Shown: positions 1 through 64,000 of the stretch, piece by piece
Layout of the letters: each line of letters opens with the position of its first letter
How positions within the stretch are numbered: position 1 is the first letter of the stretch
NCBI GenBank assembly: GCA_018711925.1
Contig: DVHR01000001.1
Span: 47 to 64,046, forward strand
Source of the DNA: Candidatus Coprenecus pullicola
GTDB lineage: Bacteria; Bacteroidota; Bacteroidia; Bacteroidales; UBA932
DNA: 64,000 nt
Direction of reading: 5' to 3'
Position numbers and translations under genes: made by a program
The notes under the pieces: generated by a model
What the model saw: the letters and a program-made list of their open reading frames with translations, nothing else
Database searches by the model: none
Told to the model about the DNA's origin: nothing

Positions 1-135
1 AAACGTAAATTCGAGAAGACAGGAGTGGTACGCGAGCTGCGCAGCAGAAAGCAGTTCGAGAAACCTTCCGTGAAGAGAAGAAACGAGATCAAGAAGGCTA
101 TCTACGTACAGCACCTCAGACTGAACGAGGAGTAA
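1..135 (+). CDS. rpsU: 30S ribosomal protein S21, C-terminal part (5' end lies outside the window)
   Basis: Frame 1 reads KRKFEKTGVVRELRSRKQFEKPSVKRRNEIKKAIYVQHLRLNEE* with TAA at 133-135. This matches the remembered S21 C-terminus. A terminator follows. Confidence 0.85.
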   Translation, partial: KRKFEKTGVVRELRSRKQFEKPSVKRRNEIKKAIYVQHLRLNEE

Positions 136-157
136 CAAATCTATCATTAAGATACGA

Positions 158-188
158 AGCCGGCAGGATAACTGACCGGCTTTTTTTT
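158..188 (+). terminator. Rho-independent terminator after rpsU
   Basis: AGCCGG..(loop)..CCGGCT stem followed by T8 (181-188). Confidence 0.7.
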
Positions 189-423
189 GCAATCCATTTT
201 ACGAAACATCTGATTGCCTTCAACGCCGTTCAGGAGGAGCATAGCGCGCAAGATGAGAATTGCAGACTATTTCATAACCATCTGAATATACGGCACTTAC
301 AAAACGGCTTGCATTTCTCAGGCACTTATGACGCGGTGAGAATTGCAGAGCCTTTCGTAACACACTGACTCACAGACAACTGAAAAACAGCGTGCAATTC
401 ACAAAACGAATGAGCGATGCTGT

Positions 424-990
424 CTATTTCCGGCAGTACTGCAGATGCCACATGTCGTGCCCGAGGAATTGTCTTTCCTCCATGCGCGTGAATCCGAGTG
501 AGAGATACAGCCGCTCTGCATCCGGGTTCCCGAAATCCACCAACAGGCCGACACGCTCATGGCCTTCCGCCAAAGCCCGGTCACGCATTGCGGCAAGCAG
601 CCTGCCTCCGACACCGCATCCCCGGAAGGCCGGCAGAACAGCAATGGAGTCGAGATAGAATTCCCCGGGACCGGTCTCATCCTCGATAAAGGGAAGTGCT
701 GTCCCGATGTGCATACGGATTACGTCAAAAGTGTGGCTGCGCAGCTCCTGCAGCCTGGCCCCGTCGTAGCCTATGACAGTTCCCGCCAGAGCGCCATCCA
801 CCTCAGCCACAAGCGCATTGCGCCAGCTGTACTGTGAGGTCTCCATCCTCGCCAGTTCCTCTAAAACGCTCATATAATCATCCCCGCAATACTTCAGCGC
901 GGACTCATCTCCGCCTATGGCCATCACCACAGCCGAGGCTATCAACTGTGCATCATCCTCCGATGCCTGTCTTATAACAATCTGTCTCAT
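424..990 (-). CDS. GNAT family N-acetyltransferase
   Basis: 188-aa ORF with an ATG start. The acetyl-CoA binding motif A is visible (LPAFRGCGVGGRLL). Confidence 0.8.
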   Translation of the reverse strand: MRQIVIRQASEDDAQLIASAVVMAIGGDESALKYCGDDYMSVLEELARMETSQYSWRNALVAEVDGALAGTVIGYDGARLQELRSHTFDVIRMHIGTALPFIEDETGPGEFYLDSIAVLPAFRGCGVGGRLLAAMRDRALAEGHERVGLLVDFGNPDAERLYLSLGFTRMEERQFLGHDMWHLQYCRK

Positions 991-1503
991 ATATTTTTAC
1001 TTACAGCCGTTTAAGACCGTCATCCGACGCAAAGATGGGAAAAACATTGCAACTGAAAGAAAAATCGGCCAAAAACCGCTACAAATTGACCTTTCCCGGA
1101 ACGCCTCCGGCACCTGCTTTTGCAGCGTGAATTCACAAACAGAAGTGTACTAAAACCTTTTTTAAACCATCATCGCAGCAGCGATACGCACCGCAAGTCC
1201 TACACCGACCTGTCGGGAGCCACTGCCACAGAAAGCTGGCGGAGCAACGGGAAACTGTGCAGCAGGGCTTTTTTGTAATCGTCATATAATCAATCCATTA
1301 CAGTTCAGACATGATCTTTTCAGCACTTAGAAAAGCGTCGGAAAGAGCGGCAGCTCTCAAGAACACACTGATTACAAACACCTTGCAGATTCAAAGTGCG
1401 ACTGCACTTACCGTTGTCCACGGGGTCGGAGACCATAATTGCGACCATCGGTGTGTGCAGGCTCAGTGCTCAGAGACTGAATCACTATGGCTCGGCATAA
1501 TAG

Positions 1504-1536
1504 AAAAAGCCCGGCCGGTGTGGTTCCGGTCGGGCC
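1504..1536 (-). terminator. Rho-independent terminator after mutB
   Basis: On the minus strand: GCCCGACCGG-aaccaca-CCGGCCGGGC followed by TTTTT, about 50 nt past the mutB stop. Confidence 0.65.
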
Positions 1537-1586
1537 TGATTCATTGCCGTAGGGGCAGAGATACGCGCTCTACCGCCTCTGGAGCA

Positions 1587-3716
1587 TTAACGCATGTTGA
1601 GCAGCTCGATCATCTTGATGACTGCGGTGGAGATACGGGTACCGGGGCCGAAGATGGCGGCGGCACCTGCCTTGTAGAGGGCGTCGTAATCCTGAGGAGG
1701 AATGACACCGCCGACTACCACCATGATGTCCTCACGTCCGAGCTTCTTGAGCTCGTCGATGATCTGGGGCACGAGGGTCTTGTGACCGGCTGCAAGGGAG
1801 GATACGCCGACGATGTGAACGTCGTTCTCCACAGCCTGCTTTGCTGCCTCTGCAGGAGTCTGGAAGAGAGGGCCCATATCCACATCGAAGCCGCAGTCGG
1901 CATAACCGGTAGCCACAACCTTGGCTCCACGGTCGTGTCCGTCCTGACCCAGCTTGGCTATCATGATACGGGGCTGACGGCCTTCCTTCTTCGCGAACTC
2001 GGCAACCATCTCCTTGGCCTTCTCGAACTCGCTGTCATTCTTGACCTCTGAAGAGTAAACACCTGTATTCATACGTATAACTGCTTTATATCTTCCTACT
2101 ACTTTCTCGCATGCATCCGAAATCTCACCGAGAGTGGCGCGGTTGCGTGCGGCCTCGACTGCGAGCTCGAGCAGGTTGCCGCTCTTGGTCTCGACAGCCT
2201 TGGTGATGGCATCCAGAGAAGCCTGGACAGCGGCATTGTCACGGTTGGCACGAAGCTCCTTAAGACGGGCGATCTGGGACTCGCGTACCTTGGTATTGTC
2301 GATGTCGAGAATCTCGATGGGATCCTCCTTGTCCAGACGGTACTCATTGATACCGATAATCTTGTCCACACCTGAGTCGATACGGGCCTGCTTGCGTGCG
2401 GCGGCCTCCTCGATACGGAGTTTGGGGATACCGGTCTCGATAGCCTTGGCCATACCGCCGAGCTTCTCGATCTCCTGGATGTGCTCCCATGCCTTGTGGG
2501 CGATCTGGTCAGTCAGGTACTCTACGTAGTAGGAACCTGCCCAAGGATCTATGCCGCGGCAAACGTTGGTCTCCTCCTGGATGTAGATCTGGGTGTTACG
2601 TGCGATACGGGCGGAGAAGTCGGTAGGCAGGGCGATAGCCTCGTCGAGGGCGTTGGTATGCAGGGACTGGGTATGTCCGAGTGCGGCACCCATGGCCTCG
2701 ATACATGTCCTGGCCACGTTGTTGAAGGGATCCTGCTCGGTCAGGGACCAGCCGGAAGTCTGGCAGTGGGTCCTCAGTGAGAGGGACTTGTTGCTCTTAG
2801 GATTGAACTGCTTTACAATCTTGGCCCAGAGCATACGGGCTGCACGCATCTTGGCGATCTCCATGAAGTGGTTCATGCCGATGGCCCAGAAGAAGGACAG
2901 ACGGGGAGCGAAGGCATCCACGTCGATGCCGGCCTTGATACCTGTACGCAGGTACTCCAGACCGTCAGCCAGAGTATAGGCCATCTCGATGTCGCAGGTA
3001 GCACCGGCCTCCTGCATGTGGTAGCCGGAGATGGATATCGAGTTGAACTTGGGCATGTACTTGGAGGTGTAGGCGAAGATGTCACCGATAATCCTCATGG
3101 AGAACTCGGGGGGATAGATGTAGGTGTTGCGGACCATGAACTCCTTGAGGATATCGTTCTGGATGGTACCCTGCATCTCCTCGAGCTTGGCACCCTGCTC
3201 CTGGGCTGCCACGATGTAGAAGGCCAGGATAGGCAGAACGGCTCCGTTCATGGTCATGGACACTGACATCTTGTTCAGAGGTATCTGGTCGAAGAGCACC
3301 TTCATGTCCTCTACACTGCAGATGGACACACCGGCCTTGCCGACGTCACCCACTACTCTGGGATGGTCAGCGTCGTAGCCTCTGTGTGTTGCCAGGTCGA
3401 AGGCAACGGAAAGTCCCTTCTGTCCGGCAGCGAGGTTCCTGCGGTAGAATGCATTGGATTCCTCGGCCGTGGAGAATCCGGCATACTGACGGATGGTCCA
3501 GGGCCTCATCACGTACATGGTGCTGTAAGGTCCGCGGAGGAAAGGAGGAAGGCCTGCTGCATAGTTCAGGTGCTCCATTCCCTCATTGTCCTTGGGAGTG
3601 TAGATCTCCTTCACGCCGATGTGCTCCGGAGTCTCCCAAATCTGCTGTGAAGCAGCTGCCTGCGCGCATCCTGCGGCGGCATTGTCAAACTGTATGTCTT
3701 TAAAATTAGGACGCAT
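1587..3716 (-). CDS. mutB: Methylmalonyl-CoA mutase, large (catalytic, B12-binding) subunit
   Basis: 709 aa. Mutase barrel signature [22 protein letters not shown] and a C-terminal B12 domain with DxHxxG ([12 protein letters not shown]). Confidence 0.95.
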
Positions 3717-3727
3717 AACTTCTGAGA

Positions 3728-5620
3728 TTAAAGAGATTTGATTCCGAGCTTCTCCTGATAGCCGCGAAGGGTCTCGAGGACGTTGCTCTTGACACTGATA
3801 AAGTTCTGGATTCCCTTGGACTGGAGATCCTCCTTGCAGGCAGGCTCGCCTGCTACGACTACGATGGCCTTGTCACCGATAAGGCGTGCGATCTCAGGCA
3901 CTGCCTCAGCGTACTCGTCGTCGGACGAGCAGGCAACCACGATCTCGGCTCCGGAAGCGAGGGCAGCCTTTACGCCCTCCTCGATGGAAGCGAAACGGTT
4001 GTTGTCGATGATGCGGATACCGGCCACTGCGAAGAAGTTCGAGGAGAACTGGGCACGGGCGCGGCACATGGCCAGGTTGCCGAATGTAAGCATGAATGCC
4101 TTGGGCTCCTTGCCGCTGCGGTCTGTAGCAAGACGAAGGGCTTCGAAGGCCTCGGCTGCGCGGTAGGGCCTGAGAGGCTCGACCGCATCATCCTTATGGC
4201 ATCCGTGTGCGGGAACTACCTGCCCCATGCGGGTAGGAATATCACGGGAGACAATCTCGGGAGTAATCTCGTCACCGGCCTTCTCGAGGAAGTTCGGATA
4301 CTGGTTGCTTCCGAGGATGGTGTCGCGGCGGGTAGCGTAGTTCTTGTCCCTCTTGTCGGACACGGCCTTGATCTCGGACTGGATGAATCCGGCCTTGAAC
4401 TGGGCCACATAACCGCCGGCGGCCTCTACCTTGCGGAAGAGATCCCATGCGGCCTCGGCTATCTTCTCGGTAAGCATCTCCACATAGTAGGAACCGGCCG
4501 CAGGGTCGACGACCTTGTCGAAGCGGGCCTCCTCCTTGAGGATGTTCTGCACGTTGCGTGCGATACGGCGGGAGAAGTCATTGGGAACCCGGAACGCGAA
4601 GTCATAAGGCAGCACCTCGAGGTAGTCCACGCCTGCGATAGCAGCGCTCATGGCCTCGGTGGTACCGCGGAGCATATTTACATAGGAATCGTAGACTGTA
4701 AGGTTGTACTCGGAGGTGGTGGCGAATACCAGCATCATCTCAGGGCAGCCCTTGGCGCAGCCGTAGTCCTCGACAACGTTGGCCCAGAGCATGCGGGCGG
4801 CGCGGAACTTGGCTATCTCCATGAAATAGGAGCTGCCTACCGCAAACTCGAAGAAGGTCTTGCGGGCAATGGTCTCCACGTCGATGCCCATCTCGGAGAG
4901 ACGGGAGATGTACTCGCTGCCCTGGCTGAGGGCAAATGCGAGCTCCTGGGTGGAGGAGGCGCCGCAGCTGTTGTAGATGTACGCCCCTACCTCTATCACA
5001 CGTACATTCTTGTAAGGAGCAGCGGCCCTGACGCACTCTGCCAGGGCATTGAAAGCCTTTTCCTCACAGAATGTTCCCTTTGTATTGAGCGATCTGAGAG
5101 GCGAGAAGTCAAATGTAGCGCGCACAGTATCTTTGTCGACACCGAGAGAGTCCACGTATTTCAGGAAATTGGTCAGAGTACCAACTGTCCTCGGACAACA
5201 GCCGCGGAATCCTACAGGCACCTTTTCCAGCGCAATGCCCTTGAGGAGTGTCGCGAAATCCGAGACTTCCATGGACTTGCCCTCTCCAAGATAGAAGGTG
5301 AATGACTCCACACCCTTTGTGAGAAGCGTCAGCGCCTGGCTGTTGGCCGCAGCGGGATCCTCACAGCAGAGACTCTCGTTGATAAACCATTTGTTATTCT
5401 GCTTAGTTCCTCTTACGAAGGGGAACTCTCCAGGATTTTTCCCTACGTACTTCAGACCCTGAAGGTCCTCGGCACGGTAATAAGGACGCACGGAGAATCC
5501 GTCATAGGTCTTCCATACGAGCTTCTTCTCGTAGTCGGCGCCCTTGAGGTCCTTCGTGATCACCTCTTCCCATGCGGACGTAGGAACAGGAGGAAACTCT
5601 GTAAATAATTTTTCTGCCAT
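3728..5620 (-). CDS. mutA: Methylmalonyl-CoA mutase, small subunit
   Basis: 630 aa and mutase-like throughout ([15 protein letters not shown]). It sits 11 nt upstream of mutB on the same strand. Confidence 0.9.
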
Positions 5621-5655
5621 ATTTCAAATATTTGAAAGTTAATAGTTCCAGTCTG

Positions 5656-7644
5656 TTACAGAAGACTCTCGTCCACCAGATAGGGCATGGTGACCTTCAG
5701 CTCGGGGGTACGCTCCATCTCTCTCCTGATTGCAAACATGGCTCCCTTGTTGCGGGCCCAGCTGCGGCGGGCGATGCCGTTGTTGACATCCCAGTGGAGC
5801 ATGTTCCTAATGCGGCGGTCAGCGTCATCACTGCCGTCGATGACCATGCCGAAGCCTCCGTTGACGACCTCGCCCCAGCCTACTCCGCCGCCGTTGTGCA
5901 AGGACACCCAGGTAGCGCCGCGGAAGGAGTCGCCTATGACGTTCTGCACGGCCATGTCGGCGGTGAACTGTGATCCGTCGTAGATATTGGACGTCTCACG
6001 GTAAGGCGAGTCAGTACCGGATACGTCATGATGGTCGCGTCCGAGCACGATAGGTGCCGAGATACGGCCTTCCCTGATGGCCCTGTTCATTTCAAGGGCT
6101 ATCCTTATACGTCCTTCGGAATCGGCATAGAGAATACGTGCCTGCGACCCAACGACAAGCTTGTTCTTGCCTGCCTCCTTGATCCAGTGGATGTTGTCTG
6201 CAAGCTGGTGCTTGATTTCCTCCGGTGCCGTCCGGTAGATGTCCTCGAGCACTTCTGCCGCTATCCGGTCTGTCTCCGCCAGATCCTCAGGCTTTGAGGA
6301 TGTACATACCCAGCGGTACGGACCGAAGCCATAGTCGAAGAAGAGCGGGCCCATGATATCCTGCACATAGGAGGGATAACGGAAGGCCCCGTTCGCCCCC
6401 ATGATGTCAGCCTTCGCACGGGAAGCCTCCAGCAGGAAGGCATTACCGTAGTCGAAGAAGTACATACCCTTCTCTGTGAGCTTGTTGATGGCGGCCACCT
6501 GACGGCGGAGCGACTTCTGCACCTCCCTCTTGAACTTGTCAGGGTCGGAGGCCATCATCTCATTGGACTCCTCGAAAGTGAAACCTGCGGGATAGTAACC
6601 GCCGGCCCATGGATTGTGCAGTGAGGTCTGGTCGGAACCGAGGTCCACATCCACTCCCCTCTTTGCCAGTCTCTCCCAGAGGTCTACGATATTGCCCTGA
6701 TATGCCAGGGCCACAGCCTCCTTGTTCTCCCTGGCCTTGAGAGCCCTGTCGATAAGCGGGTCGAGTTCGGTGTACACCTCGTCTACCCAGCCCTGTGAGT
6801 AACGGGTCCTGATAGCCTTGGGATTGATCTCCGCGATGATACCGACCACACCGGCTATCACCGAGGCCTTGCCCTGAGCTCCAGACATACCGCCGAGACC
6901 TGAGCTTACGAAGAGCTTGCCGCGGTTCTCCGTCCCGGGACGGGTGTGCATCCTGGCGGCGTTCATGACAGTGATGGTCGTGCCGTGCACGATGCCCTGA
7001 GGACCTATATACATGAAGGAGCCCGCAGTCATCTGCCCGTACTGGGAGACACCGAGGGCGTTGAACTTCTCCCAATGATCCTTGGAAGAGTAGTTGGGAA
7101 TAACCATTCCGTTTGTGATGACCAGACGCGGTGCATCCTTATGCGAGGGGAAGAGCCCCAGCGGATGGCCCGAATACAGCACCAGGGTCTGCTCGTCCGT
7201 CATCTGCGAGAGATACTGCATGGTCAGACGGTACTGGGCCCAGTTCTGGAATGCGGCCCCGTTGCCTCCGTAGACGATCAGCTCGTGGGGGTGCTGGGCT
7301 ACGGCCATGTCCAGGTTATTGGATATCATCAGCATGATGGCCGCAGCCTGACGGCTCTTGTACGGAAAATCATCTATACTGCGTGCGTATATCTTGTAAT
7401 CGGGCCGCAGACGGTACATATAGATACGTCCGTAAGTCTCAAGCTCTTCCTTGAACTCAGGTATAAGCTCGGCATGGTGCTTTGGAGGAAAATACCGCAG
7501 CGCGTTTTTCAATGCCAGTTTCTTTTCCTCAGCGGTAAGTATCTGCTTTCTGTGCGGAGCATGATTGACCGTCGGGTCAAATGGTTTGGGAGCCGGAAGC
7601 ACATCCGGGATACCCTCGATAATTGATTTCTGGAAATCAGTCAT
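5656..7644 (-). CDS. hutU: Urocanate hydratase
   Basis: 663 aa counted from MTDFQKS. The ORF-track start at 7710 adds 22 implausible residues. NAD-site motif SGLGGMSGAQGKA and the long conserved block GQMTAGSFMYIGPQGIVHGT are present. Confidence 0.95.
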   Translation of the reverse strand: MTDFQKSIIEGIPDVLPAPKPFDPTVNHAPHRKQILTAEEKKLALKNALRYFPPKHHAELIPEFKEELETYGRIYMYRLRPDYKIYARSIDDFPYKSRQAAAIMLMISNNLDMAVAQHPHELIVYGGNGAAFQNWAQYRLTMQYLSQMTDEQTLVLYSGHPLGLFPSHKDAPRLVITNGMVIPNYSSKDHWEKFNALGVSQYGQMTAGSFMYIGPQGIVHGTTITVMNAARMHTRPGTENRGKLFVSSGLGGMSGAQGKASVIAGVVGIIAEINPKAIRTRYSQGWVDEVYTELDPLIDRALKARENKEAVALAYQGNIVDLWERLAKRGVDVDLGSDQTSLHNPWAGGYYPAGFTFEESNEMMASDPDKFKREVQKSLRRQVAAINKLTEKGMYFFDYGNAFLLEASRAKADIMGANGAFRYPSYVQDIMGPLFFDYGFGPYRWVCTSSKPEDLAETDRIAAEVLEDIYRTAPEEIKHQLADNIHWIKEAGKNKLVVGSQARILYADSEGRIRIALEMNRAIREGRISAPIVLGRDHHDVSGTDSPYRETSNIYDGSQFTADMAVQNVIGDSFRGATWVSLHNGGGVGWGEVVNGGFGMVIDGSDDADRRIRNMLHWDVNNGIARRSWARNKGAMFAIRREMERTPELKVTMPYLVDESLL

Positions 7645-7686
7645 ATAGTCTATATTTTGTCGAATTTGCAATCTACAAATAACATA

Positions 7687-7694
7687 CAAAAATA
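7687..7694 (-). promoter_or_regulatory. Candidate Bacteroidetes -7 box (TAttTTTG) for hutU
   Basis: The minus strand reads TATTTTTG, 43 nt upstream of the ATG at 7644. The consensus is TAnnTTTG. Confidence 0.35.
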
Positions 7695-7841
7695 GTAAAA
7701 AGTCCCGCAAAATCGTCTTTCAATAGAAGAAAAGATTTATCTTAGCGCCCCGTAATCTGAATAATGCACTGTCATATACAGTTTGAATAGGCTAATTCTA
7801 GAATATTTTGTACTAACTATTTAAACCAAAACAAACTCATT

Positions 7842-9656
7842 ATGAGCAATTTATCATTAAAACACCTTCTACTTGCCGCCACAGTCGCCATCACCGGCAC
7901 ATTCTCTTGCAGGCAAGCGGAAGAATTATCGTCGGAAGCCGAGATCGTCTCATTCACTTTTGACACATCTGTTGAAGCGAACAGCATCGTGACTTCAGTG
8001 CCTGTCATCAACGGTGACAGCATCACATTCAGTGTCAGCTCCGACTCCGTTTCCGAGCGGCTCTCCGCCCTCGTTCCCACCATTACTGTCTCTGAAAACG
8101 CGACAGTCTCACCGGCATCAGGTTCGGCCGTGGACTTCTCACAAGGCTCAGTGACATTCACTGTAACAGCACAGGACGGTGTAACAACAAGAGCCTATTT
8201 CGCGAAAGCAGTCACCGGCACTACTGACAATCCCGACATCACATACCCCATAGACGAGCAGCTGGCCGGCGAGTACAAGGGCCTGCTCAATATCACTTTG
8301 GGAGGTGAGCCCGTCGGTTCGGACATCGCCAGGAACATCACTGTCGCCAAAGTTGACGACGAGACCGTCAGCCTCACACTTGAGGACTTCTCTTTCATGG
8401 GCATGGAGTTGGGCACCATCAAAGTTGACAGCTGCAAGATAGTCGGTTCCGACATACCGGAGTACGACTACACCCTGTCCGGTGAACAGACTCTGACCCT
8501 CAATGTCATCGGCGAGCAGCACGTCACTGTCGACGGAGGATTCGCCGACAACACCATCAGCCTCACTATCAGTATCGACTTCAACGGCACACCAGTAGAC
8601 GTCACATTCGAAGGTACCAAACTCACCGGAAACGAAAGCAGCGAGGCACTCATCACTTCCTTCACCTTTGACGCCTCCAACTCCGCCAATGCAGCTGTTT
8701 TCGGGACAACAATCGACCAGGACAACCGTACTGTTTCCGTAAGCATGAATCCCGACACCGCCGGAGCATGGGATCTCACCGCTCTGGTTCCCACTATCGA
8801 AGTCTCGCAAGGAGCCACAGTCACCCCGGCATCAGGAAGCGCCATAGACCTTTCCAACGGCAAGTCGGTGACATTCACTGTTGTGGCTGAGAACGGCACC
8901 GAAAACACCTATACCGTCTCCGCCTCCGGAAGCATTTATTTCTACGATTTCGAGACATGGGAGGCAGGAACGATGTACAACGACATCCTCAACCCCGCAG
9001 GCTGGGCCACATGTAACGATGCCGTGGCACTGATTAAGAACATGGGTCCTATTTTCGGAGGCGGCATCACATACGATGGCGAGTACCCCGTACGTCCTAC
9101 CGACAATGGCCTGGAGGGCAAAGGGGTCATCATCGAGTCAGTATTCACCACCGGAGGCGAAATGATGGGACAGAAGATTCCGGCTGTCACCTCCGGCACC
9201 ATCTTCCTCGGCACTTTCAATGCTATGGCCGCAATGCAAAATCCCATGGCCACCACCGAGTTCGGCATCATCTTCGAGGACAAGCCTCTGACCGTCACCG
9301 GATGGCTGAAATACACCCCGGGAGAGGACTTCTATAACGAGAACGGAAACATCATCGACCAGCAGGATCTCGGCACTGTCAACGCAGTACTCTACGAGGT
9401 CTCCAGCGAGGACGAGACACTCAACGGTGAGAACATCTACACATCGGAGGCCATCTGCGCCACCGGCAGCTTCGAGACAGCCGGCGCCGCTGAGTTCACC
9501 CAGTTTACCGTCGACATGGAGTACGTCAAGGACTACGACCCCTCCAAGACCTACAAGCTGGCCGTAATCTTCGCAGCCAGCAAGGAAGGCAACCAGTACC
9601 GTGCCGCCTCGGGCAGCATCATGGTCGTGGACAGCGTAACCATCATCTGCGAGTAA
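7842..9656 (+). CDS. Surface lipoprotein with two tandem Ig-like repeats and a C-terminal PCMD-like domain (putative carbohydrate metabolism domain family)
   Basis: Lipobox TGTFSC. The internal repeat LVPTI(T/E)VS.(N/G)ATV(S/T)PASGSA(V/I)D...VTFTV.A..G occurs twice. The C-terminal domain shares FYDFETW...CNDA...VVDSVTI with three paralogs in the window. Confidence 0.75.
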   Translation: MSNLSLKHLLLAATVAITGTFSCRQAEELSSEAEIVSFTFDTSVEANSIVTSVPVINGDSITFSVSSDSVSERLSALVPTITVSENATVSPASGSAVDFSQGSVTFTVTAQDGVTTRAYFAKAVTGTTDNPDITYPIDEQLAGEYKGLLNITLGGEPVGSDIARNITVAKVDDETVSLTLEDFSFMGMELGTIKVDSCKIVGSDIPEYDYTLSGEQTLTLNVIGEQHVTVDGGFADNTISLTISIDFNGTPVDVTFEGTKLTGNESSEALITSFTFDASNSANAAVFGTTIDQDNRTVSVSMNPDTAGAWDLTALVPTIEVSQGATVTPASGSAIDLSNGKSVTFTVVAENGTENTYTVSASGSIYFYDFETWEAGTMYNDILNPAGWATCNDAVALIKNMGPIFGGGITYDGEYPVRPTDNGLEGKGVIIESVFTTGGEMMGQKIPAVTSGTIFLGTFNAMAAMQNPMATTEFGIIFEDKPLTVTGWLKYTPGEDFYNENGNIIDQQDLGTVNAVLYEVSSEDETLNGENIYTSEAICATGSFETAGAAEFTQFTVDMEYVKDYDPSKTYKLAVIFAASKEGNQYRAASGSIMVVDSVTIICE

Positions 9657-9678
9657 TTCAGCCGACCTTGATCCAGTT

Positions 9679-9726
9679 AAGCCAGACAGGTTTTTCCAAA
9701 AAATCCATCTGGCTTTTATTTATTTT
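9679..9726 (+). terminator. Rho-independent terminator
   Basis: AAGCCAGA..(21 nt)..TCTGGCTT followed by TTATTTATTTT. Confidence 0.6.
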
Positions 9727-9728
9727 CG

Positions 9729-9736
9729 TACATTTG
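9729..9736 (+). promoter_or_regulatory. Candidate -7 box TAcaTTTG
   Basis: Exact TAnnTTTG match, 27 nt upstream of the ATG at 9763. Confidence 0.45.
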
Positions 9737-9762
9737 CATGAATATATTTTAATTTTTGTTTT

Positions 9763-11352
9763 ATGAAAAGATTTATCATCGCCGCAGCAGTCTGTACAGT
9801 CATAATGGGCTGCGAGAAAAATACCGGCAAAGAAGATTCCGTGGACATTCCCTTGACAATCACAGTCAGCGACAACGGATTTTCCATGGAAGACGGGACC
9901 TATTCTAACAACAGGGCATTCTCAGCAGGAGACCGTATCGGTCTGTTCGCCTTGATGAACGGAGAGATACTGGAAGGCTTCAATAACATCTGCCTCACCG
10001 CATCAGGCACCGGCGACGCCATTGTATGGCAAGCCGCGGATCCGGAAATGCTGTTCCCCTCAGGAGCCGAGTACTATGCTTACTGGCCTTATCAGGAGAC
10101 ATTGCCTGCATCAGTAGACCTTACGGCATCTGATGCCGCAGGCTTTTTCTCAATGATAAGCGAGGCCTGGCCTGTAGCGTCCGACCAGAGCGGAGACGGA
10201 TTCGACTCCTCCGACCTGCTTATAGGCAGGGCAGCTCCGGCGGACAACAGTCTCAATCTCGACATGTCACATGCCATGGGGCTTGTTGAGATAAGCCTTC
10301 CGGGGACATTCTACACATTCACCAACACGGACTACGACATCCCTGACTATTCGTTGAGCGGTCTCAGAATCTCTTTTGACTCAAAGATTCCCAAAAGTAA
10401 AAACGGGAGACTTCTTTTGGTCGTAGAACCGGGTGCCTTCTCCATCCCATGCACATACTCCGGTGAGTCCAAAACCTATGACGGCAATGCTGAATCCGGG
10501 AAATGCACTTCCTTCTCCGAAGGCGACCCGACTGTCATAGAGCACAATCTCCAGATAGGTGACTTCTTCCTCGCGGACGGGAACCTGCTCTCAAAGGACG
10601 CTCCGGCATCCGAAGTAGGCTCCGCCAATGTAATAGGGCTTGTATGCCAGATCGACCCGGAAAGAATCGGCAACGGTGAAAAAGAAGCACTCGGAGGGAC
10701 AGCCCACGCTCTGGTCCTTGCGACCTGGAGTGCCAGATATGGTGGATACTTCTGCTGGTATAAAGACTACTCGTCAGGAAATTACGAGAGGGATGAATCC
10801 GAAATAGGCTTTACCAGCATACCCGAGCTTACAGACCCGCAAGAGCTTTACAGTCTCGCCATAGCTGACATAGAGGGTTACGCGAACTACAGTCTGCTCG
10901 TCTCAGAGAGAGCAGCCGATGTCGAAGCCGGGAACTATCCCGGATTCAAGGCCGTAGGCAACTTTGCAAATGAGGTCGGAGGTCCGGCAGAAGGCATGAC
11001 AACAGGCTGGTTTATGCCGGCCGGAGGCCAGTTGCTGGACGCCATCAGCAATCTTACCGGCCTGCAGTTTGACGAGTCCAATGTACAGGCCAGTTCAGCA
11101 GTCGGAGGCTGGGACGGATGCCTGTCCTGGATGGAGATGGGTACTGTGGCGTTCTTGATGAACAGCGCCATGGAGAAGGTCAGCTTCTCCAACAAGATAA
11201 TATTCGCTGATTCCGGCAACGGAATACAGATAGCAGCACAGTCCTCTCCCACAAACTACCGTTACATAGATTTCGCGGACGGCGGATGGATTGAATATCT
11301 GCACTTCAGAAAAGAGACAGGCTCAACGGTAAGACCCATGCTGGCTTTCTAA
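9763..11352 (+). CDS. Fimbrillin-like (Mfa-like) lipoprotein with a C-terminal DUF1566-like region
   Basis: Lipobox IMGC. The N-terminal FSAGDRIGLFA motif is typical of fimbrillin-like family proteins. The C-terminal GWFMPAGGQLLDAI resembles the DUF1566 motif. The family call is from memory. Confidence 0.65.
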   Translation: MKRFIIAAAVCTVIMGCEKNTGKEDSVDIPLTITVSDNGFSMEDGTYSNNRAFSAGDRIGLFALMNGEILEGFNNICLTASGTGDAIVWQAADPEMLFPSGAEYYAYWPYQETLPASVDLTASDAAGFFSMISEAWPVASDQSGDGFDSSDLLIGRAAPADNSLNLDMSHAMGLVEISLPGTFYTFTNTDYDIPDYSLSGLRISFDSKIPKSKNGRLLLVVEPGAFSIPCTYSGESKTYDGNAESGKCTSFSEGDPTVIEHNLQIGDFFLADGNLLSKDAPASEVGSANVIGLVCQIDPERIGNGEKEALGGTAHALVLATWSARYGGYFCWYKDYSSGNYERDESEIGFTSIPELTDPQELYSLAIADIEGYANYSLLVSERAADVEAGNYPGFKAVGNFANEVGGPAEGMTTGWFMPAGGQLLDAISNLTGLQFDESNVQASSAVGGWDGCLSWMEMGTVAFLMNSAMEKVSFSNKIIFADSGNGIQIAAQSSPTNYRYIDFADGGWIEYLHFRKETGSTVRPMLAF

Positions 11353-11382
11353 AGGCATCCAACAAACTCAAACGACAATCTT

Positions 11383-11416
11383 AAGGGGCTGCGTCACAAC
11401 AGCCCCTTTCTTTTTT
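11383..11416 (+). terminator. Rho-independent terminator
   Basis: AAGGGGCTG-cgtcacaa-CAGCCCCTT followed by TCTTTTTT. Confidence 0.75.
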
Positions 11417-11477
11417 AACCCATCTTTCCGCGAGCCATTTTGCAGGCCGTATCTGTTCCATTAGTTCATTCGCTGTC

Positions 11478-11665
11478 ACTTTTACAATGTCCAGCACATC
11501 GTTCAAATGTATTTTTCTTATTATCAAGCATATACATTTTAGTAACTTGCTGGACTTCGTACATTTCGCCACAAAACCACCATATTACACCGAGTCCAGC
11601 AGACATCTTTTTTCTGGGCGCTTGATTATCAACCACTTCTCTAATCCACTCCTGCTGGACTCCTC
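11478..11665 (+). repeat. Structured intergenic repeat, diverged copy 1 (core module)
   Basis: Aligns without indels to 26547-26735 and to the reverse complement of 41318-41506. It shares TTTTACAATGTCCA, the AAATGTAT/ATACATTT arms and the three 9-mers TTGCTGGAC (11547), GTCCAGCAG (11594) and CTGCTGGAC (11652). Confidence 0.75.
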
Positions 11666-11720
11666 TAGACGGGCAAACTGAACACGAACGTTATGGACGG
11701 CTACTCCGCAGATGGCCAAT

Positions 11721-11762
11721 AAAAAAGCACAGCCCATTCGGGAAAACCGGAATGGACTGTGC
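11721..11762 (-). terminator. Rho-independent terminator of the minus-strand lipoprotein genes
   Basis: The minus strand reads GCACAGTCCATTCC-ggttttccc-GAATGGGCTGTGC followed by TTTTTT. Confidence 0.75.
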
Positions 11763-11792
11763 AGATTATTCAGACTGGTCAGTAGCCTACCG

Positions 11793-13730
11793 TCATTTCG
11801 ACAACAATACCGGTGCTGCGGATGGACCGTTCATAAGATCCACCAGATCCTCAATAGGACCCACGTCCGTAGTTAGTGCCTGTACGAAAGTCCTGCTGAC
11901 AGGTCCCCAGACACCTGCTGCGTCATCAGCCCACGTCACGAATGTGTAATCATAGTAGTCCGTATCATAATACTTGTAAGGAACAACAATATGAGTGGTT
12001 GTATGATCTGTAACCTCTACCGTAAAAGGATTCGTCGGCAGCCAGCTCATAAGATCGTCGTCAGTCTTATACTCCTCCTCTGGATTAGAGTAGTTTCCGA
12101 CAAGGTTGCTGTTATAATAGCAGTGTACGGCTTCCTCGGAAATCGTCACTTTGAATACGGCTAAGGCATTTCCGGAAACTGATGCGCTGCTTTCAGCGAA
12201 AAGTCCGGCCTCCAGAGCCTGATCTCCGTCGTAAATTCCCACCAGAGCATTGGAGAATATAGCTCCTGACTGCTCTTCAACCGTTGTGCTTGCTTCTTCC
12301 GTCACTTCAGCATTGCCTGGCACTGCGTCATTGGATATAGCCACGACTGCTATCACATAGTCGGTCTCGGGAGTAAGGCCCGTAGCCTCAAAGTGCTCGT
12401 ATGTTCCCCTATAGCATACCGACGAGACTGCGTCTGTCATAGTATAACCGGGGTTGAAATCGATATTGAGATCATAATTGCTTTGAACGGCGGCTATTAC
12501 TTCCTTCTGCGCCTTTTCCCAAGTGTACTCCGCTTTGGGGAGGACTACCGGCAGGTAGTAAATGGCAGCGCATTCCTCCGTAGGATGGACCTCAAAGCCC
12601 AGTCTCTTTGCAGTAGCTACATTGACGACAATATCCGCTTTAAACTCATCAGGCTTAATACTGTGACCTGTATTAAAGGCCTCAAGCTCACAGCTGCTGG
12701 TAATGCCCATGCCGGGAGTGTACCCGAATGCGAAAAGATAATACCTGCTGTCGGAATTCACGTCGAAATCCGGAATATCATAAGGTCCGGTATAAAGCCC
12801 CATGCCCTGATCAAGATATGCGCCCTGATTGGTCACATACATCTCGGCGATTGCGTCCGCGTCATCCTCACTGAGATCAGGATAGTTTGTAGAAGGCTGG
12901 CACAGCCATACATATGTTGCCTCATTGTCTGACGGCACCACCGACACATGCGCTGTTGTCGCTGTAACATCCGAGACAGAAAGAGTGAACGTCAGCTCAA
13001 ATTCCTCTGCGGTGACGGCATTTTCCTTAGCAATGCCTGTCTGAAGCGAGCCGTCTGAGGCTGAAAGTCCCATTACCGTCAGCAGATACTCTGTCTGCGG
13101 CTCAAGGCCTGTGATACTTCCTGTCCTCGTACCGGTAAACATATTTGCTGAAAGATAATCCTCCAGACTGCCTCCGGCCGCCTCGGTTATCTTCTCCAGT
13201 ACAGCCGCATGCAGCTCCTCATCCGAAGATGACGCGTATGAGGCCGGAAGCGCGGCCACATAATAAGGCTGGGTATCCACACTCGGGACCACACGCCATG
13301 CGATGGCTTCCGATGTCGCACCTGTTACAGTAAGCTCAAAGGTACATTCCGCCTCCAAGGTACTGGCCTCGACGGTAGCTATCTCGGAATACAGGTCTCC
13401 ATTGGCAGCCACTACTGCAAAATAATAATCAGTAGACGGTTCCAGACCCGTAACCTCAACATCCCCGCCAGGTACCTCCACCTGCGTACCGGCACTCAGC
13501 AGTCCCTTGGCAGAAGGCACTGACTGCAAGTCCTTTATCTGCATATACGCAAGTTCTGTCGCTCCCTCGGAGCTTATTCTTAAAGTTATGGATGAGGCAT
13601 CAGACGACACCGCCTCCACCGATACGGTCGGTGCAGAGCCCTGCTCATCCTTGTTACAAGAGGACAACAGCGCTGCCAGGACAACAGCACCCGACAGCAC
13701 GGACATTCTAAAAAAATCTTTTCCTTTCAT
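11793..13730 (-). CDS. Lipoprotein with repeated Fn3-like domains (unknown function)
   Basis: 645 aa. Lipobox LLSSC followed by NKDEQ. Fn3-like repeat ends in GLEPSTDYYFAVVAANGDLYSEIATVEASTLE. It is a paralog of 30418-31953. Confidence 0.75.
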   Translation of the reverse strand: MKGKDFFRMSVLSGAVVLAALLSSCNKDEQGSAPTVSVEAVSSDASSITLRISSEGATELAYMQIKDLQSVPSAKGLLSAGTQVEVPGGDVEVTGLEPSTDYYFAVVAANGDLYSEIATVEASTLEAECTFELTVTGATSEAIAWRVVPSVDTQPYYVAALPASYASSSDEELHAAVLEKITEAAGGSLEDYLSANMFTGTRTGSITGLEPQTEYLLTVMGLSASDGSLQTGIAKENAVTAEEFELTFTLSVSDVTATTAHVSVVPSDNEATYVWLCQPSTNYPDLSEDDADAIAEMYVTNQGAYLDQGMGLYTGPYDIPDFDVNSDSRYYLFAFGYTPGMGITSSCELEAFNTGHSIKPDEFKADIVVNVATAKRLGFEVHPTEECAAIYYLPVVLPKAEYTWEKAQKEVIAAVQSNYDLNIDFNPGYTMTDAVSSVCYRGTYEHFEATGLTPETDYVIAVVAISNDAVPGNAEVTEEASTTVEEQSGAIFSNALVGIYDGDQALEAGLFAESSASVSGNALAVFKVTISEEAVHCYYNSNLVGNYSNPEEEYKTDDDLMSWLPTNPFTVEVTDHTTTHIVVPYKYYDTDYYDYTFVTWADDAAGVWGPVSRTFVQALTTDVGPIEDLVDLMNGPSAAPVLLSK

Positions 13731-13744
13731 AATACAGGTTAATT

Positions 13745-14734
13745 TTATTGTTGTTCTTCGTCAGAATACGGTTCCATGTACCTGAGGTAATACCTAAGTT
13801 TTCCATGAGGGATATAACACTTCGAACCGTCATAATTGGCCAGCACGAATCCCAACCGGTCTGATGTGCCGAAAAAGTCGGACAGATAATCCGGATGCCA
13901 CATGTAGATGACATCATAGACGATCTCTTCATTCTCTTTTGAGAACTGAATCCTTACTTCCCTGTCATAAAGGGTATTGCACGTATCAGCGACGGTCATG
14001 ACACCTGTCTCCTCATCAAATGTGAACTTTCCGGCAATACGTATGACAGTAGCGCCTCCGGCCACAGTCTCCATGCCGTCCACGACCTCAATGCATCCGT
14101 CATTGAACGTCACCGTGAAGAAAGTCCTCATTTCGGGATTGACAGCCTCCGGATCCGTGAACTCGAATCCCAACGCATCCTCAGACGATATCAGATCGTC
14201 CGGATGCTCCATGTTCCAGTCATGCGCATACTGGTCCGCATACTCTCCAGCCGTGATATACGAGCCCCAAAGTTCGGACTGAACCTCGGGATTCACTTCC
14301 TGGAATATAGTCTCCTCTCTGTCGAACTTGCATATCCTTGCTGTCCAGACAGCATTTTCCAGGTCGTACATATAAACCTTTGAAGCATCACCCTGCTCGA
14401 CTGTGAAGAACACATCCTCCGCCAGTCTGTCGCTGACAAGATGCACTACCGCAGTCCTGGCACCACCTCTATTGGTGTCTACCTGAAAGGTCAGCACACC
14501 GTCCACACTGAAATCCCAGCCTCCGATCCATGTCTCTCCGCATACCGGTTCCAGTTCGACATTCTGATTTTCATCAAATAAGTAACTGATTGAAAAAGTA
14601 CCTCCTGCCGACGGGACAGTCAAAGTATTGGGAGATATACTTACGGCAACATCCGAAGACGAACCGGAATCCCTTTCGCACGATACGGACACTGCAAGAA
14701 TCACTACTGCAAATAAAAAAATTAAACGTTTCAT
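13745..14734 (-). CDS. Lipoprotein with an N-terminal BACON-like Ig domain (unknown function)
   Basis: 330 aa counted from MKRLIFLF (the track start at 14758 is 8 codons upstream). Lipobox SVSC. Contains TLTVPSAGGTFSISYLF. Confidence 0.7.
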   Translation of the reverse strand: MKRLIFLFAVVILAVSVSCERDSGSSSDVAVSISPNTLTVPSAGGTFSISYLFDENQNVELEPVCGETWIGGWDFSVDGVLTFQVDTNRGGARTAVVHLVSDRLAEDVFFTVEQGDASKVYMYDLENAVWTARICKFDREETIFQEVNPEVQSELWGSYITAGEYADQYAHDWNMEHPDDLISSEDALGFEFTDPEAVNPEMRTFFTVTFNDGCIEVVDGMETVAGGATVIRIAGKFTFDEETGVMTVADTCNTLYDREVRIQFSKENEEIVYDVIYMWHPDYLSDFFGTSDRLGFVLANYDGSKCYIPHGKLRYYLRYMEPYSDEEQQ

Positions 14735-14971
14735 AATATAAATAATTAAAACTTTCATTTATCCGAAATCACCGTTGCCGGCATCAATTCACCATGAACA
14801 TCCAGAGACGTGATGTCAATTGCAAAGAAAAACGTATGAATGTCTCAAACTCACAAATTAATATAATCAAGTTAAACATCAAACAAAGCATGCGCTTATC
14901 GGCAGCAAAGTTACCGACATATTTCAAAATAAGCAAATTTTTATAACCAATTCTTATATTGTCGTCCTCTA

Positions 14972-16594
14972 TTAAGACTCAGGCTCCTCCCAGACCGGCT
15001 CCCCGTCGTATTCGAAGGCAAACTCATCCACGTACATCAGACTGCCGATACCCCCGGTGAAAAAGTCCGCATACTTGCTGGCCACGGCAACCACGGCGCA
15101 GTATGTCGGCTTACGGTGGTCGCGGTACTTTATGTCTATCGAGAACTGCTTGTACTGACCGCCCGTACCCGTGCTGTCCACCAGTTCCCCGTAACCGATT
15201 ACGTCCGGGTCATTGACGTCGAGATACACGTGCTCATTGGTATTGACCCTGCAAGGTCCGTCCCATGCTGTCACGTAGACGAAGATATGACACCGGTCCA
15301 TCCGTCCGCCGATAGTATTGCGGTCAAAGGGAAGATCCACTCCCGACGGAGGATTGACATTGTCAATGGGCACAGGCTCGTAACTGTACCATCCGGTAAG
15401 CCTCAGCGGCCTGGTCTCGAACGGACGTCCGAAGAACACCTCGGCTCCAAGTCCCTGCACGCTTCCGAAATGGCCCGAGAACACATTGCCGCCGGCCATG
15501 GCTATCACGACCTTGACAGTCTCCAGCCTTGCGGCCATCTTGCCGTCACCGGACACCGCCAGAAAACTCTCCTCCGGAGAAGTCGGATTGGCCTCCCCGA
15601 TGATATTCGCACCTATATTACCGGAGTCCCACCAGTAACCCGCGTCCAGGTCAGGATTGGCGAACCAGCTCTTGCCGTCCTTTATCCACTGGTCAAAACC
15701 CATATTGGGCATCTGTGCGGCAGCCTCAGTAGTGAAGGTCTCCTCGCTGCCCTCCACATCTCCGGAATATATCCTGTAGACATATTCCGTTTCAGGCTCC
15801 AGACCTGTAAGATGGGCACTCACTCTCATGCCTGACACCTCCACTCCGGACACTTCCGTCCACTCGGTGTCCGAGGCCTTCCGGTACCTGAAACCAGGAG
15901 CCTCAGAGCCTTCGGGAACCATACCGTAAAGATAGGCCGAGTACGCCCACGCATCAGCCGGCTCGGTTGTCAGCGTCACTTCGCGGGGTATGACAGCCAT
16001 GGTCCACTCCTCCACAACATCCCTGTATGACACTGTAAACACCTGCGGTGAGGTAAAATCCCTGACCGACTCAGGAGCCGGAGTAATGACAGAGTTGGAA
16101 GGACCGAGTTTCATGTCCGTAATCTCAATGGAATCCAAAGGAGTATCCAAAGTCACGTAGACCACGGCCTCATGCTCGTCGGGATTGATGGAAGCCTCAC
16201 CTATCTGGTTGCGTACCCGGACATATCTCTCAATCGTCTGGGTGGCTGTCACAGTCCAGCGGTACACCTGCCCGGGCCATGTGGTCAATTCATAGTACAG
16301 TGGAGCCGACAGGTCGACAAAGGCTGTGTCGATGGCCGGAGACACAGTCGTATTGGAAGATGTCTCGAATCTGAGCAGGCGGACATGGCTCATAGTCACC
16401 GTATCAGCCATATCCACGGACACCGTCAACGCGGATGAGTCGATCACAGCCGCGGACAGCTGCCCCTGAACCTCAAACGCGGTTATAGTCCCCAGTCTCC
16501 TGGGATAAGGGATGTCATTCTTTATACATCCTGAAGCCGCAAGCAGAATTGCCGCGGACATCAGGGCGCAAATGATATTTTTCCTGGACGACAT
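14972..16594 (-). CDS. Lipoprotein with an Fn3 domain and a C-terminal PCMD-like domain
   Basis: 540 aa. Lipobox ASGC. Contains LTGLEPETEYVYRIY, then NMGFDQW...WWDSGNIGAN...YVDEFAFEY, which is shared with the paralogs. Confidence 0.8.
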   Translation of the reverse strand: MSSRKNIICALMSAAILLAASGCIKNDIPYPRRLGTITAFEVQGQLSAAVIDSSALTVSVDMADTVTMSHVRLLRFETSSNTTVSPAIDTAFVDLSAPLYYELTTWPGQVYRWTVTATQTIERYVRVRNQIGEASINPDEHEAVVYVTLDTPLDSIEITDMKLGPSNSVITPAPESVRDFTSPQVFTVSYRDVVEEWTMAVIPREVTLTTEPADAWAYSAYLYGMVPEGSEAPGFRYRKASDTEWTEVSGVEVSGMRVSAHLTGLEPETEYVYRIYSGDVEGSEETFTTEAAAQMPNMGFDQWIKDGKSWFANPDLDAGYWWDSGNIGANIIGEANPTSPEESFLAVSGDGKMAARLETVKVVIAMAGGNVFSGHFGSVQGLGAEVFFGRPFETRPLRLTGWYSYEPVPIDNVNPPSGVDLPFDRNTIGGRMDRCHIFVYVTAWDGPCRVNTNEHVYLDVNDPDVIGYGELVDSTGTGGQYKQFSIDIKYRDHRKPTYCAVVAVASKYADFFTGGIGSLMYVDEFAFEYDGEPVWEEPES

Positions 16595-16600
16595 GACTCA

Positions 16601-17401
16601 TCAGTTTTTTGACGCTGACGGCTTTTCGTTGAGCACCGGCAGCACGAAATTGATTCCTATGTTGATTGACAGCAGGTTGAGCTTGAAATTGGCCTTCGAT
16701 GTCTCATAACTGCCCTCGTACACCTGGTTGGTTGTCTGCGATATCCGCTTCCACTCCAGACCGAGTATGCCCACCGAGGCCTCCACACACATATCATTGG
16801 TCACGAAAATCGATATCCCCGGTATCACATCTATGCCTATGTCCAGAATTTTCTGGTAAGTTCCGGTAAGATTGTCGCCCGTCCCGGAAAGAGACTTGCC
16901 CTGTCCGGCTCCGAAGTTCAGGGATATGTCGCTGAATATTCCGAACACCCTGCTCTTTCCTATCGGTATATAATAACGGTAGGACACGGAACCGTAGTAT
17001 GTGTGCTGCAGGGTATAGAAATCAGATATCCCGAAGGAAAGGTCATCAGACAGAGATATATCGGTCTGGTCTACCCTTCCGAGCGTTCTCTTATAGGAAA
17101 ACTTTACGCCCACTGCCATATTCTTCGCAAAAGAGTAATATATACTGGGAGTGACAGAAAGAGTGTAGGCATTGATATTCATGTCATCAAGTATCAGGAA
17201 CGTGTAGTCATAGAAACTGTAGTCCCTGTACGACACCGTGCCTCCGAACATCAACTGTCCTTTGGGCATAAACACAGGCGCGTCCCTATGATCCAGACCA
17301 CGGTCAAACTTTTCCGCTCCCGTGGATGAGAACGGAAAAGCCGCAAGAAGCACTGCCAGCAGACAGAGCGCCGCAAAACTGATATTAGCCTTTTTTATCA
17401 T
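16601..17401 (-). CDS. Small outer-membrane beta-barrel protein (predicted)
   Basis: 266 aa with a signal peptide. Alternating hydrophobic/aromatic strands run throughout (VSYRYYIPIG, ISLNFGAG, LSINIGINFVL). The start overlaps the upstream stop (ATGA). Confidence 0.65.
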   Translation of the reverse strand: MIKKANISFAALCLLAVLLAAFPFSSTGAEKFDRGLDHRDAPVFMPKGQLMFGGTVSYRDYSFYDYTFLILDDMNINAYTLSVTPSIYYSFAKNMAVGVKFSYKRTLGRVDQTDISLSDDLSFGISDFYTLQHTYYGSVSYRYYIPIGKSRVFGIFSDISLNFGAGQGKSLSGTGDNLTGTYQKILDIGIDVIPGISIFVTNDMCVEASVGILGLEWKRISQTTNQVYEGSYETSKANFKLNLLSINIGINFVLPVLNEKPSASKN

Positions 17402-19134
17402 TCAAACAAGAATTCAAATTCGTCAATATACATTGTACTGCCATTTCCGCCGGTGAAATAGTCGGCATACTTGCTGGCAGTAACAACTACCAGCACATAA
17501 GCCGGCTTGCGGTCAAGGTCATTGTACTCCAAGTCAATAGTAAACTCTTCATATTGGCCACCGGTACTCTCGCCGGTCTCAAGCTCCCCATAAGCGATGA
17601 CAGATGGATCGTCAGGGCTGAACAATGTCCCGTCAGCATTATTGACTCTGAATGGAGCAGACCAGTCTGTCAGGGCGACATATATCTTGGCCACATCCAT
17701 TGAGCCCTTCAGGGACTCATAAGGAGACTTCACATAGTCTATGGCGACCGGGGCATAATCATACCATCCATGCAGGGCAGTGGGCCGACTGGTGTAGGGA
17801 CGGCCGAAATCCAGCTCGGCACCGGTCATACCCACCAGCGTTACGAAGGCGCCGGAATAAATATTACCGCCGGCGAACTGTCCCAGAGAGCCAAGTCCGA
17901 CAAATTGAGAACTGAGTTTTACCGCTGAGCCGGCCACTACATGGGCGGTCTCCTGCGACGTAGGGTACTTGCTCATGATACTGGCTCCTTCATTGCCGGA
18001 ATCCCAGAAATACGACGCATCACGATCGGCATTCGGGAAATGACCGTCCTCTGACCAGGTGTCAAAGTTGAAGTTGGGCAGCTGGTCCGCCGCCTCCGTC
18101 GTAAACTGCACTGCACTGTCATCCCGCACGTCCTGCGCCGACACGGCCCTGAACTCATACATAGTCTCAGGCTCCAGGCCCGTGATACGGGCTGAAAAAG
18201 ATTTTCCGTCCAGAGAGATTTCACCCACGAAATCAGTCCACTCAGTCTCCGATGCCTTTCTGTACTGGAATCCAAGGCCCTCGGGAGCCGAATCCGTAGT
18301 ATACTTTCCGTTTACGTATGCGAACATGGCCCATGGATTGGCATCTCCAGTAATCACCTCCTGATTAAGAACCGGCAGATCTATGATGTCTATGACATGC
18401 TCCTTGTCGTTAAGCGTACCGTCCACAGTGACTTTCAGGGACAGACCTCCGCCTGTCGAAGTGCCGCCCTCCACATCGAAACTGAACTTATAGTGATCCC
18501 TTGGCTCAACATCGGAGACCTCCCCTGACTGGGAGAATCTGTCCCCGTCAGTATTGACCAAATCGATAGTCCACTTCAGAGTACCTGTACACTTGAAATA
18601 GCCCTCCGAGGCCATAGTCTCCCCGGCATAGACCAACGAGCCGCCCTCATTGCCGTTGGACACGGTCACAGAGTACTCCGTAAAATTGATTCGGACATTC
18701 TCCGAGACCGTCACCGTAGCCTTCACATTGGCCAGAGTGCAGACAATATCCGCATAGGCGCTTTCCCCGGCCACGACATCCACTGTGTCAGCACCTTTAT
18801 AATAAGGTGCCTCAAAGGCGGCCTCCACATCCTCACCGTTGGTGGCCTCCACTATATACTTGCCCTCCGTAAGAGAGACAGGCTCGTCCATTATAGTGTG
18901 ATGATCCTCAATTGTCTTCACTATCACTCCGTTCTCGTAATTCTTGATTACCACCTTAAATGTCGGGTCATCCTCCTGCGCCTTGACCTCCGTCACCGTC
19001 AGGTCTGAGGAGATATTGAGTCTGAGAAATCCCTTCTCCCCGCTGCCCGGACCGAGAACATCATTACGGGAGCATGAGACAGCCACAGCACTGGCCATAA
19101 GCGCGATTACGCTGACTTTAAGCATATTTTTCAT
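17398..19134 (-). CDS. Lipoprotein with a DUF4493-like N-terminal module, an Fn3 domain and a C-terminal PCMD-like domain
   Basis: 578 aa. Lipobox AVSC. The N-module ...VCTLANVKATVTV... is shared with the two upstream genes. Contains ITGLEPETMYEFRAV, then NFNFDTW...FWDSGNEGAS...YIDEFEFLFE. Confidence 0.8.
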   Translation of the reverse strand: MKNMLKVSVIALMASAVAVSCSRNDVLGPGSGEKGFLRLNISSDLTVTEVKAQEDDPTFKVVIKNYENGVIVKTIEDHHTIMDEPVSLTEGKYIVEATNGEDVEAAFEAPYYKGADTVDVVAGESAYADIVCTLANVKATVTVSENVRINFTEYSVTVSNGNEGGSLVYAGETMASEGYFKCTGTLKWTIDLVNTDGDRFSQSGEVSDVEPRDHYKFSFDVEGGTSTGGGLSLKVTVDGTLNDKEHVIDIIDLPVLNQEVITGDANPWAMFAYVNGKYTTDSAPEGLGFQYRKASETEWTDFVGEISLDGKSFSARITGLEPETMYEFRAVSAQDVRDDSAVQFTTEAADQLPNFNFDTWSEDGHFPNADRDASYFWDSGNEGASIMSKYPTSQETAHVVAGSAVKLSSQFVGLGSLGQFAGGNIYSGAFVTLVGMTGAELDFGRPYTSRPTALHGWYDYAPVAIDYVKSPYESLKGSMDVAKIYVALTDWSAPFRVNNADGTLFSPDDPSVIAYGELETGESTGGQYEEFTIDLEYNDLDRKPAYVLVVVTASKYADYFTGGNGSTMYIDEFEFLFE

Positions 19135-19149
19135 GACTAGTCCCTCCCG

Positions 19150-27675: not shown

Positions 27676-28959
27676 CTACTTGGTGACAGCTGACGACATG
27701 CTTGTCGGAGCCGCCTTTACCACAGTCATTACTTTACTGTCTTGCGTAGCGTAAGTTGTAGAGGTTTGAGTGAACGTTAAAGTTCCGGCAGGAATATAAG
27801 TAGGATAATCGCCATAATATATGCCTACACCTCCGTTATCAAATGAGAAAATATCTGCAGCCACAACGGAATACTGTACTTTGGAACTGCTCACAAGCTC
27901 GCGAGGAATGCTCGTCTTGGTATCAGGGTCTATGAGAAATGCGTACTCAGTACCGCTAAAGATAGTGACAACATCATCTTCCTCATTCCAGCATATAGGC
28001 GCACATAGCATATCATTGCCATTTGCGTCCTGAGCTACGGCCATATCACCGGTCACAATGCCAAGACACCGCTTTCCATCCTCGCTCTCCTTTATGGTAG
28101 CCCAAAGAGAATACTCTGACAGAGGAGACAATCCGCTTATCCACACATAGTTCTCGTTGGTGGACGGCTGTATGGTAACTGGAATTTCGTCGGCATAGCC
28201 AGTTTTGTCAAATTCGAACACTATCTGATTGTTCGAATTGTAGTCAACGACAACCCTCGCCGTACATCCTACAGTGTAGGTTCCCAACCACGATCTGAGT
28301 TCCTCTATCGGATCCACGATTTCGTGCTGAACAGTGAACGAGCACTCTCCAGGAAGTGATTCGCGATATTCGGCTGAGCCTTCTTCAGGCTGGGCGATTA
28401 CACTCACAGTATGAGTGGTGGCAGTAAGGTCGGAAGTCTGGTATGTGACAGACGTCTCCGTGGTAGTCTCCCATTCGCCTGAATCGAGGGAGTAAATGTA
28501 AGATGCGGCATGCTCAATGCTGGACCAGCTGACAACAACCCCTCCTTTACCGTCACTATTAGCGGTCACTTCCGGAGTCTCCAGTCTTTGAGGCTCTACC
28601 TGAGCGGTCACTGTGAAAGTGTATGAGCCGGGTTGCGAGGCGGTGTACTGATCAGCGGCATCCAGGGCCGGATTGGCAATGACATAGACCGTATGCTCGC
28701 CTTCAGCCAGATCAGAGGTGCTGACGGTTACCGATGTCTGGTCTGTGGTTCTCGCGGCGTTGCTGTCAATGTTCCAGCTGTAAGTCGCCGCATTGGGGAT
28801 TTCTGTCCAAGATACCGTAACATTGTCTCCATTGACGGTGGCCGACACCTCCGGAGTAGCAAGAGCCACTGCATCGGCAGGGCCGTTCTGTTCCTGGCAG
28901 GAGAACGCAACGGCAACTGCCGCTGATACTGCAAAAACACGCAGATATAAATAGTTCAT
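27676..28959 (-). CDS. Lipoprotein with two Fn3-like domains (unknown function)
   Basis: 427 aa. Lipobox AFSC. The duplicated block is PEV(S/T)A...V(T/V)VSW(T/S)...A(T/S)Y...TSDL...HTV(Y/S)VIA. Confidence 0.7.
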   Translation of the reverse strand: MNYLYLRVFAVSAAVAVAFSCQEQNGPADAVALATPEVSATVNGDNVTVSWTEIPNAATYSWNIDSNAARTTDQTSVTVSTSDLAEGEHTVYVIANPALDAADQYTASQPGSYTFTVTAQVEPQRLETPEVTANSDGKGGVVVSWSSIEHAASYIYSLDSGEWETTTETSVTYQTSDLTATTHTVSVIAQPEEGSAEYRESLPGECSFTVQHEIVDPIEELRSWLGTYTVGCTARVVVDYNSNNQIVFEFDKTGYADEIPVTIQPSTNENYVWISGLSPLSEYSLWATIKESEDGKRCLGIVTGDMAVAQDANGNDMLCAPICWNEEDDVVTIFSGTEYAFLIDPDTKTSIPRELVSSSKVQYSVVAADIFSFDNGGVGIYYGDYPTYIPAGTLTFTQTSTTYATQDSKVMTVVKAAPTSMSSAVTK

Positions 28960-28992
28960 TTTAAAATGATGAAAATAAAGTTCTTAAATAAA

Positions 28993-30399
28993 TTAGTCCT
29001 CGTATGCGTAATTGACAAGGGTGTTGATCGGAATGTTGACAGCATTGTCCACAACCGCACCGAAATCCCCGTAGAGGACATTCGCAACGCTACCGGTGTA
29101 AGTTCCACTGTAGGTTGTGTAGACAACTACGTGCAGGTTGTCGGTGTTTTCTACTGAAGACGGAACGCGTACTTTCAGCTGGGTCACGTAAGTGCCGTTG
29201 GCCTCCAGCGAGACGTTGTCTCCCATAAGGTTGTCGGTCATCTCTATACGAATCACGTTATTGTGGACATAATCCTCGCTGCCTCCCAGCTGGTAGTACA
29301 CCAGGCCGTCCTCAAGCAGGAAGGCGTGCAGCGCATACAGACCCGCCTCCTTCGAGGCTATGCTGATGTCCGCATAGACAGTGTCATTCTCCAACCGGGT
29401 CACTCCACCGATAACAGTATTGGAAGGCAACTCACGGACAGCCTCCTCGGCCAATCCGCTAAACTCATCAGTCATAATGGTCGGATTGGTGTTGTTGGCT
29501 ATTTCTCCGTAATAGTTGACAAATCCCCTCGGATAGCTGGCTACTCCAAACATGGCAATGAAGGCATTGCAGTTAGAGTACGCGAGGCTTGTATTCCCGT
29601 TGAGGGCGAAAGTGTGCATATTCATGGGAATGATATGATCGGCCACATTTCTCTCAGCTTCCTCAAGAGCCTGGTTCATAGTAGGACAGTTCACACACCC
29701 CGTACTTGTGAAACGGATAGCAAGGGAGCGTCTCACGAAAGTGCGGCTGTAGTCAGCGACAAGCGAGCCTATCTGCTCCACGGTAATGGTCGCGGTAGTC
29801 ACGCCGTCCTCGCCCGTAAGGGTGATGTGGCCTTCTCTGATCTCGCCGTCATTGCCCTGTATGGACAGATTGACTACGGATGTCATGTACTTGGAGTAAG
29901 TATGGTTGTCCTCCAGAAGCGTGGAGTCATATTGGATACCGGTAACCGTCAGCCAGTCCACGTCCGGCACGGCCTCGTACTTCACATTTCCCTCCACGGG
30001 GAAGGCAAAAGTCTGCTCCGTAGATGTTACGGTATAGCTGTCAGGGGATATGCTAAAGCCGGGGGTACCGTCCTGGAACACGTAGTACAGGGTCTCGGTG
30101 CCGTTGACTGTCACGGCGAAATTTCCGGCTCTTTCCTTTAGTCCGGAATTTGTTTCCAGAATGGAGATAGTCAGATTGGCCGTCCCCGCGCTGCCTCTCA
30201 TCGGTGTCACTACAAACCATGACGCCCGGTTCTCCAGAGTCCAGTCGGAGTCAAACTCGAGCGAGGTCTGGACTGTTGTCACCTCGTTCGGAACTGAAAT
30301 GGAATTGCCTATGATGGCATCAGGCCCGTCCTCTCCCGGTTTGCAGGAGAGGATGAAAGCCATACCAAGAACTATAAATAATATTTTTGAGAATTTCAT
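28993..30399 (-). CDS. Lipoprotein with an N-terminal BACON-like domain and an Omp28-related thioredoxin-like region
   Basis: 468 aa. Lipobox ILSC. BACON-like WTLENRASWFVVTPMRGSAGTANLTISI. FTSTGCVNCP resembles the CxxC segment of Omp28-related proteins. The family call is from memory. Confidence 0.65.
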   Translation of the reverse strand: MKFSKILFIVLGMAFILSCKPGEDGPDAIIGNSISVPNEVTTVQTSLEFDSDWTLENRASWFVVTPMRGSAGTANLTISILETNSGLKERAGNFAVTVNGTETLYYVFQDGTPGFSISPDSYTVTSTEQTFAFPVEGNVKYEAVPDVDWLTVTGIQYDSTLLEDNHTYSKYMTSVVNLSIQGNDGEIREGHITLTGEDGVTTATITVEQIGSLVADYSRTFVRRSLAIRFTSTGCVNCPTMNQALEEAERNVADHIIPMNMHTFALNGNTSLAYSNCNAFIAMFGVASYPRGFVNYYGEIANNTNPTIMTDEFSGLAEEAVRELPSNTVIGGVTRLENDTVYADISIASKEAGLYALHAFLLEDGLVYYQLGGSEDYVHNNVIRIEMTDNLMGDNVSLEANGTYVTQLKVRVPSSVENTDNLHVVVYTTYSGTYTGSVANVLYGDFGAVVDNAVNIPINTLVNYAYED

Positions 30400-30417
30400 A
30401 CTACAATATATGATTGA

Positions 30418-31953
30418 TTATTGCAACTGACCAGTATATGAGCCAGTAAATCTATGTCCCAAATCGTCACGCAAGTCGAAGGAGACTGTTCGATCTCCGT
30501 TCTCCTCAGTGGAAACCGTTACTGTACCGCTCGCGGCCGGAGCATTGATACGTTCTGAAGCACCAGGTTCCTTTATTATAAGATATGTTCCATCTGCGTA
30601 GTCAATAAAAGTGCCAGACTCCAATTCCTTACCTACGGTATAGGTTCCGTCAGGGAGCACTCCGTTATTGTTATCAATGAAGAACGTAGCACGGAACTCA
30701 TCACCTTTTTTGAAACCAGCGTTATCTCCCTTTTCTGCTATGTTTATTCTCATCTCCGGATCGTTAGCCCAGGTTGAAAGCGTGAAAGTCGTCCCGAATT
30801 CAGTAGTATTGAATGTGACATTGAGGATATCTCCGGTCATGTTAGAGCCAATGGTGGAAGAAGGCGCAGTGATCTTTCCCGCATATGAGCCGGAAAGAGT
30901 GTAGTACTGGTTGATGACGAAGTTAAAAGAGATGTTGTCTGCGGCTATCTCCATCGAGCCGCCTTCTACTGCACCCAGATTGGAGTCGTCAACTTGCACG
31001 AATGTGAATTGACCGCCGCCAGAAGACACATTTCCTGCGATGATGTCGAAAGCCTCGGAGTTGCCTGTAGACACTACATTGTAGGTTCCAGTGGCCGGGC
31101 TTCCGTCTACAAGATCGGCATAGAATACGGTGGTCAACTCGGCTCCCTCATCGGTTGTGAAAGTTGTAACGAACCTGTTCACACCATTGTCACTCTCCGA
31201 GACGCCATCTATACTGACAGAGGTAAATGTGAGCTCGATATCCTCGTCTATCTGATACTCGAACAGCGTAGTGGGGAATTCGGACTGTACCTCGCTGTAT
31301 GCAGATCCGCTCTGGGCGGCCATGGCGAGAATATACGAGGTATTGGGCGTCAGGTCCTCTACTACCACTTCGCTCTGGCTCAGGTCAACCTGAGTTCCGG
31401 TCTGCAGTATCTCATCGGCATGAGGTATGGCCTCGCTTCTGCCGACTACCACGTAGGCGATAGCCTCAGCATCCTCCTGGGTATATGTGAAAGTGAGACC
31501 GTCTCTCTTTGGCCTTACACTTTCGATGGCTACCGTGGGGATAATCACCTCGTCACCGCCCTCTGCCAGAGTTGTGACCTCAAGCGTAGCCACGCTGCTG
31601 TAGAGGTCGCCATTGGCGGCTGCAGCAGCCAGAACATACGATGTCTCAGGCGTGAGACCGTCAGCGGTATAGGTTGCAGACTCCGTTCCGGCCGAATGTC
31701 CGGAAGCCAGTATCTCCTCAGCTGTGGGAACTGTCTCTCCGGTCTCCATGATCTGCCATGCCACGCTCTCCGCATTGGCCGGGGTCAACGTGAAGTCGAT
31801 AGCTGTCTCACGGGCCTCGCTGAGGGAGATCGAGATGGTAGGCACTACCGGAGTATCAGGAGTATCAGGTGTCTCCGGATTCTTCTCCTCGCAAGAGTAC
31901 AAAGACAGGCATGCAAGGCCTGCCATGATTGCTGAAATATAATAAGTTTTCAT
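30418..31953 (-). CDS. Lipoprotein with repeated Fn3-like domains (paralog of 11793-13730)
   Basis: 511 aa. Lipobox LYSC followed by EEKNPETPD. DGLTPETSYVLAAAAANGDLYSSVATLEVTTL mirrors the motif in the 645-aa protein. Confidence 0.75.
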   Translation of the reverse strand: MKTYYISAIMAGLACLSLYSCEEKNPETPDTPDTPVVPTISISLSEARETAIDFTLTPANAESVAWQIMETGETVPTAEEILASGHSAGTESATYTADGLTPETSYVLAAAAANGDLYSSVATLEVTTLAEGGDEVIIPTVAIESVRPKRDGLTFTYTQEDAEAIAYVVVGRSEAIPHADEILQTGTQVDLSQSEVVVEDLTPNTSYILAMAAQSGSAYSEVQSEFPTTLFEYQIDEDIELTFTSVSIDGVSESDNGVNRFVTTFTTDEGAELTTVFYADLVDGSPATGTYNVVSTGNSEAFDIIAGNVSSGGGQFTFVQVDDSNLGAVEGGSMEIAADNISFNFVINQYYTLSGSYAGKITAPSSTIGSNMTGDILNVTFNTTEFGTTFTLSTWANDPEMRINIAEKGDNAGFKKGDEFRATFFIDNNNGVLPDGTYTVGKELESGTFIDYADGTYLIIKEPGASERINAPAASGTVTVSTEENGDRTVSFDLRDDLGHRFTGSYTGQLQ

Positions 31954-31982
31954 TGGTTATTCAGTTTTCAATCGATTATTTG

Positions 31983-32819
31983 TCAACCGTTGATGTACAT
32001 ATAGTCCTCAATGCTGCCGGAGAAGAACAGTCCATAGCTCCGACCGTCCGAGCATGTCACCTCGGCTTCCAACTGTATCTCGTTGTTGCCGAGATCGGTG
32101 ATGATGACAGTACCGTCAGTGATAGCATAGCGGGGATTGTAACCGTAATTCTCCGCAGCGATACCGTAGAAAGAGGTCTGGCAGAATGTACCCGGCTCCA
32201 TAGTGGCCTGAGGATCGTAGGTATATGTACCTGCGGGCAGGGTGACAAGTCTCCTGTAAGTGTTGCCGTTCTGCTGGAACTCCTCTGTAACAGGCTCCTC
32301 GCTTGAGTAGAAGTTGATATTGAGACCTTCGGAGCCTACCACCCAAAGTCCATTCGTGGATACCCATGTATAATAGGACTTATCGGATGTATAGTACTCG
32401 CCCGTACATGACTTTGCATCGATGAACACATCTGTATTCTGGCCGTCCTGATGCACGAAGGCTGTGTCGAGCAGGAATCCGGTACTGTAGTCATATCTGA
32501 TGACGACAGTATCCGTGCGTTCATGCGACGGGTTGGCCTCTATGTCGAACGACAGGGTGTTGGTGGCAATGTCATCACCAGTGAAAGTAATCCAGTCCGA
32601 AGAAGTTATAAAGAAGTCTCCGTCGTTTTCGGGGCGGTTAACGAACTGGTAGGTCATGGAAATAGTACCACCGTCCTGAGGGACGTCGAAGTAATCGGTG
32701 TTCAGCTGGAATGCGGAGTCTCCGTTGCCATTGCCGTTGCCTCCGCCTGTCTGCTGTTCACAAGCAGCCGCCAGTATCATGACTGCAGCCGCTGAAAATA
32801 GAATAAACTTGCTCTTCAT
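31983..32819 (-). CDS. Lipoprotein with a BACON-like N-terminal domain (first gene of operon II)
   Basis: 278 aa counted from MKSKFILFSAAAVMILAAAC (the track start at 32957 adds 46 non-signal residues). YFDVPQDGGTISMTYQF parallels 13745-14734. Confidence 0.7.
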   Translation of the reverse strand: MKSKFILFSAAAVMILAAACEQQTGGGNGNGNGDSAFQLNTDYFDVPQDGGTISMTYQFVNRPENDGDFFITSSDWITFTGDDIATNTLSFDIEANPSHERTDTVVIRYDYSTGFLLDTAFVHQDGQNTDVFIDAKSCTGEYYTSDKSYYTWVSTNGLWVVGSEGLNINFYSSEEPVTEEFQQNGNTYRRLVTLPAGTYTYDPQATMEPGTFCQTSFYGIAAENYGYNPRYAITDGTVIITDLGNNEIQLEAEVTCSDGRSYGLFFSGSIEDYMYING

Positions 32820-32852
32820 CTTGATTGATTTAATAGTACGTTTAAAACGGTG

Positions 32853-32860
32853 CAAATTTA
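32853..32860 (-). promoter_or_regulatory. Candidate -7 box TAaaTTTG for lipoprotein operon II
   Basis: The minus strand reads TAAATTTG, 34 nt upstream of the ATG at 32819. Confidence 0.45.
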
Positions 32861-33010
32861 ATGCAAAAAATTCAGATTGTGACAACTCTGTGACAAAAAA
32901 CGCACGGCAAAATAAACGTAGATTTAAATTGCTGTTCCATCCAGAGACACACAGCAACTGGGTAATTGCATGACCTACATGTAGGTAACTGCGCTGTCAG
33001 TGACTGAATG

Positions 33011-33847
33011 TCAGTCCCGGCGCATGTACAGAGACAGTCTTCTGGCCTGCATTCCGGACAGTATGCCGTTCTCGACTATGGCCTGCAATGAGAAAACGCT
33101 GTCAGGGACAGTGCGGCGGAAGCGGTCTATGCCTTTTGCGGCATACGGGCCTATATAAGGGTGTGACGCCATGGAGTCAACGGACATGGTGCGCAGGTCC
33201 AGTCTCCGGACGGATGCCGGCTCTATAAACACATAGTCGCAAAGACGGTTGAGACGTGCAGTGTCGAATCCGCGGATATCCAGCAGCTGACTGACGTCCG
33301 CGTAACTCCCGAGGCGCTCGCGGTAACTCAATATCTGCTTTGCGTACCACGGTCCTATTCCAGGCAGCGCATCCAGAGCCGCGCTGTCGGCGGAGTTAAG
33401 TTCCACCATATCCCATTTCCATCCGTCGTAATCGTATTCATACCGCCGGCTCTCTGTCCCAGTTGCGGACACATCTCCGACAGATGCCGCGGCTCCGGTT
33501 CCAGCAGCATCCGCAGGTCCGTCTTGCGGCACTTTGTTCTTATCCACGGAGCCTGTGCTTCCGTACTGTCCCGTAGCTGCCACTGCATTCCGGCCGCCTG
33601 ACTCAGCACCTTGCCGCTCATTAACAGACGGATAACGGACGATGCCGGCAGTGTCGGATGAAGGCGGCCTGCCCTGGGTGGGAACTGTCCCTGATGCTGT
33701 GCCTGTCTCGGCACGCCTGCTATTAATAATAAGGTGTCTGGTGAAAAATACAGCCTGGGCCGCCAGAATCAGGAACACCAGGATGATGACTCCGTTGGAG
33801 AAAAGACGCTCAGTCCTCCCTTTCCTCTTTTTCTCTTCTTCCCACAT
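33011..33847 (-). CDS. ComEA-like helix-hairpin-helix DNA-binding protein with an N-terminal TM segment
   Basis: 278 aa. TM segment VIILVFLILAAQAVFF, a low-complexity linker, and HhH motifs LNSADSAALDALPGIGPWYAKQIL and a second HhH. It overlaps the rsmI 3' end by 38 nt. Confidence 0.65.
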   Translation of the reverse strand: MWEEEKKRKGRTERLFSNGVIILVFLILAAQAVFFTRHLIINSRRAETGTASGTVPTQGRPPSSDTAGIVRYPSVNERQGAESGGRNAVAATGQYGSTGSVDKNKVPQDGPADAAGTGAAASVGDVSATGTESRRYEYDYDGWKWDMVELNSADSAALDALPGIGPWYAKQILSYRERLGSYADVSQLLDIRGFDTARLNRLCDYVFIEPASVRRLDLRTMSVDSMASHPYIGPYAAKGIDRFRRTVPDSVFSLQAIVENGILSGMQARRLSLYMRRD

Positions 33848-34520
33848 ATGCTTTCCCTTCTACTGTTAGTACTATCTCCCCTTTGGGCGGGTTGTCCGTG
33901 AACCACGAGGCCAGCTCTGAGAGCGTCCCCCTGCGGGTCTCCTCGTGGACTTTGCTGATCTCGCGGGAGACCGACGCCCTGCGCTCCGGCCCGAAATACC
34001 CGCACATCTGCGACAAAGTCCTGGCCAGCCGGTAGGGCGACTCGTAGAATATCATGGTGCGGCCTTCGGAGGCGAGCTCTGTCAGACGGGTCTGACGGCC
34101 CTTCTTTACCGGCAGGAAACCCTCGAACGAGAACCTGTCGGCCGGTAGTCCCGAGTCTATAAGAGCCGGTACGAAGGCCGTGGCTCCGGGCAGAGTAATG
34201 ACATCTATACCTTCTTCAGCGCATGCACGGGCCAGCATGAATCCAGGATCGGAAATGCCCGGGGTACCGGCGTCCGACACCAATGCTATGTCCATACCTG
34301 AGAGGAGCTTTTCGCAGACTGGGCGGATACGGGCGTGCTCGTTGAACTTGTGGTGCGCCTCCGTAGGCTTTGATATCCCGTAGTGCTTCAGAAGCACGGA
34401 TGTGGTCCTGGTGTCCTCGGCCAGGATGAGGTCCACCTGTTTCAGAACCGCGATGGCTCTGAAAGTCATGTCTTCCAGATTGCCCACAGGAGTGGGTACG
34501 ATATAAAGCTTGCCGGCCAT
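33810..34520 (-). CDS. rsmI: 16S rRNA (cytidine1402-2'-O)-methyltransferase
   Basis: 236 aa counted from MAGKLYIVPTPVGNLEDMTFRA (the track start at 34619 is 33 codons upstream). AEDTR and SDAGTPGISDPG motifs are present. Confidence 0.85.
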   Translation of the reverse strand: MAGKLYIVPTPVGNLEDMTFRAIAVLKQVDLILAEDTRTTSVLLKHYGISKPTEAHHKFNEHARIRPVCEKLLSGMDIALVSDAGTPGISDPGFMLARACAEEGIDVITLPGATAFVPALIDSGLPADRFSFEGFLPVKKGRQTRLTELASEGRTMIFYESPYRLARTLSQMCGYFGPERRASVSREISKVHEETRRGTLSELASWFTDNPPKGEIVLTVEGKAYVGRREKEERED

Positions 34521-34543
34521 GACGGTAAAATGGTATAAAATGT

Positions 34544-34551
34544 TAATTTTG
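34544..34551 (+). promoter_or_regulatory. Candidate -7 box TAatTTTG for tdk
   Basis: Exact TAnnTTTG match, 50 nt upstream of the ATG at 34601, in the rsmI/tdk divergent region. Confidence 0.4.
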
Positions 34552-34600
34552 CACTTCGGATGCCGGGACGACTGCATCCGCAAAGGACAAAAGTAAGAAA

Positions 34601-35173
34601 ATGTTTTCAGAATACGCAAAAAAACCGGGATGGATAGAAGTAATCTGCGGCTCGATGTTCTCGGGCAAGACCGAGGAGCTTATACGCCGTCTGAAGCGGG
34701 CCAAGTTCGCCAATCAGCGGGTAGAGATATTCAAGCCCGGCATAGATACCAGATACTCAGTGCAGGAAGTAGTCTCACACGATGCCACTGCCATACTTTC
34801 CACACCGGTGGAGTCTTCGGCCAGTATCCTGCTGCTCTCCGGAGACGTGGACGTGGTGGGCATAGATGAGGCCCAGTTCTTCGACGACGGCATAGTGGAC
34901 GTGTGCCGCCAGCTTGCATCCTCGGGCATAAGAGTCATAGCCGCCGGCCTGGACATGGACTACCAGGGAAAACCGTTCGGCCCCATGCCGGCTCTTATGG
35001 CCGTGGCCGAATACGTGGACAAGGTACATGCCATCTGTGTCAGATGCGGTGATCCCGCACTGCACTCCCACCGGCTGAGCACAAGCGACCGCCTGGTGGA
35101 ACTCGGGGAGAAGGATATCTACGAGCCTCTCTGCCGCCATTGCTTCAATAAATGCATGGAGAATTCTGATTAA
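34601..35173 (+). CDS. tdk: Thymidine kinase
   Basis: 190 aa. P-loop [20 protein letters not shown], and a zinc ribbon CVRCG...CRHC. Confidence 0.9.
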
Positions 35174-35198
35174 CCCTATGCTAATTCCGAATTTTCAT

Positions 35199-35206
35199 TA
35201 TTTTTG
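35199..35206 (+). promoter_or_regulatory. Candidate -7 box TAttTTTG
   Basis: Exact TAnnTTTG match, 26 nt upstream of the ATG at 35232. Confidence 0.4.
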
Positions 35207-35231
35207 CATCCGTGACTATTCTTACATTTGA

Positions 35232-36536
35232 ATGGAAATTTTTATAATTCTACTTCTTATTCTACTCAACGGCCTCTTCTCCATGAGTGAGGTTGCTCTG
35301 ATAAGCGCAAGAAAATCAAGCCTTACAGCCGATGCCAAAAGGGGCAGCCGCTCCGCCAAAAATGTTCTCAATCTTACTGAAAGACCCAATAAGTTCCTGT
35401 CTACAGTGCAGATAGGGATAACTCTCATCGGTATTCTCACCGGTATCTATTCGGGAGCCTCGATAGCTGACAAGTTCTCCGACATACTTGAGGGCTGGGG
35501 GCTGGCGGAAAGTGTGGCCCAGCCTCTTGCGCAGGTATCCATAGTTATCATCGTGACATATCTGACCATTGTTCTCGGCGAGCTGGTTCCCAAACGTCTG
35601 GGCATGGGCTCTCCGGAGAGCATCGCCAAGGTAATGTCCGGACCTATGCTGGTCCTCTCATGGATAGCTACGCCGTTCGTGTGGATACTGGACAAGAGCA
35701 CGTCCCTGTTCGTCAAGGCTTTCCATGTGGAGGAGAAAGAAGCCAAGGTGACTGAGGAGGAGATCAAGTCGATGGTGGCCGAGGGCAAGGAGGACGGAGA
35801 GGTACAGGATGTGGAACAGGATATCGTAGAAAGAGTGTTCTCTCTGGGCGACAGAAAGATAGAGTCCATCATGACCAGCCGCAACGAGATAGTGTGGATA
35901 GACAAGGAGATGACCAGGGAGGACATCAATACTACTGTGCAGGAGAATCTCTTTGAGGTATATCCCGTGGGCGACGGCAGTCTCGATGAGATAGTCGGGG
36001 TTGTCTACCTGAAGGATCTCTTCGGGAAGCTGGACAACGAGAAATTCTCCATAGATGACATCATACGCCCCGTACAGTATTTCCACGAGTACACGGACGT
36101 ATACAAGGTACTGGAGCAGATGAAGAAGGCTCACGTGACCTACGGTCTGGTCTGCGACGAGTTCGGTGTATGTCAGGGTATCGTGACATACAAGGACATA
36201 CTGGAAGGCCTGGTCGGCTCCATAGATGACGAGGAGGACGAGCCGGATATCATCGAGCGCCAGAACGGAGGCGGCTGGCTGGTGGACGGTCAGTGCCCTT
36301 TCTACGACTTCCTGGCCCATTTTGACATGGAGGAGCTGGCATCGGAAAACGATTACAATACGGTCGGTGGCCTGATTCTTGAATTACTTGAGCACATACC
36401 CAAGTCCGGGGAGTATGTGGAGTGGAACGGATTCCGTCTGGAGGTCGTGGATATGGACGGAGCGAGAATAGACAAAGTGCTTGTCAACAGAACGGTCTCT
36501 GAGCCCGAAGATGTTAAGGACGATAAAGAAAAATAG
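35232..36536 (+). CDS. CNNM/hemolysin-family membrane protein (DUF21-CBS-CorC)
   Basis: 434 aa with an N-terminal 4-TM DUF21 region (LSMSEVALISARKS), a CBS pair, and a CorC/HlyC C-terminal domain (GGLILELLEHIPKSGE). Confidence 0.85.
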   Translation: MEIFIILLLILLNGLFSMSEVALISARKSSLTADAKRGSRSAKNVLNLTERPNKFLSTVQIGITLIGILTGIYSGASIADKFSDILEGWGLAESVAQPLAQVSIVIIVTYLTIVLGELVPKRLGMGSPESIAKVMSGPMLVLSWIATPFVWILDKSTSLFVKAFHVEEKEAKVTEEEIKSMVAEGKEDGEVQDVEQDIVERVFSLGDRKIESIMTSRNEIVWIDKEMTREDINTTVQENLFEVYPVGDGSLDEIVGVVYLKDLFGKLDNEKFSIDDIIRPVQYFHEYTDVYKVLEQMKKAHVTYGLVCDEFGVCQGIVTYKDILEGLVGSIDDEEDEPDIIERQNGGGWLVDGQCPFYDFLAHFDMEELASENDYNTVGGLILELLEHIPKSGEYVEWNGFRLEVVDMDGARIDKVLVNRTVSEPEDVKDDKEK

Positions 36537-36543
36537 AACAAGT

Positions 36544-37251
36544 ATGGGAAATACAGCATTTTTACTTTCCATGATGTCCGCCGCTGTCATGATAACAGCC
36601 GGCGGATATTCTGTATCAGCACAGGATTATGACAAATCGGGATTCTGTCCCATAACCAAGGGTATGACTCTGGAGTATGCCAATTATGACGCGGACGGAC
36701 ATAAGACCGGGTCTTATGTAATGACTGTCAAGGCCGTATCGGGCACTTTGGAGAAGGGGACCGTGACTTTTGACCAGTATTTTTACGATGAGGACGGCCG
36801 ACCGCTTTTCGATGACAACGGCGGTAATCTTCCGATGGAGGTCACTGTCGGAGGCCCCGACGGCACTGTCTCGCGCATGAGCGACGTGGGGAAAGTAATG
36901 AAGGTGCAGGACATCATGTCCAAAGGAGATGCCAGCAGTGTGCCCTCGGGTCTGAAGGCCGGAATGACTATCCCTGATGGAAAGATAAAGGTCCAGATAG
37001 GCATGGTCTCCGCCAACATCCTTACTCAGAGCCGTCAGGTGGTGGAGCAGAGGAGCATCACCGTGCCGGCAGGAACATTCGACTGCTTCCTGCTCAAGGA
37101 GAACCAGGTGACAAAACAGCCCATAGGCTCCAGAACAGAGCGGATAGAGACATGGTATGCTCCTGGCATCGGCTGTGTCAAGCAGGCAGTCTACGACAAG
37201 AAAGGACGTCTGGACCATACCCAGGAGCTGGTATCCCTCCAATTTGAATAA
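36544..37251 (+). CDS. Secreted hypothetical protein
   Basis: 235 aa counted from MGNTAFLLSMMSAAVMITAGGYSVSAQ (signal peptide). It has a beta-rich composition. I recognised no motif. Confidence 0.55.
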   Translation: MGNTAFLLSMMSAAVMITAGGYSVSAQDYDKSGFCPITKGMTLEYANYDADGHKTGSYVMTVKAVSGTLEKGTVTFDQYFYDEDGRPLFDDNGGNLPMEVTVGGPDGTVSRMSDVGKVMKVQDIMSKGDASSVPSGLKAGMTIPDGKIKVQIGMVSANILTQSRQVVEQRSITVPAGTFDCFLLKENQVTKQPIGSRTERIETWYAPGIGCVKQAVYDKKGRLDHTQELVSLQFE

Positions 37252-37265
37252 TTTTCCTGAAAAAT

Positions 37266-38189
37266 ATGAATACTATTGCCTGTAGGGACATCGTGAAAGT
37301 GTTCGGGACTTATACGGCCCTGAACCATGTCTCCATAGAGGTTCCGAAAGGAACTATCTTCGGTCTGCTCGGGCCCAACGGGGCAGGCAAGACCACTCTA
37401 ATCAGAATCATCAACCAGATTACAGTGCCTAATTCCGGCATTGTGCTTTTCAATGACAACCCGGTAGTCCCCGATGATGTCTACCGCATCGGCTATCTTC
37501 CCGAGGAGCGCGGTCTCTATAAGAAGATGAAAGTCGGGGAGCAGGCCATGTATCTGGCCCGTCTAAAGGGACTTAGCCGTCAGCAGGCCATGACAGAACT
37601 AAAGAAGTGGTTCGTGAAGTTCGGCATCGAGAGCTGGTGGAACAAGAAAGTGGAGGAGCTGTCCAAGGGAATGGCCCAGAAAGTGCAGTTCATCACCACT
37701 GTTCTACACAGGCCGGAGCTGCTGATCCTGGACGAGCCGTTCTCAGGATTCGACCCGGTGAACGTGCAGCTTATCCGCAATGAGATCCTGCGTATGAAAG
37801 ACGAGGGCACGACCATTATCCTCTCCACTCACAATATGGCGTCCGTAGAGGAGCTTTGCGACAATATCGCCCTCATCAACAAGTCCAATCTCGTGGTCAC
37901 CGGAGGTGTGGAGCAGATCCGCCGCGACCACGGCAAGAGCCAGGTGGAAGTGCTTTACCGACCCTCCGGCGCATCAGTGGAGATGTCTGACCAACAGGTT
38001 CTCAAGCTCGTCTCGGACGGAGCACACAAGGATATCCGCAGGGCCGTATACGACGTGCCCAAAGGAACGCCTTCGGCTCAGATACTCTCGGAACTGGCCG
38101 GCAGCGGCATTGACGTGGTGTCCTACCGCGAGCTGATACCGAGCATGAACGATATATTCATCCAATTAGTAAAAGGGGAGGGCAAGTAA
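37266..38189 (+). CDS. ABC transporter ATP-binding protein (ABC-2/NatA-like)
   Basis: Walker A GPNGAGKTT, signature LSKGMAQK, Walker B LLILDEP. Confidence 0.9.
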   Translation: MNTIACRDIVKVFGTYTALNHVSIEVPKGTIFGLLGPNGAGKTTLIRIINQITVPNSGIVLFNDNPVVPDDVYRIGYLPEERGLYKKMKVGEQAMYLARLKGLSRQQAMTELKKWFVKFGIESWWNKKVEELSKGMAQKVQFITTVLHRPELLILDEPFSGFDPVNVQLIRNEILRMKDEGTTIILSTHNMASVEELCDNIALINKSNLVVTGGVEQIRRDHGKSQVEVLYRPSGASVEMSDQQVLKLVSDGAHKDIRRAVYDVPKGTPSAQILSELAGSGIDVVSYRELIPSMNDIFIQLVKGEGK

Positions 38190-38190
38190 T

Positions 38191-39543
38191 ATGGACTTCA
38201 AGAAGATAAAACTCGTACTCGGACGTGAATTCTCCATCCGCGTCAAGAAGAAATCATTTATAATCACGACCATCGTCACCCCCATACTTTTCGCGGCCCT
38301 GATGATAGTGCCATCGCTCATAATGATGGCCGACCTGGACAAGGATGTCAACAGGGTGATGGTGCTGGACGACTCAGGTGTTGTGGCCCAGGCACTGGAA
38401 AGCGGCGCGGAGATAGAGTATGTCATACCCGAGAACATAGACCTGGAGTTCGCCAAGAATCATCTGGACAGCCTGGGTGTATATGCCGTGATGTATGTCT
38501 CGCCTCTGGACACCGCCAACAACGTGACTGTGGATGCCTACGCGGTCAAGCAGATCAACGCGAAAGTGAGCGACGCTATAAAGGCCGATGTCAACGATGT
38601 CATAGAGCGCTACAAGCTCCAGCAGTACAATATCGAGAATTACGACCAGATCCAGGCGGACCTCAATCACGAACTGGATCTCAGGACCTATATCGTAGGC
38701 GAGGACGGTGGTGAGCGCGAGTCCATACTCGGAATCAGCATGGCCATCTCCTTCATCATGGGCTTCGTCATCTACATATTCGTCACGATGTTCGGCAACA
38801 TGGTCATGACCAGCGTCATCAACGAGAAGTCCAACAAGATAGTGGAGGTCATCGTCTCCTCCGTCAAGCCTTTCGACCTGATGATAGGCAAGATTCTCGG
38901 CGTGGCCAGCGTGGCCCTGACCCAGTTCTTCATCTGGGTGGTCCTGACCCTGGCCATCGTATTCGGCTTCCAGCTTGCCATGGGACCGGAACTGATGAGC
39001 GATCCCGAGGCCATGGAGCAGATGACCCAGATGGCCGGCATGGACTCTGAGCAGATAACACAGATGACTCAGGCCTCCGACAGCGAGATGGCACAGGTGT
39101 TCACGGCCCTCAAGGAGGTCAACTTCGGCCTCATCATCGGCTGCTTCCTGATATATTTCGTCCTCGGCTATCTTTTGTATGCCTCCCTTTTCGCCGCCAT
39201 CGGCTCAGCCGTGGACAACGAGGCCGACACCCAGCAGCTGGTACTGCCCGTGACCATTCCTCTTATTATCGGACTGCTGCTTATGCTTCAGACATTCCAG
39301 AATCCAGACGGTCAGTTGGCCTTCTGGGGCTCTATTATTCCATTCACCTCTCCGATGGTGATGCTGGCACGTGTGCCCTTCGAGGGCTGCGTGCAGACAT
39401 GGGAGCTGCTGCTGTCCATCGGCCTGCTGCTGGTGACTTTCCTGATTGCCGTGTATTTTTCCGGCAAGATATACCGTATCGGCATCCTGATGCACGGTAC
39501 AAAGTACTCCTGGAAGGACATCTGGAAATGGCTTAAATATTAG
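38191..39543 (+). CDS. ABC-2 family transporter permease (NatB-like)
   Basis: 450 aa with an N-terminal TM, a large extracytoplasmic loop and 5 further TM segments. The start is 1 nt after the ATPase stop. Confidence 0.8.
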   Translation: MDFKKIKLVLGREFSIRVKKKSFIITTIVTPILFAALMIVPSLIMMADLDKDVNRVMVLDDSGVVAQALESGAEIEYVIPENIDLEFAKNHLDSLGVYAVMYVSPLDTANNVTVDAYAVKQINAKVSDAIKADVNDVIERYKLQQYNIENYDQIQADLNHELDLRTYIVGEDGGERESILGISMAISFIMGFVIYIFVTMFGNMVMTSVINEKSNKIVEVIVSSVKPFDLMIGKILGVASVALTQFFIWVVLTLAIVFGFQLAMGPELMSDPEAMEQMTQMAGMDSEQITQMTQASDSEMAQVFTALKEVNFGLIIGCFLIYFVLGYLLYASLFAAIGSAVDNEADTQQLVLPVTIPLIIGLLLMLQTFQNPDGQLAFWGSIIPFTSPMVMLARVPFEGCVQTWELLLSIGLLLVTFLIAVYFSGKIYRIGILMHGTKYSWKDIWKWLKY

Positions 39544-39592
39544 TCTTGGTGTATTTTACCAACTCTGACGCAATTCTGAAATAGGTTTTGAT

Positions 39593-40336
39593 ATGCGAAA
39601 GTGCGTTATTTTAATTTTTGCAGTGCTTGTTGGCCAGATGCTGAGTGCTCAGGACTTTGAGTACAGCTGGCAGCGTGTCAGGATGGACTCCGTCTATGAG
39701 AGCGATACCGTCTATGGCGTGGACAGCATAGTCGCCGCACATCAGGAGCAGATGACTCCGCTCATGGAAGTGGTGATATATTCCTCGGAGGAGATAAAGG
39801 AAGGTAGACCCGAGAGCGCCCTGTCCAATCTGGCTGCCGACATGCTGCTATATGCCGTTTCCGACCGTCTGGACAACGGCTATCCGTCCATGTCCCTTAC
39901 CAATTTCGGCGGCATACGCAGTAATTTTCCCAAGGGAGCAGTCAGGGTGTATGACATATATTCCACTTTCCCGTTTGACAATACTGTCGTGGTTGCGGTA
40001 ATGGAAGGAGAGGACATCCGCCGTATTCTGGAGCGTTTCGCTTCCGGTAAGTTCGAAGCTTTAGGCGGGGTGGAGATAGTAGTGCGTGACGGAGAACTGG
40101 AGAAATGCCTGATAGGCGGCCGGCCGTTGGAGGATGACGCTCTGTACAATCTGGTGACCATCGATTTTCTGCTGGACGGGGGAGACCGTTTCGATATCGG
40201 AGACGACGCCGTGTCCATAGACCGTACTGGCATCGTACTGCGGGATGCCGCCGTACGGTATCTGCGTGACCTTTCCGAGTCAGGCATAGTCCTGGAGAAC
40301 AAGGGTGACGGACGTGTAACCATAGAAAAGGACTGA
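39593..40336 (+). CDS. 5'-nucleotidase C-terminal (substrate-binding) domain protein
   Basis: 247 aa with a signal peptide. Contains NFGGIRSNFPKGAVRVYDIYSTFPFDN and DFLLDGGD. Confidence 0.75.
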   Translation: MRKCVILIFAVLVGQMLSAQDFEYSWQRVRMDSVYESDTVYGVDSIVAAHQEQMTPLMEVVIYSSEEIKEGRPESALSNLAADMLLYAVSDRLDNGYPSMSLTNFGGIRSNFPKGAVRVYDIYSTFPFDNTVVVAVMEGEDIRRILERFASGKFEALGGVEIVVRDGELEKCLIGGRPLEDDALYNLVTIDFLLDGGDRFDIGDDAVSIDRTGIVLRDAAVRYLRDLSESGIVLENKGDGRVTIEKD

Positions 40337-40340
40337 CATT

Positions 40341-41186
40341 ATGAAGATAAGAAGCAAATCCATATCGGCAGCGTTCGTGCTGCTTCTGCTTGTCTCCGTT
40401 CCCGCCCTTACGGCTCAGGATCTGGTGATACTCCATACCAATGACACCCATTCCCAGATAGAGGAGATACGAGTCGGCCGTGGTGCGGGTGCAGGAGGCG
40501 TACACCGCCGCGCCGAGTATTTTCACCAGGTGATATCGCAGTATGGCCGGGACCGCGTCCTGCTGCTTGATGCCGGAGACTACAACCAGGGCACACCGTA
40601 TTTTACGGTCTTCAAGGGAGATCTGGAGATGGAACTGATGAATGCCCTCGGATACGAGGTAGTGGCCATCGGCAACCATGAGTTCGACAACGGAGTGAAC
40701 GAGTTTGCCAGACGGCTTTCAAAGGCGGAGTTCCAGACAGTCTGCGCCAACTATGACTTCTCAGGTACTGCTCTGGAGCCTTATGTAAAACCGTATACTA
40801 TCGTGTATAAGAACGGCCGCAAGATAGGCGTCTTCGGCCTGTTGGCCAACATTAAGTCGCTTGTTGCCAAACAGAACCGGGAAGGATTGGTCTATATTGA
40901 CGCTTATGAGGCCGCTCAGAGATGGGCTGACTATCTCAAGAACGAGGAGCACTGCGACCTGGTAATCGCCCTGTCACATCTGGGTTATTCGGGCTATCCC
41001 AATCAGCGCACGGATATCAATCTGGCCAGGAACACCCGCAACATAGACATCATCATCGGCGGTCACAGTCACACATTCCTGAAATCCGAAAAGATCTACC
41101 CCAATCTAGACGGTGAGGACGTGATTATCGTCCAGGCCGGAGCTCAGGGCGAATACGTCGGCCGCCTCGACATCACATTCGACTGA
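40341..41186 (+). CDS. Metallophosphoesterase (5'-nucleotidase N-terminal domain)
   Basis: 281 aa with a signal peptide. Contains HTNDTH, DAGD, GNHEFD and GGHSH motifs. Confidence 0.85.
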   Translation: MKIRSKSISAAFVLLLLVSVPALTAQDLVILHTNDTHSQIEEIRVGRGAGAGGVHRRAEYFHQVISQYGRDRVLLLDAGDYNQGTPYFTVFKGDLEMELMNALGYEVVAIGNHEFDNGVNEFARRLSKAEFQTVCANYDFSGTALEPYVKPYTIVYKNGRKIGVFGLLANIKSLVAKQNREGLVYIDAYEAAQRWADYLKNEEHCDLVIALSHLGYSGYPNQRTDINLARNTRNIDIIIGGHSHTFLKSEKIYPNLDGEDVIIVQAGAQGEYVGRLDITFD

Positions 41187-41226
41187 CCTCCTCCACCCTC
41201 CTCCCTCACCTCCCCTACCTCCCCCC
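41187..41226. repeat. 40-nt G-free polypyrimidine-rich tract (G-rich on the minus strand)
   Basis: CCTCCTCCACCCTCCTCCCTCACCTCCCCTACCTCCCCCC begins on the base after the TGA at 41184-41186. It has 0 G and 3 A. The minus strand fits G3+N1-7 x4. Confidence 0.8.
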
Positions 41227-41236
41227 ACAGAAAGAC

Positions 41237-41715
41237 TCACAGTCTCCACCCCCGGTGGGGAAAGTGCCGGGAATTTCCGCGAAAATGGTGCACTTTCCCC
41301 CGGGGCATGAGACTTCTGGGGAGGTCCAGCAGGGCCTGCTTGGGAAAGTGCCTAGTATACAGGCACTCTGAAAAAGAGCATCTGCTGGACCTGGGGTGAA
41401 ATGGCGGTTTTATGGCAAAAAGCGGGCAGTCCAGCAAATCGCCAGATTGTATGCGCCTAACAATCAGTGTGATACATTTTAGCAGCATGTTGGACATTGT
41501 AAAAGTACTAAAGTCAGCCTTTGGGGAAACGACACTTTTCCCCGTGTGAGCGTGGTGAAAATCCGGCAACGAGAAAAGACTAGCCGCCCTCGGCTCTAGA
41601 GGGAGGGACCCGCCGCGAAGCGGTGGGAGGGCCTGGTCTTTTCGACTGCTGGATTTTCATTAAAATGGGTGCAGGTGTACCGGTGTGGCTGGATTTCGGT
41701 TCACCTGCGGTGTGC
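41237..41715 (-). repeat. Right arm of the large inverted repeat (one hairpin unit, core module and structured module)
   Basis: Reverse complement of 26335-26818. It contains GGGGAAAGTG (41257) and CACTTTCCCC (41291), and the three 9-mers. Confidence 0.85.
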
Positions 41716-41845
41716 CTGTGGCGTGTGTTAATACCAGACAGGGATAGGGCGTGTCCAGGGATCAGGAGGTTACGCTGCCAGTAGGCATAGTGTATGTACA
41801 CGGCAGCAGATAAGAGGGCAGATACGCCTGAGCCGGAAGACCTGA

Positions 41846-43009
41846 CTAGGCGTAGTGTATGTCAACGACCTTGCCGATGGCCTTGAGACTGGACGCAAGA
41901 CGCTCAATCAGTTTAAGCTTCAGTGTGGTGTCTATGGGCAGCCCCTCATGAGCCTTGTTGACACCCTGGCCTACGAAGAAGGTGATGTGGGTGGCATTCT
42001 CAAGCAGCATCTGAGCCAGGAGCGAGGCTCCGTCCTGTTTTGTGAACATCTTGGGGGTCAAGTCATTGGGCGAAATGTACTTTTCAGTAAGCTCCAACAG
42101 GCGGCGCAGTGTTATCACTCCCTCGGTCGTCAGGTCTATCCCGTCGATGTGACCGATGGGCGGAATCTCCTTATCCGGAAAATCCAGGCTGGTAGAGACC
42201 TTCTTGCCCAGGTAGCGGGCCACAATCTGGGAGCTGGTACCTCCGCAGACCACTTTCTTGCTGTCGCCCTCCATGAACTTGGCCACGTAGTAGTCGTCGT
42301 TCTCCTTGTTGACCGGCGGGCCCACCATCAGGTTGACGTGCAGGGCCTCGCGCATCTTCAGGGCAGCCACCGTGGTGTCATCGCCCGGCTTGTCCATGTA
42401 CAGGTCATTGCAGGCGGCGGCCAGCAGCCAGGCCACGCAGCGGGCCGACATCTCCGGCCGGATATTGCGGTCCATATGCTCCATGATGTCCTTACGGTCC
42501 CAGCCGAAATTGAGCACACGGCCTATACCGGCGTGTATCGTACCGTCCGACATCACCAGCACGATATCCCCGTCGCACAGATTGATCTCCGAATGATACA
42601 CCCTCTTGCCCAGGACATCCAAAGGCTTGCGGTCAAAATCCACACAGTGTCCCTCATGGTAATATACTGCCTGAGGATTGTCGAATTCAAAAAGATATCC
42701 ATGACCGGAAGCATCCACGTGTATGACAGAAAATGTCGAATACGCCACCCCGCGCACCTTGCACACCGGCAAAGTCTGGATCATGGTCTCGATACAGTCC
42801 TCGATGGGAATGTTGTTGGCCACCATCGTACACAGTATCTTCGAGGAAAGCGTAGACAGAATGTTGGCCTTTACACCGCTGCCCAGGCCATCGGCCAGAA
42901 CAAGAGTAGTGTAGCCGTCCACGGTGACACTCTCCACTTTGTCTCCACAGAGCTCTTCCCCGAACTTGTTCAGGGACACATAGCCGTACTCTATAAACAA
43001 CTCTTTCAT
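41846..43009 (-). CDS. SpoIIE/PP2C-family protein phosphatase
   Basis: 387 aa. Contains CGDKVE...LADGLGSGVKANILS and VMSDGTIHAG. It lies immediately downstream of the HydS-like gene. Confidence 0.85.
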   Translation of the reverse strand: MKELFIEYGYVSLNKFGEELCGDKVESVTVDGYTTLVLADGLGSGVKANILSTLSSKILCTMVANNIPIEDCIETMIQTLPVCKVRGVAYSTFSVIHVDASGHGYLFEFDNPQAVYYHEGHCVDFDRKPLDVLGKRVYHSEINLCDGDIVLVMSDGTIHAGIGRVLNFGWDRKDIMEHMDRNIRPEMSARCVAWLLAAACNDLYMDKPGDDTTVAALKMREALHVNLMVGPPVNKENDDYYVAKFMEGDSKKVVCGGTSSQIVARYLGKKVSTSLDFPDKEIPPIGHIDGIDLTTEGVITLRRLLELTEKYISPNDLTPKMFTKQDGASLLAQMLLENATHITFFVGQGVNKAHEGLPIDTTLKLKLIERLASSLKAIGKVVDIHYA

Positions 43010-43019
43010 AGGCCGCGGA

Positions 43020-44774
43020 TTATGACTTTTCTGAGCGTTCCCTCTCCTCTTCCTCCTGCATGAGAGTCTTCTTCAGTTTCAGCAAGGCGACTTTCGTCTC
43101 GGCCGTGGTCTCACCGAGAAGCGAGGCGATCTCCTGCGCCACTCTCATCTGCTTCTTGATTACATCATCTGTAGTGGCCAAAGTCTCCATCCTCATCTTT
43201 CCGAACTTCTCGTTGTAGTGAACCTCGTCAGTGATATCCTTGAGGATGCCGAACAGGGCATGGTTCCCTTTCAGGATGCTGATGGACATCTCTATGTGGC
43301 GTTTCGTCTCAGCCACGTATATCTTCTTGCGCACGTACTGGCGGCCGGAATTCTGAGCGATAAGGAACTCGGTAGGGTTGAAAAAGTCTATGGCCGGAAG
43401 TCCCTTGAGATTGACAGCAGTAATGCCCAGCAGCTCCTTGGCCTTACTGTTGATATCCACCACATTCATATCACTGTCCAGCACCACGATGCCCTCCGGA
43501 CTGTTGTGGATGATCTCATAGGACATAGACTCGGCCCTCTCCCGCATATACGGCAGACAGATGTCTATGTCCGCATAACCGTTGAACACAGCCCAGGCCT
43601 TCTCCCTGCAGGTAGGATAACCGCAAGAGCCGCAGTTGAGCTCATCCTCCGGCTTGAATTTCCCGGTACGGTGCAATATCTCCTCTATCTGTTCCGGTGA
43701 AGGAGTCATGCTCCTGCCCTCTATCCTGGGATATGCTGCCGAGATATCGATGTCAAAAGTCCTGTCCCCGGCACGCTCACGCGGCAACACAGCACATTCT
43801 TCCCTGACATATCTCTTCACCTCGACAGCGGCACGTACCTCTTCTCCGTCATCCACCATGCTGCACGGTCCGCTCACACAGGCATTCTCGCACATGTTCA
43901 TCTCAAAGAACACCCCGGAGACCTTGTCGATATTCTCCAACGTATTCACACAGTTCTGCGGACCGTCCACCGCCACATAATCATACCCCTCCGGACGCTC
44001 TTCGAACGAATGGATGATGCCGCGGCGTATCGGATAGGACTTGCTCCTGTTGGCGACCCCGTCCCCGGTAATACCCGTGCATGAGAATGCCTCGAACTCG
44101 TCCACCGCATCCGGCAGAGGGAATGTCACGCCCCGCTCAATCATGAAACGCCGCAGGTCTTCGAAAGTCAGCACACCGCTGATAAGACCGCTTTCACGGG
44201 CTTCGCGCTTCTTCGCTATACACGGCCCGATGAAAACCACCTTGCATCCTGGAAAACGCTGCCGGAGTATCTTCGCATGGGCGATCATAGGAGAATCCAC
44301 CGGAGCCAGATACTTCAAGGCATTGGGATGATACTCCTGTATAAGACGGCACAAAGCCGGACAGGCGGAGGTAATGAAGTTGGGGAAATCCCCTGAAGCC
44401 ATGCACCTGGCATACTCCTTCGTCACCGCATTTGCCCCCACCGCCGTCTCCTCCGCATACGCGAAGCCCAGCTTGTACAGGACTGTCTCCATCTGGGCGA
44501 AATTCTTCAGGCGGAAAGACGATATGAACGAAGGCGCCACGCTGGCCACGACCTTGTCATTGTCCAGAAGCAGACTGTCCACCTCGTCCTTCTCACTGTG
44601 GACAATCTTGGCGTTCTGAGGGCATACTACTGTGCAGCGACCGCAGAGGATACACCGTTCCTTGATGATCTGTGCCTGATGGTTCTTGACTTCAATCGCC
44701 TTTACAGGACACTCTCTCAAGCATTTATAACAATCCTTGCAACGGGCTTTCTTAAACTCGAGGTACTCTTTCAT
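43020..44774 (-). CDS. Putative sensory [FeFe]-hydrogenase (HydS-like, group C) with a C-terminal PAS domain
   Basis: 584 aa with two 4Fe-4S ferredoxin motifs. H-cluster motifs: L1 = TSACP (DNA 44358-44372, Ala in place of the proton-relay Cys), L2 = GPCIAKKRE, L3 = EMNMCENACVSGPC. There is an extra CGSCGYPTC cluster motif and a PAS region (IIHNSPEGIVVLD). Confidence 0.85.
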   Translation of the reverse strand: MKEYLEFKKARCKDCYKCLRECPVKAIEVKNHQAQIIKERCILCGRCTVVCPQNAKIVHSEKDEVDSLLLDNDKVVASVAPSFISSFRLKNFAQMETVLYKLGFAYAEETAVGANAVTKEYARCMASGDFPNFITSACPALCRLIQEYHPNALKYLAPVDSPMIAHAKILRQRFPGCKVVFIGPCIAKKREARESGLISGVLTFEDLRRFMIERGVTFPLPDAVDEFEAFSCTGITGDGVANRSKSYPIRRGIIHSFEERPEGYDYVAVDGPQNCVNTLENIDKVSGVFFEMNMCENACVSGPCSMVDDGEEVRAAVEVKRYVREECAVLPRERAGDRTFDIDISAAYPRIEGRSMTPSPEQIEEILHRTGKFKPEDELNCGSCGYPTCREKAWAVFNGYADIDICLPYMRERAESMSYEIIHNSPEGIVVLDSDMNVVDINSKAKELLGITAVNLKGLPAIDFFNPTEFLIAQNSGRQYVRKKIYVAETKRHIEMSISILKGNHALFGILKDITDEVHYNEKFGKMRMETLATTDDVIKKQMRVAQEIASLLGETTAETKVALLKLKKTLMQEEEERERSEKS

Positions 44775-44796
44775 AAGTCTGGTTTATGTTGTTACA

Positions 44797-45081
44797 TCAC
44801 TTTTCAGGAGCAGGAAGTCCCAGTTTGGGATACACCTCGCTGAGGAACTTCTGCTCCACATTGTCCTTGTTGACTCCCCTTATAAACACGTCCTCGGAAC
44901 CGTCCAGAGACTCCTCGGCACGCATCACCACTCCGTCCGCGCACTGTCCGAAACAGAAACTGGCCTGAAGCTCCACCAGGTCCTCCACATCGTACTTCTT
45001 TAGGATATCCCTCATACCCTGCACCACATCGTAGGAGCCCTTCAGATGGCAGGAGCTGCCTATGCATATCTTCACTATCAT
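44797..45081 (-). CDS. Thioredoxin-like [2Fe-2S] ferredoxin
   Basis: 94 aa with Cys pattern CIGSSC...CFGQC (Cx4C...Cx3C). The start overlaps the upstream stop (ATGA). Confidence 0.65.
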   Translation of the reverse strand: MIVKICIGSSCHLKGSYDVVQGMRDILKKYDVEDLVELQASFCFGQCADGVVMRAEESLDGSEDVFIRGVNKDNVEQKFLSEVYPKLGLPAPEK

Positions 45082-46466
45082 CGCATCGCCTCCACCTCGT
45101 CAGCCGTAATAGGCAGATATTTGCCCAGACGGCGGTTGCCATTGTCCAGTATCATGTAATCCCGCTCTATCCTGAAGCCGCCGAAATCCCTGAACTTCTC
45201 TATCTCGTCGTAATTCAGGAAATCCTTGAACTTGCCGGTACTCCTCCACAAGTCTATCAACTCGGGGATAAAATAGATACCCGGCTCAATGGTCAGCACG
45301 TAACCGGGCTCCAGCTCTCTGGCCAGACGCAGGGACTTGAGACCGAACTTTGTACTTCTCGGATGACCGTCATATCCTACCCAGGCCTCTCCGAGAGCCT
45401 CCATGTCATGCACGTCAAGGCCCAGCATATGACCGAGGCCGTTGGGGAAGAACAGGGCATGGGCTCCCTCCTGCACAGCCTCGTGTACATTGCCTTTCAT
45501 AAGGCCCACACTCTTGAGATCTTCTGCCATCACCTCACATGCCCTCATATGCACATCCAGGAAAGGCACTCCGGGCCTGAGGGCCTCCACTGCGGCCGTA
45601 TGGGCGTGAAGCACTATGTCGTATATCATCCTCTGCCTATCGGTAAACCGCTTGCCTACAGGCGCGGTGGCTGATATGTCACCGGAATAGTGCATCCTGT
45701 TCTCAGCACCGGCGTTAAGAAGGAAAAGGTCGCCCTCCTGCATGATATTGCCGTACCAGTGATTGTTCAGTATCTGTCCGTCCACCGTAGCGATGACGGG
45801 AAACGCCATACCGCGGCCCTTTCTGAGCGCGATGCCGGTCACGACGGAGACCACCTCCGCCTCGGACATACCCGGATGAATCATGCTTATCATGGCGAGG
45901 TTCATGTCAGAGGAGATATTGACGGCATCCTCTATCTGCATCACCTCCTCCGGTGACTTATGGCTTCTGAGATTTATCACCGCCTTGACAAACGGTATGG
46001 AGACGCTTTCGTCGAACGCCCTTCCCGGCAGTCCGGTCAGGTTGAACATCTTCACATAGTGCCGTCCTCTGTAAGGAGGCAGGAAATGCACCATACGGCC
46101 CTTGCCCTCCGCCTTCATGAGCAGGGACCTGAGCTCGTCCATGGAGCCTGTATGCTCTACTCCTGCCTTGGAGCACAGCTCCTTTACGGGCAGGCTTCCC
46201 TTCCAGACTATATTGTCTATGGTGAGTTCGTCCGTATACACGGACACCTTGCCGTCCTCCATGTCTATCAGTGCGGCAAGGCCGGGGAAATCAAGACCGA
46301 AGAAATACAGGAACGTAGAATCCTGGCGGAAAGGATAGGGGTTGTCGGCATAGTTCATACCGGACTCGTCATTGCCAAGGAACAGCAGAAGCCCGGACTG
46401 GTGGAGCCTCCTCATCTCTTCCACGAGAGCGGCTCTCCTTTCTATATAAGTCTCTTTTGAAAACAT
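45078..46466 (-). CDS. Xaa-Pro aminopeptidase (M24B, aminopeptidase P family)
   Basis: 462 aa counted from MFSKETYIERR (the track start at 46496 is a TTG, 10 codons upstream). Contains GLGHMLGLDVHD and TIEPGIYF motifs. Confidence 0.85.
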   Translation of the reverse strand: MFSKETYIERRAALVEEMRRLHQSGLLLFLGNDESGMNYADNPYPFRQDSTFLYFFGLDFPGLAALIDMEDGKVSVYTDELTIDNIVWKGSLPVKELCSKAGVEHTGSMDELRSLLMKAEGKGRMVHFLPPYRGRHYVKMFNLTGLPGRAFDESVSIPFVKAVINLRSHKSPEEVMQIEDAVNISSDMNLAMISMIHPGMSEAEVVSVVTGIALRKGRGMAFPVIATVDGQILNNHWYGNIMQEGDLFLLNAGAENRMHYSGDISATAPVGKRFTDRQRMIYDIVLHAHTAAVEALRPGVPFLDVHMRACEVMAEDLKSVGLMKGNVHEAVQEGAHALFFPNGLGHMLGLDVHDMEALGEAWVGYDGHPRSTKFGLKSLRLARELEPGYVLTIEPGIYFIPELIDLWRSTGKFKDFLNYDEIEKFRDFGGFRIERDYMILDNGNRRLGKYLPITADEVEAMR

Positions 46467-46493
46467 GGCTAAGGTTTTATCAGGTTTTGACTT

Positions 46494-46501
46494 CAAATTT
46501 A
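46494..46501 (-). promoter_or_regulatory. Candidate -7 box TAaaTTTG for the pepP-hyd operon
   Basis: The minus strand reads TAAATTTG, 28 nt upstream of the ATG at 46466. Confidence 0.4.
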
Positions 46502-46566
46502 AACAATTTTATTCAAAAAGGCCAACAATTATTTATCTCTTCCATACTGCGAGACTTATTATCGCC

Positions 46567-46574
46567 TATATTTG
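46567..46574 (+). promoter_or_regulatory. Candidate -7 box TAtaTTTG for the DPP4 gene
   Basis: Exact TAnnTTTG match, 24 nt upstream of the ATG at 46598. Confidence 0.45.
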
Positions 46575-46597
46575 CGTCATTTTAAGAATCATTTCAT

Positions 46598-48835
46598 ATG
46601 AGACATATTACTGCATTCACACTGTTCTTCACGCTGGCGGCCATGGCGGCATACACTGCTACGGCCCAGAGCGGCAGGCTCACACTGGAAGACATATACA
46701 AAAACCACGAATACGCGGCAAAAGGCATCACAGCCTTCAGATGGACCGATGACGGCCACTCGTTCCTGACTCTGGAGAAAGACTCAGCGACAAACGGACA
46801 GAATCTGGTCCTCAACGACATCAGAACCGGAGAGAAGACTATCGCCGTAGCTGCGTCAAGTCTCATTCCAGAAGGATGCGGAAATCCATTGCCAATAGAC
46901 GGATACAGTTGGTCGGCAGACCACTCCATGCTGCTGATATACACCAACTCCCAACGTGTGTGGAGGACAGCCAAAAGAGGCGACTACTGGCTCTACATAC
47001 CCGCTTCCGGAGAGTTGCGCCAACTGGGACGGCCTGACTTCGAGCCTGCATCGATGCAGTTCGCCAAGTTCTCTCCCGACGGAACAATGATCGCCTACGT
47101 ATATAAGAACAACCTGTTCGTGGAAAGCCTGGCCGACGGCTCGGTACGCCAACTTACCTTCGACGGCAACGACGAGATCATCAACGGACAGTTCGACTGG
47201 GTCTATGAGGAGGAGCTGCACCAGCAGGACGGCTGGCGCTGGAGTCCCGACAGCCGCAGCATCGCATACTGGCAGTTCGACACCCGCGGTACGGGCACAT
47301 TCTATATGATAGACAACATCGACTCGGTATATTCCACTGTCATTCCACTGCCCTATCCCAAAGCCGGCACCACCAACTCCGCTGCCCGTATCGGCGTAGT
47401 GGACGTGGACATTGACGGGCCTCAGACCCGCTGGCTGGCCATTCCCGGAGATCCAAGAGACAATTACCTGGCCCGGATGGAGTTCGTTCCGGGTACTGAC
47501 AGACTGATGATCCAGCAGCTCAACCGCCTGCAGAACACCGACAGGGTATACTATGCGGACATCCGGACCATGGAACTGGACAATTTCATGACAGAGTCCG
47601 ACGAGGCATTTCTCGATGTCCACGACGACATAGTCTGGCTGAACAACGGAAAACACTTCACCTGGACCAGCGAACGGGACGGATGGAGACACCTCTACAG
47701 AATATCCAGTGACGGCAGCGAAGTCTCCCTCATCACCAAAGGAGACTTTGATGTCATAGATGTGGTGAGAATCGACCCTGAGAGCGGATGGGTGTACTAC
47801 ATCGCATCTCCGGACAGCCCGGTAGACAGATATCTCTACCGCAGTCGCCTGGACGGCCGTGGCAAGACCGAGCGGATTACTCCAGCCGACGCGCCCGCGG
47901 GCCATCACGGCTACATGATATCCCCCGATGCCAAGTACGCCATGCACACCTTCAGCAACAGCGAGACCCCTACCGTCTACGAGATAGTCACACTGCCCGG
48001 ACACAAGACTGTCCGCACCCTGGAGGACAACCATGAACTGGCAGAGAGATTCGCCGCCGTCAACCCCGGGGCCAAGGAATTTTTCCGGGTGGACATCGGC
48101 GATGTGGTCCTGGACGGATGGATGATCAAGCCAACCGGATTTGACTCCACCGCAAAATACCCGGTCATCTTCTACATCTACGGCGAGCCCTGGCAATCCA
48201 CAGTCCAGAACTCTTGGAGCGGAGGTGACCTGTGGAGCCGCTTCCTGGCACAGGAAGGCTACATCGTCATGAGCATCGACCCGCGTGGAGTGGCCACACC
48301 GAGAGGCCGCCAGTGGCGCAAATGCGTCTACGGCAAAGTCGGCATCATACCGCCGGCGGACCATGCGGCAGCCGTGACCAAGCTCCTTCAGACCTACAGC
48401 TTCATGGACCCGGACCGTATCGGCATCTGGGGCTGGAGCGGAGGAGGCTCGTCCACCGCACATCTGATGTTCAAATACCCCTCTATCTACTCAACAGGGA
48501 TAGCCGTGGCCGGAGTATATTCCCAGTACCTCTACGACACCATTTACCAGGAAAGGTACATGGGGCTGCCCTCCACCAATCCGCAGGGATTCCATGACGG
48601 CTCTCCCATCAATTTCGCCGGAGGGCTGAAAGGCAACCTGCTGCTGATTCACGGCACGGGAGACGACAATGTCCACTACCAGAGCTGCGAGATGCTGGTC
48701 AACGAGCTCATCCGCCAGAACAAGATGTTCGACATGCTCTCCTACCCCATGCGCTCGCACAGCATCAACGAGAGGGAGAACACCACATACCACCTCTATC
48801 AGTATATGTTCAGATACTGGGAGGAACACTTATAA
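46598..48835 (+). CDS. Dipeptidyl-peptidase IV (S9B family)
   Basis: 745 aa with a signal peptide and a beta-propeller N-terminal half (DWVYEEE). Catalytic GWSGGG and GTGDDNVH are present. Confidence 0.9.
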   Translation: MRHITAFTLFFTLAAMAAYTATAQSGRLTLEDIYKNHEYAAKGITAFRWTDDGHSFLTLEKDSATNGQNLVLNDIRTGEKTIAVAASSLIPEGCGNPLPIDGYSWSADHSMLLIYTNSQRVWRTAKRGDYWLYIPASGELRQLGRPDFEPASMQFAKFSPDGTMIAYVYKNNLFVESLADGSVRQLTFDGNDEIINGQFDWVYEEELHQQDGWRWSPDSRSIAYWQFDTRGTGTFYMIDNIDSVYSTVIPLPYPKAGTTNSAARIGVVDVDIDGPQTRWLAIPGDPRDNYLARMEFVPGTDRLMIQQLNRLQNTDRVYYADIRTMELDNFMTESDEAFLDVHDDIVWLNNGKHFTWTSERDGWRHLYRISSDGSEVSLITKGDFDVIDVVRIDPESGWVYYIASPDSPVDRYLYRSRLDGRGKTERITPADAPAGHHGYMISPDAKYAMHTFSNSETPTVYEIVTLPGHKTVRTLEDNHELAERFAAVNPGAKEFFRVDIGDVVLDGWMIKPTGFDSTAKYPVIFYIYGEPWQSTVQNSWSGGDLWSRFLAQEGYIVMSIDPRGVATPRGRQWRKCVYGKVGIIPPADHAAAVTKLLQTYSFMDPDRIGIWGWSGGGSSTAHLMFKYPSIYSTGIAVAGVYSQYLYDTIYQERYMGLPSTNPQGFHDGSPINFAGGLKGNLLLIHGTGDDNVHYQSCEMLVNELIRQNKMFDMLSYPMRSHSINERENTTYHLYQYMFRYWEEHL

Positions 48836-48862
48836 CAGTCATTCTCCACCAGACATCAGATT

Positions 48863-49201
48863 ATGGAAGATTACTTTAAGAATGTGGAATGCGCCGTTAC
48901 TGTGTGCGACACCGAGTGCGTAATCGTATACCAGAACGAGAAGTCCGTGGCAGTGAACGGAGACATGCGGGGCCGCTGCATGCTCGGCTGCCACAATGAC
49001 CGCTCCCGCGGCATAATCGCCCGCATCCTCACAGAAGGCATCACCAACTCGTACACCATCAGCAAGAAGGGCCAGCGCAAGATCATCCATCAGACCCCAT
49101 GGTACAAGGATGCCGCAGACGGCTCCGGCAAGACTGTCGCAGGCATCATCGAGCTTTCCATCGTCATCCCCGAGCGGATGCCCCACTACGACCGAGGCTA
49201 A
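48863..49201 (+). CDS. Small PAS-domain protein
   Basis: 112 aa. CAVTVCDTECVIVYQNEKS...GCHNDRSRGII is reminiscent of stand-alone PAS proteins. This is a call from memory only. Confidence 0.5.
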   Translation: MEDYFKNVECAVTVCDTECVIVYQNEKSVAVNGDMRGRCMLGCHNDRSRGIIARILTEGITNSYTISKKGQRKIIHQTPWYKDAADGSGKTVAGIIELSIVIPERMPHYDRG

Positions 49202-50094
49202 TCAGTTTGTGGCTATGGCAACGAACTCGGTAACTTACTACGGTGACAAAACATGTGAGGTCCGTGGTGGCTGACCACTGAGACGGAATATGAATATCCG
49301 CAAACTTACTCCATTCCCTGGCGGCACGTCTGTCTTTCAAGCCATCCTGCAGCATAGCAGTCACACATTCTGACAGCATGAAGACACAATGGACGCCACG
49401 TCAGGAATCCATGTTGCCGTGCATGTCACCCATAAAGCAGCCCACAGTTTATTAAGGCGCTGATATCCAAATCAATACCGTAAAATATGCTGCGCTATGG
49501 CCTGTTTTTTCAAGCCATAGCACAACCGGCACATTCAGAACACACTGATTAAAAGCGCTTTAAGCATAACGCCCTTGCCCTATGGTACACGGAAATAGAA
49601 TACGCCCGGCTTCCTTTAGCATTTAAGCTTAAGCCATCAGCTCAGGGATAGTTAGTAAAACTTATGGCAAGGAAGTATCTATTTTCTCTCAGATGTTTCC
49701 CAGGCATCCGGAAATTTGAAGCACCGGTGCGATCCATCGGAAATAGCATCTGATTTACAATAAGTTATATGACGTCCTGCACCACAGACAGGTTTTAAAA
49801 GGGCCTGAAGGGGCAACGTTTCCCGTAACTCATTGGTACTCAGAGAGGCTATTTGAAAGAGCGCACCGCCGCTTCAGTTTTTCACATTCGTGTTTGAGTC
49901 TCAGGCGAGCCAGGTGTCAAGAACGGCGATACTGTCGGAAGCCTCAATAGAATCAGCGATTTAGTACCGTCAGAGACATCTCACGGCATATTTCTTATTT
50001 GGAGAATGGATTTTAAATATCTACTTTAGCATCACCGTATTTATTGAGTACGGAAAACAACATTAATTTAACTTTAATCAATTTTTCTGGTATC

Positions 50095-50967
50095 ATGAAC
50101 GACAGATATGAGTTGAACAAAAACCTGGCCCAGATGCTCAAAGGCGGAGTAATCATGGACGTGACCACTCCTGAGCAGGCTAAAATCGCAGAACAGGCCG
50201 GAGCTGCGGCCGTAATGGCCCTGGAGCGTATCCCCGCGGACATCAGAGCCGCCGGAGGCGTATCCCGCATGAGCGACCCTAAGATGATACGCGGTATCCA
50301 GAACGCGGTCAGCATTCCTGTCATGGCAAAGGTCCGCATCGGACACTTCGTAGAGGCCCAGATACTCCAGGCCCTGGAGATCGACTACATAGACGAGAGC
50401 GAGGTGCTCTCTCCCGCTGACGGAGTCTATCACATCGACAAGACCAAATTCCGTGTACCGTTCGTCTGCGGAGCGAAGAATCTTGGCGAGGCCCTGCGCC
50501 GCATAGCAGAGGGAGCCTCGATGATCCGCACCAAGGGCGAGCCGGGCACAGGTGACGTAATACAGGCCGTGACCCACATGCGCAGCATGATGCGCGACAT
50601 CCGCCGTCTCCAGGCCCTGCCCGAAGACGAGCTGTACAACGAGGCAAAGGAGCTGGAAGTGCCCTACGACCTGGTCAAATACGTACACGAGAACGGCAAG
50701 CTGCCCGTTGTGAATTTCGCCGCAGGCGGAGTGGCCACCCCTGCTGACGCCGCCCTGATGATGCAGCTCGGAGCAGAGGGTGTCTTCGTAGGCTCAGGCA
50801 TCTTCAAGTCAGGCAACCCCGAGAAGAGAGCCAAGGCTATCGTCAATGCCGTGACCAACTACAATGACGCCGCCCTGCTGGCAGAAGTGTCCACAGACCT
50901 CGGCGAGGCAATGGTGGGCATCAACGAGGAGGAGATCACCATCCTCATGGCTGAGAGAGGCAAGTAA
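50095..50967 (+). CDS. pdxS: Pyridoxal 5'-phosphate synthase lyase subunit
   Basis: 290 aa counted from [23 protein letters not shown] (the track start at 50044 is a TTG extension). Contains [10 protein letters not shown] and [16 protein letters not shown]. Confidence 0.95.
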
Positions 50968-50982
50968 CAATCCGTTGACAGA

Positions 50983-51564
50983 ATGCACAGAATAGGTATT
51001 CTGGCTCTACAAGGGGCCTTCCTCGAGCATGGGCGGATGCTGGAAGGCCTCGGCGTGGAGCACTTCGAGATACGGCAGCTGAGCGACCTTGAGCAGCCGA
51101 TGGACGGGCTTATCCTCCCAGGAGGCGAGAGCACGGCCATGGGCAAACTGATGGACTGCCTCGATATGCGGGAGCCTCTGAGAGAGCGCATAATGTCCGG
51201 CCTGCCAGTTTTCGGCACCTGTGCCGGCATGATCCTGCTGGCAGTAGACCTGGGTGACGAGCCGCGCCGCTTCCTGCAGACCATGGACATCCGCGTGCTG
51301 CGCAACGCCTACGGCCGGCAGCTCGGCAGCTTCTTCACCCGCAGCACCTTCGCCGGAATGGAGGACGTGCCCATGACATTTATCCGCGCTCCCTACATCG
51401 AGCGGACAACTGCCCCGGACGTGGAGGTCCTAGCCACTGTGGACGGCCACATCGTAGCCGCCCGCCAGCGCAACATGCTCGCCACTTCCTTCCACCCTGA
51501 GCTGAACGACGACCCGCGCATCCACCGCTGGTTCATAGACAACCTTATAGAAAAGCCGGAATAG
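50983..51564 (+). CDS. pdxT: Pyridoxal 5'-phosphate synthase glutaminase subunit
   Basis: 193 aa. Contains IGILALQGAFLEH, the nucleophile motif GTCAGMILL, and FHPEL. Confidence 0.9.
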   Translation: MHRIGILALQGAFLEHGRMLEGLGVEHFEIRQLSDLEQPMDGLILPGGESTAMGKLMDCLDMREPLRERIMSGLPVFGTCAGMILLAVDLGDEPRRFLQTMDIRVLRNAYGRQLGSFFTRSTFAGMEDVPMTFIRAPYIERTTAPDVEVLATVDGHIVAARQRNMLATSFHPELNDDPRIHRWFIDNLIEKPE

Positions 51565-51580
51565 ACTCCGGCTTTTTTAT
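51554..51580 (+). terminator. Rho-independent terminator after pdxT
   Basis: AGCCGGA-atagac-TCCGGCT followed by TTTTT. The stop codon lies in the loop. Confidence 0.7.
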
Positions 51581-51636
51581 TTCGGGATAATGGATTAACT
51601 TTGTGCTGCCGACATAAACCGAAGGAGGAACACGCC

Positions 51637-53232
51637 ATGATGAAATACCCGATAGGAATTCAGAGTTTTGAAAGAATTATCAAGGAAGGCTATGTCTATG
51701 TCGATAAGACAGAGCTGATTTACAAATTGATAAAAGGAGGCTCCATTTACTTCCTGAGCCGCCCGCGCAGGTTCGGCAAGAGCCTGCTGATGTCTACCAT
51801 TGAGAACTATTTCCACGGAAGAAAGGAACTGTTCAGTGGACTGGCCATGGAGGCGCTGGAGAAGGAGTGGCTGGAGTACCCGGTGTTCCATATCGACTTC
51901 AACGGCGGAAATTTCAAGGAAGCGGGGATTCTGGAGAGTGTTCTAGAAGATACAGTCTCGGCCTGGGAGAGGAAATATCCCCCTGCGGACAGATACACCG
52001 GCGCGGGAAGACGCTTCCAGGAAGTATTGCGGATTGCGCACGAACGCACTGGCCGCAGGTGCGTGGTGCTCATCGACGAATACGACAAGCCCCTGCTGGA
52101 CGTGCTGGAGACGGGACTCAACACTGTCATTGACGGGCAGGAAAGGCTGCTGGAGGAATGGCACAAGGATGTTCTGAGAGGCTTCTACTCGGTGTTCAAG
52201 GCCGCTGACGCCGACCTGCAGTTCGTGCTGCTCACTGGAGTCACAAAGTTCGCGCAGGTAAGCGTCTTCAGCGGGTTCAACCAGCCGAAGGACATCAGCA
52301 TGGACAGCCGGTACGACACGCTCTGCGGAATCACACAGGCTGAACTGGAAAGCTATTTCAAGGAACCGATAAGGGCAATGGCCGCGGTTGAAGGAATCAG
52401 TCCGCAGGAAGAAATTGACGTACTGAAGCACCGTTACGACGGATATCACTTCAGCACCGGCATGACGGACATTTACAACCCCTACAGTCTCCTCAACGCT
52501 TTCGACAAACTGGAAATCAGGAACTATTGGTTCGTCTCAGGCACCCCGGAGTACCTTATACGGCTGCTGTCACACAGTGAGGAGAATCTGGAAGATCTTG
52601 TCAATGCAGAGTATCCGCCGGAGGCTTTCGCCGACTACAAGGCCACGGCGGAGATGCCGCTCCCCATGATTTACCAGAGCGGATACCTGACCATCAAGGG
52701 ATATGACCGGGAGACCGAGCTGTTCAGGCTGGACTTCCCGAACGAGGAGGTACGCCGAGGATTCCTCGCCATGCTGGCTTCAGGATACATCAGCAGGTCC
52801 GGCGCAAGGATGGTAAGCTGGGCCGCAAATGTCCGGAACGCACTGAACAAGGGCAAAATCGATGGACTCAGGGAGCACTTGGAGTCCCTGCTGTCCGATA
52901 TACCGTACAGCATCCGGTGCAGCAGGGCTGACGGGGAGGCCAGGGAGAGGGATTTCCAGTACACTTTCTACCTCATATTCCGTATGCTCGGAGGATGGAA
53001 GGTATATGCCGAAAAAGCCTCGGGACAGGGCCGCGCCGACTGCGTCGTGGAGACAGACAGGTACGTCTACATCTTCGAGTTCAAACTGGACGGCACGGCG
53101 GAGGAGGCCCTGCGCCAGATAGAGGAGAAAGGCTACGACAGGCCCTATGCCGCCGACTCCAGGAAGGTATTCCGCATCGGTGCCTCTTTCTCCTCCGCCA
53201 CCGGCAACATCGGGGACTGGCAGACCGCTTAG
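51637..53232 (+). CDS. AAA-ATPase-like / PD-(D/E)XK (PDDEXK_9) family protein
   Basis: 531 aa counted from MMKYPIGIQSFERIIKEGYVYVDKT. Contains RPRRFGKSL and a C-terminal nuclease-like ADCVVETDRYVYIFEFK. Confidence 0.8.
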   Translation: MMKYPIGIQSFERIIKEGYVYVDKTELIYKLIKGGSIYFLSRPRRFGKSLLMSTIENYFHGRKELFSGLAMEALEKEWLEYPVFHIDFNGGNFKEAGILESVLEDTVSAWERKYPPADRYTGAGRRFQEVLRIAHERTGRRCVVLIDEYDKPLLDVLETGLNTVIDGQERLLEEWHKDVLRGFYSVFKAADADLQFVLLTGVTKFAQVSVFSGFNQPKDISMDSRYDTLCGITQAELESYFKEPIRAMAAVEGISPQEEIDVLKHRYDGYHFSTGMTDIYNPYSLLNAFDKLEIRNYWFVSGTPEYLIRLLSHSEENLEDLVNAEYPPEAFADYKATAEMPLPMIYQSGYLTIKGYDRETELFRLDFPNEEVRRGFLAMLASGYISRSGARMVSWAANVRNALNKGKIDGLREHLESLLSDIPYSIRCSRADGEARERDFQYTFYLIFRMLGGWKVYAEKASGQGRADCVVETDRYVYIFEFKLDGTAEEALRQIEEKGYDRPYAADSRKVFRIGASFSSATGNIGDWQTA

Positions 53233-53342
53233 AATGCGCAATTTGGACTTCGTCCACATATACTGTTGTGCCCCGGCAATTGCAAGTAAACTTGCATTGC
53301 TCTCGGCTTCTGCGTATATTCGCAGCCGCAAAAGGAAGCTAT

Positions 53343-54128
53343 ATGATAAAAGCACTGTTTTTCGACATAGACGGAACGCTGGTGAGCTTCAGGACACACT
53401 CAGTCCCGGACTCTACTGTAAAGGCTCTCGCCGAAGCTAAAAATAAGGGCATCAAAATATTCATCTCCACAGGCAGGCCCAGGCCGCTCATCAACAACCT
53501 GGAGCCTATAGAGGACCTGATAGACGGCTACATCACAGTCAACGGAGCGATATGCACTGTCGGATCAGAGACCGTCTCACGCAGTCCCATAGACCCCAAA
53601 GACGTAAAGGTCATCCTCAACGCTGCGGACCGGATGGACGTACCGGCCCTGATAGTCGGTGAGGACAGGGCTATCGTACACAACCACAAGCCCATTGTAG
53701 ACCGTATCTTCGGCGGGATGCTGGCCATAACCGGGATCGACCGGAACACCGCTACGGAACAGATGCTGACAGAGCCGATATACCAGATGACCCCGTTCTT
53801 CAACACAGCCCAGGAAGCGGAGGTGGCACGGCTGCTCCGTCACTCCGAATCCACCCGCTGGTGCGAATATTTCTCGGATATAATATCCTCCGATGCCGAC
53901 AAGGGAAGGGGGCTGGAAATCATAGCCGGACATGAGGGGCTGAGACTGGACGAATGCATGGCATTCGGAGACGGAGGCAATGATATCTCTATATTGAGAA
54001 AGGCCGGCACCGGAGTGGCCATGGGCAATGCCGGAGTAACGGTAAAGGCTGCCGCGGACTACGTGACCGACACCATAGACAGCGACGGGGTCGCCAACGC
54101 ACTCAGGCATTTCAAGGTAACAGCATAG
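53343..54128 (+). CDS. Cof-type HAD-IIB family hydrolase
   Basis: 261 aa counted from MIKALFFDIDGTL (the track ORF from 52995 overlaps the previous gene). GDGGND motif present. Confidence 0.85.
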   Translation: MIKALFFDIDGTLVSFRTHSVPDSTVKALAEAKNKGIKIFISTGRPRPLINNLEPIEDLIDGYITVNGAICTVGSETVSRSPIDPKDVKVILNAADRMDVPALIVGEDRAIVHNHKPIVDRIFGGMLAITGIDRNTATEQMLTEPIYQMTPFFNTAQEAEVARLLRHSESTRWCEYFSDIISSDADKGRGLEIIAGHEGLRLDECMAFGDGGNDISILRKAGTGVAMGNAGVTVKAAADYVTDTIDSDGVANALRHFKVTA

Positions 54129-54249
54129 TTTCCAGTCATCAGCGGGCGTGTCACCACGACGGGCATGGCTACAATAGTGAGATCCCGGCCGGAGTGACTG
54201 CTCGATTCCCAATCCAATAGTCATCAAAAGAAAAAAGCAAGCAAGGAAA

Positions 54250-55095
54250 ATGGACAACAAGAAAGATTTTGCGAAAGTATTCATGATCGCCGGCAGTGAG
54301 CCGCTCGGCTGCTGCGGTATCCAGGCAGACATCAAGGCCGTCTCGGCGTGCGGAGGATTCGCAGCCGGAGCCACCACCCTGCTGGTAGACATGAACACGA
54401 CTCACGTCAAGGGCATCCACACCATCCCGGTGGACATCATACTGAACCAGAGCCGGGACTTCCTGGACGACGTCGGAGCGGACTGCATCAAGACCGGTAT
54501 GCTGTACGAAAAGCAGATAGTGGAGGCTGTGGCAGGCCTGCTGCGGGAGTATCCCGACGTGCCGAAGGTCATCGACCCGGTGATGGTAGACTCTGGCGGC
54601 CGGGCACTCATCCTGCAGGAGTCGATAGACGCTTATCGCGCGCTGCTCTTCCCCCAGGCCGAGATCATCACTCCAAACATCCATGAAGCCCGCGTCCTGG
54701 CCGGCGAGACCATAACCCTCGACAAGGTGGACAGGCTCATCAGGAAGATAGCCGAGGCAGGCTGCTCCGTAATCATCAAGTCGATACCCGACGGGGAGAA
54801 TCTCATCGACGTACTCTACAACCGCCACAACGACACCATAAGACGATTCTCAAAACGTCACATAGACACCCGCAACGTCAACGGCACCGGCGACACATTC
54901 GGCTCGGCCATAGCCACCTACATTGCCAGAAAGTACGACCTTGACACAGCTGTGGAAAGGGCCGAGATATTCATCAACGAATCCATAGCCAACGGCTCCT
55001 GCTACCGCTTCGGGCCAGGCTACGGACCGGTACATCCGTTCTACCGCACGATAGACTTCTTCGAGAAGGAAGACAGGAGCTACTCCTTGAAATAG
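54250..55095 (+). CDS. thiD: Hydroxymethylpyrimidine/phosphomethylpyrimidine kinase
   Basis: 281 aa. Contains GIQADIKA, IKTGML and NGTGDTFGSAIA (ribokinase-like anion hole). Confidence 0.8.
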   Translation: MDNKKDFAKVFMIAGSEPLGCCGIQADIKAVSACGGFAAGATTLLVDMNTTHVKGIHTIPVDIILNQSRDFLDDVGADCIKTGMLYEKQIVEAVAGLLREYPDVPKVIDPVMVDSGGRALILQESIDAYRALLFPQAEIITPNIHEARVLAGETITLDKVDRLIRKIAEAGCSVIIKSIPDGENLIDVLYNRHNDTIRRFSKRHIDTRNVNGTGDTFGSAIATYIARKYDLDTAVERAEIFINESIANGSCYRFGPGYGPVHPFYRTIDFFEKEDRSYSLK

Positions 55096-57491
55096 ACCCT
55101 CTTGACCCTGCGTGAAACGCTGGTAAGCACCTCATAGGGAATAGTGCCGAGCTTGTCGGAAAGTTCGGTGACGGGGATATCGTTTCCGAAAATCTCAACC
55201 TCGTCTCCCACTTGCGCACCCGTACCCGTCACATCCAGCATGCAGGCATCCATGCAGATATTGCCTAAAACAGGTACCCTCCTGCCGCACACCATCATCT
55301 CTCCCACCCCGCAGCTCAGATGACGGTCCAGTCCGTCGGCATAGCCTACCGGTATCACCGCGACATCCGATATACGGTCTACACGGCCCTTGCGCCCGTA
55401 GCCTACCGTCTGCTCAGGCGTGATTCGACGTATCGACGCAATATGAGTCTTGAACGTGCTGACAGGCCTCAGACCCGGCAGATCCCCTATGCCGTACAGA
55501 CCGATACCCATGCGCACCATGTCGAAGGCATACTGAGGAAAACGCTCTATGCCGGCACTGTTGAGTATGTGCCGCAGTATCTTATAGGGAAAATGCGGCT
55601 GCACCATTCCGGTCATCTCCTCAAAAAGCCTGATCTGCCCCAAAGTAAACTCATCCTCTGAAGGATCATCAGCCGCCGCCAGATGAGAGAACATACTGCG
55701 CAGCATCACCGTCCGCCGCCCTTTCATGAAACGCAGCAGCTCCGGTATGTCCGGCATGTCGAGTCCCGAGCGGTTCATCCCGGTGTTGAGCTTGAGGTGC
55801 ACAGGATAATCCTCTATGCCATGGCGGGCCAGGACAGCCTCGAAATCACGCAACAGCCCGAGAGAATATATCTCCGGCTCCAGTGAGAACTCTATCATCT
55901 GGTCAAATGCCTCCGGCTCAGGATTCATCACCGCTATCGGAACAGTAATGCCCCTTGAGCGCAATTCCACGCCTTCGTCAGCATACGCCACCATCAGATA
56001 GTCGGCTCCACTGTACTGCAGCTGCGAGGCTATCTCCCCTGCCCCGCTGCCATAAGAGAAGGCTTTCACCATGACGGCAAGCCTCGTACCTTTCGGCACC
56101 CTGTTGCGCAGCAGGTTGAAATTGCCAGCCAGGGCATCCAGATCCACCTCCAGGACAGTGGTGTGCGACTGACGGGCGAGAAAGCCGCCAATGTACTCGA
56201 AACGGAACTGCCTTGCTCCCTTGATGAGGATACCCATATCGCGATAATCTTCCCTCTTCTCACCGGCCAGGAATGCCTCAGTCGTATCATAGAACCTGGT
56301 CTGCGGCATATCGAAAAGTTCCCTGTAGCCGGACAGACACGGACCGACCCCTACAAAACGTGTAATTCCGGCATTACGGAGTTGAGAGGCCACTTCCCTG
56401 TACACCGAGCCGTCCCCCCCGTCCACATCCACGAAGTCGGACAGGATCACCGCCTTGGAACGGGCATTGTCCTGCACAGCCAAAGCCCTCAGGGCCAACG
56501 CAAACGAGGCCGGATCGGAATTATAGTAATCTTTAATGAGAGTACAGCCGTTGATGCCCTCACGTATCTCCATGCGCATGGCCACAGGCTGCAGGTCCGC
56601 CACTCTCGGAGCCAGCTGCTCCAATGTATAGCCGTGACAAAGCATGAACGTCACCGCCGTCATACAGTTCTCGAAAGAAGCCTCGTCGGCAAAGGGAATA
56701 CGCAACCTGCCCCGCTCCCCGGTACAGCCGGCATCCGGCACGGGACTGTCCACGCCAACCTCGATCTCCACATCCACCGCACCATCCACGGGAGTGCTGC
56801 CCAGCACCCTCACATCCGCCTCCGGAGACATTCCCCAGAGAAATACACGGGTCCGGGAACCGCATTGCTCCAGAATTATCCGCGCAGGCATCCCCTCCCG
56901 GCATATCACCGTCCTGCATCCCTCGAAAAGAAGAGCCTTCTCCCGCATTTTCGCCTCGGGCGAGGAAAAATTCTCGCTGTGCGCATCCCCTAAATGGGTG
57001 AATACCCCGATATCCGGTCGGATGATATCATGCAGCCTGAGCATCTCCCCCGGTCTTGAAATTCCGGCCTCAATAAGAGCGATACTGCTGTCGGGGGATA
57101 TTTCCAGGATGGACAATGGTACTCCGACCTGTGAATTGTAGCTGCGGGGACTGCGGCTCACCTGCATGTCCTCGCCAAGGAGCTGGGCTATCCACTCCTT
57201 GACCACAGTCTTGCCGTTGCTGCCCGTAATGGCGGTCACCTCCGCCCGGCACTGCCGCCTGTACTGCGCGGCATCCTCCTGCAGGGCCTCCAATGTATCT
57301 TCCACATATCTTACCGACGCACCGTCAAGGGCATCGAAGTCCGGTCTGCGCTCGCTCAGCACGAAATGCCTTACACCGCGGCCGTACAGCCGCTCCACAT
57401 AGTCATGCCCGTCATTGTTCTGCCCCTTGATGGCATAGAAAACAGTCTCGGCAGGACGGGTAACGCCTCGGCTGTCCACAGATATAATCAT
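55080..57491 (-). CDS. Bifunctional UDP-MurNAc-tripeptide--D-Ala-D-Ala ligase / alanine racemase
   Basis: 803 aa. The N-terminal half is a Mur ligase (ITGSNGKT). The C-terminal half is Alr with PLP-Lys context (MVKAFSYGSGAGE). This fusion is typical of Bacteroidota. Confidence 0.9.
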   Translation of the reverse strand: MIISVDSRGVTRPAETVFYAIKGQNNDGHDYVERLYGRGVRHFVLSERRPDFDALDGASVRYVEDTLEALQEDAAQYRRQCRAEVTAITGSNGKTVVKEWIAQLLGEDMQVSRSPRSYNSQVGVPLSILEISPDSSIALIEAGISRPGEMLRLHDIIRPDIGVFTHLGDAHSENFSSPEAKMREKALLFEGCRTVICREGMPARIILEQCGSRTRVFLWGMSPEADVRVLGSTPVDGAVDVEIEVGVDSPVPDAGCTGERGRLRIPFADEASFENCMTAVTFMLCHGYTLEQLAPRVADLQPVAMRMEIREGINGCTLIKDYYNSDPASFALALRALAVQDNARSKAVILSDFVDVDGGDGSVYREVASQLRNAGITRFVGVGPCLSGYRELFDMPQTRFYDTTEAFLAGEKREDYRDMGILIKGARQFRFEYIGGFLARQSHTTVLEVDLDALAGNFNLLRNRVPKGTRLAVMVKAFSYGSGAGEIASQLQYSGADYLMVAYADEGVELRSRGITVPIAVMNPEPEAFDQMIEFSLEPEIYSLGLLRDFEAVLARHGIEDYPVHLKLNTGMNRSGLDMPDIPELLRFMKGRRTVMLRSMFSHLAAADDPSEDEFTLGQIRLFEEMTGMVQPHFPYKILRHILNSAGIERFPQYAFDMVRMGIGLYGIGDLPGLRPVSTFKTHIASIRRITPEQTVGYGRKGRVDRISDVAVIPVGYADGLDRHLSCGVGEMMVCGRRVPVLGNICMDACMLDVTGTGAQVGDEVEIFGNDIPVTELSDKLGTIPYEVLTSVSRRVKRVYFKE

Positions 57492-57501
57492 GGGCGCAAA
57501 G

Positions 57502-57639
57502 TTAGTGCTTTTTGCGGAAGACTATCCTGAGACCAAGCAGGAAAATCAGGCCTCGGAAACACAGTTCCGCGCACATGGCTGTCCAGACCCCGGCCAGTCC
57601 CATTGCCGGAGCCAGCAGCCAGGCCAGCGACTGACGCAC
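57502..57639 (-). pseudogene. Remnant of the last TM helices of a MATE-type efflux transporter
   Basis: A 45-codon open frame with no start reads VRQSLAWLLAPAMGLAGVWTAMCAELCFRGLIFLLGLRIVFRKKH*. It is bounded upstream by an in-frame TGA. The resemblance to MATE C-termini is from memory. Confidence 0.4.
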
Positions 57640-57736
57640 TCATCTCTCATTTCTCTCACAGCACACGTTTTATTTGATTTTCACCACAAAATAGGTATTG
57701 AATGCTGAACTTACAACAAAACAAGCCCTTTTTCGC

Positions 57737-58657
57737 TTACCTTACCCCGAACACATCCTCGGGATGCGTGCCCAAGGGCTCCACGTGCACCACTATGTCG
57801 TAGACCTCGGGGATACTGTCACGGATGTTCTGCTCCACCTGGGAGGCCAGGGCATGGGCCTGTGAGAGGGTCATGCCGCCGTCAGCCTCCACATCGAGGG
57901 TTATCATGTATTTGCCTCCTATGCTGCGGGAGCGGACCCGATGCGGGTTGCTTACACCATCGACCTTCTCAATGGCGTCAAATATCCGCTGATAGACAGA
58001 CACATCCTTAACTCCGTCCATTAGTTCCACATTGGAATCCATGAATATCCTGACTGCCGAGCGGATAATGAACAGGCTCACCAGCAGCGCTGTTACCGAA
58101 TCCAACACGGGCATGTCCAATACAAACGAGAAGAACAGGCCCGCCAGGACACTAAGAGAGATGATCATGTCGTTGCGCATATTGACCCCGTTGGCTATCA
58201 ACATCGACGAGCCCGTACGCCTGCCGACCCGGGTCTGGTACAGCGACAGCAGCAGCTTGCATACTATCGAGAACACCGTCACATAGATGGCCACGACCCC
58301 CGGCATTACCATCTCCTCATGGGAAAAAAGATGCCCTACCGCCGATATCAGCATCTCCGCCCCGGCGAAGAATATCAGCATCGAGAGTATTTTCGTCGCT
58401 ATCGACTCCGCCTTGGCATAGCCATAGACATATTTCTTATTGGGCCGCCGTCCCATGACCTTGGCCGCCACTATCATCACTATCGACACCGCCACGTCCG
58501 ACGCCGAGTCGATACCGTCACCGACCACCGCGAAACTTCCGCTTATCAGACCGGCCACTATCTTGGCTACCGAAAGCAGTCCGTTGCCGATAATACTGAC
58601 ATACGAGGCCGCCAATATCTGCCTCTCCACCGTCCTATGATGACTCTCCTGTCCCAT
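57737..58657 (-). CDS. Cation diffusion facilitator family transporter
   Basis: 306 aa with 6 TM segments, the DSASDV motif in TM2, and a C-terminal cytoplasmic domain. Confidence 0.85.
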   Translation of the reverse strand: MGQESHHRTVERQILAASYVSIIGNGLLSVAKIVAGLISGSFAVVGDGIDSASDVAVSIVMIVAAKVMGRRPNKKYVYGYAKAESIATKILSMLIFFAGAEMLISAVGHLFSHEEMVMPGVVAIYVTVFSIVCKLLLSLYQTRVGRRTGSSMLIANGVNMRNDMIISLSVLAGLFFSFVLDMPVLDSVTALLVSLFIIRSAVRIFMDSNVELMDGVKDVSVYQRIFDAIEKVDGVSNPHRVRSRSIGGKYMITLDVEADGGMTLSQAHALASQVEQNIRDSIPEVYDIVVHVEPLGTHPEDVFGVR

Positions 58658-58759
58658 ACATTTTCTCCGAGTCGCAAATATACTCCACCCTCACCACATA
58701 TCCAACACCTCCGAACAATCACAGCAGACGGTTTATTTTGCGCAGACACTGCATATTTC

Positions 58760-58767
58760 TATATTTG
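58760..58767 (+). promoter_or_regulatory. Candidate -7 box TAtaTTTG
   Basis: Exact TAnnTTTG match, 14 nt upstream of the ATG at 58781. This implies a very short leader. Confidence 0.4.
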
Positions 58768-58780
58768 CACGCTTAATACA

Positions 58781-59929
58781 ATGAATAGAATGACGATTAG
58801 ACTATCCGCAGCTCTCGTGCTGGCCGCAATAACTGTGTCCTGCGGCAACAGGGGAAACTCAGCTGCTGACGGAGAAAGGACAGAAATGCTATACGCCCAG
58901 TACCTGAGCATCACAGACTGCGACAGCTTCACCGTCGCGGACATTGCCAACCCCTGGGACACATCCCGGATACTGCACCGGTACGTTGCGGTGCCGAAGA
59001 GCGCAGCTCTGCCGACGGAGCTGCCGGACGGGACACTTATACGTACTCCGATAGACCGCATCATCGTATATTCCTCAGTACATGCCTCCATTATAGACGC
59101 GCTCGGGTACGCTGACCGGATAACGGGAGTCTGCGAGCCGGAGTACATAACCTGTGAGGCCGTACGCAGGGGTGTGTCGGAAGGCCGTATCTTAGACTGC
59201 GGCAACTCCGTGTCTCCCAATATAGAGCGGATAGCCGACGCCGGCGGGCAAGTCATCATCGCCTCCCCGTTCCAGAACAGCGGCTACGGTGCGGCCGGCA
59301 AACTTGGCATACCCATAGTGGAGGCTGCCGACTACATGGAGAACCTGCCTTTAGGCAGAACAGAATGGATCAGGCTGTTCGGTCTGCTCTTAGACTGTCA
59401 GGACCGGGCGGACTCTCTGTTCAAAGCCGCCTGCAATGAATACGACAGCATCAGGGACGCTGTTGCCGGACATATCGAGGAGAACGGAGGGGAGTCTCAC
59501 CGTCCGACTCTGCTGGTAGAGCGCAGATACGGGGCCTCGTGGGACGTACCTGGAGGCAGGAGCTACATGGCCCGCATGTACAGGGACGCCGGAGCCGCAT
59601 ATATCTTCGGGAACAACAGTACCACAGCCAACGTCAGCATGTCGTTTGAGAACGTGCTCAGCAAAGGCATCGATGCCGATATCTGGGTAATGAAATACTG
59701 GAGCCCGCAGCCCATGACCTATACCTCCCTCGAAGCCGAGTACCATCTATACTCCGAGTTCAGGGCCTTCAAGGAGCGCCACGTCTTTGGCTGCAACACC
59801 TGCTCGTCTTCCTACTACGACGACATCGTCCTCCATCCCGCATGGATTCTATCCGACCTGGCCGCTGTCTTTCACCCAGACTTGTATCCGGACCACGCCA
59901 GCCGCTACTTCAAACCCCTGAGCCGCTGA
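58781..59929 (+). CDS. ABC-transporter periplasmic binding lipoprotein (iron-siderophore/B12 class)
   Basis: 382 aa counted from MNRMTIRLSAALVLAAITVSC (the track ORF from 58319 is an antisense-overlap extension). Contains IDRIIVYSSVHASIIDALGYADRITGV and is BtuF/FhuD-like. Confidence 0.75.
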   Translation: MNRMTIRLSAALVLAAITVSCGNRGNSAADGERTEMLYAQYLSITDCDSFTVADIANPWDTSRILHRYVAVPKSAALPTELPDGTLIRTPIDRIIVYSSVHASIIDALGYADRITGVCEPEYITCEAVRRGVSEGRILDCGNSVSPNIERIADAGGQVIIASPFQNSGYGAAGKLGIPIVEAADYMENLPLGRTEWIRLFGLLLDCQDRADSLFKAACNEYDSIRDAVAGHIEENGGESHRPTLLVERRYGASWDVPGGRSYMARMYRDAGAAYIFGNNSTTANVSMSFENVLSKGIDADIWVMKYWSPQPMTYTSLEAEYHLYSEFRAFKERHVFGCNTCSSSYYDDIVLHPAWILSDLAAVFHPDLYPDHASRYFKPLSR

Positions 59930-59954
59930 CCGCCACGGGATGTCTCCGCTCACG

Positions 59955-60440
59955 GACATCCTGATGGGTTATCTTGCCCACCTTCAAGTCAACGAGTACA
60001 TAGCATTTCAGCACCACGTTATAGAATACAAGGTCGATGAAATAGTCCTCTGCATCCGTGCGGATGTGCTGCTGCCGAGCTACGAAGGCTGCACATAGTG
60101 ACGTTCGTAATATTGCGTGGATATGTTGCGGTTCAATGTCCTCACATTCCACGTCTGCGCAGAAGCAGTCTCCAAATACCACCTTCGGGCGGTCTCATCC
60201 TCCACACGTAACGTGGCGAGTATATGCGACCATTTCAGATTTTGCAAACACGTTTGCAAAATTGCCAAGTCAGGCATCGTGAGGTAGAACTTGCGGAAGT
60301 AGGCAAGATACCGTTGGCTGTATCCGCTCCCGTATTCGTGCGTCAGTTCCTTGCCGTATTGGACGCGTTCCTGCCCGTGTCAATGATTTGTTTGACATCA
60401 TTGATTACTTGCGAGAAGTTTTGTACTTTTGCACCGCAGT
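59955..60440 (-). pseudogene. DUF1016/YhcG-family PD-(D/E)XK nuclease, broken into three frames with an internal deletion
   Basis: Fragments: NFSQVINDVKQIIDTGR, then ERVQYGKELTHEYGSGYSQRYLAYFRKFY...WSHILATLRVEDETARRWYLETASAQTWNVRTLNRNISTQYYER*, then FVARQQHIRTDAEDYFIDLVFYNVVLKCYVLVDLKVGK in another frame. There is no start codon. Confidence 0.6.
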
Positions 60441-60663
60441 CCCGGGCGTTCCTCTCCCAGCTTTCAGTTACTGGTGATGAATCCGGGTTTTTTTATGTCC
60501 TGCCGCAAAGGTACTACAATTCCCATAGAATCCCCGCATTTCCATTCGTCCTATCCAATTACCCCGACGAGGTCGGTGCCTTCGTGGAGGTAGAAGGGAT
60601 AGACCATGTTGGTGCGGCGGTTCGCTAAGGGCAGGCGGAATAATGGGGATGGTTCGTAATATC

Positions 60664-61527
60664 TTACAGCAAGTCGGTAATGCTCGCAGCCGGTATCTCT
60701 AATTTGGAGAAGGCGAACATCTTCTTGCCGAGGTCTTTCAGCGAGGCTCCGATGTGATAGACGTCCGTTCCGTCGATAATCAGGAAGCGGTCGTGGCATT
60801 TCTTGTAGGTATGAATGCCTATCGGGGGATATTGGCGGTTGTGCTTCTGCAAATCTAATTGCAGTTGGCGGCTGACGGCCTGCGTATAGATGTCGGCTTT
60901 TACGCCGGCATTTCGCTTGCTGAGCATCAGCAGCACCGACTCGTCCACGTAGTTGTCTATCAGCAGCAGGGATACCTTAGCGGAGCGTATCAGGTCGGTG
61001 GCGAACTTGTAGGCATCAAACAACTGTCCGTCGTAGAAGATGCCTTCCACTGGCGGCAGCGAGGTGCGGACAAAGAAGTCTATCTTGCTGTCTATCCGGT
61101 TCAGGCGTTGCTCGTGCTCCATGAATTTGCTGTTCATCCGGTCTTCCAAATTACTTAGGTGCTGGTTGACGGAATAGCCTTTCAGCAGGTATTCTTTCAG
61201 CACCTTATTTGCCCATTGGCGGAACTGCGTGCCTCGGATGGATTTCACCCGGTAGCCTACGGAAATGATAACATCGAGGTTATAATACTTGACCCGGTAC
61301 TTCTTGCCGTCGGCGGCAGTTGTCAAGGATTCCTTTACAACTGAATTTTGGTTTAACTCTTTCTCTTTGAAGATGTTGTTCGTGTGCAGGCTCACGTTTT
61401 GCTTGGATGTCTGAAACAATTCAGCCATTTGCGCCTGTGTCAGCCACACCGTTTCTTCTTCCAGCCGCACTTCCAGCTTCACTTCATTGTCCGGTTGATA
61501 TAGTATGATTTCTCCTTGATTCTCCAT
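60664..61527 (-). CDS. RhuM-like protein (N-terminal DNA-binding region, C-terminal PLD-like region)
   Basis: 287 aa counted from MENQGEIILYQ. Contains VWLTQAQMAELFQTSKQNVSLH and YYNLDVIISVGYRVKSIRGTQFRQWA. The C-terminal HDRFLIIDG...GASLKDLGKK is HKD-like. Confidence 0.6.
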   Translation of the reverse strand: MENQGEIILYQPDNEVKLEVRLEEETVWLTQAQMAELFQTSKQNVSLHTNNIFKEKELNQNSVVKESLTTAADGKKYRVKYYNLDVIISVGYRVKSIRGTQFRQWANKVLKEYLLKGYSVNQHLSNLEDRMNSKFMEHEQRLNRIDSKIDFFVRTSLPPVEGIFYDGQLFDAYKFATDLIRSAKVSLLLIDNYVDESVLLMLSKRNAGVKADIYTQAVSRQLQLDLQKHNRQYPPIGIHTYKKCHDRFLIIDGTDVYHIGASLKDLGKKMFAFSKLEIPAASITDLL

Positions 61528-61604
61528 GTGTCGCAATTTTAACGGACAAAGGTAATGTTTTTCAGCCTGTTGACAATCAACGGACACAGTTCCTCTTCCA
61601 TTAT

Positions 61605-62043
61605 TCACTTTTGTGCATCTTTACTTCGCCCGGCAGAATGTGCAAGCACTCTCTGCACTCGCTTACCGTAAAGATTCCTTTTCCAATAACTATTAAGACC
61701 TCCCCATCCGATGTAATCAGTATTACCGATAGTTCCGCCACGATGCGCATGAACTTCCGAATGATTGCTGATTGTTACTATGGGAATACTTGTAGGGAAT
61801 GCAACAGTAGGGAATCCACTGCCAATGGCCGGGGTAGCCGCGTAACCTTCATCTTCTGCTCCGTAAGCATGGACGGTGGCAGTGCGCAGCGGTGGACGAG
61901 CCGCCCACCGCTGCGTTCAGTTCCGGTCCACGGTAGCCGGAGGAGATGATGTGGGCTTCGTGTTCGGCACCGGGCGTGTTGTCGATGCCCCGTGCCTTTG
62001 CCGTATCGGAGTGGATACATTCCTGTAAGGTGAAATATCTCAT
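61605..62043 (-). pseudogene. Peptidase M15A (D-Ala-D-Ala carboxypeptidase-like) gene, shortened and frameshifted
   Basis: The N-terminus MRYFTLQECIHSDTAKARGIDNTPGAEHEAHI joins directly to SSGYRGPELNAAVGGSSTAAH, then a stop. The downstream part is open only in another frame. Confidence 0.4.
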
Positions 62044-62128
62044 AATTCTTTATGTTGTGCCGACAGGTTTCTCCGTCGGCGGATTACACATCAGTTTCTT
62101 TGGTACTTCGACAGGCCGGAAAACAAGT

Positions 62129-62163
62129 GTCCCGCCCTTCTCCTGCGGGGAGAGGGGCGGGAC
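62129..62163 (-). terminator. Strong 15-bp-stem hairpin
   Basis: GTCCCGCCCTTCTCC-tgcgg-GGAGAGGGGCGGGAC with one G-T pair. On the minus strand it is followed by ACTTGTTTTCC. Confidence 0.5.
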
Positions 62164-62189
62164 GAAATAATGGGAATAATTGATATGGC

Positions 62190-62390
62190 TTATCTTTCAA
62201 TCCAATTTTCAAGTTGAATGCCGGTTAAATTCTTAAAGTGTTTCATGTTTTCCGTCACCATGACCATGTCATTTACAACGGCTGTACATCCTATCAGCAA
62301 GTCAAAATCATCATCGGCAGGAGTACCAGCCATGCGCAACCGCGCCTTTTCAGAAGCATACAAGTCAATAGCATTACTTATAGCCGGCTT
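62190..62390 (-). pseudogene. C-terminal half of a PIN-domain (VapC-like) toxin gene
   Basis: Reads AISNAIDLYASEKARLRMAGTPADDDFDLLIGCTAVVNDMVMVTENMKHFKNLTGIQLENWIER*. The N-terminal half and any antitoxin are missing. Confidence 0.5.
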
Positions 62391-62671
62391 TCCATTCGGT
62401 GTCTTTCTGTAGCATGTAGTAGAACGGGCCGTAGCCGGTGTCGTCCTTCTCGGCGGTGAAGGTCAGCAACTTTGTGTCTGCCGCCATGTCCTGCGGAATA
62501 ACGAGGGCTTCGTAGGCGGCTCACAGTCCGACCTCAAATGGGGGGCGCGACCCGGAGGAAGACGAGATTGAATTTGCCCGCCGTTGTGCGCGTGAGGCTT
62601 CGCACAGGCTCGGCATACAGAAGAAATCAGGAATGAAACGCAAATGACAAACCCAATAAACAACAGAGGAT

Positions 62672-63037
62672 ATGAAACAACCCGATACTGCCGCACTGCG
62701 TGAGCGGCTTGCCAATTATACGCCTGAAGAGGAAACAGACCGCCGGATAGCAGAACTGCGCGACTTGCTGAAAGAAATCAGTGCCGTCAAGGACAGCATG
62801 GCGGACATCATTACAGGCTTTACCCATGCCGTGGCGGATTTGCAGAAGAAGGACATCGGCGCACGGGTGCATCCCGACACCCTGAAAGCCCTGAATGAGA
62901 TTTGCACAAATTTTGTCGTGGAGGTCGGCAAACAACTGATGGCTCACCGTGACAGGCAGCTTGAACTGCAAATATTCATAGCTTTTTGTAAAACTTGCAT
63001 CTATCCTTGCACCCAAATGGGGTCGTACTGCCGATGA
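62672..63037 (+). CDS. Hypothetical protein (coiled-coil-like N-terminal part)
   Basis: 121-aa ORF with an AGAGGA 8 nt upstream. The first ~100 aa look protein-like (ELRDLLKEISAVKDSMADII). The tail is odd and may be truncated. Confidence 0.3.
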   Translation: MKQPDTAALRERLANYTPEEETDRRIAELRDLLKEISAVKDSMADIITGFTHAVADLQKKDIGARVHPDTLKALNEICTNFVVEVGKQLMAHRDRQLELQIFIAFCKTCIYPCTQMGSYCR

Positions 63038-63492
63038 ACGACAATTAAGATAACTTGATTCAATTTTTACCAGTAGAGATATTCCGGTTTGTTTCTCCAT
63101 ATACCTTTGAAAAAAAACGAAAGGTTGTGGTCGTAGCTGTCGGTTTGGCACAACAGTTTTTCTTTTTCAGCCAACAGCTGGCATATGCTGTCTATACGCT
63201 CGCTGCGGCAGGTTCTGGACTCATATATACCTCGTGTACATCCTTGCGGAGACTTCTTATTTTGTAGGTAGTAGCTTCCAATTCATGTTGTCTGTTCTGT
63301 TCATTGAGCCAAATATAGACGATGCCGAAAATGACGAATAGTATCAGCACATATCCTGCCGCTATCTTGGAGCAGCGCGGCTGCAGCCGGGTAAGTAAAA
63401 TGTTTCAATAAGTTCATATCGCTTCTAAGTTTTATGTTTCCAATACTACTTATAAGCGCTCCGAACAAAAGAATGATAAGGAAAGAAAATGA

Positions 63493-64000
63493 TTATTTCA
63501 GCAACTTCCGGTTTGTGTCTTCCAGAATGCGCATCTGCTGTATGGCTATCCGGTTCAGTTTGACGAGCCGTTCGCGCTGGGACAACCCTTCGTTGATGAG
63601 CACAGCATTCAGGCTTTCCATGTTTGACAGGCATATCAATTCGTTTACGCCTGCATAGTCACGGATGTTACCTTTCAAGTCTGGATAGGCATCGCGCCAT
63701 TCAAGTGCCGTCATGCCGAAGAGGGCGACGTTCAGCACGTCTGCCTCGCTGGCATATATGCGGCTTGCCTGCTGTGCCGTCACTTCCGCCGGAATGAGAT
63801 TTTGCTTGATGGCATCTGCGTGAATATGGTAGTTTATTTTAGAGAGTTCTCGCTTGGCCGACCATCCCAGCAAAGCCTGTTCCTGCTCTTTCAACCTCTG
63901 GAACTCCTTGACAAGATACAGCTCGAACTCCACGGAAACCCAGCTGGCAAACTTGAAAGCGATGTCGCGCTGCGCATACGTCCCGCCTCCGGCACCGTTT
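63493..64000 (-). CDS. KilA-N domain-containing protein (5' end outside the window)
   Basis: The frame is open to the window edge: NGAGGGTYAQRDIAFKFASWVSVEFELYLVKEFQRLKEQE...RELSKINYHIHADAIKQNLIP. This matches the remembered Bacteroides KilA-N family. Confidence 0.7.
   Translation of the reverse strand, partial: NGAGGGTYAQRDIAFKFASWVSVEFELYLVKEFQRLKEQEQALLGWSAKRELSKINYHIHADAIKQNLIPAEVTAQQASRIYASEADVLNVALFGMTALEWRDAYPDLKGNIRDYAGVNELICLSNMESLNAVLINEGLSQRERLVKLNRIAIQQMRILEDTNRKLLK

What the first reader, a model, noticed from the sequence alone, without database searches (positions are those of the whole stretch)
11478..11665. Dispersed ~190-nt element in 3 copies, built on one 9-mer used three times, with two covarying base pairs
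The copies are 11478-11665 (+), 26547-26735 (+) and 41318-41506 (-). Copy 1 differs from the other two at roughly a third of positions, yet it aligns with no indel. The conserved islands are TTTTACAATGTCCA, the hairpin arms AAATGTAT-N20-ATACATTT, and the 9-mers TTGCTGGAC / GTCCAGCAG / CTGCTGGAC. Those 9-mers sit at 26616, 26663, 26721 and at 11547, 11594, 11652. The middle 9-mer can pair with either flanking one, giving mutually exclusive stems as in an attenuator or switch. The distal stem is AGGTCCAGCAG/CTGCTGGACCT in the 26.6-kb copy and GAGTCCAGCAG/CTGCTGGACTC in copy 1. Two adjacent pairs therefore changed compensatorily (A-T to G-C and G-C to A-T). The enclosed loop is exactly 49 nt in both copies despite heavy sequence change. 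All three copies sit between convergent genes. This pattern fits a structured RNA (possibly 3'UTR-derived) or a DNA/protein-recognition module that I cannot assign to any family I know.
Basis: seen in the sequence. Interest (0 to 1): 0.72.

Follow-up and report, generated by a model that had tools for sequence, protein, structure and literature searches.

The report
Modular hairpin repeat between genes
The three copies are real, but they look like one non-coding cassette of a patchwork DNA repeat limited to a few gut Rikenellaceae, not a switch-like regulatory RNA.

Summary
There are three copies and no others (11478-11672 +, 26547-26741 +, 41310-41506 -). Copy 1 differs from copy 2 at 58 of 195 positions with no indel.

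The anatomy needs correcting. The motif occurs four times per copy, giving two 67-nt palindromic units (GTCCAGCA...TGCTGGAC) joined by a 38-nt linker.

The element is non-coding. It has no Rfam match and none in phage or viral collections. It occurs in six Bacteroidales (Rikenellaceae-type) species genomes, at 1-4 copies each, and in gut metagenomes.

Twenty-five distinct copies show no supported covariation. The proposed alternative stem costs 6-7 kcal/mol.

The 8-mers are invariant. Copies lie between genes in every orientation.

The element is one cassette of a larger mosaic. A close relative has the same site without it. There the insertion is bounded by a 13-nt direct repeat.

A neighbouring 78-nt module, bounded by inverted repeats with the same CCAGCA core, occurs flipped between identical flanks.

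Best reading: a recombination-prone, MITE/BIME/NIME-like DNA repeat whose 8-mers are recognised as DNA. The acting protein and any host function are unknown.

The parts
11478..11672 (+). Copy 1 ('type A' core). Sub-parts: invariant 5' island ACTTTTACAATGTCCA (11478-11493); palindromic unit HA (11489-11555, 67 nt); linker (11556-11593); palindromic unit HB (11594-11660, 67 nt).
26547..26741 (+). Copy 2 ('type B' core). Sub-parts: HA 26558-26624; linker 26625-26662; HB 26663-26729.
41310..41506 (-). Copy 3 (type B core, reverse strand). Sub-parts: HA 41429-41495; linker 41391-41428; HB 41324-41390.
41291..41532 (-). The 242-nt stretch present in the window but absent at the same site in close relatives L031-L033. 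It reads TCGTTTCCCCAAAGGCTGACTTTAGTAC + core + CTCCCCAGAAGTCTCATGCCCC + one copy of the direct repeat ACGGGG(A/G)AAAGTG.
26387..26493 (+). Module M1. A 78-nt G+C-rich interior (26402-26479) lies between the inverted repeats ATGAAAAATCCGGCA (26387-26401) and TGCTGGAATTTCAT (26480-26493). It folds as a branched hairpin. In other loci with the same flanks it is found reverse-complemented.
41555..41660 (-). Module M1 upstream of copy 3, in the same orientation relative to the core as at copy 2.
26494..26546 (+). Module PRE. It is the leader of type-B cores and contains the mini-hairpin GGAGGAAAATGTCGTTTCCCC, a shortened M7-type hairpin.
26747..27119 (+). M7 array: 3.5 tandem copies of a 107-nt unit. 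Each unit holds the hairpin GGGGAAAGTG-N24-CACTTTCCCC plus a 63-nt G+C-rich spacer. One M7 hairpin follows every type-B core.
27177..27575 (+). 52-nt tandem array (7.7 copies) at the far end of the copy-2 intergenic mosaic.
41257..41309 (-). Single M7 hairpin following copy 3. It is orthologous to the first M7 of the L031 array (shared GTGCACCATTTTCGCG variant).

Best explanation
**What it is.** The 190-nt element is a non-coding DNA cassette. It belongs to a modular, recombination-prone family of intergenic repeats found in a small clade of gut Bacteroidales (Rikenellaceae-type).

**Shown**
- Each copy consists of two 67-bp palindromic units. Each unit is bounded by the invariant inverted 8-mers GTCCAGCA / TGCTGGAC. 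A 38-bp linker joins the two units.
- In type-B copies the core sits in a fixed order of modules: M1, PRE, core, M7 hairpin or hairpins, then tandem arrays.
- The core-bearing stretch is present at one site in the window and absent from the same site in a close relative. There it is bounded by a 13-nt direct repeat that is the left arm of the M7 hairpin.
- The neighbouring M1 module is bounded by 14-15-nt inverted repeats with the same CCAGCA/TGCTGG core. It occurs in both orientations between otherwise identical flanks.
- Modules are swapped, duplicated and truncated between loci and genomes.
- Gene order differs between relatives at the window's element sites.

**Inferred mechanism**
- The 8-mers are kept because their sequence is recognised as DNA. 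The agent would be a recombinase or transposase encoded elsewhere, or hairpin/cruciform formation that drives template switching.
- Cassettes are gained, lost, flipped and homogenised by recombination at these short repeats and between paralogous copies.
- Any RNA effect is secondary. Read-through transcripts would fold into two stable hairpins, which could block or protect 3' ends.
For: **Non-coding**
- Mismatches show no codon periodicity: 21/17/20 by codon position.
- Orthologues and relatives carry indels of 1, 2 and 10 nt.
- The only open frame has in-frame stops in L006, L008, L014 and L002b. Entropy is flat across codon positions.

**Palindromes kept by sequence, not by compensation**
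- The core bases of all four 8-mers (GTCCA/TGGAC of the first unit, TCCAGCA/TGCTGGA of the second) are invariant in 25 distinct copies, including lineages about 30% diverged.
- Covariation is not above shuffles.
- HA and HB are exactly 67 nt in four divergent copies.

**Modular mosaic**
- blastn maps the modules across 30 loci.
- M1 is reversed in L003, L005/L018, L013, L024 (two copies) and L045 (two copies). The boundaries are exact and the flanks identical to forward-orientation loci L002b and L023.

**Filled site against empty site**
- The window's copy-3 site compared with L031-L033, where the flanking SpoIIE protein is 97% identical.

**Recombination among copies**
- L001's copy at the copy-2 locus carries a copy-3-type PRE.
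- L042 has one intact core. L044, at the same locus, has two tandem cores that lack the 3' 9-mer.
- L030 joins the copy-2 left flank to the L003 right flank.
- L031 carries the 3' end of the AMP-binding gene beside SpoIIE.

**Context and distribution**
- Always intergenic, with no fixed orientation to genes.
- Neighbouring genes are functionally unrelated.
- Found in six species genomes at 1-4 copies each, in 17 metagenome contigs, and as 89 spurious-ORF protein clusters.
- Absent from viral contigs and phage records. In plasmid records only a 34-nt M1 match to Azospirillum was found.
- Absent from more distant relatives of the flanking genes.
Against: - No recombinase, transposase or RAYT gene was found among the 17 window ORFs scanned. 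No autonomous partner element is known.
- HA and HB themselves were never seen inverted in the 32 copies found in the first 29 loci and the window, nor in the 6 copies fetched later. Only M1 flips, so the shared CCAGCA core may reflect common descent rather than a shared enzyme.
- The 13-nt direct repeat at the filled site is itself part of a repeated hairpin. Unequal homologous recombination explains the difference as well as transposition does.
- Copy number is far below that of typical MITE or REP families.
- The linker and the HB loop are more conserved among type-B copies than the HA interior. This could reflect an RNA or protein-binding function not captured here.
- Between L006 and L007, flanking-gene third codon positions are 63% identical while the intergenic region is about 92% identical. 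That leaves room for selection on the non-coding sequence.
Confidence: 0.55

Rival explanations
1. It acts as RNA. It would be an independently transcribed small RNA or a read-through 3'/5' UTR element. Its two long hairpins would serve as a processing site, a barrier to exonucleases or a transcription terminator/insulator, as reported for REP and Correia elements.
For: - Both strands fold well below shuffled controls: z = -4.2 to -6.5.
- The linker and the HB loop are highly conserved among type-B copies.
- The intergenic region is more conserved than flanking third codon positions between L006 and L007.
- A perfect Bacteroidota -7 box (TAnnTTTG, from my own knowledge of the consensus) is read as TACATTTG or TACGTTTG on the minus strand in 15 of 25 copies.
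- M1 is a strong hairpin with A- and T-tracts on either side, so it could terminate transcription in both directions.
Against: - No supported covariation.
- G-T and A-C mismatches are mixed, so no strand is preferred.
- No -33 element at the right spacing. No T-run follows HA or HB (and reading of the sequence).
- Copies lie in every orientation, including between divergent genes and antisense to both neighbours.
- The copies in L044 persist without the 3' arm of HB.
- No Rfam hit.
Confidence: 0.25
2. It is an RNA switch or attenuator. The middle 9-mer would pair alternately with the upstream or the downstream 9-mer.
For: The middle motif is complementary to both flanking motifs.
Against: - A fourth motif upstream satisfies the first partner, so the minimum-energy fold is two independent hairpins.
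- Forcing the alternative pairing costs +7.4 kcal/mol in copy 1 and +6.2 in copy 2. Its ensemble probability is about 0.
- There is no conserved downstream gene and no fixed orientation.
- No covariation.
Confidence: 0.03
3. It encodes a small protein of about 60 aa starting at the conserved ATG in TTTTACAATGTCC, for example a type I toxin.
For: That frame is open in all three window copies, and the ATG context is invariant.
Against: - Frame-breaking indels in L009 (1 nt), L017 (2 nt) and L008 (10 nt).
- In-frame stops in L006, L008, L014 and L002b.
- No excess of third-position change.
- The public-database hits to the ORF carry no Pfam domain and vary in length with the flanking repeats.
Confidence: 0.02
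4. It is a functionless relic. Local duplications of an intergenic palindrome would have been spread and homogenised only by ordinary homologous recombination between close relatives, with no dedicated enzyme and no host role.
For: - Low copy number.
- Copies cluster within 30 kb in the window.
- The identity profiles show that these genomes exchange DNA in patches. This alone could explain the high identity of copies across genomes.
Against: - The four 8-mer cores and the 16-nt 5' island are invariant across lineages about 30% diverged elsewhere. That is hard to get without constraint.
- HA and HB keep exactly 67 nt.
- The one sizeable indel in the linker is 10 nt, about one helical turn.
Confidence: 0.15

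Closest known systems
BrickBuilt, a MITE with an internal minisatellite in Porphyromonas gingivalis (Bacteroidales); PMC4596501
   Same: - Same bacterial order.
- Strictly intergenic and limited in host range.
- Built from leader and tail parts plus a tandem array whose copy number varies between loci.
- Parts can be present or missing.
- Small inverted-repeat ends.
- Mis-annotated as hypothetical genes. Here, the ORFs at 26743-27615 and in L031 are examples.
   Different: - BrickBuilt has 19 copies per genome and a 23-nt repeat unit. Here there are 1-4 cores per genome and units of 107 and 52 nt.
- No sequence comparison with BrickBuilt was made.
- BrickBuilt has experimentally shown bidirectional promoter activity. 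Nothing of the kind was tested here.
REP/BIME elements of Enterobacteria and Pseudomonas (from my own knowledge)
   Same: - Extragenic palindromic units combined in mosaics with other short motifs.
- Units occur in either orientation.
- They form hairpins in transcripts.
- They are substrates for rearrangement.
   Different: - REP units are 20-40 nt with a conserved 5' GTAG. They are present in hundreds of copies and are linked to RAYT (Y1 HUH) transposases.
- Here the units are 67-78 nt, there are 1-4 copies, no GTAG head and no RAYT was seen.
Neisseria intergenic mosaic elements (NIME: RS units flanked by dRS3 inverted repeats) and Correia elements (from my own knowledge)
   Same: - Cassette-like units of 50-150 bp, each bounded by the same short inverted repeat and lined up in intergenic arrays.
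- Hotspots of recombination and rearrangement.
- Correia elements are about 100-155-bp hairpin-forming repeats with terminal inverted repeats.
   Different: - No sequence relation.
- dRS3 is a phage integration target. Correia elements duplicate TA and number in the hundreds.
- None of these features was found here.
Bacteroidales invertons (invertible promoters; PMC11892184, PMC11602134)
   Same: M1 is a segment bounded by 14-15-nt inverted repeats that is found in both orientations between identical flanks.
   Different: - The segment is only 78 bp and G+C-rich. By eye it carries no Bacteroidota promoter motif, and it looks nearly the same to transcription in either orientation.
- No recombinase gene lies nearby.
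- The 190-nt core itself was never seen inverted.

Membership tests
Any Rfam RNA family | Covariance-model match at or near the curated gathering score | tested here: not met
   The whole window gives 0 hits at gathering threshold. Permissive scans of both loci give only chance-level eukaryotic miRNA and similar matches, E of 0.2 or higher.
Structured RNA (riboswitch, attenuator, sRNA) in general | Base pairs maintained by compensatory change across diverged copies | tested here: not met
   On 25 distinct copies the covariation score is 0.081 against 0.074 in shuffles (32 of 500 reach it). Three pairs have double changes against 3.4 in shuffles. The double changes in the distal stem come from one lineage.
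Riboswitch/attenuator | Fixed position and orientation upstream of a regulated gene, plus competing folds of similar energy | tested here: not met
   Contexts are convergent, divergent and same-direction on either strand. Neighbouring genes are unrelated. The alternative fold costs +6.2 to +7.4 kcal/mol.
MITE | Terminal inverted repeats at the ends of the mobile unit | tested here: inconclusive
   Each 67-nt unit and M1 end in inverted (G/T)TCCAGCA. By eye, the 242-nt stretch that differs between the filled and empty site has no terminal inverted repeat.
MITE | Target-site duplication flanking an insertion, with an empty site in a relative | tested here: inconclusive
   A filled/empty pair was found with the 13-nt direct repeat ACGGGGRAAAGTG. 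The repeat is the arm of a recurring hairpin, so unequal recombination is equally possible. No empty site was found for copy 1.
MITE | Autonomous partner IS with matching ends, and many copies per genome | tested here: not met
   There are 1-4 copies in each of six species genomes. No transposase was found among the 17 window ORFs scanned. A genome-wide search for a partner element was not possible.
REP/BIME | Palindromic units of 20-40 nt with a conserved GTAG head, hundreds of copies, and an associated RAYT gene | tested here: not met
   Unit sizes are 67 and 78 nt, there is no GTAG head, and copy number is low. Presence of a RAYT elsewhere in the genome was not testable.
Inverton (site-specific invertible segment) | The same segment found in both orientations between inverted repeats with unchanged flanks | tested here: met
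   Met for the neighbouring M1 module only: L002b and L023 are forward, L003 and L024a are reverse, with identical flanks and exact boundaries. Not met for the 190-nt core: none of the 32 copies or the 6 fetched later is inverted.
Inverton (site-specific invertible segment) | A promoter inside the segment and a recombinase gene nearby | tested here: not met
   By eye there is no TAnnTTTG motif in M1. No recombinase domain in the scanned ORFs. Within-population flipping is not testable without reads.
Intrinsic terminator | G+C-rich hairpin immediately followed by a T-run | tested here: not met
   The scan flags nothing at HA or HB. It flags only the separate terminator of the upstream gene at 11383-11408 and a sub-hairpin of M1.
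Small protein / type I toxin gene | Reading frame preserved, with a third-position excess of substitutions | tested here: not met
   Frame-breaking indels, in-frame stops and flat per-codon-position entropy.

The most novel reading that the evidence does not exclude
The mosaic could be a small non-coding cassette system. The constant-length M7 hairpins and the (G/T)TCCAGCA inverted repeats would be recombination sites read as folded or duplex DNA by an unidentified enzyme. That enzyme would insert, excise and flip 70-240-bp non-coding cassettes, including a 78-bp 'micro-inverton' far shorter than known invertible segments. The core would be a cassette with a host function still to be found. 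The same-orientation 8-mers are 105 bp apart, the arrays have periods of 107 and 52 bp, and the one sizeable linker indel is 10 bp. All of these are near multiples of the helical repeat and would fit a protein-wrapped DNA architecture.
Probability: 0.12. Interest if true: 0.7.

Novelty: new member of a known kind. Interest (0 to 1): 0.36.

Why it matters
- If the reading is right, this is a further example of a modular intergenic repeat in Bacteroidales. That kind is poorly catalogued in this order compared with Proteobacteria.
- In practice, the family generates spurious gene calls: 89 'protein' clusters in public databases. It may also cause assembly chimeras and rearrangement breakpoints in gut metagenome-assembled genomes.
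- The flipped 78-bp M1 module would be unusually small for a programmed inversion if the flipping is active, so it deserves a read-level test.
- The finding does not open a long-standing question. No host function was shown.

Tried and rejected
- **Coding reading.** Rejected on codon-position statistics, indels and stops.
- **Rfam.** Gathering and permissive scans gave nothing. There are no tRNA or tmRNA genes in the window.
- **Strand assignment from G-U against A-C mismatches.** Mixed, so no call was possible.
- **Homology between HA and HB interiors.** Not significant, z about 0. Only the ends and the length match.
- **Genome-wide signal for the 8-mer (uptake-sequence or Chi-like).** Only 7 copies lie outside the elements in 64 kb against about 2.5 expected, so the 8-mer is not a pervasive motif.
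- **Purifying selection at the copy-2 locus.** I first inferred it from 96-100% element identity against 69-72% third-position identity in the AMP-binding gene. I withdrew it. The identity profile shows patchy divergence within an otherwise 95-99% identical background, and the downstream genes are 94-97% identical at third positions.
- **Bacteroidota promoter motifs.** By eye, only a partial -7 box on the minus strand, with no -33 element. The sigma-70 scan found none.
- **Empty-site search for copy 1 through homologues of the Mfa-like gene.** The relatives have a different gene order and no modules, so there was no informative comparison.
- **Exact-protein look-up of the AMP-binding gene to see M1 polymorphism within a species.** It returned only one distinct place.
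- **A preprint that might bear on such elements** (10.64898/2026.09.22.753630) could not be opened.

Full report
**1. The observation**

Reading the three stretches confirms the copies at 11478-11672 (+), 26547-26741 (+) and 41310-41506 (-). Copy 1 and copy 2 differ at 58 of 195 positions without a gap. Copies 2 and 3 differ at 15. A profile built from 25 copies finds exactly these three in the window. The only other hits are self-matches of the palindromes on the opposite strand.

GTCCAGCA occurs 17 times in 64 kb against 2.5 +/- 1.7 expected, and ten of these are in the three copies. The inner arms are AAATGTAT-N19-ATACATTT, not N20, and are exact only in copies 1 and 2.

The main correction concerns the motif count. 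The conserved '5' island' TTTTACAATGTCCA already contains a first GTCCA(G/A)CA. Each copy therefore has four motifs in alternating orientation and folds as two separate hairpins, HA and HB. From first to last motif base, HA and HB are both exactly 67 nt in four divergent representatives. Their interiors are not significantly alike.

**2. Not a gene**

One frame is open in all three window copies. However, mismatches fall 21/17/20 over the codon positions. Entropy is flat across codon positions. Four relatives have in-frame stops. L009, L017 and L008 carry indels of 1, 2 and 10 nt.

**3. Relatives**

- A pattern scan of 185,579 species genomes found the element in six. Four are uncultured Bacteroidales bins (BRZ_BB_bin35, BRZ_BR_bin117, BRZ_L_bin42 and OZ006987). 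The others are 'Alistipes sp.' UMGS654 and Candidatus Coprenecus stercorigallinarum, which is Rikenellaceae. Each carries 1-4 copies. Two further hits were chance matches.
- A metagenome scan gave 17 further real loci, several labelled human gut.
- Viral contigs and phage records gave none. Plasmid records gave only a 34-nt partial match.
- The spurious ORF across copy 3 matches 89 'protein' clusters in public assemblies. The family is therefore commoner in metagenomes than exact patterns show.
- The window is syntenic with contig CALUTU010000005.1. L009 is the orthologue of copy 1 and L002 the orthologue of copy 2.
- More distant relatives of the flanking genes carry no module.

**4. Is it a structured RNA?**

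- Rfam gives nothing at gathering or permissive thresholds.
- RNAalifold on 25 distinct copies gives covariation terms of only -0.85 kcal/mol (+ strand) and -1.12 (- strand).
- For the four-helix structure, 90.8% of cells pair against 26-43% when partners are slid, so the palindromes are real. Shuffling partners among sequences gives 90.6%. The covariation score is 0.081 against 0.074, reached by 32 of 500 shuffles.
- G-T and A-C mismatches occur on both sides, so no strand is favoured.
- The proposed alternative pairing of the middle 9-mer costs 6.2-7.4 kcal/mol and has negligible ensemble probability.
- In about 15 independent loci the element lies between convergent, divergent and same-direction genes, co-oriented or antisense. 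Neighbouring genes are unrelated: Mfa-like fimbrillin, Fn3 protein, AMP-binding enzyme, metallophosphoesterase and SpoIIE phosphatase.

What stands out instead is invariance. The core bases of all four 8-mers and the 16-nt 5' island are unchanged in 25 copies whose other positions diverge by up to 30%. This points to recognition of sequence rather than of shape.

**5. The element is one cassette of a larger mosaic**

Copies 2 and 3 share about 415 nt. Mapping modules over all loci and reading the flanks gives a constant order for type-B copies:

1. An M7-like hairpin (M0).
2. M1.
3. PRE.
4. The core (HA, linker, HB).
5. AGAAGTCTCATGCC.
6. One to eight M7 units of 107 nt, each with the hairpin GGGGAAAGTG-N24-CACTTTCCCC.
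7. At the copy-2 locus, a 52-nt array.

Type-A copies (copy 1, L009, L017/L020) are the core with only a degenerate M7. Fifty-seven distinct M7 hairpins all have the same length.

**6. Evidence for DNA-level dynamics**

(a) *M1 inversion.* M1 has a 78-nt G+C-rich interior between ATGAAAATYCCRGCA and TGCYGGAWTTTCAT. It is reverse-complemented in L003, L005/L018, L013, L024 (two copies) and L045 (two copies). L002b/L023 (forward) and L003/L024a (reverse) have the same sequence on both sides, and the boundaries fall exactly at CCAGCA | ... | TGCTGG. M1 with its repeats folds as a branched hairpin of about 110 nt, -50.6 kcal/mol, z = -4.

(b) *Filled and empty site.* L031-L033 encode a SpoIIE protein 97% identical to the window's. 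They have M0 and M1 followed directly by eight M7 units and no core. The window has 242 extra bases at that point (41291-41532, - strand), bounded by the direct repeat ACGGGG(A/G)AAAGTG. The next M7 carries the same rare variant in both genomes, which supports orthology of the site.

(c) *Module exchange and breakage.*
- L001's copy at the copy-2 locus has a copy-3-type PRE.
- L042 and L044 are the same locus. L042 has one intact core. L044 has two tandem cores whose HB has lost its 3' 9-mer.
- L030 encodes the identical AMP-binding protein, but there the element continues into the DHFR flank seen in L003. This is either a rearrangement or an assembly chimera.
- L031 carries a copy of the 3' end of the AMP-binding gene next to SpoIIE.
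- The right flank of copy 3 differs from that of L031.
- Copy 1 lies where gene order differs from that of relatives L038 and L040.

(d) *HA and HB do not invert.* They were never inverted in the 32 copies found or the 6 fetched later.

**7. Conservation**

At the copy-1 locus the whole 440-nt intergenic region is 96% identical to its orthologues, against 87-94% at third codon positions. The differences cluster in the 5' half of the HA interior.

At the copy-2 locus I first read 96-100% element identity against 69-72% third-position identity as selection. Sliding identity shows that these genomes are mostly 95-99% identical with diverged patches, and the downstream genes are 94-97% identical at third positions. 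I therefore withdraw that inference.

Between L006 and L007 (different species) the flanking gene is 63% identical at third positions while the 600-nt intergenic region is about 92% identical. This includes unique, non-repeat parts. Some constraint or recent exchange is likely, but it is not specific to the core.

**8. Mechanism**

*Shown:* the element is non-coding. It is palindromic with invariant ends. It is modular and gained or lost as a block. A neighbouring module flips. Modules recombine between copies.

*Inferred:* the 8-mers are DNA recognition or recombination sites, either for an enzyme encoded elsewhere or for hairpin-driven template switching. The family spreads and is homogenised by recombination. 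Folding in read-through RNA is a side effect. No recombinase or transposase domain was found in 17 window ORFs, so the acting protein is unknown.

*A weak extra hint for a DNA-level constraint:* same-orientation 8-mers are 105 bp apart, the one sizeable linker indel is 10 bp (L008), and the arrays have periods of 107 and 52 bp. All are near multiples of the helical repeat.

**9. Comparison with known kinds**

The closest analogues are:
- BrickBuilt of Porphyromonas gingivalis, which is intergenic only, built from leader and tail parts plus a minisatellite, and has parts that are facultative (PMC4596501).
- REP/BIME, NIME/dRS3 and Correia elements (from my own knowledge).
- For M1 only, Bacteroidales invertons (PMC11892184).

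The family fails or leaves open the defining tests for each of these. Copy number is low, no partner transposase or RAYT is known, the target duplication is ambiguous, and the flipped segment holds no promoter. I therefore file it as a new member of the general kind 'intergenic mosaic palindromic repeat'. I do not file it as a member of any named family.

**10. Verdict**

The RNA-switch interpretation is not supported. The DNA-module alternative is the better fit. Interest is moderate to low. It would rise if read-level data show that the 78-bp M1 module flips actively.

Noticed in passing
window 26387-26493 and 41555-41660; L003, L005, L013, L024, L045: A 78-nt G+C-rich module (M1) lies between 14-15-nt inverted repeats and folds as a branched hairpin. 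In different genomes it occurs in both orientations between identical flanks. This would be a 'flip-flop' segment far shorter than usual invertible elements.
   Followed up: partly
window 26417-26450: The M1 interior CCCTCCCACCGCTTCGCGGCGGGTCCCTCCCTCT is 34/34 identical to intergenic DNA on three Azospirillum plasmids/chromids (NZ_CP032322, NZ_CP032324, NZ_CP032348). There it also lies within a cluster of G+C-rich hairpins. Unexplained.
   Followed up: partly
window 26747-27119 and 27177-27575: Two tandem arrays (107 nt x 3.5 and 52 nt x 7.7) fill most of a 1.3-kb intergenic gap. The 290-aa ORF at 26743-27615 (-) across them has no Pfam match and is almost certainly spurious. The equivalent ORF in L031 was called as a gene in a public assembly.
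   Followed up: partly
all loci; e.g. window 26757-26800, L031 3548-4334: Fifty-seven distinct copies of the M7 hairpin (GGGGAAAGTG.ACC...CCGGCACTTTCCCC) all have the same length. The loop varies between GTTTT and AAAAT types. Array length ranges from 1 to 8 units between close relatives.
   Followed up: partly
L030 4193-4654 against window 26347-27675 and L003: A contig encodes the identical AMP-binding protein, but the element there joins to the DHFR flank seen in L003. This is either a real rearrangement at the repeat or a metagenome assembly chimera.
   Followed up: partly
L031 about 3330-3400: About 40 nt of the 3' end of the AMP-binding gene plus its downstream hairpin are duplicated beside the SpoIIE gene in a close relative. 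Flanking DNA has been copied along with the mosaic.
   Followed up: no
window 9763-13730 against L038 and L040: In the window the Mfa-like and Fn3 genes converge on copy 1. In more distant relatives the Fn3 gene lies upstream of the Mfa-like gene on the same strand. Copy 1 therefore sits at a change in gene order.
   Followed up: partly
L044 728-1160 against L042 2552-2752: These are the same locus in two assemblies. One has a single intact core. The other has two tandem cores whose second hairpin lacks its 3' 9-mer and is fused to M7 spacer sequence.
   Followed up: partly
window 11500-11525 against L009 and L020: Seven of the roughly 17 substitutions in the 440-nt intergenic region between orthologues fall within about 25 nt of the 5' half of the first hairpin. 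This looks like a local cluster, such as a conversion patch or template switch, rather than scattered point mutation.
   Followed up: no
window 24655-26346 against L002 and L011: Identity along the AMP-binding gene swings between 58% and 99% in 100-nt windows, while the genes downstream of the element are 94-97% identical at third positions. This indicates patchy recombination between these genomes.
   Followed up: partly
window 26285-26323: A 15-nt tandem repeat (2.6 copies) lies inside the 3' end of the AMP-binding gene and encodes a KDSKS-type repeat tail.
   Followed up: no
window 1-64000: No tRNA or tmRNA gene and no Rfam family at gathering threshold anywhere in the 64 kb. There are other long intergenic gaps at 49201-50095, 53232-54250 and 57491-58319. 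A RhuM-family gene lies at 60664-61527.
   Followed up: no
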